Source: Dimorphilus gyrociliatus (Eukaryota > Animalia > Annelida). From it: a stretch of 64,000 bases of DNA. Positions within the stretch are counted from its first letter, which is position 1; every line of letters starts with the position of its first letter. Positions 1 through 64,000 of the stretch are shown here, piece after piece. The stretch covers positions 724,942 through 788,941 of the forward strand of contig CAJFCJ010000009.1 of the NCBI GenBank assembly GCA_904063045.1, written 5' to 3'. A model generated the notes under the pieces. That model was not told where the DNA came from. It was given only the letters and a program-made list of their open reading frames with translations, and searched no databases. The translations under genes were made by a program, and so were the position numbers.

Positions 1-228
1 ATAAATAGAAGCTCTTTCAAACTATTTATTCTACCGTACTCTTTTGCATTACCACCATCAATGTCAAGTACTATTTCAATAAGTTAGAATAAATACTTTT
101 CATATATATATATTTCAACTGAATTTTCACATTTTATTAAGTAATAAAATGGATACTAGTTACTATTCGTTTTATCTTTTATGGTGCATATATGTTATTT
201 TTTTAATCAGCTCTCCAATGATTTTGTT

Positions 229-2554
229 CTACATTCTGAAGACTCCAAATTTGGTTTTCTCTACAGGAGCATTTAATGATGCTGATAAACTCAAACCCAA
301 TATATCTCTTGTTGCAGTTGGATCGATAACTCCGTCGTCCCATAATCTTTAAATATAAAATTAATCAAGTTACGAAATGAATTGAAATAGTCTCTTGTCA
401 GAGAAAACACTATCCTACCTAGCACTGGCGTAATATGGATGACCCTCTTTTTCGTACTTTTTGATAATTGGGGCTTTTAGAGCTTCTTCCTCTTCATCAG
501 TCCACTAAAAATAGAAAAGAGTTAATTTAAGCAAAAAATTAAAGGCCTAAAGTATCTTCTTAAAGGCTTACAGTCTTTCCTTCTCTTTCTCTTTGCATTT
601 TTGACACTGTTGCTAAGACTTTAGCTGCTTGTTCACCACCCATAACTGAAATTCTAGAGTTGGGCCACATGTACAAAAATCTTGGGCTATATGCTCTACC
701 ACACATTCCGTAATTTCCTGCACCATAACTTCCACCAATGAGAACTGTAAATTTTGGCACTTTAGCACAAGCAACAGCGGTAACCATCTTGGCACCATTT
801 TTAGCTATGCCTCCTGCTTCGGCTTCTCTTCCAACCATAAAGCCTAACGATTTAGAAATTTAATGATGACAACTGACAAAATATTACCATCTTACCAGTG
901 ATATTTTGAAGGAATAATAATGGGATTCCTCTTTGACAGCAGAGCTCAATGAAGTGTGTGCCCTGAAGATGACAGAGAAGGACTAAATGTATGAATTATA
1001 AATAATTAAGCTTAATTTACTTTCAATGCGGATTCGGAAAATAAGACACCGTTATTGCCAATTATTCCAACAGGAAAACCCCAAATTCTTGAGAATCCTG
1101 TCACTAAAGTATCCCCATACATCTCTTTGAATTCGTCAAATTTACTTCCATCGACTATTCTTGCTATTACTTGTCGAATATCATATGTTTTTTTCAAGTT
1201 AGATCCTACAATACCATACAACTCTTCTGCTGGATATAAAGGATCTTCTGGCTTCTCAATAGTAATGTTCATATGTTTTGAGCGATTCAAGTTTTTAACT
1301 ACTCTTCTAGCTACATGTAAAGCGTGTTCATCATCCAGAGCATAGTGATCAGTTACACCGGATTTTCTGTGAAAGTTTTTAATAAATTATGCTTAAAGTT
1401 GAACCAAAAAATTACTGCCAGTCTTACCCACAATGAAGGTCAGCTCCTCCTAAATCTTCGTCAGTAACGTCTTCACCAGTGGCTGCCTTTACTAGAGGAG
1501 GACCACCTAGAAAAATTGTTCCTTGATTTTTGACAATAATAGATTCATCAGCCATTGCTGGTACGTAAGCACCGCCAGCCGTACAACTTCCCATTACAAC
1601 AGCAATCTGAAAGTTAAGATAATCGATTTTTTTTTAGGATAATAAGGCTTTAAGATCCAATGAATACCTGTGGAATTCCCATAGCGGATAAACTTGCTTG
1701 ATTATAGAAAATTCTTCCGAAATGTTCTTTATCAGGGAAAACATTGTCTTGTCGGGGTAGGTTTGCACCACCAGAGTCAACTACAAAAAATAAATAAAAA
1801 CCTATATGAAATAGCCTTTCTACAACAATAAAAAGAAATAGACAAGCGATACTTACCAAGATATATACAAGGAAGGTTATTTTCTCTGGCGATTTCTTGA
1901 GCTCTTAAGTGTTTCTTAACTGTTATAGGATAATATGTACCTCCTTTCACTGTTGGATCGTTGCAAACAATCAAGCACTCAGTCCTGTAAATGTCACATA
2001 AATAAAATATGGAATTTTCTTACGACAAAACTTATACAAATTTACCCAGACACTCTTCCTATTCCAGTAATAATACCTCCAGCAGGTACACTATCTTTTC
2101 CATATAAATTATGGCCAGCTAATTGAGACAGTTCAAGAAATGAAGAGCTATTTTTATGAAAAAAATTTTTTTAAAATTATGTTTACATGACATTTTGCCT
2201 TGAAAATTGCTTACCCTTCATCTATGAGCGTGTTTATCCTTTCTCTAGGCAATAATTTTCCTCTAGATAAGTGTCTTTCAACGGCTTTTGGTCCTCCACC
2301 TTGAATAATGGTATTGACGTCTGATTTTAAAGTATCAACTATGTTTTTCAGACTGTCATAGTTCTCCTATATAGATAAAGCTCGTTATTTAAATTTAACA
2401 AGTACGCAGCAACCTATAGAACCTGATATTCTGCCGAAGACTTATCTATTGTAGAGGCAATGACTTGGGAACTTTCCGTGCATATTTTGCGTCTTCCTAA
2501 ATGTAACATGCATCTTAAGGAAGATCTACTACCTAGTTTCCTAATCGTATACAT
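229..2554 (-). CDS. MCCC2: Methylcrotonoyl-CoA carboxylase beta chain, mitochondrial (multi-exon)
   Basis: Spliced exons read MYTIRKLG..., [70 protein letters not shown] and end LWDDGVIDP...[11 protein letters not shown] at 2552-2554, TAG at 229-231, GT-AG introns. Confidence 0.97.
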
Positions 2555-2899
2555 TTTAATAAAACTGGTTGTTATTTCAAAGGTTAATAGTAATGACTTT
2601 TAGCTAAAGTTCAATTCCGAAGTAAAACATACATAAAAATTTGACCAGTTTACTCGTGCTATATAGGCTTACATGTGATCAAAATATGATACATTTCTAT
2701 TCGAGATTACTCTACTGGATTTAATTTAAATATTTTCAAATATCAAGAGTACATTTAGGAACATGAATATTACAATAACTATTTAATAAAAGTACTAAGT
2801 TTACTCTATATGTAAAATTAGAAATTTTTTTATTCGGGTATACGATAAACCAACAAAAATAGAAAAAAAGTCAAAAATTTTTATCCCATTATTATTCAA

Positions 2900-4721
2900 C
2901 TATTTCCCTTTTCCTTTTCCTTTTTTTAAACTACCATATTTTTTAGCCATTGCGCTTTTCATTTTTAGTTTCTTTTCTTTTTGGCGTAACTTCTTCTTCT
3001 TTCTCTTCTTCCTTTCCATAATTTCATCTAAAATGGTTTTGGGACCAGACTTCTTTTTAGACTTTGATTGATCTTTTTCAGATCCTGTCGAATCGTTTTT
3101 CTTCGATTTTTCAATTTTTTCCCTCCTAGCTATTTTTCTCTTCATCATTGCAAATTCTAGTAAAAAAAAAGTATATTGTAACATGCTTTTCCAATTTTTC
3201 GCAAACAATTAGCTTACCAGGATCTGGATTTTCTCCAACTTCCTCTCTATAATATGCCTCGTCATCGTCACTCTCACTTTCCTGTTCATCTTCATGTTTT
3301 CTTTTCATACCTGCAAGAGTTTTCTCTTTCATTTCATTTTTCAGCTCTTGTTTCTTTTTAACGTTTGCTTCTTGTTGTTGCTTTCTTTGCAGTTTCAATA
3401 GTCTGAAAACGAATAGATATATAAATATAGATTTTACTTTGTCTTGGGTCAAAAGATGTGTTCTACTTTTTCTTTTCTCTCATTTTATTTATTTCTTCAA
3501 GTTCTTCTGGTGTTTTCTTGATGATATCGTGATAGAGGACTTCCCCTTCTCCAAGTCCATCCTCGATCTAATTTTAATACTTCATTTATAAAATCTCTAT
3601 ATAAAGACTGTTATATATTTACCTTCATTAGTTTTAGAGTCAAACGTGGCCCAATTTCAGTTAATCGAATTGCGCTTTTTGCAGACTTGATATTTCCTCT
3701 TCCTGAAACTTTTTGAGGTAAGAAAACTTGATTGAAATCCCCATCTAACTCTGCTTCGCTTTCAGAAAAATCTCCACCACTGTAGAACAATGCAAATGTT
3801 ACTATAAATAATACTAAATTCCAAAATATACAATTACTTTGTTAGCAAATCGCTCATATCTTGCATTCTACTCAAGTTGGGAATTTTTGCTTTGATTAGT
3901 TTCTTTACTCCTCTTGACATACCAAGAGGAACAACCTTTACATTGCTGTAATGCAAACTTGTTAGCTTCTCTAAGAAGAAAAGAACCATGGTAAAACTTA
4001 CTAATGGCGTATATCAATAGTAGAATCTTCAGCATTGTAATTTATAAGAACGCATCTTCTAATTGTGCTCAAGTTGACCTAAGAATTCAAAAATGTTTCT
4101 CTTTAGATGTTGAATAAGAAATATCAACAAGATATAACGCACCTTTAGAACATTTATGGAAGGAAACATATTTTGAAAAACATCAGATAAAAGTTTGAAA
4201 TGCATTCCATTTCCAGTAAACCCGCTCATAACTAATAAAGGATGGTGAGTAAATTGCTTTGATTCCATGGAAGGTTTTTTCAAACTAGTGAGAACATCCT
4301 TATTAAGAGAGTATTTTATTACTCTAAATGTCAGAGTGGGTCCTCTAGGAACCCTCATGACTCTTAAATTTAAATAATCTTCAGTTTTTGTCAAAATCAT
4401 AAAATGTGTAACATGGAGTAATCCAGAAACGTTTACAAAGTCTTTTAAAACATTAGATCGCATCACTTTTAAATTTTTGGCTGTATAGGGTTCCATCATT
4501 AATCTGAGGTTTGCTACTAACTCAACAACTGATCTTCCAACAGTGCCTTTATGAAAAATAAATGAATGAGGAGCACTTTTGTAAATTTCTTCATCATTTC
4601 CAACTTGTCCTTTTCGAGCTTTCCTCGCAGATTTTCCGCGACGCTAGCAAGTTAAAATATTTAATATAATTAATAACAATTGTAATTTAAATGTTTATTT
4701 TATTACTCGATGCCGCCCCAT
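2900..4721 (-). CDS. PPAN: Peter pan / Ssf1 Brix-domain ribosome biogenesis protein (multi-exon)
   Basis: MGRHR|RRGKSARK...APHSFIFHKG...MMEPYTAKNLKVMRSNVLKDFV...PRGPTLTFRV, a later ELGPRLTL-like sigma70-like motif, and a Lys-rich C-terminus ending at TAG 2900-2902. Confidence 0.93.
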
Positions 4722-4750
4722 TTTCTTGTAAAAACACTTCGGTAGATTCT

Positions 4751-4811
4751 CACGTGTATAAACTGATAAATTCCCTACAATACGATTCGGAAATTGCAAC
4801 AAAATCACGTG
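4751..4811. promoter_or_regulatory. Two CACGTG E-boxes upstream of PPAN
   Basis: CACGTG at 4751-4756 and 4806-4811, 30-90 nt upstream of the PPAN ATG. Confidence 0.55.
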
Positions 4812-5110
4812 GTAACATGGACAATGAATACCAGAACAATTTTCGATGCCGACTATTTTAAATGTTGAGAAAACCTATTTTGTTCTTTTTGAACGAAGGC
4901 TAAAAGTATATATATTAAACTCTACACTTTTCAAGCCCGAAAATTTTTATTTGAAGACAAAAGAGAGTAAAAAATGTAGTTTTGAAAATATTTTATAGCT
5001 GTTCAAAGTTTTCAAATTGATTTATTGTAGTATAACTGAAGTTAGTTTATGCATTTTATAAAAAGGTTCGATCCCATATAATTTACAATATAGATTAAAT
5101 GAGCAATAAT

Positions 5111-6163
5111 CTAATCTTTAACTTCCTGAAAAGCGGCTACTAAAGCTGATAGCTGAATCTTATCGGAAGAACCCACCAACAATCTTTCTTCAATTTCTGC
5201 CATTTTATCAATGATGTTTATTCTCAATCGGGAAGGCATATTAATTCTGTGAACGAAAAGATGAAGATCTGTTAAGATATCTTGTAGAGCATAGCCGCGT
5301 GTTTGCAATAGGGTGAACGTATTTCGAAAGGCTTGCATAAAGTCATGATTAAAGAGCCAATCAGCAATTTCTTCCACATGGGATGGAAGAGGATGACCAA
5401 CACATGTGTATACGCTTTCCTCAGTAATAATTTCATCGCTTGCCATTGAACAAGTTTGTAGTATATTTAGCACCCTTCTCATATCACCCTCTGCTAGGGT
5501 TAGCAAGGCTTTTTCACCGTTTGGATCTAAGGAGAGGTTCTCTTTTTTACAAACTTCGTGTAGTCGAGGAAGTATTTGGTCCTTATTAAGAGGCGAAAAT
5601 CGAAATCTTGTACAACGCGATTGAATAGCGGGAATAATTTTTGATAAATAATTGCAGATTATGCAGAATCGCGTTGTCTCAGTAAAGCGTTCAATAATAC
5701 GTCGAAGCGAGTTCTGAGCATCTTTTGTCATCGCATCAGCTTCATCAAGTATAATCATTTTAAAAGGATAATTTCCGGCAGGTTTCGTGCCTATTATAGA
5801 AATACTAGATTTAATATTTTACATTAATTGACAGGCATTGTTATAACCTGCAAAGTTCATAATTTTATTACGAACTGTGTCAATACCACGATCATCGGAC
5901 GCGTTCAATTCCAGTACGTGTGATGTTATTTCGCCAGGTTTGTAAATTTGCTTGGAAATTGCCAAAACAGTACTTGTTTTTCCAGTACCAGGAGGTCCGT
6001 ACAATAATAAGTGAGGTAATCTATCCTGGGCTAAGAAACGATTAATCGTAGAAATAATATCATCGTGAGATATAAGCTCTTCCAATTTTTTAGGTCTATA
6101 TTTTTCTACCCAAGGTAAATTATGCGTTTCAGAAGTTTTAGTTGCTTCGCCGGTTGCCTCCAT
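5111..6163 (-). CDS. RFC5: Replication factor C subunit 5 (2 exons; intron 5791-5847)
   Basis: PWVEKYRP, LPHLLLYGPPGTGKTS (Walker A), LELNASDDRGI, IILDEADAMT (Walker B) and SRC motif (IQSRCTRFRF). Confidence 0.95.
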
Positions 6164-6257
6164 TTTTTCAGCCGGAAGGGGAAATACAATATTTTTCAAT
6201 GAACTCCGAAAACGGAAGTAGTATACTGCAACAGCGCCACTCTTAGGCAAAACAAAC
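6164..6257. promoter_or_regulatory. Minimal bidirectional promoter between RFC5 and FAM8A1
   Basis: Only 94 nt separate the two divergent start codons. ETS-like CCGGAAG at 6172-6178 and ACGGAAGT at 6212-6219. Confidence 0.6.
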
Positions 6258-7517
6258 ATGGAGGGTATAGGAGTACGTCAGCGCCTAAAAGAAGAGAAAA
6301 TTGATGAAACTGCAACACCCCATCAACTAAATGAAACTAATATCCTCGACTTTAACAAATTACCAAATATCGACAACTGTCACCTAAAAACAGGAAAAGA
6401 TGAGAAATTCGAAACCATGACTGAATATGCCACTGCTCTGCAAAAATGGATGGTTCAATATAGTGCCTGGTGCATGTTTCAGTCAATTGCTCTAGCTCCA
6501 AACACTAATACATCAAATAGAGAACAGAAGGCAACTAGTCAATCGCAAACTCAACCTAACCAGAGCCAACCGGAGCAGCCACCAACAATTCAAGAAAGAG
6601 GTGTGCTCAACATACGTTACCTACGATTACTTCTTTTTATATTTATGTTTGTTGAAATGTTCATCATACTTACAGAAATTTAACATTTTCAGAGTTTCTT
6701 GTTCCGTCATTATGGAAACGAGTGACTGCTGAATTCATTGACTTTTTGTTACTTTTTATCGTTAAGCTGACAGTGACAATGTACATTGTAGAGCAACTGG
6801 AATTAGTGTAAGTTTTACAGTAATATAAAAAAAAGAACACAATTTAGAATAAACCATTTTTAAAAAAAAGGCTATATAAAGTTTTATTATCCATAGCAAT
6901 CTAGATAATCTTGATCTGGATACTATACTAAATGATAAACTAGATTATGACAAGGCAGTTAACATGACTTGGGAATTGGTCGCAATTGAACTAATTAATA
7001 GAATATTCATAAGTATTTTCGAGGTAATCTATCTTTCCATTTTCATTTTTTCATTATAAAAATGCAATTTAATACGCTATATCAACATTTTTTTTTACAT
7101 AGACATTATGTTTGAGAAAAGGTATTATTGAAATGGGTGGAGCCACACCAGGTAAAAGAATGATGGGTTTAGTAGTTGTGTCATGTGATAGTGCAATAGC
7201 TGTTAATAATAATGTTATTAGGGTAAGACCAGCTAGTGATATTGGCTTTAAAAAGTAAGTCTATAAATGTAAATATTTAACTTGTGTATTTATTCGCAAT
7301 TCTTTTCAGTGCCCTATTTAGGTCAATTATTAAAAACTTCTCAATGGCATTCTTCTTTCCAGTTTGCTTAACTGTATTTTGTTTCCAACACGGACGTTGT
7401 GCTTATGACATTATTAGTAATTCAATTGTAGTTGAAAGAAGGCGCTCAAATCATATCAACATCAACAACAATAACAATATCATCAACAATAATAATAATA
7501 ACAATAATAATCGTTAA
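6258..7517 (+). CDS. FAM8A1: FAM8A1 (RDD-domain ER membrane protein, HRD1 cofactor), 5 exons
   Basis: Spliced product contains EFLVPSLWKRVTAEFIDF, GGATPGKRMMGLVVVSCD and ALFRSIIKNFSMAFFFPVC...FQHGRCAYDII, matching the FAM8A1 pattern. Confidence 0.88.
7458..7511 (+). repeat. AAC/AAT trinucleotide tract encoding poly-Asn at the FAM8A1 C-terminus
   Basis: Sequence translates as NINNNNNIINNNNNNNNN just before R*. Confidence 0.9.
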
Positions 7518-7610
7518 ATCAAATAATTTATTTACTCAAATGAAAAGAAATGGTTGAAAAGAGAATACATGCAATTTTTATTACCAAAACAAATTATTTT
7601 TTATGAATAA

Positions 7611-9501
7611 TTAGTTAATAGCACTCCATAAAACATTACTACTAATTGATGGTAAATTTTGGCCTTGTTGTTGGGACAAATTGTTATAAAATGAAAGAAT
7701 ATGAGAAGGTAATTCGCAACTGAAAGGCTCCGAATCGCTATATAGACAGATACTTCCCTTATGCATTTTTAACCCTTCAACTGGACAATCTTCAATATCC
7801 ATTCCTTGAAGTAGAAGCATCATATCTTCAATGGGGAATTCTCCACTTTTCAACGAGTATACCGATACAGTTTCCATGTAATGCTGAACTTGTTTGAAAT
7901 CCTGCTTATAAACACGATTTCCTTTCGTTCTCTGGCAAGCATTTTCTATTCTTTTCGGAATATAGGATAGCCATATTCTCCTTTTACTATACTTATCAAC
8001 AATTTGGATAGAGAGGATATTAATAATATGTTGACGTTTACTATCTTCGTCCAAAGAAGGAGACCTTCTGGAATCAATTGAGGGTTTCGCAAAGCTCTTT
8101 AAAGGCAGCAGTTGCATATTATTTTTGCTGGAAGCCGATGATCTTATAACGCTCAACTACATTTAAGATTATACGATTATAAAAGAGATTCACCGTAATA
8201 TTCATGAATTATGACGTAATAGTTTTACCTGATTGCCTGAGCTTCGATCCGAGCTTGTTTGATATCCAGCACGATCCAATTCCAACAACAATCGAAAATT
8301 ATGTAATATTAAAAAGGGCATAATAATGAATAAACTTAGTAGAGTAATAGTTAAGCAAATAACAAAAACAAACAAAGACATGATGAAAGACAATCCGGAT
8401 CCTATAGAATGGAAAAGTTACGTAATTGTAAATATAATTAAAATGGTTTTAAACCGAACCTACGTGATTTGTATGGTCGCCAACAAAATGACTCAAGTTA
8501 TTACTTTCCTCAGGATTAATAAAATAAAGAGTAACATGAGTTGAATTTACATTTCTCCAAAAGCTGCTAATCCCAAAGAAATTATTGTCACAATAGACTA
8601 TGGCAGAAGAATCTACTATATTCTATTAAATAGATTTTATTAATGTTTTTAAATTTATTTCCTTTCTATGATGTAAAATATGAATCTACTCTATAATGAA
8701 GAGGAACATTTGCACATTTAATCCTATTTAGACAATCTTGTAATTCCACTTGAATGTGCATCACTAAACCTCTATCCTCAAGAGGATTATATGTATTACT
8801 TGGTTTTTGTATTTCTAAATATAGTATTCTAATTTAGTTGTCAAAATATACTATAGTTTTCAAATACAAACTTGGATTCCAACCAATCAGGCGACAATCG
8901 CTGTCTCCTCTCTTTATTTCCCACGAATGTTTATGATAAACTTTATCTGATTTGAAAAATTCCTCTTCCATAAAGAGAACGGCTATATCCTTACCGATCT
9001 TTGTAACGGAAAATTCATTATCACCTTTATCAGTGATTACTAAAGATAAGCCATAGTTGGATAATAGCTGAATGGATTCTGATTTTCTTCTTTGTTCATA
9101 AGGTTCGTCTAATAAATTGGCATAGCGCCTTCCTGACATAACAATTAAACTAGTCTCGTTAATATACCTGTTACACAATTGAAATGGCACTAATAGTTGT
9201 CAACTTTAACAATTAAGAGTTATTAAAATAATTAAAATAGCAACCCATAGTCGTCAGCTATGCAAGATGCGGAAGATAGTACAATGTCCTGTTGAATTAA
9301 CATTCCGGTACATTGATTCTTCTCTGATCTTATTAGAACAAGCCACGGCGGTACCTTGAGAAGAGTTAAGCCTAATAGACATAATAATCAACAGCATTCA
9401 ACTCGAATGTCATTTTTTTTAAATATCAAATTTATAAAACCTTTTAATTTAATTCTCGTTAAAAAACAAAGAATCAATAAGCATTTTCCTTTCTTTATCA
9501 T
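7611..9501 (-). CDS. Orphan type-I membrane protein with a trypsin/chymotrypsin-like (probably inactive) ectodomain, about 496 aa, 7 exons
   Basis: Phase-consistent model: 9501-9441, 9371-9245, 9167-8872, 8814-8690, 8622-8460, 8401-8229, 8156-7611. It has a hydrophobic N-terminus, S1-like motifs PPWLVLI..CTGMLI..IVLSSASC, KDIAVL, CRLIGWN and DSSAIVYC..FGISSF, a TM helix (FIMSLFVFVICLTITLLSLFIIMPFLIL) and a ~200 aa tail. Confidence 0.7.
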
Positions 9502-10018
9502 TGTATGAGAATTTAATTAGGTTGATTATACTATACTACTTAATTATTTTAAGATTAACTAATGATGTGTTCAAAACGGAATGCTTTGAAATGACGAAAT
9601 ATATACTATTTATATACTTTATATTTATTTAAATATCCTTATTTATCTCTTCTTGTTAAACTTGCAAAAAAAAAAAAACAGAATCAATTCATTTGTTTGT
9701 TTACGTTTTAGAATCATTACTTTTATTGAAAGATAATAGCCGAATGCAATGTTCTTTCTACAGGGGAAGGAATTTTTAATGGCAGAATCTACAATAGAAC
9801 ATTATTCTACTTTCTAAAGAGAAGAGGAAAGAGAAACTACAGTAATATTGAACTTTTTAGTAAATTAAAAAAAAACTGATAAAAAACTTGTACACGATTT
9901 TTTAAACCTTTATTTAGTAGGTATGAATGGGACGGCATAATGTAAAAAGAGATTAAAAGAAAAAAAAGAATCTATTAAAGAGACCAAAGCGCCATCTATA
10001 AGACGAACAAAGCACAAC

Positions 10019-13000
10019 TTATTTACAAGTATATTCCGTAATCTTCTTACTACATCTGTTACATTTTACGTCGCAGCACCAAACAAACTTACAATCGCAG
10101 TCTTCCGTTACGTGTTTCTCGTATTTGTTAAATCCTCTCCCGCAACATAATAGCGAACAACCGTCCAGACCGGGTGAATTTTTATTGCATACTCTTCCAG
10201 TTGTTCCCACGCTTCCCCAACCCTTATCAGGTTCGCAGAAAGTTGGAGAATCGATTAAGTATATAAGATCCCTTTTAGAAGGTTCCTTTAAGCTTTTATC
10301 GACACGTTCAAATTTATTTAATCGTCTGTCAAATTTTACAAGAGTTGCTCCATCGAAACGTTCCTTAAGAACTTTGCCAATCTGACGGAAGGGTGCCATA
10401 TCTCTCCAGCATATCTTAGCCGAACAAGAACCGGAAACTCCATGACATTTACAACGATGTCTCATTGTCTTCTTGATTGCCTATTAAACACAGAAATACA
10501 TTTCAAAAAAGTTATTTAAATTCTTTTTTTATACAGTATATAAACTTTTTTAATAAATAAAGATGGCAGCACAAAATGTTTTGAAATCTTAGTCCTTGAC
10601 CGTTACAGATTTTCACCGCATACACTTGTCAAAGGCTCAAATATATACTGTGTTTAAGAATGGCGGAAAGCATAGAAGTCTATTACGATGTCGTTTCACC
10701 CTACTCTTGGCTTGCTTTTGAAATGGCTTGTCGTCTGAGGGAGGCTTGGCGAATTTCCGTCAAATTAAAGCCATTCTTCCTCGGCGGTGTGATGAAAGCG
10801 TCCGGCAACAAGCCGCCTGCTTTGGTCTCCCCAACTAAGGGAATGCATTTGCCAACCGACATCGCCAGATTAGCCAAGTTCTATGGTATTCCAATAAATC
10901 ATAACCCGGAAAATTTCGTTAGAGTTGCATTCAGTAAAGGAACTCTTGGAGCGATGAGATTCATCACTGCTGTAGATTTATGTTGTCCCGAAAAAACTGA
11001 AGAGCTATCCCGCCAACTATGGATCGCCTTTCACTCCCAGGGAAAGGACATTACAGAAGATTCTGTAATTAGTGAGGCGGCTCGTAAAGCCGGATTGACC
11101 GACAAGTGTATTGAAGAGTCACTTGCCGACTCTAGGTCCGCTACCACTAAAAACCGATTAGTTAGCTACACGCAAGAAGCAATTGAAGGCGGTAAGAAAA
11201 AATATTTAATCCCTTAATTTTCTCTTCGCAATCAATTTTTACATAACTTGAACGAAAAACTACAGGTGCGTTCGGAGCTCCCTGGATAGCTGTAACCGAC
11301 CGTAGCGGAAAGAAACATATGGTTTTCGGTTCGGACAGATGGGAAATAATCGCCGATCTTTTGGGAAAAGACTACCCGGGGCCGTTAAGACACTTGTCGA
11401 AACTATAATTTCTGCCATCATTTCCTAATAATTTCCAATGATTTTACAAATTTCTATTCATTTTAAAAGACATAAAAAAAAAAGAAACCTACTTTTCGAC
11501 CCGCCTTGTTGTTCCAGATATTCATAGAACCGTCTTCGTTCATAGATGATTCTTTACTATCGAGAAACTCTCTTGTAAACTTTTCGCTGAAACGAACGTC
11601 CACGGAACAACCTCCCCAAACAAATTTACCCTGGAAAAAGGAAGAAAGATTATAATGACTATATTATCTTTATCTTTCATCTTACATTCGTATTCCTTCT
11701 TCGCACTCTATGATCGCAGCCACAAATATTCATTTGTCCTTTTGAGCACGCCCTAGCTGCCGCATACATTACTCCGGCCGATGATATAGCATAAATATAA
11801 GCCTTCTCCCGTCCCTCTAAAAATATATAAATAAAAAAAAAAGACGTTAAAGGTGGCATAAGAAAAGATTTTAATTGATTCTGCCTTATACAGTATTTTT
11901 TACGCCTACTTAAACTTTTCAATTTTCGGCTAGAATTGTCGTTCAGAATGGGTTTTAAATCTTTCCAATCGGATTTAATAGAATATCTTTTTTTTGGTTA
12001 ACATTCAAACTTCATTAAAAAGTTCAATTATATAGGCGATTAAGAATTGAAAGGATGAAAGCGTCGTTGAGACTTAGAGCGTACGTTACACATATTTAAA
12101 GAAGAGATAAGATTTTTTTAAAAGAGAAGGAAATAGATTAAAAGATAAAATGATGAGAGTAAATTAATTAAATGTGATTAAAGTCGGGTTTTGTTAAGAG
12201 TAAAACTATCAATTAAAGGAAATTTAAATGTCAATAGCTTACTTGTCTTCGTTATGTTACCAAACACGTCAGTTGTATTATAGGTTGTACAATTCCATCT
12301 TCTATCAGAGAATTGATGCTGACACTCTTCAATACCGACTGAAGCTCCTTCGCTAATAACATCCAGAACGTTTCTAGACCTGTGGCATACTTTTCTCTGT
12401 TTTGGATGTAGAATATCCAAGTTTGTGCACGTTGTTGGGTTGGAAGAGAATGTTGTCGAACTTCCAGCAATACCCAAGTACCTGTTTTGTTTTTGTAAAA
12501 AATTTAAAGGAAAAGTTTTCAGAGGGACCAATTAATCTAAAACCGGAAATTTGTAGTTTGGGTATATTTTTTTAAGCGTAGATCCATAGTAAAAACAATA
12601 ATAAACGGTTTAATTAAAAGATCTAAACCTAGCTATCTGGATGGGAAAATACGCACGTTTTATCCATAACTAACCAAAGATAAATATCTAGTTATAAGGT
12701 AAAGTACAATATCAGTTTGTATTTAAAGCTTCATCTGGATCTTAATTAGGTCTCTAGGGAGGCAAGTGGAATGTTTTGCTTGTATCAAATACTCGAATCG
12801 TTCTAAGACTAATCAAGGGAAGGCGTGTGTTTTCGTGTTTATCCAGAACTTTTCGTTAGATTCCCCGTCGAGTTTGGGAATTGCGTCATAGAGTCAATTC
12901 AGTTTTTTAGTTTCGCGCCTGAAATCGGGCGTAAAGTGGCTATTGAAATCGCCAACTTTGTTAAAAGTCCCCTCTGGACAAGATCATTTACGATTTAATA

Positions 13001-13556
13001 TTTGATTACATGCTCATATTTATCTTCTTTACTTTACTGCTCCTTTCTCCTTGTCAATTTAACTGTATAAGATATCTTGAATTGTCATATACACCAAAGT
13101 ACAAGTACTTAAAAACTTTAGAATCTGTTCATATATCCCACTTGAAAGATTGACATAAAAGAAGAGAGGAAAACTTTCATTTTCCTTTTCTTTTGCTATA
13201 GCTTATATAACTCACTTGTCCCGAGGATGTTTAGATAATCGTAAAACGTTCCGCCAAACGGTGAAAAAATAGGTATAATTAAGCAATTAAGTATTTCTTT
13301 CTAATGTAAAACATACTTTAAAAAAGACATAAAATACGAATAGATTAACTTTTTATCAGCTAGATTAACGTATTGAGTAAGATAACTTGTGGTAGTTTGG
13401 CCTGGTTTACATAAACACCTACAAGTTGTAGACTTTATGGTAATTTACGATTAGATTTCGTACAATTTATATTATTTATTACTTTAAATTAACTTACCAC
13501 CAATAATTTCCTTCAATAGTAGTTAAGAAAGTAAAAAGTATCAATGTCGTTCTCAT
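10019..13556 (-). CDS. WntA: Wnt ligand, most likely WntA subfamily (5 coding exons)
   Basis: Exons approx. 13556-13498 ([20 protein letters not shown]), ~12482-12245 (YLG...[13 protein letters not shown]), ~11815-11685 ([13 protein letters not shown]), 11630-11493 (WGGCS) and 10480-10019 ([22 protein letters not shown]). The Wnt call is certain; the subfamily call rests on remembered motifs. Confidence 0.85.
10660..11408 (+). CDS. GSTK1: Glutathione S-transferase kappa, nested antisense in the last Wnt intron; intron 11192-11265; ends in PTS1 -SKL
   Basis: [14 protein letters not shown] active-site motif, [14 protein letters not shown]|AFGAPWI and FGSDRWE. C-terminus ...RHLSKL* with TAA at 11406-11408. 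Confidence 0.93.
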
Positions 13557-13679
13557 ATTTAATGACATCATCTTCTCTATTTTACATCTTCTTGTTAACC
13601 TTACTCGATTCAATTCTTTTCGACGACTGAGGAATCTCTGTCAGAATCAACAACGAAACTGTCTACTCTCCTCGTCCGT

Positions 13680-13693
13680 CCACTAGGGGGCGC
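13680..13693 (+). promoter_or_regulatory. CTCF-like motif CCACTAGGGGGCGC
   Basis: Full match to the CCASYAGRKGGCRS consensus, 124 nt upstream of the Wnt ATG. Confidence 0.65.
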
Positions 13694-14005
13694 TGTCTGC
13701 CAATAAGTTAAATAAACATCAAAAAATCTTATAGAATTGAAACGAAGCGGAAGAAGATCTTGATGAAGTTCTCTTTTGAAAATTTTTGTTGACCTTTAGT
13801 CGGCGGCGTTCGATTTCGAATTAACAGAAACTCGCCCAACTTGGAATGCCAAAGCAGATTAATTAACTGAAGCGTAAATAAAATTTCATTCTTCGTCTTT
13901 TATTCTTTAGGTCCGCCTTCAGCAACTTTCGCTTCACTATACGGGTTAATTATCGTTAAAAGTTTCCCCGCGTATGGATTATGCTAATTAGACGGGGTTT
14001 TCATA

Positions 14006-14019
14006 CCGCCATCTACCGG
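14006..14019 (-). promoter_or_regulatory. CTCF-like motif CCGGTAGATGGCGG
   Basis: 13/14 match to CCASYAGRKGGCRS on the minus strand, about 60 nt upstream of the dioxygenase ATG. Confidence 0.5.
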
Positions 14020-14076
14020 CGTCGATTCGCTTGGTCGATCATTCAATATTGATAGAATATATTTTTTTAGGTCGCA

Positions 14077-15549
14077 ATGAAATTGCTACTATCATTTTCT
14101 GTATTATTTGCAGTGGGAATTTTTGGAGAGCACCATCCCTCTGAATATGTATATTCGGAAGAGCAGTTGTATGATACTATTATGTGGCCAGAAGGTAGAG
14201 GTACAATTCGTCCGGCATTTGTACTCTTCACCGACCCTGAACACGAACCGGAAGTGCAGAAATATTCTATAAACTCCTACGCACTACCTCCAATTAACTA
14301 TGTAGCGTTTTTCGTCCACGATAATGTTACATCCAAACAATATTTGTGGTACGAAACTTCAAGTTTACCAGATATATTTAAAATTGAAGTATTCCCATCC
14401 GTCGTTTATTTGCCGATGAATAAACAATGGAACGAAGCAGTAATATGGACACCAAAGAATTCAAAATCGTTTCTGGAATGGTCTTGGGAACTTCTAGGGG
14501 CGGAGAGGACAATCATTAACACTTTAAGAAATCCGGTAGAAGTTCAATTTGAATCCCGATTGGAGAGAGATACTCCGAAAGTTCCCACATCTTTCAAACT
14601 GGGAGCGGGTGAACAAATTACAAAGTTCTGTTATTTATCCGACAGAGCTCTTGTATACGAACAGGAAAAGTTCTTAGAAGGTTATGCAATTGGGCACGCG
14701 GATGTATTAGAAATTAAGGCACCATCTTATATTTGGAAAGAGAAAAATATTTGGCTTACAGCCCTCGATAAATCAGAGGAGGAACAAATGAAAATTGGTG
14801 AACAGATATCGTGGAATCACGCTTATAGAACATTATTACAAGTCAAACAACCCAGGCTCGTACATAATTTTACAGCTTCCGGCTACCTAAAACGTAAAAT
14901 TCCATCGGCAATTTATAAACGTCTAAAAAGATTTTACGACAAGCATTCCTCTCAGCGACGAGTAGAACAAAATATAGGTGACAGTCATATTAATCAGAAT
15001 CAATTTAACACTACATTAGTCCAATTGGACGAAGATGAAAGAATAATAGTTGGAAGTCATTTAAAACCAATTCTCGAACGTTGGTGCTCATGTAAATTAG
15101 AGCAAACTGCATTTTACGGTATAAGGGAATATCATAAGGGAGCAGTTTTACGAAACCATGTCGATAGAGTTAGCACACACGTTATTTCGACTATCCTACA
15201 AATTCATCAAGAGTTAGAGAAGGACGATTGGTATTTAGAGGTTGTCGAATTCGATGGTACTCGAAAAGAAGTTCGTTTAGAAGCTGGAGAAATGCTATTA
15301 TACGAATCTGCAAAATTGATTCACGGAAGACCAAAGTTATTTAACGGTAGAATATTTGCAAATGCTTTCCTCCATTTTAGACCAGTTTCCGATTGGAATT
15401 ATAAAGCCGACGAGCAGGTTTCGGGTTTGCACGTAAATGGAACATTTGTTCCTCTATACCCAATTGACGATTCTACCTTACAACCAGCACCGATGAACGG
15501 TGGTATACTCACACCAATTCGACTATCGCAATTAAAGGATGAACTTTAG
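14077..15549 (+). CDS. Intronless ER-luminal 2-oxoglutarate/Fe(II) dioxygenase-like protein (signal peptide, C-terminal KDEL), 490 aa
   Basis: Signal peptide MKLLLSFSVLFAVGIFG. YGIREY...LRNHVDR (HxD), MLLYESAKLIHGRP (distal His and Arg) and FANAFLHFRP. Ends LKDEL*. Confidence 0.85.
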   Translation: MKLLLSFSVLFAVGIFGEHHPSEYVYSEEQLYDTIMWPEGRGTIRPAFVLFTDPEHEPEVQKYSINSYALPPINYVAFFVHDNVTSKQYLWYETSSLPDIFKIEVFPSVVYLPMNKQWNEAVIWTPKNSKSFLEWSWELLGAERTIINTLRNPVEVQFESRLERDTPKVPTSFKLGAGEQITKFCYLSDRALVYEQEKFLEGYAIGHADVLEIKAPSYIWKEKNIWLTALDKSEEEQMKIGEQISWNHAYRTLLQVKQPRLVHNFTASGYLKRKIPSAIYKRLKRFYDKHSSQRRVEQNIGDSHINQNQFNTTLVQLDEDERIIVGSHLKPILERWCSCKLEQTAFYGIREYHKGAVLRNHVDRVSTHVISTILQIHQELEKDDWYLEVVEFDGTRKEVRLEAGEMLLYESAKLIHGRPKLFNGRIFANAFLHFRPVSDWNYKADEQVSGLHVNGTFVPLYPIDDSTLQPAPMNGGILTPIRLSQLKDEL

Positions 15550-15969
15550 CTTGAAATCAAATAGTTTTTTAATAATTCTTTTATTTTTTCCTAATTGATG
15601 TAAAAGAAAAATGAATAAAAAGATTAAATTGGTCAAAAAAAAAGCACAAAAAATATTCATAATAAACCCTTTTCCACCATGTTTTTTCAATTCGTTTACA
15701 ACGTTTAAGTCACCAAAGTAAGTTCTTTGAAAGAATACGAAAAATAAAGTCTCTTTTTTTTTGCATTGTTTTATTATTTGTTTTGATTATTTGCTTAAAG
15801 TTGGGATATTCTTGAATAATGTCTTTTTTTTATGTTGTTGATAAAGAAAGAGAAGGAAGAGAAGATAGAGGGGAGAGGAGCGAGAAAGAGAGAGGAAAAA
15901 AGAAATAAGAAACAATAAAAATAACAAGAAAGCCTTAATTAGCACATAGTGTCTTATTTCCTAATTGCG

Positions 15970-16950
15970 CTAAAGCCCTGCAGCTGAATTATTCCATCTG
16001 GCACGGTCTCGATGGATAATCTTCCAAACAGCTTTCATCTCATTAACATTTTGAACGTGACCAAAAATTAACTTATTCCTTGAACTAACTTCTGTAAATT
16101 TTTCGTAAAAAGTAGTTGGAGAAAGAACGTAGCCTGGATTTAATTGAACGTAACTTACTCCCGACCTCTTGGCTAGTAAGCCCGTTACGTAAAAATCATC
16201 GACCCAGAAAAATCCTACGTCTTTAGCAGCTGTTGCTAACTTTCCAACAACTCCGGATGTCAGTATATAAGCGGAACCTGAACAATAAGTAGGGAAGATA
16301 TCCTTTTCGAACTCCTCTTTTGATATGTACCATTTACTTCTCTTCTCTCTAACAACCTTCATTCTATTCCAGACTAAGCATAAGAAGCTATTTTTAATAT
16401 TTGAGTACAATTTTAATTGGTCGATAAGCGTAAAAAGATTAACGAAAATATCATCATCAGTCTTTAGTATATATTTTACATTGGAGCAATGATTCGACAT
16501 CCAAGTTACAGCGGAAACTGCCTTTAGCGTCAAATTCTTATAAGTATCTAAAAAATCTGCTACAAGAACATCTCCGTACATTTCGGATTCCATTAATATA
16601 CTGTCCATGGTTCTATTGTCATCTACTCTTCCTAGAACAAAGATAACCCGAAACCCAGGGAAATTTCTCGGGTTGCCCCATGTATCTCTAATTGTATTTC
16701 TTCTCAGAAGATGATTTGGTGCGGAATGAACGTAAGCAATCAATAGTGAAGAAGAGCAAAACGTTTGTAAAGGTTCAACAACATAACCGACCTTAGAGGG
16801 TGGAGACTGTCCAGTCGCTGCATTTCGGAAGAATCGCATAAATATATACACAAATACAATCGTTACAAAAAAAATAACAGATATTAAAGAAAAATTTGTT
16901 AACAACAGTCGCCGTCGTCGGAATATTTTTTTTTGGCATTTACGACGCAT
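15970..16950 (-). CDS. Intronless GT31-family beta-1,3-galactosyltransferase-like type II membrane protein, 326 aa
   Basis: Basic N-tail plus TM helix, RRNTIRDTWG, DFLDTYKNLTLK, ILKTDDDIFVN (DxD), FPTYCSGSAY and DDFYVTG. Confidence 0.92.
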   Translation of the reverse strand: MRRKCQKKIFRRRRLLLTNFSLISVIFFVTIVFVYIFMRFFRNAATGQSPPSKVGYVVEPLQTFCSSSLLIAYVHSAPNHLLRRNTIRDTWGNPRNFPGFRVIFVLGRVDDNRTMDSILMESEMYGDVLVADFLDTYKNLTLKAVSAVTWMSNHCSNVKYILKTDDDIFVNLFTLIDQLKLYSNIKNSFLCLVWNRMKVVREKRSKWYISKEEFEKDIFPTYCSGSAYILTSGVVGKLATAAKDVGFFWVDDFYVTGLLAKRSGVSYVQLNPGYVLSPTTFYEKFTEVSSRNKLIFGHVQNVNEMKAVWKIIHRDRARWNNSAAGL

Positions 16951-18427
16951 TGCAGATCGTTTTTGCGGTTGATATCACAACCTTGACCTTTACAAAGCGA
17001 CACTAGGCGTCTGCTTTAAAACTACTTTAGCCTTAACAAGGAATTGTACGAAGATTTCTTTTTTATTTTAAAGAACACTCTAGCGGCATTTCAGAAAATC
17101 AGATAAGAAAAGCATGTGCACGCACGCATTGCTTGTTTCTTTCTTGTTCTATACATATGGAATTTAGGCCTAGCAATGAAATTAAATCTGAAAGAAAAAT
17201 CCAATTTCTCCATCCTCACCTATCCGACTGTTTTCATAAAGGTCTCGTTAGGTTAAGAAAATATTTTTAGTTTTGCTTTCATTTCGCGCTTTACTTCCCT
17301 TGACTGTTTTGTATCATTTTCAACAGTAAGAAAAGGGCGGAAATTCATTTTTTTTCTCTTTAAGCCTTGATATTATATTTATTACTTTGTCTGTACTCTT
17401 GTCATATAAATATATTTATACATATATGACCAATTTTTACAAGTCTTACCTTTGTCATTCTACAAGGCACAAAACATAGAAATAGTTTTTAAACAGGTTG
17501 AAAATCTCTCTATCTTTCTATCAATCTATCTGCCTCTTCTGCTAAAAATATTTTCTTTGTTTTACTCAGTTTGATAGCGAATTTTATTCCTATTATTTTG
17601 TCTTTGTACTTTGGTACGTGTCTTTAAATGAACTCAAGTTCTAGTGCACTTTAAGCATCTATGTACCAATTATTACTCCAGACTTTGTTACAATTAATTT
17701 GAAGATTATATTATAGCTGCTGCTTTAGTTTTTTTTGTTTTAAGTGAAAGAACATTTATATAACAGGCAGACTTGATGAGTATATATTTTATGTTATCTC
17801 TATCGTGTTTGATAATGAATAAAACTCTAATAGATTTGATAATATTAAGTAACAAATCACATAAAAAACAATCACCTTGAGATTGGTTAGAGGTTTTAAT
17901 CGTTTTGATTAGCTCTTTCGTTATATATTTATGATTATAATTCTTTTGTTATTTTTTTTTGTATATGAAGAAAAAGAAATGTTACAACAGAAACAAATAA
18001 TAACAGAAAAAATATTATCAAGATTGTAAATCAACAGAGTTCTTTAATAAAATAGAAAAGTGATCATTTGGGTGAGATAACAACGTAAATTCCCTTATGA
18101 TAAAAGTTTTGATAACTATGTATTTTCATCTAGATTCATTTTACATATATATCTTTGTATGTAATTATTTTCGGTTTTTTCTACTTTGCTTTATATTGAA
18201 TATAGACTTTATAATGAATATTTTCGAAACAATAAAATAATTAAAAAAAGGATTATCACAGCCTAAAAGCGTAATTCTTTTAATGCAGTAAAAGTAAACA
18301 ACCTCTTTTTTTAGTTTTTTTTTTTCATTCAATCATAACCGACCAGATAAGAAAATTTGTTTTTTTTTTTAATGATCTGATGATCTTACTCTCTATAATT
18401 ATTATTATATACTGTTTCTTTTTTAGT

Positions 18428-19824
18428 TTAATCTATCTTCTTTGAATTGTTGTTGACAGTTTCCCTTGTTCCGTATTTAGATCCTTGTTTTATTTCGGTA
18501 ACCATAATCATCAACCTAACACCGATTGTAGCTAGAGAGGAGAAGGAATTGGACGGGAGAAAAAAAAAGAAATTGTTCAATTGGTTTTATAGTTTTGTTG
18601 TTAAATGGTATGACTTACCGAGAGAGATTATGAGTAGAAAAATTATTTTGATAAGTAAAGAACCATTGATAAAAATAGCTCCAATGTAATAAAAAAGTGG
18701 TGTTAAGAGGAGAACAGCCCAACATAAATAAGTTATCAAGTCGTGTGGTCTTTTTGGAATTTCTCGTTTTGTACCAATTTTATATTCACCTTCCTTAACA
18801 AAACTATCATAAATTTCGTCCTAGACAAGGAAATATATTAAATGAATGAGTTGTTTAGCTATTAATTTTGTTTTTAAAAACCTTTTCCTGGAAGAGCTTA
18901 TGAACCCAATCAGAGCAATTTTCATCATTATCAGTAGGTATTTGTGACAATGGTATTCTCCTAACGTATAATTCTGCTTTAACTGGTCTACCGCAAATTA
19001 CGTTCATTAATGTAGGTTGAGCTCCATCGCTTCGAAATCCAATGGTTAAGTCAAGAATACTGGAAAATTTTTCTTTAACTCCGTGCATACTTAATACAAA
19101 TCCTTTTGTTCTTGGAAGTAAATGATGTTTCAATTCTTTCAAACCTTTTTTTCTAGCAATTTCATTGCTTTTTATCAACTTTTCTTCTGTAAATCTCGTT
19201 CCTTCGCAAAAAAGTAGTAAAGTAACCCAATAATTATCAGGATATTCTCTTAAAAAGGACAGGTCTCTCTTAATAATCTCTTTGTCCTTGTCCCATTCTC
19301 TCTTCAAGAAAATACTTTCGGTAAAAGTCCATGCCCAGCCAATTAGAGGAACGAGCTTAAGAGAAGACTTTCCATAAATTTTTGTTCCACCAAGCATTTG
19401 GAGCCTTTCGCTAAGTACCCATGCCATTAACCAATCGATGTCGTACTTGTGATTCATCATGGTAATATTGTGTTCTTGACCAATATATTGTAAATCATCC
19501 ACATTTTCTAAATGTACAGTGGCATTAGATCCAGACCACCATTGAGCCAAGAATGTAAATTGCGACCAGTGTAAGTAAGCTAGCCTAACAACTATTTTCC
19601 TATAAAGGCATTTATTCCATGGCCAAATTGTTAGATAACAGAGCAGCATTAGACCACATACTATTAATCCGGAAACAACAAATATATATCCCATCAAAAC
19701 ATGAACGATAAATAGGGTCTTAAATTGCTTCCACAGAGAGTTGAAAACTGGAATAAATATAAACTTTTATTAATTTATTAAAAATTAAAAAAAATTTTCT
19801 TTATTCCTTCTTACCATTACTCAT
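18428..19824 (-). CDS. 1-acylglycerol-3-phosphate acyltransferase, AGPAT3/AGPAT4 family (4 exons)
   Basis: NHKYDID (NHX4D), PLIGWAW, LLFCEGTRFT and HHLLPRTKGF. C-terminal KKID* is a dilysine ER-retrieval signal. Confidence 0.93.
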
Positions 19825-20816
19825 TTTTAGTTAATTTTGATAGATCACAGGTGATGTTAGGCTTTGAATACGAGGACAAGCGAAAGGTCTATATAATGTG
19901 GATAATTTCAATATTGTACTTTTTATCTGAAAGACGATAACGTTTTAATATGATTTTTTAAAATATTTATTTAGTATTAATCACTTTCAGCTACTCTATA
20001 AATAATCTTTGAGGTTATATAAAAATTTAATAATCCACAAAACGTGGATATATCTTACCTAAAATTAATATTGTGCAAAATATAATATTAATAAATAGAT
20101 TAACTATTGCTTTCTTAAAGAATATTTATTTTTACGTATTGTTAAACATTCTAACGAAAGATTAATCTTACTTTGATACAGGAATTTGCTGTATATGTTT
20201 AATTAGTGTTCGGAATCATATCTGGTAGCACTAAACTTAGAATGACCGTTATTGGAAACTTTAGTAATGAGAAACAATGGCGCAATATATTTTATGACCG
20301 CAAACTGTTTCTTAAAAAGTAATAAAGTAAACAAAGCATTTAATAACAGCTTTAATAGCAATAAACCGACTGAATATATCAAAGAGAACTCAGAGTTATA
20401 GTTGTATTAAAAAATTGAAGCTTTTAAACAAGGTTTCTATTAAAAAATCTTTTCAACAGTTAAAATTATTTTTTTTTAGTTTTTTTCTATTAAATATTAT
20501 ATACGCAATTGATAGTATATTTATTTATAGATATATCTCCCTCATTAAGTATTTTATAGAAGAGATGGTAAAATCTGTAAATCCCTTAAATGACCAGTAT
20601 TTAGTGTTTATAAGTAGGATACGTATTCCTCGCTCAATGATAATACCCCAAAACAAAATTGGAACTTTAGCCTTGTACCAGTTATCAAGCTAAATTTCAG
20701 TGATATTACGTGAGACTCACGTGTAAGTTTTATTTATATTTTTGTTTTTCAACAGAAACTACATAAATTCTAAATTATTCAGTTGTTGAAAATTTTATTG
20801 TAGGTTTACAATTACA

Positions 20817-22755
20817 ATGGCATCATCCGATCAAACCATGTCGGTGGACGAAAAGCTTAAATTAATTACCAGGAATTTAGATGTTGGTATTGCACTTCAA
20901 TTTCAGCGATTTAGATTTCTTACATCATTATAAAACTATATATATATATATGTAAATATTTCAGGAAGTTCTAGGAGAAGATCAGTTAAGAAAAATCGTC
21001 TCAGAGAGAGATTTAAATATTTACTGGGGAACTGCTACAACCGGCAAGCCTCATATAGCTTATTTTGTTCCTATGTCGAAAGTGGCGGATTTCCTTCGCG
21101 CTGGTTGTCATGTCACTATACTATTTGCCGACTTGCATGCTTATCTAGATAATATGAAAGCTCCTTGGGAACTATTGAAGCTTAGAACTGAATATTACGA
21201 AAATATAATTAAATCTATGCTAAAATCTATTAACGTTCCACTTGAAAAGTTAAAATTTGTTAGGGGAACTGATTATCAGTTAAAGCAAGATTACACACTA
21301 GACGTTTATCGATTATCATCAATGGTTACTGAACATGATGCAAAAAAAGCTGGAGCTGAAGTTGTCAAACAAGTAGATCATCCACTACTAAGCGGTTTAC
21401 TATATCCTGGCCTTCAGGTAAAATACGACTTATTACGTTGAAAGTTTAAAGAAAGCTTATTATTACAGGCTCTTGATGAGGAATACCTTAAAGTAGACGC
21501 TCAATTCGGAGGAGTTGATCAACGAAAAATTTTCACCTATGCTGAAAAATATTTACCAAAATTGGGATACAAAAAGAGAATACATCTGATGAATCCAATG
21601 GGTTGGTTCATTCCTTTTGGTTTATTTATGACTATTTAAGTTTTTTTTTCCATAATAAATTAGTACCTGGATTAATGGGAGCAAAGATGAGTTCATCAGT
21701 TGCAGATTCGAAAATTGATTTATTAGATAGCGAAGGAGACGTTAACAAGAAAATTAAGCAAGCTTTTTGCGAGCCTGGAAACATCGAAAATAATGGACTA
21801 CTAGCCTTTGCGAAGCACGTAATTTTGCCTTTGTTAGGCGAAAAACCCTTCGAAGTAGAGAGAAAGCAAGAGTATGGTGGAAATATTCAATTCACCGTTT
21901 TTGAAGACCTTCAAAAAGCCTTCAAAGAAGAACAAATCCATCCCGGCGATTTGAAATCAGCTGTTAAGAAATACATTAACGAAATGTTGAATCCTATTCG
22001 CCAAGAATTCCAGTCAAAAGAATTAAAAAATCTAACAAGTAAAGCATATCCCAAGGAACAACCGAAAGCAGCAAATGAAATCGAACCTTCTAGATTGGAT
22101 TTAAGAATAGGAAAGATTACAGAAATAAATATGGTAGATATTTTAAGGATAACATTAAATCTCTGTTAATTAATATTGTTCTTAGCATCCGGACGCTGAG
22201 AGTCTATACGTTGAAAAAGTTGACTTGGGCAATGGTGAAGTAAGAACAGTTGTGAGTGGTCTAGCTGGATTAGTCAAAATGGAAGATTTAAAAGATAGTC
22301 TCGGAGTTTTCTTGTGCAATTTGAAGCCAACAAAAATGAGAGGCGTTGAATCAAGTGCCATGCTTCTTTGCGCTTCTGTGTTAGTATTAATAAATATATT
22401 ATCCCATTTTTACTAATATTTGCTTCATATAGCAATGAACCAGAAAGAAAAGTTGAAGCATTAATTCCACCTGAAAATAGCCAGCCAGGTGATAGAGTAG
22501 TATTTGAAAAATATGAGAAAGGACAACCTGATGAAAGACTAAATCCAAAAAAGAAAATCTGGGAAACCCTAGCTGTAAGTAGAAACTTTTTTCGATTAAT
22601 TTGTTCTTTTTTATAAAAATAAAAACATTTCTTACTCTCTTTAGACGGATCTTGTTACAAATAGCGATGGTGAAGCCGAATGGAAGGGTAACGCTATGCT
22701 TACATCAAATGGTAAAATATCAGTAAAAAATCTAAAAAATGCTCCAATTAAATAG
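20817..22755 (+). CDS. YARS1: Cytoplasmic tyrosyl-tRNA synthetase with C-terminal EMAP-II-like domain (multi-exon)
   Basis: [14 protein letters not shown] (HIGH-like), [24 protein letters not shown]...[10 protein letters not shown] and [15 protein letters not shown] at 22753-22755. Confidence 0.97.
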
Positions 22756-23688
22756 GCTTTTATTCTCGGAATAAACATCTTCATCTATGTGAATTTATTT
22801 TTGAGATTCTATTTTAAAAGTTGTTCGTCTCTTTGTTAAAGTTACAGAAAAAGCATATTTATCTACTTACACAGTATAATTAAAAATACTTTTTTTTCGT
22901 AAATATCTCTTTGAATTCGGAAGATATTGTATCTTTTCATTCTAAATATAGTACTTCAACAATAATCAATCAAATTTAGTTAGAACTACTTTTTTTTAGT
23001 ATAAAAAGAATATCAATTCCTTATTAATTCTTAAATTCAATTTTTATGCTATTTTAGTAATTTTTGATATTTTATCAAAAAAAATATAGACAACAGCATT
23101 CTGTGTAAAAAGTCTTTTTCTAATAAATTAAATTTCAAGTAGACTTTTTAAATAATTGATATCTAATTCGAAGAGTTTTCCCACACTCATTTGTTAATAC
23201 TGTATTTTAAAACCTTACAAATTTTCTTCTATAATTGCGTTCGTCATGGTCCCTCTCGGTATTAAGTAACACCGTGCATTTTTCATTGCCAAGTACTGTG
23301 GTTAATTGATTTGATGTCTAAATAGCTTTTATTTCGACATAACAATTAAATTCCACCGTAAGTTTCTAATCATTGATACGTTATAACCTGTAGAGTCTAT
23401 AGTAGCTTTTATAAGCGTCAACAATTTTTGTAAATGAAATGAGTTGAAACTCATGTGATTTAAAAAAATCTAACAAAATAAATAGTGTAATGTATATGAA
23501 TGAATTCCCAAGGTAAATATCATTTATATAGAAGTTATCGTTATCTAAATTAATATTTTTTTATAAGAAATGATTATACAGATTTTTTTTAAATACATGT
23601 CAAAGCCTGTATAATCTAATAGATGGCGCACGACAAGTTGACAAAATTTGTCAGATCAATGGAAAGCTAAATCAATTTTGTTTGTAGA

Positions 23689-26600
23689 ATGGCCTCGTCG
23701 AGTAGACGCCGCCAACGTACAAGTGACAATGATAAAGAAGATAGTTCGTCTTCAACGATTGAGGGATTTCGTTTACCAAAAGCCAATCCTGCTAAACAAC
23801 AAAAGAAAAGCGAAACAAAAAGAAAATCCGATCAGTCACGCAAACGTAAAACGAATACGAACGATGTAGAAGTCAAAGATTTCCAGCTGAGTGATAGATT
23901 ACAGCAAGTTCGTCAATACATAAGACAGACATCAAATATGTTACGGGTAATGAAGTCAGCTGTTGTCAACGAAGACGATGAACGTATCCTTCAAGTAGAG
24001 GAAATGCTTCAAAGATTGAAAGAGCAGGAGAGAAAATATGTACAAATGCTGTTTATTACCAATTCTATGGGCGATCAATCGTCAGATTTTGAATTCGATA
24101 GGCCCATGATTGAAAGTGCTCTCGGAAGACACACAGATACCGATTATGATGATGATGGTATGGAAAATGGTATTAGCGCTCTACAAGAGCAAACTAGCTT
24201 ACTTCGCCAAGTTCTCCATAGAAGAGAGGAGTTAAGGGCTTTACAGGGGCGCCAGGCTGTATTGCTCGCGCTTCAGGGAGAATTAGGCCAAGGAAATGGA
24301 GATATGAATATAGATGCTCAGTCTTCAGACGGGACATCGCAGTCAGACAACGAAATAGTCTCCCCAACAAATAATGCCACTGCATCGAACAGCTCAAGTT
24401 ATGCTGCCGCTGCTCGATTAAACTATGTTAGAAATGTCGGTGACGTTAAAAGCGATTTCGGTTTAGAAGAATTGCAAAATCAAAAATATCATGTTGAATC
24501 TCTACTTAATCAATTGCAATCTCTAAAAGTATCCCCTGAGCCAATTGATATGGAACGACCACAAAACGTAAGGGCGAGTCACGGAAAGCAAAGTCAAGTA
24601 CTAAGAGAACAAAGACAAATACCAGATCAAAGAGAAGTTCAAGCAAAAATGAAGAAATTAGAGGAAGTTAAAAGAAAATTGAGCGAATTAAAAGATTTAG
24701 TTCAATTTTATCAGGCCGAAGGTGACGATAGCTTAGCTACTAGCAATTCTGAAATCACCTCAACTGGGTTACAGTTCGAAAGGCTTAGGGATGCCGAAGT
24801 AAAGCTGCAGCAATTAAGGATGGCCGTTGAAGAAGCTGAAGATGGTGCTGCTGCCCAAGTATTGATAGATCCTGATGCATTCGACGGGGATGACGAAGAT
24901 GACGAAGATGACGATGACGAAATTGATTCAATTGAACAAAACGGAAGAGCTGAAATTATGGATCATCAAGCACACTTAGCTTTTCTTCAGAATCAACTGC
25001 AATTGCTCAATGAACACCTAGAACAAGTAGAAAGGTCTAGTCAATCTACTGGGGTGGCTCAAACTCCTGGTTCCATCAGTGTAACGTTCCAAGAACCTTT
25101 ACCTACTGCTAGCAATGATGAAATTTATGATAGAATGCGACAACAAAGAATTTTACAGGAACAAATAAGAGATCAAAAGAAGGCTTTCGAAGATATGGTT
25201 AGCAAACCGCGAAGGATTGTCGATTCAAGAAATACTAGATTAGGTCCAACAACTAATGATTCGGAGGTAGCCAGTGCAGCGGCAACATCAGTTCATAGTG
25301 CTGCGGCTGCTACCTGGGGTGGCTCAGAAAATTCAGGCCGAAGGACAGCAGCGAGTAATGGTTCTATTCATTCCGATGACACTTTTATAATAGGAGGTAA
25401 TAAATTAAAAAACCTTTACCTTTAGAAATATAACATATCCTTTCTTTACTTACCAGGGACTTCAGGCCCATGTAGACCACCGAATGATAAACAATCAAAA
25501 AAGGAGATAAAGGAACTTAAAAGACGGATAGATTCTTTAACTGAGACTGTTAGTATTCTGCAAAGGACAAATAACAATACGGCTAATGAACAAACAACAG
25601 CGACTCTGCAACAGCAACATGTATTGTTAGCAATGCAACACTGTCTGGCGCAATTGTCACAGCAACAGAGAGATGTTACAAAATCTCAAAGTCATCTAAA
25701 TAAGTTAATTAGCAATCGAACTTCCATAGAAAATCAGAGTAGGACTCAAAAAACCTGGATGAAAGATAGAGCCACTTCTGGTAGTAATACGGCTATTCAA
25801 GAAAAAATATATTCAGAAGTAGCAACGTTAATATCTTTCAACGAAAATCGTCCACATTTTCTCCTTGATGCGGTCAGATATTTGCAACGGTTAAACACAG
25901 ATTTGCTACGTCAAAGAGCTTTATATAATCTTCGAGATGTTGTAGGAGAGAGTGAAACTTCTTCCGGAAAATACACTCTTTCAGAAAGTGATAGAACATC
26001 CACTCCACCTTTTGCTCATGACTCTCTAGGTGAAACAATCATAAATAGAGAGGAAGTTGCAAAACGTGCAAGGAATTTCAGAGCAGTAAAGACTGCAGGA
26101 TTGGATACAAATGCTCTTGATAACCAAGTCAAATGTATCATGCGGGAAGTTACAGGAGCAATTCGGGCCCACGCGAATGATATTTGTTCGACTAAGATGC
26201 TGCAGTATCTAGAACAAGTTGTTCTTCATTCGGTTAGAAGGTACACAACAATAGAATCTCATTCTAATACTATCGAAAAGCAGCTGAGTCGAGTACTACG
26301 TGATTCTCTCACTAAATACAACTCGAGAGCAGTTCAAGAATGTTGCGAGGAACTAATGATTGATATTAGTGAATTATTGTTTAATGAATTGGCCTTTGCC
26401 AGACTTCTTCATGGTTTGAATGAGCCCAACAAAAGAAGCTATACGGAATCAACTGACGAGGTGGATGATGACATTGAGAGTGAAATCATAGGAAGTGCCA
26501 TGGAAGAGGAAAAGCTTGATAGCGAAGCTGAAGCAATGGAAAGAAAGCGAGATGATGAGATGGCGGAATTGGTTGATTCCTATACATCTTCTGATGAAGA

Positions 26601-26901
26601 CGAAGCGATAGAAAAGAGAGAGGTTGAACTATCCTATGCGGAGAGAAAGCCGGTAACTCTAGATAGTGAAGAAGACGAAGCCGAAGGTATCGACGAGACT
26701 GCTGAGGTTATTGAGGAAAATGACACTGCTGTCAGAAGAGAGCAAGAAATAGGAGAAATAGAAATAACAATCGATGACATTCCTAAAGAGGGGTTGAATG
26801 TGTTTGCTATTAGTGGACTTCCCTTACCGACAACTTCTATGCTGGCTGGTGATGGTGACTCACTGCAGAATCCAATAGAACTCGTTGAACAGACAAATTA
26901 A
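23689..26901 (+). CDS. PCM1: Pericentriolar material 1 (centriolar satellite scaffold), ~1050 aa; intron 25397-25456
   Basis: SDRLQQVRQYI...LKEQERKYV, EELRALQGRQAVLLALQ, ATWGGS and IYSEVATLISFNENRPHFL...LNTDLLRQRALY match conserved PCM1 blocks. A short upstream exon (ATG ~23490/23496, donor 23513) is in phase and may extend the N-terminus. Confidence 0.85.
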
Positions 26902-27408
26902 TTATATAGTTTTAAGTACTTTAGAAAGTTTCACTTTGAGAAATACTGTTACACACCTTCTGTGATACACTTTGTAGTGAATTGTTCTTATACTCATTAT
27001 GAATAAACACATGAATGCCATTCAATTTGTTGAATTAAGATTGGTAATAAATGAAAGTTTATTTGTTTTTGTTTACAAGTTGTCATCAATCAATACTTTA
27101 AAAATTCTGAAACAGTTTAAGTAGTTTCGCAACTTTTATTTGCTGAAAATCTTGTAGTGACATCTTGTGTTTCTAAGTTTCAGGTCACCTAAATATTACT
27201 ACGCGGAGTAAAAGATTAACTTTTAACATTAGCATTATTAATTTATGGAAGCCAAAGAAAACGCCATAATATTTTTAAACAATTAAGACAATCCAGTTCA
27301 ATTATTAGATTGAATAATTTTAATAAAATCAAGAATGTTTTGAATATTGTATACTCCCGCGGAACGACAGTGCGTTAAGCGGTTTGCTTGAGTAGTGTTA
27401 GTTAGGCC

Positions 27409-30400
27409 ATGGCGGATAATACGGATAACAACAATAATTTCTCAAGTCAAGAAACGATTTCAAGATCTTCAGAAGAGTCATGCGAACAACAAAATGATCC
27501 AAGTGAAATCGAAGAACGTTTTCGAATTGACCGAAAGAAGTTAGAACAGATGCTGAAAAGTTAGTGCTCTTTAATATCAACACATACGAAGTGCATAAAG
27601 ACATTTTTGTTCTATTGAATTTTTTTTTTGTAAAATCCTATGAAACTATTTTTTTTGCTTTACAGATGAACTCAGTAATTCTGAATATGGAACAGAAGCG
27701 GAAGAATTCTTTGAAAAGGTAATGAGATTCTCAAGAAACTCCATAATTCTTTTATAAGAGACTTCAACATATAGGTTATGAAAGCAACAAGCACTACAAT
27801 AACATGGCCTTCTCGACTCAAAATCGGTGCTAAATCAAAGAAAGGTTATAACGGTCTTTTTTTATTCTTTATTTAAGCAAATTTTGTTTTAAAAAATAGA
27901 TCCTCACATTAAAGTATTCGGCACTGCAGAGAACATTCAACTGGCTAAGGAACATGTAATGAGAGTTCTCGATTCTAAGGTATTATTCTCGCTTGTATTA
28001 TACCGTCTAATTAAAGACTTTTTTTCGATTGGAAGAACACTTAAAAATTATATTAGGCTTATTTGTGATAAATGTTCGATAGTTATAGGATTCAAAATGC
28101 CTGGCATTTCCTTAAATTTCTTTTAAGGCTACCAATTTGTTTGCAAAGGCTTTAGAGTGTTTTCTTTTGTGTAAATTCGTGAAAATTGTCTATTGTATAT
28201 AAAAATTGTACTTGCAGCCAATCTTGTTGACAATAAGCTTTTTCCTATCTGTCCTTTTGAGTAACGTTTTGAATAGATATTTTTATATGTAATTCTATCT
28301 TGCCGATTGCCTGGATTATATGGATGTATAAAGAAAATATTAAGCACCGAATGAACTTGATCGTCGTTGTTAGCCAAATTTATAAATTCTCTCATGTACT
28401 AAGTATAGACGCAATTACTTTTTTTTAGAGTCAACGCGTTACTTTGAAGATCGAGGTTCCTTATACAGAACATAGTCATGTGATAGGGAAAGGTGGACAA
28501 AATATCAGAAAAGTTATGGAAAAAACCAACTGTCACATCCACTTCCCAGATTCAAATCGTGGTAATACGCAGGATAAAAGTAATCAGGTAACAGTTCACG
28601 CTTTAGCGATCGACCGTTTCCCTTTCTCTTCTCTACTGCTAATCAATAATGAAAAACAATACGATCGTTACGGTTGCTCTTCGATTTGCCCTATTTAGAA
28701 TTAGTCATTTTAATACCCCTATCTATTTTGCCAAGAATTTTTTTTTATTGAACAACTCTTCATGTAAATATTTTCAGGTTTCGATCTCGGGAAGTCCAAA
28801 GGGAGTAGAGGAAGCCAGAGACAAGATTCGAGTATAAATTAAAATACATAAAATATATTCATTGGTTTTCAATAATTTTATACTGTTATTGTTGCTTCTC
28901 AGGCTCTACAACCTTTATTGGTGTCTTTTGAGATAGCTGCCTCACTAGTTCCAGCTCAATATCTCGATTCATCGTCTGAAGCTATTGAACAATTACAATA
29001 TGGAAATAATGTCACTATTATGACTAAATATCGAGGTAATACTATCGTAATTGCGGTTAGAAGTTCTGCGTGGAATGTCAATGCCATAAAAGTTATAATC
29101 TCTGAACTGAGCAATGGTCGATTAATGGTAAATGAGATAATTATTAAGATATGTATAAACATTCAAAATTTTTGCTATTTTTTTTCATAGCAAATTCCTG
29201 TAAAATTACAAATGGAGATGTCTCATCAACATCATGCTGCTCTTATAGGGAGACATTGTTCAGCTTTAAATCAAGCTATGACTCTCTCTCAAACTAAGAT
29301 TCAATTGTCTGAAATAAGTACCTGTAAAAGGTACACAGCAACTATCGTAGGCTTTTTTGATAGTGTCTTCGTAGCTCGGCAAATTATCTTGGTAAGTTCT
29401 TTATTAAATGTCATGTTATATAATCGACAAATATAAAGAACTGTGCAGTTGAATGATTTCTTTATTCTATTCATACACTTGCTACATGCCCTACTTTAAA
29501 TTTTTTTTCTAGGGTTACCTACCAATAGTGTTGATGTTTGATGCAAAAGAGGATGCACCATTCGATCAAGGTTTGTAAATATTATTAGATATAATTGTTC
29601 TCGAAATTCTGCTTGAACGTGCTTACTCGCGTATTTGAACGGACTCGGTGCTGTTGAACTGTTACGTCAATTTGAATTAGGATTCGTTCCATATTCAATT
29701 GTATTTACTATTTACCAACTGTAAACTAGTCTAATCGATTAAGAATTTTAAAAAATTTTGCCTTTAGACATTCGCACTTTTGTCGTGTTCAAGTGAAAAG
29801 TAAATATTTGTAGACAAGATTGTCGATTGAGTCCCGTAATAGTTCATTAATAACTGTAGGTGGTTTATCAAAAATTGCTTATCAGAAATAAGTGGGTGAA
29901 GAAGCTTTCAATTCGTGTTCGTAACAGGATCTTTTTTCACAAGATTCTATTTTCGAATGCTAGGTGAAAGTTAAACGACAGGTTATTCTAAATATAATTT
30001 ATGCCTTTCAGCAAGCGTAAACACCCTGGCTTCTGAACTTGAATTGAATGTCCATATCAAACCCAAGCCGAAACAATCATCTAAGGTAGCTTTTTTTTGC
30101 TTTTGTTGTTAACTTGACACTAGTTGCGTTAAATTTTTGTAAACAGTCAGTCAACGTTAAAACGAAAGAGCAAAATATTATCAAAGCTTTCCAGTCAAGG
30201 CAAAGACTGCTTTGCTTGTCTTCAGAAGATAATGTACCTACCCGACCAGAAAGTTCTATCCCGCCCCCTGTCACAAATAGTCTGTTTTTGTTTCTTTTGG
30301 AATTTCTTTTAAGTTATCAGGATGTATTTTTTAGGCTATTATCATCAGCCAGTTGTTTTACTGGCTCCCTCTTCTCAAATGCCTCCTAGCTATCTGTACA

Positions 30401-31687
30401 CCCCTACAAGAGTCGTTCAGTCGATGAAACCACCAGAATCTGGTAATAAGAAACACTTTTATTCTCGAGATTCTTTACGGTTAAAAACCATTACAGAACG
30501 AAAAGCGAATGGGGCCCCTACAAAATCTCACACTTCAACTTTAAACTCCGCCCAATGGCATCAAACCAAAGATGCGAAGCCTCTAGACAGGAATCTTGCA
30601 ACAGAATCAAAATCTAATCAAAACAATGATAGTTTCTCTGGAAAAGACATTAATTTAAAATTAACGTCGAGCACAAATTCTTTACCTGATGTTAGACCCC
30701 CACCAGGCCTTACAAAGGCTTGTGGTAGCTATTCTTTTGGTTGCACCGAAATGAAGACAAAATTCGGTGAAGCGGGACTTGCAAAACGCTCACAGGGTTC
30801 TGCCAAATTATTAGACGAGTTATTTAAATCTAAGCGGACACCTTTTGCTGTTTCTGATGTAAGCGGTACATCGCCTGCATCCTGCGAAAGTGGAGTTGAA
30901 CTAGATTCGGACGATACCTTTTTGAATGAACAACGAAAGGCACCTGGTGCTAATCGTCCTACTAGAATTTCAAATCATTTCGATTCGTCCTTGATTGAAA
31001 ATAATGTTCTCTTCGCTCCAAATCGAAAGAATTATGAAGAAAGGAAACATCTAGCTGATTTAGGTACCATAGTATTAATATTTTCACCTGGAAATTTCAA
31101 GTAATAATATCTTTTCAATAGCTATTCAAAAGAGGCCTGAAGGAGAGACGAGATCACCTACTAATTTTTTCTCTGGTTATGGTTTCTCAAAATCGATGTC
31201 ATGTACTCCCCTAGAAAATTCAGTCAGAAATATAATGCTTCAATCTAGTGAATTGTGTACTATGCCAGAAAATGATCCTAAAAATGATATTGATTCGATT
31301 GCAGCTGTAAGTGACATTCTTCATCAAAATGATTTGGATAAATATATAACTAAATTTGCTGAAGAGGAGGTTTTATTATTACTCTTTAATAACAGCTATA
31401 TGCTTATTATGCTCTTTTATAGATTGATATGAGTACTTTTCTCACTTTAAACGAAAGCGACTTGAAAGAATTACACATTGATACTTTTGGTGCCAGAAGG
31501 AAAATAATCTTGCTAATTAAAAGTAATTTTATTCTTTTTGCTATAAATACTTTATGAAAAAGATGTTTCAGATCTACAAACTGCTGCAAAAAATCATGAA
31601 ACTTCAGATACAACCTCTATGCTGCTGGATAATTACTGCACTAGACCTAAATCAGAAGTGGATCCTAGTCAAAGCTCAACGTGGTAA
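27409..31687 (+). CDS. BICC1: Bicaudal-C (KH and SAM RNA-binding protein, multi-exon)
   Basis: EERFRIDRKKLEQML, WPSRLKIGAKSKK|DPHIKV, HSHVIGKGGQNIRKVMEKTNCHIHFPDSNR and SAM domain EE|IDMSTFLTLNESDLKELHIDTFGARRKI. Confidence 0.95.
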
Positions 31688-33054
31688 ATGAAAGGAATCT
31701 CTTTGCTGGAAATGTTCCTCTTTTATTAAGCCTGATTTTTAATTTGCAAGCATTTCTCGACAAACTGCAGACTTTGCTGCCAATACAACAATCATGATGG
31801 TTTTTAGTTTATAACCTCGGCACAAATCAGTGTGCCTGCATGCATATTCTTCTCGTGTCTTCAGAAATTCATGCCTTATTTGCTTGCAGAACTTTTATTA
31901 AAACGCTGTGATGTTTTTCTATGCCATTTTTATTGTTGTCTAAATATGTCATTTTTTTTTATTGTTCAATTTTCACGTGATGCCTTAAGCATCTAAGATT
32001 TTAATGAGTGAACCAATAATTAGGAATGTCTTTTGTGTAGTGTTAAATTTTTAGATGTTACGGCTAATCTAATACTCTGTTCAATCTTTTACACTTTTTT
32101 TTTTGTGCTCAAGTTTCCAATCAATATCTCATTGTATCAGGGTAATAAACATGGAAGAATAAAATAGGACTTTGAATAAATGATAAAGATGACATAATTA
32201 GATTGTCTAGATTTTTACCTAACCCATCAACCTATCTATTAAGCTTTTTATTATAAAATTATATTCAATTGAATATAATAACGATATATTGTAAAAGCTT
32301 AAATGAAATTAGAAATGGAACAATTATCTTATGTGAAAAAAATATCAATTTATCCTTGAATAAGAGGAGAATAAAAAGAAAATTCCGTTCTATATGAATT
32401 ATAAGTGCAACCAGAAAATTTAATGATTGATTTCTCAAATGTAGACAAAAAAAGACATTGGGAATACATTATTTATTACCAGTATTATTTATGTTATACC
32501 GATCAATTTCGTTTAATGTCTATTAGACGAACCGATCTTTTCTTCTTGCAGGGAAACACACTCTTCATACTGATTACTCTGAATTTGTTTACTTTATATT
32601 CTACCTTTTTTTTTCCTTGAATTATAGATCAGAATCGACTATTCTCGGCTGAATATAAGAACGGTTTTTGTTTGAATAAAAAGTAAAAAAATATTCCTAT
32701 GTCTTCACTTTAAAATTCCTTTTTACTGATTTCCTTTTTTAAAAGAAAATCTCTAAATATATGGAAAAATCGTTGATTAATTCAAACTATTTATAGTATT
32801 CTTTTAGATATATATACACTATATATATAGATTTTCGACCGATAGATGGAGCTTTTATTCCAATTTAAGAATGTACTCAACTTAAGTTATATTTTTTGTT
32901 TCGAATTTTGCAGAGTGATAAAACTTGTGCAGCTCGTATAACTTCTTTACGTAATATTCAAGTCTTTAGAAAGAGTTGACATTGCGTGCCATATAGATTA
33001 AAAGGCCTAATACCGAAATAGTCTTAGTAGGACAGGTGGCACAGCGCGATTAAG

Positions 33055-33896
33055 ATGACTACCGGAGAGGAAAGACTTGTTATTGTCGAAATATGTGGCA
33101 ATTATGCTAAATTAACCCTTAACAATGGAGAGGATAATAGAATTAATCCAGAATTCATAAGAGATTTCAATATAGCTCTGGATAAAGTTCTTGAGTTAGT
33201 CTTACGATTTGTTTATTACTATATTTTAATGTTTTACAAATATTCTATTTAAGGTCAGAAAATGTAACTTATATGATAACTACTGGTCGAGGTCGATTTT
33301 TCAGCAATGGTTTGCAATTAACTGACGAGAGAGTAGGTGGAGACGAATTTTGGATAGAGTTTAATGCATTGGTTTCCAGACTCGTTTGTTTTCCAATATT
33401 GACAATTGCAATGTTAAACGGTTGGTAAACCAATCTTCAATACCCTCAACCTTCTATGTAAATTATTACTTGTATTCTAGGACACACATTTGCCGGAGGT
33501 GCAATGCTGGCTTTATCGCACGACTATAGAATTATGAACAGTACTAAGGGTTGGATAAGTTTTAACGAAGTCTTCCTAAATGCTAGACTTCCTCATTTTG
33601 TTATGGCACTTATAAAAACCAAAGTAGCTGGAGACTACGCTAGACAAAAGTTTGTTGTAAATGCTACTCGTTTAGTTTCGAGCGAAGCTATCAAACTTGG
33701 AATTGTTCACGCCGATGCAAAAGCTGAGGATTTGGAGCGAACCGTTCATGATTTTGCTCAACAAAGAACTAAGAAAATCAATGCAAGTCATAGATGGATA
33801 ACTCACAGAATTAAATTGGATTTGTACGACGATCTTGTAAAACAAAAAAATATCGTTGGCAACACTGACAATGAAGAGCTTGAAAGTAAATTATAA
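33055..33896 (+). CDS. Crotonase-fold delta3,delta2-enoyl-CoA isomerase-like protein, peroxisomal (-SKL), 3 exons
   Basis: NRINP, ITTGRGRFFSNG, PILTIAMLNG|HTFAGGAMLALSHDYRIM and SFNEV. Ends ELESKL*. Confidence 0.85.
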
Positions 33897-34353
33897 AAAG
33901 AACTTAATCCAACTGCTCTTTCACAAGTTCATTTAATGATTTCTATTGATTGCAAAAGAACAAAAGCTTTTCCTCTATCTGAAATTGAACAGGATGAGGA
34001 AAAAATTCTTTTTTGTATTAAATATAGAAAAAGCAGAGATTCTTATTTCTAAAAGCATTTTATTTAGTTCTCTTTCATATTTTTTGGGGATAAAATTTCC
34101 TCAAATAATTCATTTTTTATAAAAGATATTATCATCAAAAAATCAACAAAGTTCACAAGTCAGAATATCAAGCTTTTGGAATTTAAAGCCTGTTTCTCTT
34201 TCTATAAATAATTACATTGAAAAGCAAATTATTAATATATATATACAGTATATAAGTTAGTAAAATATGAGAAAAAATTCATAATAAACGAAATACTGTT
34301 TAAAAAATACGTAAAATGTTTGCAGTTCAGAAATAATTCTCAAACAGAGAATA

Positions 34354-35717
34354 TTAATCAAGCCATTGTTCAATGCATTGTTTAAACACAGTCAAATTTC
34401 CATGCCATTTTGTATGAAACACACCAGGAACTGTACAAAAATGTAATTTATTTTGTTCTTCCAGCGTTTTTAATCCAATTGCATCAGTTTTATATAAATG
34501 TCTATCTTTGTAATTAACAACTTGTTCATTTTCATCAAAAATTGAAAATTGACTGAAAGAAAATATTGAATTTAGTTTTTTAATTATTATTCATTATTAT
34601 ATTATGTAATAACCTGGATTGCCATGGTGTAATTACACCATCATCCGGACCTCCAATAAGGATGAAGTTGTTCAATTGTAGCAGATTCCTTTTATATTCT
34701 GAACATGAAATATATAAAAATTAAATATAATATATAGAATCTAAAGAGACAGTTAAAAAAAACTTATTACTAGCAGATTGTTCAGTTATGACAGAATTAT
34801 CCATTTTTGGTAAAAAAGTGTTATATTTAAGATACATCTCGTGGTGATGAGGATCTATTTTGATGATAAAAATTTTAAATCAAAGAATTAAGAATAAATT
34901 AAAAAAGCTAACCATTCCAGTAGTTTCCTACCGACCATCTCTGTCCTTCCAATGTATAAAAAAACCTTAAAGGAATAAATTCTTATCAAACACAATAAAC
35001 AAAGTCAAGTCTTACTAAAAAAGAAAAAATCTTACCTATAAGCCTCCTCTTTTATTAAATGAAAATGAATATATACAGTATTTCCATACTGACCACCTTG
35101 TGGCGAACTTAATGATATAAAATTTCTGACTCTATGTTTATCTTCGCTTTGAATAAATGATCTGCATAACAGTCCACCTGAAAATCGCAATATAAAATAG
35201 ATCACAACCGATATGCATAAGTGTTAGTGTTCAGATTTTATATATCGCAACAAATTGTTCGTATAGATAAGTAGATTAAAAATATTACTAAGCGCTTATC
35301 CTAAAATTTTAAACTATGAATGAAGAAAGAGAGTTTACCCTGTGAGAAGCAAAGTAAATTATATCCATCCTCGAAATGACTGGTTTTATTCATAATTAAT
35401 TTTGATACGTCATGAAGTTGCAACCACATGCTATCAAAGCTTTGGAAATCATTATAAGCATCTATAACAACGGTTGGCGTTCCAGGGTGGTACTATACAA
35501 TGGAACATTCTCTTTGTTAGGTACTCACGGGTATTATTTTATATTTTGAACTTACAGTTTCTAAAATCTTTAAGAAATCTTTAAATTCTGCTGGACCATT
35601 CAGGATACCGTGGACAAGAACGATTGGACGAAAGCATATGACTCCTTGAAAACATATAAAAAAGGCAAGCATAAACCATGGCAAGAAGATAGTAGATTGA
35701 ACGGCGGCAATGTTCAT
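34354..35717 (-). CDS. PPT2: Lysosomal thioesterase PPT2-like (multi-exon)
   Basis: Signal peptide, RPIVLVHGI, CFSQG|GL (nucleophile Ser), FISLSSPQGGQYG, GGPDDGVITPWQS (Asp), GVFHTKWH (His) and CIEQWLD*. Confidence 0.9.
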
Positions 35718-35907
35718 ATTTTTAAAATATTTATTCCTTTCGTATTTCTTGATATCAATTTAAAAATTAGAGCTCAATTATGATGTAATTTATCGTCTTC
35801 GACGTAAATACGACCGATTAGATCTGTATTTACGTACATACATTGAGCATCACGGTCATCGATGCTCTCATTTAAAAGTAAAGTTCGTCTGCTAAAATAG
35901 GATGATT

Positions 35908-35917
35908 GTCACATGAC
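35908..35917. promoter_or_regulatory. CLEAR/M-box-like element GTCACATGAC upstream of PPT2
   Basis: One mismatch to GTCACGTGAC, 190 nt upstream of the ATG of a lysosomal hydrolase gene. Confidence 0.5.
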
Positions 35918-36305
35918 AGACACTGAATAATAAAGGTCAAGGTTACTCTTTCAAAACTGATTTCCTAATCTGTTTTGAAACCGTAAATTAAGAGAGGTCA
36001 CGAAGTTTGAATATTCATCAGGATAATTAGCAGAGTAAAAAACACTATTATACTGAATTAATTACCCATAATTGACTCACTATTGGTCATAAACAACTGT
36101 TTCAATTAAAAGTGTTTCAAGTTTAAAACAGTAAAATAAGTAATAAAAGAATTATTTTATGACGATTAATTTACACATAAAAAATGAAATTAATCCTAAA
36201 TTTCTTGTATATTTTTTGTGAAAAAAAACCTTTTTTTCACTACTCGTCGTTTACGAAAATGTACAGAAATAACAATAAAAACATAATTCATATTCTCAAT
36301 GTAGC

Positions 36306-39300
36306 CTATTGAGAAAGAAATTGGAGTTTTTGTGTTAAAATCGTTTCCTCAAGTTTTTCTCTTTCTAAGGCAGAATTTAGCAATTCAAGTCCTTCCTCTA
36401 AGTTGTTAAATGATGGATTTTGTGAATTTTTACTTTGTTCTGTTGTTATGTTAATAATTTCATTAACGATTTCCATTTCCTGTTTTTCTTCTACGATACT
36501 TTCATATAATTGGTCAACGCTGCAAGCAACTTCAAGTAAAGATGAATTTGTATCGTCATTTATATAAAATTTCTTCTTTTTATAGGGTTCTTTGACCTCT
36601 ATACTTTTTCTTTTCAAGTTCCTGGCAACAGTTTCTGCAATTGTGGCATCTAGCATAGACTCTGGTTGGCTTAAGACTTCGCTGATCCACGCATTTGGCG
36701 GCTTGTAAACAACCTTTCTGGCGGGATTTAAAAAGACTTTGATACCATTTGATAATATCTGTAAAATAAAGAAAATAGGTTAATATATATTTAATAAAAA
36801 CAAAGAAATACTGTTTTAATATCGTACCCTGAAATTCGATATGAGATGATTGATACAAGAAGAAATTATCTCTGTCCACGGAACACATATAATTGGTAAT
36901 TCACATTCACAAAGGACTCTCTCCTCGAAAGCTACTTTAGTTTTATGCAGAAGACGATTTACTCTAGAATTTTTAAAAGATTGATTAAAATAATTTTTAA
37001 TAATTTAGTAAAAGTATTACATACTTTGTATATAACAGACTGGAATTTAGGTCGCTGGTTGATATTGCAGCATCAAGAAAATCTGTCACATCATTAACAA
37101 CATCCGACCAATTTTCAGTTTTTTCATTAGTGAATTCAAAATCAGGTAACGTTAATGAAAATATGAAATCTGTTATGTACTCAATAATATGTGAATCATT
37201 CCAATTGTTTGGTGGTAAATCTAAAATTAGACAAAGTTATTTCAATACAAATGTTTAGCTATTGTTTGATATTATAAACCTTCGTTACTTTCAGCAAGTT
37301 CATATATAGGCCAAGATGACAGTTCACTAGAAGCAATAATACTCTCAGCAATATATTTCAGAACGTCATTATAAAACTGAATCATAATTTGAGGTCCCTA
37401 GATTTAAGTAAAAGATAATTAGATTATTATAAACACAAAAATCCACCTATATGTATATAGGCTTACTCTATCAAGTAGATTCTGTTTTCGTCGTTTCATT
37501 AAGTCTCTATAAACTAAATTGAAATATTCAGTTTGTAAAATATCTGATACGTAATCGCACAAATCGGAAGATTTCAGTAAAATTTCACATGGTAAACGTA
37601 AAGCCAGCCATTCGAGATTTTCTTCCAGCTACAATTAAAAAAGAGAGAATCGTTAAATGCAAATATCTTTATCCTTTTTTTCATTTTACCATATCAAGAG
37701 TTTTAACTTTGTTATCGAATGGTAAAATATCCATTCGAAAGTCGGAAAATCCTTGTAGTTTTTGAAATTGAATTAGGTTCGATGACATAACAAGTATTGG
37801 AATCTGAGATTGTAATGGTAACGTTCGTATATAATCTATTCGCTTGTTAAGCTCAATTCCAGTTTCACTGCTTGTACACAGTATAACGGCTGATGTTCCT
37901 TTGAACACTTGTCTCAAAGTTGCATCATTTGAACCAATTCCTTGAAGAGTTCTTATACAAAAGGTTATTTTTTTATTTTCAATGTCTGTTGTATATAGAC
38001 TCAATAGTTTGCTCTGAAAAACAAAAGCAAAATTTAAGTTTTTACCAGCTTATTTATCAAACAAAACTCACTTTTTGGATATTAAATCTTTCATCATCAA
38101 TTGCTCCTTGAGAGAATTTTTGCTTTAACCACTGAGTAAGTTTATGATCAGTCTCTGGGTGAGCTAATAATATTTTGCAGTAAATATGCTTACTCTTACA
38201 GTTCTTTGCCAAGTGAGAGCCTATAGAGTAAGATAAGGATAATGGAGACAAAAACTTGTGTTCTAAGTCACACAGTCTCTTTTCTGCTTCTTCAATCGCT
38301 TTTTTAATATTCAAGTCGGCATAGGCAATATCATTTATTCTCTTTGCAGTCACTTTGGCGTGTCCTATATGTATATTATCACCCTCTAATCGAATTCCTT
38401 GTGATAATGAATTTAATTGTTCGGATGTTGTTAAAATAGGTGGCGCAGACGGAAAATGCTTCATATTCCATTTTAACTGTAATTGCTTTTTCAGCACAAA
38501 TTTCCATGATTTCCATAAATTACCAAGTCTTAAAATTTGTACTTTTTCAAGGGCATTCTGCAAAAATTGCTTTCGCTCTTGAATTGACTTTTCATGAATA
38601 GTAAATGAAAGGTGCCTGGCATCTGTGACTACAATATCTTCTACTAAACTGGACAAAAGTTCTTCTGAATAACTAAGATTAAATTTTTCAGTCCATTCTC
38701 TTTCGGCTCTATGCAACTCTTCTGAAGTGATCTCTCGGCATAAATCATTTACGACAAGGTCAGTTAATGAATTTGTGCAATTTTGTATAGCTGCTTGTTT
38801 AATTGCAGCAGCTTCAGCCCTATTTCTATGATGAATTTCAACTTCCTCTCTCTTGCATTCTTGGCATATTTCGCTAACGAAAAGAAAGTTCAATTATTTT
38901 AACTGTGAGTATACTTAAAACAAAAAAAAATACATACGCTATGTAAGAATTAACGGTTGTCGTGATAAGCTCACTGCAAATATTAATTCTAATATTTGAA
39001 ATAAGCTTTTCGTCACTGTGAACACTTTCAATGATCGTAAGTATGGTCTCTCTACAGGTTTCATTAAGAAAATTTTCAAATATACTATTTATAACCTATG
39101 ATAAAAAAGAAATCATTTATAACTAGAATTTTATCAAATTTAATTAAAACAAACTTCTTCATCAGATTTTTCAGCACTTTCAGTTGGCTCTGATTCTGTT
39201 GGTGCTACTTGCATATAAGCTTGAACGTAAAATCGACCATCTTTGTCGAAGCTGGATGAAGGTTCTTCAACATTTAGCTTTTCTAAAGGACCACCGTTTA

Positions 39301-41737
39301 TAACTTCCTCCAACGGTTCCTCCATTTTACTTTCTACTAGTTGTATAGCTCTTTTTAATTTAAATTCAGCTTCTGGTTTAATTAGTGATTTTTGTTTTAA
39401 AACAACATGCTGATTAGTTGTTTCAATTTCAAAGTGATGGAAAAATTCTTGAGCTTGAAATTCATCCTCAAAACATAATTGATCCACAAGATCTCCAATT
39501 GGTATCTATTTAAATTATTGAAATAATTAAATAAGATAATGACAAGAAAAATAATACCTGAGTATTTGCAGTATAGGCTTTACACATAACTTTCAAAGCA
39601 AAAGTTCTAACTTGAACGAAATAACGATGTAGTATAGCTGCTTGTAGAAAAGATGCTTTTTTTACAAGTTTAAAAAATCGTACATAATTATTGGCATTCA
39701 ATGTTTGATGAACTTTGACAACATATCGAACTTGTTTAGATTCTCTAACTTCAAATCTTAACTGCTGAACTTCTCTATAAAACAAAGGGGAGAAATTGTT
39801 GCAAATTTATCAAAGGAAAATATGAACGTATTGACTTAAAAAATACCTTAAACAATCACCACCATTTAAATTCATAAGAACAATATAACTACGAAATTCT
39901 GCTTCGTTTGGGCAAAGTATTCCTTTCGATTCTAAGTCTTTGTACAGTTCCTTTAGGGTTTGCAAGCATTTTGTCAAGTTTTCATCATTAATTTTTTTAT
40001 CGAACACAGCCATATGAAGTTCGCATAGTCGATGGGAGCAATAGATATGAAATCTTGCGCACTTTTCGACCAAACTTACGGTTGACGTATCGCACAATTG
40101 TTGTTGAGTGATATCCTTAAAATGAACATCATATATATATAATCTATAATCTAAATAAGTTCACTTACCTTTCTAATAGCCCTTGTTCTATTCCATAAAA
40201 AGTCGTACCATTCATCCCAATGAGCCTCGTCAGGCATCTTCAAAACAGTTTGAAGTAAATAGTTCATAGTTTTTTCAAGAACATATACTGGACGAACTTC
40301 ATGGGGTAAAGGCATTTCTTGATCAGCTGATGATCTACTGTATTCTTTAACTGCTCGTGAATGATCTACAATATCATGTCCAGGAACAACCTCATATATT
40401 GACAATCTCCTTTTATCTTCTCTGAAATATCGCTCTTTTTCCGGACACATATCAGGACAAGTTCCCATAACATGCCCTCTTCGTGGCTTATCTTTGAAAT
40501 TTTTTCGATATTTCTTGTCATAATTGTCTAATACGAGCCATTTCTCGCCCGCATTTTTACCTGTGACAAGCTCATTGTAACGAATTGGAGCAGGACTAAC
40601 GCTTCGACTATTAACTGGACTATCCACCCTGACAGGTGAAGCTGGCCGGGGCCGTGTTCTAAGAGGTAGTCTTTCAACAGTTGAATCAGGGAAATTAAAG
40701 TCTGCCTCTATATCTGTTGTGCCTTTCATTGTTAATAGTTCATCGTTTATATTTCCCTTATTAGCGACTTCAGAAGCTCCTGACCGCTGTGGAACATTCT
40801 GACTTGCATTAGATGGTGGGTTTGTTTTGGCCCAAACAATTTCTATGTCATGATCCATACCATGTATTCTAGTTCCATGTTTTTTGGCTTCCAATGCAGA
40901 TCTTGTATCAGCAAAATGTACAATTGCCGTTTGCTTGAAAGAATTTATGGATATTTTGGTCACTTGACCAAATGTTTTAAAATGCTTATTCAGAATGTCT
41001 TTCTTATTAAATTTTATAGGTATTTTTTTACAAATGAAAACCAATTTTGGTCTGTCACTGCCTAGGCCAGGCACTGCTCTTCTGAATAATCTTTCATGTA
41101 AGTTTGTAGACAACCAGTCTTTCTTCTGTTTCTTGGTTTCACCTTCAGATAAAGCTCCTTTATTAAATAACGGTCGCTTATCAACCGTGGCAGGTTCATC
41201 TATTTTTTTCTCAACCTTCTCATCCTGAGCTAAATTGCCTTTACCAAAAAGCATTCTCTTAGAGGTACTCCCTTCATTATTTGATAATGAAAACTTCGAT
41301 GTACTAGATAATTGAGAATGTTTTCTTGTGTCGAAAAATTTTCCTTTATTTTCATTTTGAACTTCTTTTCCAAACAAACCTGTCTTAGGCCTCTGATTGC
41401 CATCATCAGAGGCAAACAAAGATGCACCGTCTTGTTCCTTGTTTGCAGGCTTTCCAAATAATCCAAAAGTACTTTTAGAGCTCGTGCTAAACTCAAAGTT
41501 AGGTGCATTTGATGAAGAAACTGAAGGATTCCAATTTGGAGCTTTGTTGCTATCTTGACCAACAATTTCTTTACCAAAAAGGGTTAACTTTTCTTTTTGA
41601 CTTCCTCCTGTTTGCTGTTTTTCATTCTGGTTCATTACAGACCTACCGAAAAGTCCCTCTTTATTTGCACCAGTGAAAGAAAATGTGAAATTAGGAGGAT
41701 TTGATGATTGAATTGCATTATTGCAATTCCCCTCCAT
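36306..41737 (-). CDS. MCM3AP: GANP / MCM3AP / Xmas-2 (TREX-2 scaffold, multi-exon)
   Basis: N-terminal xLFG/FSF repeats, RRM-like segment ([14 protein letters not shown]), Sac3 domain [12 protein letters not shown]...[22 protein letters not shown]...[21 protein letters not shown], and C-terminal SWPIYEL...LPPNNWN. Stop at 36306-36308. Confidence 0.92.
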
Positions 41738-42155
41738 TTTGATTTTAAACGGAAATAGTGCTAGCAGACGACTTAATAGCCCATGTGAATTGCGTAACCT
41801 AAATTACCAGTTCTATTTTTTATCCAAGATTCTCACTAATCAAGCAAAACCTAATGAGTAAATTGAACGTTATACTTTCAAAACAACTAATAGTAATGCG
41901 TGAGATTCAGAGAATATCCAATCAGAAACTATTTTCTCTAAAACAAATAAATCTTTTATTTTTCAAGATTAAACATCAAAATAAACCCTATCTGAATATT
42001 ATTTATTTTAAATAAATATAAGTAAAGATATATATCGTGATATTTAAATTTTTAGATATGTCAAATTTATCCCAGAAATTATTTACGAAATTGAGTATAG
42101 AAAAGTATTCCAAGGTTTGAGCGCACTCCCTGATCCTTAATTTTCGGCAGGCGGT

Positions 42156-43047
42156 ATGTTCTACCATGTAAGTTTTCATATGTTTTAAGTATATATTATC
42201 ACACTCAGAATGTTCGGTGATTTTTAAATAGCTCATAAACTGAACACTAGCTTTTGTTTTAAATTTTCGTGCGATATGCTTGATTCTGAAATTTCATAAT
42301 GGGCGATAATACAGATAACTTTGGATAAAGAAATATTGCTCCATCCCCGCTATTTCGGACCAAATCTTTTAAATACTGTGAAACAAAAACTCTTCTCAGA
42401 AGTAGAAGGTACATGCACCGGAAAGCATGGTTTTGTTGTAGCCGTAACGACAATTGATGACATAGGGGCCGGTCGAATTTTACCTGGACAGGGTTTCGTT
42501 GTTTACCCTGTTTCCTACAAGGCCATTGTATTCCGACCTTTCAAAGGAGAGGTTGTAGATGGAGTTGTGACTCAAGTAAACAAGGTTGGCTTATTCGTTG
42601 AGGTTGGACCGTTGAGTTGTTTCATTTCAAGACACGTAAGTTAAGATCATGACCAAAATAATAATAAATATTAACACTTCTATGTTATAGTCCATACCAG
42701 CAGATCTCGAATTCGATCCAAACGCTACTCCTCCCTGCTACAAAACTAAAGACGAGGTTGATAAAAAAAAGTTATTTTATAATAAAGCCCTAAATCTTGC
42801 GTTTTTTTTCAGGATACCCTAATCCAGCAAGATGATGAAATTCGCCTGAAGATTGTAGGTACAAGAGTGGATGCTTCGGATATTGTAAGATACATAATTT
42901 GCATGAATAAATACATAAAGCTAAATATTGTCTTTAAAATAGTTCGCAATTGGTTCGCTCATGGACGACTATCTAGGTGAGTACCTTTTACGAATAATTG
43001 TTATTATTGAATACTAACTATTATTAAATTCTACAGGAGTGACATAA
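42156..43047 (+). CDS. POLR2G: RNA polymerase II subunit RPB7 (multi-exon)
   Basis: MFYH|[18 protein letters not shown]...[16 protein letters not shown]...[21 protein letters not shown]...[12 protein letters not shown]...[10 protein letters not shown]. Confidence 0.97.
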
Positions 43048-43304
43048 TTTATTCTGAATTTGGATGTCTGTATAAATACAATAATAGCCGTTATCTTTTT
43101 TTACATAAAAATATGCTTTTTTCATATTTTGTTCAGTGTGTTGATATAAAAGCTTCGATGCATACGTTGCCACATCAGCAAAAATAGTTCTTTCGAAAGG
43201 ACATGTCGCCCCTATTATGTTAAAATCTTAGGATTCACATAGGCAATTTTTTGTCTTTTTTAACAAAATTTATTAATTATTCATTAACAAAACTATTATA
43301 TAAC

Positions 43305-44005
43305 TTATTCATCGGCATTTGCCCTCTCAACCGCGAATGGTTTTTCAACTGGTAGAGAACCGCAATCAGCAATAACGACCTCTGATACAGGTCTATCGCT
43401 GCTTGTTTTGGTGTTTTCAATTTTTCTAACGACATCCATACCCTTTAAAACTTTACCAAAAACTACATGTCTACCATCTAACCATTCGGTTTTTTTAACA
43501 GTTATAAAGAATTGTGATCCATTAGTATCTTTTCCAGCATTAGCCATAGATAACCAACCAGAACCATAATGCTTGAGCTTGAAGTTTTCGTCGGGGAATT
43601 TTTCGCCATAGATTGATTTGCCGCCTGTTCCATCGCCCCTAGTGAAGTCACCTCCTTGAATCATAAAATCTTTGATAACTCTATGGAATTTGCTGTTTTT
43701 GTAAGTTAGTCCTTCATTAACTCCTTCTGCAAGCTCCTTGAAATTTTTAGCCGTTTTTGGGGTGGTTTTACCAAAGAGACCTATTTCAATGCGTCCAGCT
43801 TTTTCGCCACCAATTGTAATATCGAAGAAAACCTAAAATGAGACGTGCCGGTCATAAGGGGTTGAGGTTTTTACCAAAATAAACAAAAACTTACAATATC
43901 AGTAACTTTGGGTCCCTTAACGGCAGCTTCAGTGGAACCTGTCCATGTGCTTAAGATAAGCAACAACGCTATGGAGAAGCCGAATATGCTCGTGTAAACT
44001 TTCAT
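43305..44005 (-). CDS. PPIB: Cyclophilin B (ER peptidyl-prolyl isomerase), 2 exons
   Basis: Signal peptide, [55 protein letters not shown] and [12 protein letters not shown]. Confidence 0.95.
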
Positions 44006-44062
44006 CCTCCTTCGCATATGAAGTTGAAATGAAAATAAAATGCTCATGCAGACGATTGGGAA

Positions 44063-44081
44063 CGTGTCGATTGTCTATTGG
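44063..44081 (-). promoter_or_regulatory. ERSE-like element CCAAT-N9-ACACG upstream of PPIB
   Basis: Minus strand reads CCAAT agacaatcg ACACG, one mismatch to CCAAT-N9-CCACG. A second CCAAT lies at 44055-44059. Confidence 0.45.
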
Positions 44082-46005
44082 TTCAAGACAATCTTTTCGT
44101 ATTGTAGAGCAAATTTAAATTTCCGAAGAAAACCGGAAATATTTACAGTTTTGGCGCCTAAATGAATTTAAATAATTTTTTCTATAATTTTTTTTACATT
44201 GCTCTTACTAACGTTTATTACATTCTATTCAATTAGCCTACGATGCTCAAATTCTTAATTAATTATCTTATAAATCTAATACGCTTAATATCCATCTTAA
44301 ATATATCTCCTTAAACTTCCATATTATTGCTAAGATATATAATTAAATAATAAAAAAGGTATAACTTTAGTTTTTATCTGGAATAAGTCTAATAAGAAAA
44401 AGGATTAAATGTCAAAAAAAAATAGGCAACAAGTACAGTCTACTTAGTATTTCGGAAAGGGAAAAAAGTGATAGATTAGATGATAGATATATAGAAATAT
44501 TTCAACTTGCAACGTTTACTGCCTAATTTTAATGTTTATTCGTCTGAAATAAGAACGAAAACCTTTACTGTAAATATCATTCATCCATTTCTTATAAGGG
44601 AACGAAAAAACTTGTATAGTGATATATAAAGAAAAAGATTAATTGCATCATGTTTTTTACAAAAAAAAAAGAAGAAAAACCATGATAGATTAACTTTCTT
44701 ATTGATTATTTCGTAAAGAAGAAAATCATGTCGTTTTGACGCGCTAGCTTTCTACGGCTTTATTCCTTTCTGTTCTATGCTTGTTTATTCGTTTAGTTAT
44801 AACAATGAATTAAGTTTATTATTATATTTTAAGATTATTATAATATCCGAATTAAATTTAGAGATATTGCTAGATTATTAGTCAAAACATAGAATATAAA
44901 CACTAACATGTTATTAGTAAAATTTCACTTTTATCATCTAGAAGAAAGACACTAATGAAGATAATTATAAATATAATTTATAATGATTACTGTATGTTTA
45001 CTTTTATAGTTTATAAAATACAAGTAGTATTTAATATTGGCATATTTTTAGATGATTTTAATTGCAAACGTTGATATAAATGCTATAAATAGATTTTTTA
45101 TGATTATGGTTATGGATATAATTAGTCCAAACTGGATTACTAGTTGTCAAACTAATCAATGGATCTCTACAATAAACTTGACAAACGCGGAATGAGATTG
45201 CAAAACTTATTAGTTATAGAAGAAAAACTCGTAAAAGAAAACTCGTATTACTAAGTACCGTTAAAATTTTGATTGTCTAAAAGCCTATATACCATAATGA
45301 CCTCCTTTGTGGAATAAATAACATTAATTTACAATAAATATATTGAGTAATATTGCCATAGTTCTTTGCAGTGCATTATATGATACCATATTTACGTAAA
45401 AAATTCTTATCAGAACAATTAACTGTTTAATTCCTAGATGTGCCTTAAGATTGAAATATCAATGAAAAAAGTACCTGTAAATGCAATTATAAAGCCAAAG
45501 AGAAGAATATTAGAATACTCTCTTTAACAAAGCATATAAAGATAACCTATTTTCAAGACAACTGTACTTATTACGTGAGTTTGGTTTGATGTAAAAAAAT
45601 AAACTGCTTCAAATAAGAATAAACGATAAGAAGAAGCAGTACACCAAAGGAATAATGTACTGTACTATAGTACTATAAATATAGTATATAATCTAGTCAA
45701 TAGGAAACAAGGAAAGAGCAAGATAGGGTGTTAAGATCTAGGAAATAAATCAATATAAATATAAATCTTATACGCATAAGAGGAGAAAAAAATATTCGTT
45801 CACAATTGATACAGCAACTCGAAAATAAAGAGACATTTTATAGAAAGAGAATTATGATTTTCGTTGGATGAACGCTTTCATATACGAATAATAGTAGTGA
45901 TTAAGGCTTGTTGATTTGAAAAAGAAGAGATAAGAAAACCAGCTTTTTTCTATAGTTTTTTAAAAACTTCATCACTGGAATTTTTTTCTTGAGAATAAAA
46001 AGTAG

Positions 46006-46020
46006 CTCTCTCTCTCTCTC
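46006..46020. repeat. (CT)n microsatellite upstream of ARRDC
   Basis: ctctctctctctctc. Confidence 0.85.
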
Positions 46021-46068
46021 ATATTTGTGGTACCCTGCTTATCTTTTTCTAGCCATACCATAGTAAAG

Positions 46069-46078
46069 GCGCATGCGC
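46069..46078. promoter_or_regulatory. NRF1-type palindrome GCGCATGCGC in the ARRDC promoter
   Basis: Perfect palindrome in very AT-rich DNA about 155 nt upstream of the ATG. A CRE-like TGACGTAA lies at 46158-46165. Confidence 0.55.
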
Positions 46079-46231
46079 GTTCACTACAGCACTTTGCGCA
46101 AAAGACTAAAAGTAGACTTCCGCTGTCAACAGTGAGCTAGTTTTTCATCAGTTAGTGTGACGTAAGGCAGGAAAAACAATGAGACAACTGTAATCTTTGA
46201 ATTTTAATCTTTGAGTACGACCTGAAATAAA

Positions 46232-47407
46232 ATGGGCAAATTAAAGTGCTTTGAAATAGTATTCACTGAAAATAAGACTGTTTATCATCCCGGTGAGCGA
46301 GTTCATGGACAGTGTATCGTGGACATTAAAGGAGAAATGCGAATGAGAGCTCTAAGGATTTTTATGAGAGGTGTTGCAAAAGTTCATTGGACAGAGTCAC
46401 GAAGTACCGGCACCCGATTAGGCTCGTACACCGAACACTATAAAGCCGAAGTTGAATACTTCTTCAAACGCCTTGTTCTTTTTGACGGCGATCGGGGTAC
46501 ATTAAACGAAGGTCGTCATGAATTTGATTTTTCCTTCGAAGTTCCTTTAGATCGCACTATATCAACCTCTTTTGAAGGTAAGCACGGAAGCATACGTTAT
46601 TGGCTCAAGGCCGAAATGGACAAGCCCTGGGCTTTGAATCACAAAACTAAGAGAGCTTTTACTGTAATTAGTCCTATTGATATTAATCGATCTGAGTTTC
46701 AAATCCCTGTGGAAAATAGTGCTGAAAAGAGGCTGTGCTGTTGGCTATGTACTTCTGGACCCGTATCAATTACAGCCAGAACAGATAGAAGAGGCTATTG
46801 TCCAGGAGAATCTATTGCGATCTGGGCTCATTTCGAAAATCATACATCCAGAACAGTCATACCTTATGCCACTCTTCATCAAACGCAAACTTTTTATGCA
46901 ACTGGAAAGTCTAGGGTCAGGGCCACAAAGTTTACTGTTCTGACTGGACTACCTGTTGCAGCCGGATCAAGAGCGACGTGGGATGCACAATTATTGAAAA
47001 TACCTGCCGTATCGCCTTCCATTGTCAATTGTTGCCTTATAAAGGTAGAATATTACGTCAAAGTAGCCGTTCATATTCCAGGAGCATATAATTTGGCTTT
47101 GAATTTACCAATTACAATTGGAACAGTACCACATCGCTCCGGGCGATTACCCCTTGCTCTTCCAGTTCCTCCTCCTTATAGGGAAATTGCAACACCTCCT
47201 CCCCCAATTGATGATCCCCCACCCACGTACGTCGAATCTCTTGGTGGTGCTGTCAGTATAAGAGACGAAGACGACGACGAACAAAATACTATTGGAGAAT
47301 TACTTTTTACACCTATGTATACATATGTTGTAGATTATCGCTTTCGACCTCCTCCCGCCTATTCTGAACAAGATCCGCATCCTTTACCAGCTGCTAATCG
47401 TGTATAG
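46232..47407 (+). CDS. Intronless alpha-arrestin (ARRDC2/3/4/TXNIP family), 391 aa
   Basis: VYHPGERVHG, GVAKVHWTE, TSFEGKHGSIRYWLKA, RRGYCPGESI, CCLIKVEYYVKV, LPITIGTVP and three PPxY motifs (PPPY, PPTY, PPAY). Confidence 0.93.
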   Translation: MGKLKCFEIVFTENKTVYHPGERVHGQCIVDIKGEMRMRALRIFMRGVAKVHWTESRSTGTRLGSYTEHYKAEVEYFFKRLVLFDGDRGTLNEGRHEFDFSFEVPLDRTISTSFEGKHGSIRYWLKAEMDKPWALNHKTKRAFTVISPIDINRSEFQIPVENSAEKRLCCWLCTSGPVSITARTDRRGYCPGESIAIWAHFENHTSRTVIPYATLHQTQTFYATGKSRVRATKFTVLTGLPVAAGSRATWDAQLLKIPAVSPSIVNCCLIKVEYYVKVAVHIPGAYNLALNLPITIGTVPHRSGRLPLALPVPPPYREIATPPPPIDDPPPTYVESLGGAVSIRDEDDDEQNTIGELLFTPMYTYVVDYRFRPPPAYSEQDPHPLPAANRV

Positions 47408-48079
47408 AATTTATGTAAGCTCTGTTGAATTTTCAGATTTATTTTACAGCTCTTTTTTAACATCAATAATATACAAATTACAGTATTATATATACTATAT
47501 ATACTGTATAGGTATATATATATATATATATGCGTGCATTTTAGTCGACTAGTCAACTGTTTCCCAAATTGCCTTATCTATAAATTAAGAGGAAATTCTT
47601 TTTGTGTTTGTTTGTTAAAAACTGAAAACATTTTTTTTATATAGATTGATTAACAGAGTACTGTACATCAGTATTAACATTTCCAAATGTCTGTGCTCTT
47701 ACCAAATTAAGATTTCAATATTCTTATTATAACAAAAAAATACAGTTTATTACTGATAATACTCTATTAACTCTCTCTCCCTGAGCGTTGATTATTATGA
47801 CTTCTTTTTAAATAGATGTTTTCTCGTAACTCATTTTGTTACAATGTGTAATTTTTTATTTAATAATATATGCAAATATTCTATAACAAAACTGTTGCAG
47901 ATTTCTCTTTTTAAACAAAAATTTATGTCTATTGATATAAAGTCAATTGGTCTAGGGTGGAACATTTTCTTTTCGTTACATTTCTCTTCTTCTTCTTCTC
48001 CTGTAATCTTATCACCTGCTCTTTTTTTTGTAAATAATGATAATACCACACTTTCGTGTTAGAAGATAGCATACAGATT

Positions 48080-49520
48080 CATAAATATGTGACAACTAAA
48101 ACTATTAAATTGTACGGGTATATTTGCTTGATTGTACTTTCTATATGGCTTATGTCGCGTAGCATATCACCAGTTTGCTAGTTAATAATGGGAACGATAT
48201 TACATTTTCCCGATGTATAAATTGTTTCTTTTTACTGATTTCATATTATTAATTGAAGAGTTTGTTTATCTCAATTAATAGTCTTATATGAAGTTAAAAG
48301 GATCAGTGACGTTAGCTAGGATAATTTCTCCCTGCCCCTTCGAAAATTTAATGTTATTGCCCTATCATAAGAAATCTAGTTGAAGACTTTAAACTGACAC
48401 GTATATGGCAGATGATTCATCCAGATACACTATGTATTAAAATATAGCATAAAATATATATGATTCAATTGTTTAATCGTAAATCAAACAAAACCTTGGG
48501 GCTTCTCTCTCCTTAATTATTTTATATACGTCACCAGTTTGCTATTCAGGCAAGATAGATGTTTTTAGTGTCCACAACCATTTGATAATTAAGTAGCCCA
48601 TTTACCAAGAATGCATAATCTCATTTGGTTTTGCATTCGATCGTTTCATTTTATCAGAATTACAGTCTTCGTGTTTGACACATTCTAATAAGTACATTGA
48701 TGTCCCACTATACGCTAAAGTATCATATTTTTCTAATAAATCAAATGTTTACAATTTTTCATGATATTCTTTTACAACACCTAAAGGAAATGCATCAAAT
48801 TTAATTGATGATTGTACTCCTATATATAATTTACAGAAAGTCTAAGTGTATATTTCATATACTCTAAATCAATTTTAAATATAGCACCAGTTACACCTTC
48901 AAAAAAGAATTAAGGGCGTTGAGTACTTTAAGTAACTCATATAGCCCATTAGTTTTTCACTGTAAGAACAGCGAACTTCGTATTCTAGTAGGTTTTGTTG
49001 TTTGTGAGTATTCTCATATTTTCAGCTTTACGTTTAATCTTTTCGATAATTTTGTCTAGATTATGAATAACCTTAAGGTTAACCTTGTCAAATTCCGCTA
49101 ATACAACGTTTTCTAAATTATTTAGAGCAAAATTATCTCTATTATTTTATAATTCTTGAAAGTTTCGTAACAGGGTCGCTAACTAGACAAACATTGCGGA
49201 AAAGCGTAGAATTTTAAGAGAAACTAAGTTATATAAATAATAAACACATACTAGTATCATTATCAGAATTTTCGATGTTTTCGAAAAGTGGTATCCTTTT
49301 CAGAGTTGTTTCTGCTCTTTCTGATTAATCAGACTGAGTTCCACAGAAAGGAAAAGAAATTTTACTTTTCTCTTTATCATTTTCCCTACAAACATAATTA
49401 TTTGAGCATTCTATGCAGGATATACGACTGCTTTGACAGAGAAGGATACGAGATTTTTGATTCGACAAATGATGATTTGCATATAGCGTGATTTGTGTTT
49501 TTTCAGTTGTTAGTAAGAGA
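48080..49520 (-). pseudogene. Probable decayed TRIM-like (RING, B-box, coiled-coil, propeller) pseudogene
   Basis: Minus-strand fragments: SRILLCQSSRISCIECSNNYV...ISFPFCGTQSD* (RING-like, stop at 49325-49327), LKFYAFPQCLSS*RPCYETFKNYKIIEI (B-box-like), a helical NNLENVVLAEFDKV...LDKIIEKIKRK segment, and VVDTKNIYLA / TGDVYKI pieces. Multiple stops and frameshifts. Confidence 0.4.
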
Positions 49521-49819
49521 AGCTTTAATCTATTTCATTACATTATTCATATCCATAGTTTTTAGGAGTTCGAAGTGCAAATTCTCAAGTACATACATCT
49601 TGCTGTTTGGAACGTACTTAGAAGTTGTAACTATTTATTTGAAGTACGCATGCGCAACTATTTTTTATTTATCTGCTTATCTACCACGTATTATTTCCGT
49701 TAAGTTTGAGAAGATAAAATGAAAGAAGTTAAATTAATTTAAGTAACTTTTGTGGTTTAAACTCAAAGTCTTATAAGTTTATTTTGTTCTTTTCAAAGGA
49801 AATTTACATTTCGAAGATA

Positions 49820-50253
49820 TTAGGTATATTTTGTACAAATTTCATTAGCTTTGGCGATGTATTCTTTCTCAGCATCTTCTTTGCTCTTTCCTTCGCAAGC
49901 CTTCCATGCATCCCATTTAACCTTTCCTGCAATAAATTAATGATAGTTCACTTAATACTTGATGTATAGTTAAAATTTCCTTCAATGTCTGCATTTGAGT
50001 TCAATAGTACACATAAAAAATAAATAAGAAATACCTTTCATGTCGAACATTCCTGGACGATCGATGTTAACATCTCCAGTTGTAGCTTGTTTATATAAAC
50101 CATAGATATTAGTTAATTCATCATCAGAAGGCTTTTTGGTTAAATTTCTAATTTTTTCGGCGGCTGTTGTGAATTCCTATAAGAAGAATACCGGCATTAA
50201 AATATGAGAAGCAGATTATGATATTACATGTAACTTACTGCTGAGTTTGACAT
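49820..50253 (-). CDS. DBI: Acyl-CoA-binding protein (3 exons)
   Basis: MSNSA|[47 protein letters not shown]|GKVKWDAW...[13 protein letters not shown]. Confidence 0.95.
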
Positions 50254-50964
50254 GATTATTACTGGTCTTTCTTAACAATTTATTTCTATAAAATTTTTAA
50301 TAGTAATAGATAGTCCGTGTGACGATTCCTCGCGTAGACGATAAAGTGTCTGCTGTCAAGTGCAAAAAGTAAATACAAGCATACCTAAAAGCCGAACAAC
50401 GAAATACTACAACCAGTTACTTGAAACTTTAATCGATTGTTCTAAAATTGGAACGTTTTTTTTCCTCAATATAATATTATACTTATATATATATATATTT
50501 ATTTATTTATTATAATATATAAATAGAAGATACAATATATCTTTATTGTGTTTATTCGGACAAATTCGATTGGTTAAAAAATATCAAATATTTCTATGAG
50601 TTAAGTTATTAAGTTAAATTAAAGAGAATTTTACAATTAGATTTGTAATGATAATTAATAATTGAGGCATCTGGAGTGATTGTAAACTATAAAAGATTTG
50701 GTATTTAGAGAGACCCGTTCAAACATTTTGCATTAGGCCTAAGTTTAGGTTTATGTTTCGGAACTTAAAGGAAGATCAATATGTAGAAAAATGAAAGCCT
50801 AGTAAATAGTCTTGTATTATTTTATACATTTAAAAAGAGAAATGTATTGATTTTTTCGAAAATTAAGTAGTAAGAATGATATAAGAAAATAATTGGGAAA
50901 AATGTAAAATATGATAAAATTAATGTTTGATAACCCCTTTATTAGAAGATGAATTCTCTTTTCT

Positions 50965-51549
50965 CTAGTACATCTCTTCAAATCTTTGAATCATAAATGA
51001 TTGTTCATCTTTCTTAAAGCCAAATAGTTCATAAAAAGGAATATTATGAATCTTACATTCAAGAGATATTTTATAAACGCCTAATTTTTTGGCAACCAAT
51101 ACAAGAGCTTGAACTAATAATTTTCCTAGTTGCTTGCCTCTGAATTCATTATCAACAACTACGTCTTCAATTCTTCCTCTTTGACCAGCTGTGTGTATAA
51201 ACTTATGTTCAATGATCAGACTGCTTGTTCCAATAATTCGATTATTTTTTAAATCCTCAATGACAATTATGTAATAGGTACCACAGCATTCCTTCATTTC
51301 TTCAAATCTCTTGAAAAATGTCTCCTCTTCAATTTTACCAACTTTAGTTAATTGGCCAAGTAACTCTAAATAATCTTGATGAAAGTCATCATCTCTCAAA
51401 GGTCTCATCACTAAAGAGTCTCCGGGATTGGCGATTGATATATTATTTTTAAAAGTACATGTAGCGTTCTCCCAATTAATATCTTTCAAGATCTTTGGGT
51501 CAAACAGATAGCTGTTGTCATCCGATGGTAAATCATTGAATTTCGTCAT
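50965..51549 (-). CDS. GNPNAT1: Glucosamine-6-phosphate N-acetyltransferase (intronless CDS)
   Basis: LVMRPL, YLELLGQLT, IEHKFIH..RGRIEDVVVDNEFRGKQLGKLL and YKISLEC. Confidence 0.95.
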   Translation of the reverse strand: MTKFNDLPSDDNSYLFDPKILKDINWENATCTFKNNISIANPGDSLVMRPLRDDDFHQDYLELLGQLTKVGKIEEETFFKRFEEMKECCGTYYIIVIEDLKNNRIIGTSSLIIEHKFIHTAGQRGRIEDVVVDNEFRGKQLGKLLVQALVLVAKKLGVYKISLECKIHNIPFYELFGFKKDEQSFMIQRFEEMY

Positions 51550-51623
51550 GTTCCGAACTTACGGTTACTGGTTTGGATACCAGATGTGGTATAAAAAATA
51601 ACACTACTTAAATCTATTCCATA

Positions 51624-51641
51624 CACGTGGCTGATCACGTG
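51624..51641. promoter_or_regulatory. Tandem CACGTG E-boxes (6-nt spacer) upstream of GNPNAT1
   Basis: CACGTG-gctgat-CACGTG. Confidence 0.55.
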
Positions 51642-52149
51642 CTTTAAGTATACTAAATGTGTTAATCTAGCATACGGACCACCGTTTGTTAAATGAGTAA
51701 TTATAAACTAGAATAAGGCTCGTTGAACACAACAATATTTTGAAAGTAAACCCCACTTAAAGATCTACATTAAAACTTTTATTACACTATTCGACAATGT
51801 CTAACTCCATTAAATCAATATATTTAATTCCATTTCCTCTTTACAAGTATCTAAATATCAGTTGCGCGTAGTGTTCATTGAGAATTCGCATAAAAAATTT
51901 CTAGGATAGTTTATAAATGTGTTAACTGTCTAAATAGATTTTCAATTTCGATTTGATTACTGTTTTTTAAAGATACTCGATTTGGCAGCTCATAAACAAA
52001 ACTATTTATTTAAATAGTTTTATTGTTCAGTTTTGAATTTTTGAAAAATAGTTTGGAATATTTTACATTTAATAAACTTATCAATTTATAGTGTATGACT
52101 GAGTTAATTCATACATAAAATTGTTAGTTATCACATTCCTAGACCGATG

Positions 52150-52644
52150 TCACATATTCTTTTTATCCTCTTTCTTCTTGTCTTTCAAACTGCCTGGTTT
52201 GTCTTTTCCTCGGGCTTTGGCAATATTTGCCTCTCTTTCCTTCTTCCTCTTCTTCTTCTTTTCCTGACTTTCAATATCCTTCGCTAATTTGTACGACAGG
52301 TAAGCGCTGATTCCGAATAAAGGTGATAGGGCGAGAAGAACGTAGTAGACGAAGAGGTAAGGATGTTGACCAGCGAAAATTATAGTTTCGCGCATATAGT
52401 ATTTCCAATCGAAATATTCTGATGCGTTGCTAAAAATTTAAGGTGTTTCTTAGAAAATTCAAACAAGACTTTTAAACGAAAAGATATGCAGTATCTTATT
52501 ATCGCTCACGTTCGACGGTGAGCATATTATATAAGCGTCTAATCAATTTCAATTTTACTATTTCTCAGTCTCTTTTGATTTAATAATCTAGAATAACGAA
52601 TTAAACATTTCCTAAAAGATCATATAGAAGGATATTTACCTCAT
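52150..52644 (-). CDS. SMIM15: Small integral membrane protein 15-like (2 exons)
   Basis: ATG-AG at 52644 splices in phase to give (S)NASEYFDWKYYMRETIIFAGQHPY...LLALSPLFGISAYLSYKLAKDIESQEKKKKRKKEREANIAKAR. Confidence 0.85.
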
Positions 52645-53458
52645 TTTTTCGCAAACCGGAAAGCTTTTACTAACAAAACAAATAATATTCCAACTAAAGA
52701 TGATGTGTCGAGATGCAGGTAGTGCCCTCTATATCTTACTCATAACTCTTGAACTTCTTTCATGCCGATCACATTTATATTACAGTAATTAAGAATATAG
52801 CCCAAGTATTGGTAATTTTCGTTAAGAACTTAAGGTTAAAGCAATTTTTGCATTATACAAATATAGAAATTTTTTAAAAAATTAGTTCACCGAACTGCCG
52901 CCCCTTATGGATATCGAGATTTACTTTGAAATATATTTCTGCTGAGCGATAGTTTATAATCTTTCGCGTTTTTGGATTTACACGGACTTGGGTCCTGCTA
53001 GTTTAAATCTTTTAAAGGACTCAAGCTATTATAACATCATATATATTCTTATCTTAAAACTATACAGGTTTGAATTTGTTAATTCAAATAATTATAAGAC
53101 TGTCTCTTAATTTTCAAGTACAAAACCAAACAGAAACCAAAAGTATTTTCGGCTATAACAACCGAATCTAACCAATAGAATTACTTGCTTCGTATATGAG
53201 GCTTGAAAATTGTTCATCTTAAGATAACGTTGCTTGTACCTTTAATTAAGGTGATGAAATGACAAACATGGGACGAAATTACTTCACGGTTGTTTGGGAC
53301 ACGTTTTCACTAGTGGATTGTTATTTTGCATAAGAAATTTCAATTATAACATTTACTATTTAATTGTAAGTTGAGTAATAGCTTTGAATACAGTACAATG
53401 TTTAATTTGAGTGGTTTCTAAAATAATGTGACAGATTTTTTAGTGGCATTTTTTCACC

Positions 53459-64000
<10,542 letters not shown>

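Follow-up and report, generated by a model that had tools for sequence, protein, structure and literature searches.

The annelid Dimorphilus gyrociliatus carries a gene which, with a probability of about 0.6, encodes a competent ER-lumenal Fe(II)/2OG protein hydroxylase of an undescribed family and has long been resident in the worm genome. We infer the activity and the substrate of this enzyme. The evidence comprises the intact and transcribed reading frame, the ER signals at both ends of the protein, a double-stranded beta-helix (DSBH) with the complete active site of the family, and the position of the protein in a separate ER-type clade.

Locus and transcript

Within the window (the whole stretch of 64,000 nucleotides that was analysed), the ORF listing gives 14077-15549(+) as a single unbroken ORF of 490 codons, which starts with ATG and ends in LSQLKDEL. 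A frame of 490 codons in DNA of ~36% GC, with homologues in 2,373 cluster representatives (clusters at 50% identity), is not a product of chance. The locus has the following parts:

14077..15549, forward strand: complete intronless CDS, 490 aa and stop (ORF listing, RNA contig, gene call)
14025..14076, forward strand: probable 5' UTR (the ATG lies 52 nt downstream of 14025, where X5 contig 14 starts; contigs cannot fix the transcription start)
15614-15619 and 15661-15666, forward strand: two AATAAA hexamers that may act as poly(A) signals of the 3' UTR (read from sequence)
13620..14024, no strand assigned: intergenic stretch between the divergent Wnt gene and the oxygenase gene, presumed shared promoter region (uncovered in X5, both flanks covered; the promoter role is a reading of this arrangement)
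~13495-13619, reverse strand: Wnt exon 1 (gene call with PF00110)

In run X5, one contig of 2,984 nt is collinear with 14025-17008, shows zero differences and is thus unspliced over the oxygenase gene. The run behaves as RNA, since it contains the spliced junction of the Wnt exons (13495 joined to 12478) and leaves both the Wnt intron and 13620-14024 uncovered. The uninterrupted ORF and the single collinear contig therefore indicate a gene without introns. Upstream of the ORF, a conserved piece occurs at 13747-13997; an Rfam search of 12000-17500, aimed at this piece, gave no match.

The gene is situated ~739 kb into a 2.69-Mb contig of D. gyrociliatus, so that the host is the annelid which the original prediction had assumed only conditionally. 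The Wnt gene is its upstream neighbour and a beta-1,3-galactosyltransferase gene (Galactosyl_T, GT31) its downstream one, while PCM1, arrestin, GANP and RFC genes are found in the surroundings. GC3 equals 0.31 as against 0.27-0.32 in host genes, and the codon-usage rho of 0.69 compares with a host gene range of 0.57-0.86. An origin of the ORF from contaminant DNA, such as that of a diatom in the worm's diet, or from mis-assembly might be supposed because the named relatives are diatoms and the best RNA holder is, by its record, a coral metatranscriptome. The probability of such an origin is negligible, given the place of the gene between two animal genes deep in the contig, the single RNA contig which links it to the neighbouring animal gene, the match of codon usage and GC3 to the host, and a collection in which no outside protein comes closer than 40% identity.

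ER signals and N-terminal domains

The AlphaFold model of the protein (pLDDT 91.7, pTM 0.89) shows, in this order, a signal peptide, a thioredoxin-fold domain, a beta-sandwich, a long helix, a PHD/P4H-type DSBH and KDEL:

14077..14127, forward strand: signal-peptide-like N-terminus, residues 1-17, MKLLLSFSVLFAVGIFG (sequence by eye; model helix 2-15, lower pLDDT)
14149..14496, forward strand: thioredoxin-fold domain, residues ~25-140, cysteine-free (VIA Z 10.9-11.3; Foldseek E 3e-4; H56/F106 in place of the family Cys pair)
14497..14715, forward strand: beta-sandwich (Ig-like) domain, residues ~141-213 (model strands 141-213; a designed Ig protein weakly matched in a profile search)
14743..14859, forward strand: long connecting helix, residues 223-261 (model)
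14863..15456, forward strand: PHD/P4H-type DSBH catalytic domain, residues ~263-460 (VIA Z 14.5-15.2 over 263-446; Foldseek E 7e-9 to P. putida P4H)
15535..15546, forward strand: KDEL ER-retrieval tetrapeptide (read directly)

The N-terminus, MKLLLSFSVLFAVGIFGE, has an n-region and a hydrophobic core of the signal-peptide type, as judged by eye and from the model helix 2-15. Combined with the terminal KDEL, this gives the protein the character of a soluble ER resident at the sequence level; it also contains four N-x-S/T sequons. Tails of the xxEL type are found in 61 of 164 tree rows and in 27 of the 32 rows of the worm protein's group. The signal peptide, KDEL and iron/2OG motifs which the original prediction had described in an intronless ORF were all found, the signal peptide by eye and the lack of introns through the unspliced RNA contig.

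Over 100-109 of ~105-111 residues, the N-terminal domain aligns with thioredoxins at an rmsd of 2.4-3.3 Å (VIA), and a profile search returned weak matches to three thioredoxin entries (E 0.14-0.36). The CxxC or CxxS redox motif is missing. In the worm protein, D53-P-E-H56 takes its place at the N-terminus of helix 2, and residues 1-184 contain no Cys. The pattern of the family is Cys56 (34/39), paired with Cys106 in 30/39, which is not a CxxC either. Because this pair was lost in the worm copy, the mode of action of its N-terminal domain may differ from that in the relatives. A VHL-beta-like assignment of the beta-sandwich was rejected as too weak: of 39-60 members, one had a Pfam match, and Foldseek listed two rows at E ~5e-3. 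The thioredoxin-fold and beta-sandwich domains, as well as the bacterial branch of the family described below, had been absent from the original prediction.

Catalytic domain and active site

The DSBH core occupies residues 263-446, which superimpose on many 2OG oxygenases over 155-177 residues with VIA Z 11-15 and rmsd 2.8-3.8 Å. Foldseek gave 432 matches to the catalytic domain at E<=1e-3 with P4H and PHD structures on top, and the DSBH fold, for which modelling by AlphaFold with a Foldseek search had been proposed as a check, was thereby found. Prolyl hydroxylases are among the top structural matches in VIA as well (Z about 15 to 2OG oxygenases). Non-prolyl 2OG enzymes score about as high (VIA Z 15.0 for HalB, 13.2 for ALKBH7 and 13.1 for SnoK), and AviO1, EvdO, ectoine hydroxylase, PhyH and halogenases are further small-molecule or non-prolyl matches; the fold therefore does not fix the chemistry. 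The residues of the active site are encoded as follows:

15157..15165, forward strand: H361-V-D363, first two iron ligands (H in 167/170, D in 164/170 family domains)
15322..15330, forward strand: H416-G-R418, third iron ligand and, two residues on in the same strand, a family-invariant arginine (H in 166/170, R in 164/170 domains)
15124..15126, forward strand: codon of R350 within GIREY, an arginine invariant in the family that may bind 2OG or the substrate (R in 165/170 domains)

All of the quoted motifs are present in the worm protein: VKQPRLVHNFTASGY, FYGIREY, LRNHVDR (H361, D363) and MLLYESAKLIHGRP (H416, R418). In the model, the HxD...H triad, which the superfamily has on strands II and VII, consists of H361 and D363 where strand 358-361 ends and of H416 within strand 415-418. 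Y352, W385 and H433 are also conserved across the 170 domains. The worm protein retains every near-invariant residue of the active site, namely H361, D363, H416, R350, R418, Y347, Y352, H368, W385, Y409, E410 and H433.

Iron ligands were lost in several paralogs of the worm protein's clade (P0045, P0033, P0051, P0062, P0146, P0116 and P0153), and such dead copies lose several near-invariant residues jointly. Among the 170 domains, four of the five R350 losses coincide with the loss of an iron ligand in the same copy, and five of the six R418 losses fall in dead copies; the Fisher p values for co-loss with the dead state, uncorrected for relatedness, are 7e-7 for R418 and 2e-5 for R350. The basic position usual for strand VIII (425) is R in the worm and variable in the family (R33, K27, D25, E23, N21 and others). 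These sequence patterns suggest that 2OG would be anchored by R418 and/or R350 (strand I) rather than by the usual strand-VIII Arg/Lys. The frequency of dead paralogs in the worm protein's own clade and the disappearance of the thioredoxin-fold Cys pair from the worm copy could also indicate that the protein is not a catalyst but a pseudo-enzyme, chaperone or lectin of the ER in which only the oxygenase fold is retained. This is quite improbable, since the residues which dead copies lose together are all kept in the worm protein.

Likeness to known hydroxylases

The collagen prolyl 4-hydroxylase C-P4H (alpha2-beta2, where alpha is P4HA1-3 and beta is PDI) likewise acts in the ER lumen as an Fe(II)/2OG oxygenase. 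Its DSBH is of the P4H/PHD type, and human C-P4H-II matches the worm catalytic domain at VIA Z 12.0. The working C-P4H also includes a thioredoxin-fold module and a KDEL signal. Both are provided in trans by PDI (PMC13202288), whereas in the worm protein they are located on the catalytic chain itself. P4HA has no ER signal of its own and is retained via PDI; the worm protein ends in KDEL. It has no P4Ha_N/TPR match, and its N-terminal half consists of the thioredoxin fold and the beta-sandwich. PF13640 scores 13.8 bits on it (E 0.12) against a cut-off of 27 and reaches E<=0.01 in only 6 of 60 family members, and the invariant residues are R418 and R350 in place of the strand-VIII Lys/Arg. The view of the original prediction that this is an ER-type 2OG-Fe(II) oxygenase other than P4HA or PLOD agrees with these differences; it is not a P3H either.

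The best structural matches to residues 263-446 are PHD-type: P. putida PPHD (4iw3/4j25), human PHD2, the PHD of Trichoplax and of Dictyostelium, PBCV-1 vCPH (5c5t) and Chlamydomonas P4H (2jij). They reach Foldseek E 7e-9 to 1e-6 and VIA Z 12.6-14.6 with the HxD...H triad on the same strands, but are only 9-18% identical to the worm protein and are cytosolic or viral single-domain proteins. P3H1, PLOD, AspH and P4H-TM are resident ER 2OG oxygenases, with a DSBH match of Z 11.2-11.7; P3H1 has a KDEL of its own. Unlike the worm protein, these enzymes have no front end of thioredoxin fold and beta-sandwich. Their N-terminal modules are TPR in P3H and AspH, glycosyltransferase domains in PLOD, and EF-hands with a membrane anchor in P4H-TM, and they show no kinship to the worm protein at the sequence level.

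In bacteria, the catalytic domain of the family is fused to a P4H-type PF13640 domain in two-domain proteins, for example those of Simiduia litorea, Litorimonas sp., Paraglaciecola arctica, Pseudomonas mangiferae, SAR92 and SAR86. Over their C-terminal ~190 residues, these proteins match worm residues 245-441 at 35-40% identity and share the signature YGIR.Y / H.DR..TH / YE....HGRP / N.F.HF.P. In contrast to the worm protein, they lack signal peptide, KDEL, thioredoxin fold and beta-sandwich, and the N-terminal half is a canonical PF13640 oxygenase. They make up a separate clade, distant from the worm protein and likewise uncharacterised. The genes next to them vary (histidine kinase/response regulator, chemotaxis receptor, peptidases, nuclease) and are uninformative as to the substrate because they are not conserved. 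The PMT glycosyltransferase adjoining P0028 was not seen in three bacterial isolate loci.

The diatom and protist clusters named 'Fe2OG dioxygenase domain-containing protein' (ESM Atlas; MMETSP; Thalassiosira, Skeletonema) are of the same family (E 1e-20 to 1e-50). Their catalytic domains share 30-45% identity with that of the worm protein, and xxEL tails are frequent among them, as are signal-like N-termini. They belong to other clades, their annotations are automatic only, and in some the front end differs, with ankyrin repeats or a shorter N-terminus.

Family relationships and origin of the gene

The closest relative of the worm protein is 38-40% identical, and none exceeds 40% in a collection of 15 billion proteins. 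In sequence searches of Pfam, NCBIfam and PDB, neither the worm protein nor family profiles produced a match that reached the threshold, and no HMMER-detectable similarity of the family to any PDB chain was found. A Tet-like match (E 0.11) and matches to ryanodine receptors were weak and were dismissed as noise. A literature search found neither a paper on the family nor a characterised member, in line with the original claim of an undescribed enzyme. The claimed kinship to hydroxylases of diatoms and other protists was likewise borne out, the organism-named relatives being diatoms or protist transcriptomes only. Among the 64 relatives with a visible source, there is no annotated protein of an annelid or of another named animal.

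In the tree, the worm protein falls within a 28-row ER-type clade (support 99/99) with P0027 as its sister (100/99), and this clade is separate from the named diatom/MMETSP clades. Full-length collinear alignments to its members cover residues ~20-445, and the plan of the clade is thioredoxin-like domain, beta-sandwich, helix, DSBH and xxEL. The sister gene P0027 carries a GT-AG spliceosomal intron in AT-rich DNA. An alpha-tubulin is encoded on the same contig as the next relative, P0032 (sample ERZ25069296); this tubulin shows 80-82% identity with animal tubulins and 65-73% with those of protists and fungi. Another sample of the clade, ERZ22147071, has Mb-scale contigs with many LINE and Harbinger elements. 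The neighbours of P0002, P0027, P0038, P0040, P0116, P0153 and P0115 are transposons or unannotated ORFs.

Horizontal transfer from a protist donor, diatom-like or other, into the dinophilid/annelid lineage with subsequent domestication would agree with the protistan names of the relatives, the lack of an annotated animal protein among them, the distance of even the nearest relative and the intronless oxygenase gene. Such a transfer is unlikely, although it is the strongest of the competing explanations. The worm protein stands outside the named diatom/MMETSP clades, the animal-like tubulin and the transposon-rich contigs accompany other members of its clade, the sister gene has an intron, and codon usage is fully host-like. 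The lack of introns also loses weight as evidence for transfer, as many introns were lost in D. gyrociliatus (PMC7854359). Old residence with patchy retention is mildly favoured over recent transfer because of the host-like codon usage, the intron of the sister gene and the relative beside an animal-like tubulin. The original prediction, a gene either patchily retained or horizontally acquired, thus named the right pair of options, and the evidence leans to the former.

Proposed function

In the long-resident hydroxylase proposed here, the signal-like N-terminus would provide entry into the ER and KDEL would ensure retrieval via the KDEL receptor, which would make the protein a soluble lumenal enzyme. 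The H361-x-D363...H416 triad in the DSBH domain would confer catalytic competence, with 2OG probably held by R418 and/or R350. The enzyme would hydroxylate a side chain of proteins in transit through the ER; judging from the fold, this would first of all be proline, failing which lysine, Asp or Asn might be modified. The client polypeptide may be gripped by the beta-sandwich together with the cysteine-free thioredoxin-fold domain, much as redox-inactive PDI domains serve collagen prolyl 4-hydroxylase in trans. The gene itself would represent one lineage that has survived from an old eukaryotic ER clade with repeated duplications.

A lipid, a glycan or a small metabolite of the ER could be the substrate instead, considering that small-molecule 2OG enzymes reach VIA Z values about equal to those of protein hydroxylases and that the bacterial relatives are cytoplasmic fusions in non-conserved neighbourhoods. 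A non-protein substrate is nevertheless improbable. Thioredoxin-fold and Ig-like domains are typical of protein and peptide handling in the ER, the bacterial partner domain is of the canonical P4H type (PF13640), and the soluble ER-lumenal 2OG oxygenases known to us (C-P4H, P3H, PLOD, AspH) all act on proteins.

The original prediction went further and made the oxygenase a candidate for 4-hydroxylation of the X-position proline in annelid cuticle collagen. Annelid cuticle collagens bear Hyp in the X position, and we know of no identified gene for the prolyl hydroxylase concerned. The annelid host, the ER-lumenal signals and the prolyl-hydroxylase-type fold would suit this role. It is very improbable all the same, as nothing ties the protein to collagen: the relatives with a visible source include no annotated annelid protein, and the 15-billion-protein collection holds no ortholog above 40% identity, a lack of annelid orthologs that would be unexpected for an annelid-wide trait. 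Furthermore, the family is chiefly protistan and bacterial and thus belongs to organisms without cuticle collagen, the worm protein has no collagen-type peptide-binding (TPR) domain, and the literature search found no paper connecting the family with cuticle collagen.

Protein hydroxylation in the ER is currently credited to few enzyme families, and the family of the worm protein is without their sequence signatures. Its domain plan (thioredoxin fold, beta-sandwich, DSBH, xDEL) differs from theirs, as does, apparently, its way of holding 2OG. The gene is expressed, intact and host-adapted in a tractable miniature annelid, which offers an animal system for finding the substrate. The answer would reach well beyond the worm because the family is abundant in diatoms and marine bacteria.

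It is conceivable, although rather doubtful, that the family represents a fourth kind of ER-lumenal protein hydroxylase beside C-P4H/P3H, PLOD and AspH. An enzyme of this kind would carry its own PDI-like client module and retrieval signal, bind 2OG by a non-canonical pair of arginines and form Hyp or Hyl on non-collagen secretory proteins. It could then account for hydroxylations of diatom cell-wall proteins that are as yet without an enzyme and, in the worm, for those of cuticle or matrix proteins, and the dead paralogs might have been recruited to bind the same clients. The co-loss pattern of these natural dead copies indicates the residues worth mutating.

Gene and Genomic Context

The coordinates of the original prediction were exact: the oxygenase candidate is a single open reading frame (ORF) of 490 aa that starts with ATG, has the N-terminus MKLLLSFSVLFAVGIFGE and ends in LSQLKDEL in the ORF listing of the window. 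All motifs quoted for it, QPRLVHNFTASGY, YGIREY, NHVD and LLYESAKLIHGRP, are read from its translation. By exact look-up, the worm protein lies in GCA_904063045.1, contig CAJFCJ010000009.1 (2.69 Mb), at 739018-740490. PMC10212961 assigns this accession to Dimorphilus gyrociliatus, a miniature annelid. On the annotated contig, the upstream neighbour is a Wnt gene and the downstream neighbour a galactosyltransferase.

Features of the window
12450-13619, minus strand: Wnt gene, head-to-head with the oxygenase gene
about 13495-13619, minus strand: Wnt exon 1, with ATG, signal-like N-terminus and GTAAGT donor
14077-15549, plus strand: oxygenase ORF
15970-16950, minus strand: intronless GT31 beta-1,3-galactosyltransferase gene, convergent with the oxygenase gene across a 420-nt spacer
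23689-25425, on the strand of the PCM1_C exon (25624-26901) and directly upstream of it: 578-aa ORF without a Pfam match, probably a large PCM1 exon

The remaining long ORFs of the window are animal genes (GT31 galactosyltransferase, PCM1 C-terminal exon, GANP/SAC3, arrestin, an RFC subunit and an acyltransferase). The oxygenase ORF has a GC3 of 0.31 versus 0.27-0.32 in seven neighbouring host ORFs, and its codon usage correlates with that of host ORFs at rho 0.69 (0.57-0.86 among host genes). Because of the animal neighbours, the placement on a host contig and the host-like GC3 and codon usage, contamination or recent transfer is a very unlikely source of the gene. GT31 is also the family of the plant Hyp-O-galactosyltransferases; the adjacency of the GT31 and oxygenase genes may be a coincidence.

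Transcripts

Five public runs contain part of the stretch. One of them, X5 (kind unrecorded), behaves as RNA: Wnt exon 1 (13495-13619) is directly joined to 12450-12478, with no coverage of the Wnt intron or of 13620-14024. A 2,984-nt contig of this run is collinear with 14025-17008 with zero differences; it starts 52 nt 5' of the ATG, spans the whole ORF and continues into the convergent galactosyltransferase gene. The oxygenase mRNA is therefore unspliced over the coding sequence and the gene is expressed, as seen in RNA contigs. In the coral metatranscriptome X1, seven small contigs match (six at least 99% identical, one 95-99%), and all except one fall within the ORF, at 14307-15537. The absence of introns noted in the original prediction agrees with both the uninterrupted ORF and the X5 contig, and the expression on which that prediction depended is observed in X5.

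Two AATAAA hexamers are found 3' of the oxygenase stop codon. Since one RNA contig crosses both genes, the 3' ends of the oxygenase and GT31 genes probably overlap inside the spacer. On the Wnt side, splicing of exon 1 to 12478 is seen in three runs; a low-depth X1 contig joins 12478 to 13348 instead, at a non-canonical site, and may be a chimera. The intergenic piece 13747-13997 shows 3-4 differences in 151-249 nt in X2 and X3, runs of related organisms, and is more conserved than the adjoining Wnt exon (11-13 differences in 131-197 nt). Nothing in these two runs matches the oxygenase ORF with an identity of 90% or above. The conserved piece has no Rfam match and could represent a promoter element or a Wnt 5' UTR.

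Domain Plan

Pfam finds only PF13640 in the worm protein, at 13.8 bits, below the cut-off of 27; NCBIfam gives no match, and no sequence relative was found in the PDB. The AlphaFold2 model, built from a 60-sequence alignment, is confident (pLDDT 91.7, pTM 0.89).

Domain order of the worm protein in the AlphaFold2 model
N-terminus: signal helix
residues about 25-140: alpha/beta domain, thioredoxin fold
residues 141-213 (window 14497-14715): beta-sandwich
residues 223-261: 39-residue helix
residues 263-460: beta-rich domain, double-stranded beta-helix
C-terminus: disordered tail with the KDEL end

The modelled C-terminal domain is a double-stranded beta-helix, as a 2OG-Fe(II) dioxygenase should have. 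VIA gives Z scores of 14.5-15.2 with a Burkholderia 2OG oxygenase, HalB, the PBCV-1 collagen P4H, a Trichoplax PHD and the P. putida P4H; Foldseek ranks the P. putida P4H first (E 7e-9) and PHD2 next. The N-terminal half modelled alone reaches a pLDDT of 93.4, and its first domain is modelled as a thioredoxin fold (Z 10.9-11.3 against thioredoxins, about 100-109 residues aligned).

Cysteine occupies the thioredoxin active-site position, residue 56, in 34 of 39 relatives, and the position just ahead of the cis-Pro loop, residue 106, in 30 of 39; given these locations, the pair may form a disulfide. The worm protein has His at 56 (window 14242-14244), Phe at 106 (window 14392-14394) and its first cysteine not before residue 185. 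Its sister P0027 has kept the first cysteine and lost the second. Judged by these residues, the worm domain cannot be a redox module and is read as a client-binding or structural one.

VHL-beta domains bind hydroxyproline. The VHL-beta signals of the beta-sandwich are faint (Pfam in one family member, E 5e-4 to 0.01; two VHL complexes in Foldseek, E about 5e-3) and too weak to claim such an identity.

Active Site

In an alignment of 170 catalytic domains of the family, the iron ligands are near-invariant (H361 in 167, D363 in 164, H416 in 166), as are R350 (165), Y352 (163), W385 (170), R418 (164), and likewise Y409, E410, H433 and P436. P4H and PHD enzymes have a 2OG-binding Arg or Lys at the start of strand VIII. 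The corresponding residue 425 is variable in the family (R, K, D, E or N). An iron ligand is lost in nine of the 170 domains. These account for five of six R418 losses (Fisher p 7e-7) and four of five R350 losses (p 2e-5), the rows being related, so that both values overstate independence. We infer that R418 and/or R350 of strand I are candidates to take over cofactor binding; R418 is on the side of H416, as it follows two residues later on the same strand. The worm protein keeps every near-invariant active-site residue and is therefore predicted to be active.

Family and Origin

An exhaustive phmmer search over 1.84 billion cluster representatives returned 2,373 at E<=1e-3, of which 146 reach E<=1e-30, with a best non-self match of 40% identity. 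Word-index searches found no relative between 46% and 100% identity, and the only additions from a later profile search were short fragments of the catalytic domain, at most 59% identical. The link to diatoms and protists drawn in the original prediction is well founded: MMETSP and EukProt transcripts, Skeletonema and Thalassiosira supply all of the named relatives, and Bacillariophyta dominate the ESM Atlas clusters. A literature search for a description of this oxygenase family found no paper, and database names are automatic only (e.g., 'Fe2OG dioxygenase domain-containing protein', 'prolyl 4-hydroxylase'). Superfamily and compartment are already known; what is new is the family as such, with its domain plan and its candidate cofactor-anchoring residues.

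The xxEL-type tails occur in 61 of 164 rows of the catalytic-domain tree and in 27 of 32 in the loosely defined group of the worm protein. In the full-length tree (40 rows, 488 columns, LG+C20), a 28-row ER-type clade (99/99) stands apart from an MMETSP/diatom-type clade. Within the former, the worm protein and P0027 are sisters (100/99), joined next by P0032 (94/92).

Loci carrying relatives
L001, 3797-16601 (sample ERZ25069296): tandem array of four family copies on one contig
L008/L009, about 459.9-468.2 kb of ctg30955l (sample ERZ22147071): P0153 and P0116 in tandem, about 5 kb apart
L003, 1849-6760: bacterial gene row, first a protein of 933 aa carrying two (PF13640 + family domain) units, then a PF13640 protein of 283 aa and a gene resembling PMT-type protein O-mannosyltransferases

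Single samples are spread over several subclades (P0002, P0033 and P0032 in ERZ25069296; P0038, P0040, P0116 and P0153 in ERZ22147071). Two L001 copies are of 556 aa and 99% identical, one of 470-474 aa has H416 replaced by Thr, and the fourth, split across frames, is a pseudogene or an intron-containing gene. P0153 and P0116 have M/G/I and S/T/F at the iron-ligand positions while keeping signal-like N-termini and HKEL/KDEL tails, and look like natural ER-resident pseudo-oxygenases. The ER-type clade has thus undergone old duplications, frequently yielding pseudo-enzymes.

The contig of P0027 is AT-rich (22-31% GC). The alpha-tubulin on the contig of P0032 has 80-82% identity with tubulins of rotifers, vertebrates and cnidarians and 65-73% with those of dinoflagellates, choanoflagellates, other protists and fungi. 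The ERZ22147071 copies are on Mb-scale contigs rich in LINE, Harbinger and MADF elements. This suggests, without proving it, that the ER-type clade is also present in other animals or in large-genome eukaryotes. Together with the host-like composition, the carriers lend old residence with patchy retention slightly better than even odds; of the two origins originally proposed, horizontal acquisition, here from a protist, is the one they lean against, and it is unlikely. A canonical GT-AG intron of about 140 nt interrupts the P0027 gene at the site corresponding to worm Q375/I376, and the loss of many introns is known for D. gyrociliatus (PMC7854359); therefore, intronlessness is not diagnostic of origin in either direction.

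A scan of one bacterial or archaeal genome per species confirmed 110 relatives, complete isolate genomes included. The majority come from marine Gamma-, Alpha- and Betaproteobacteria; other groups, such as Pirellula, have single matches. They are about 490-498 aa long and fuse a canonical PF13640 domain to the family domain; no conserved gene neighbourhood was found among those examined. P0028, on a bacterial contig beside ClpX/ClpP, a histidine kinase and AhpC, carries the catalytic domain twice, with 40% and 35% identity to the worm protein. The bacterial relatives form their own clade in the catalytic-domain tree, remote from the worm protein, and there is no support for a direct bacterium-to-worm transfer. 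The L003 row, an arrangement not seen in three isolate genomes checked, could be a hydroxylation-glycosylation cassette.

Proposed Function

The worm protein is best read as an active Fe(II)/2OG hydroxylase, soluble in the ER lumen, that would act on secretory proteins, its thioredoxin-fold and beta-sandwich domains serving as the putative client-handling part. From the fold neighbours, proline would be the initial candidate as target residue; since several non-prolyl enzymes match the fold equally well, prolyl specificity is less likely than not. The original prediction went further, to the X-position prolyl hydroxylation of annelid cuticle collagens. This role finds no support and is highly improbable: the visible matches include no conserved annelid ortholog, the worm protein lacks a collagen-binding domain, and the organisms on which the family centres have no collagen cuticles.

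Membership of the P4HA family was rejected, as originally predicted, on the sub-threshold PF13640 score, the N-terminal architecture and a retention mode based on its own KDEL. The resemblance to collagen P4H would be functional: that enzyme has its PDI-like module and KDEL in trans, whereas the worm protein has both in cis.
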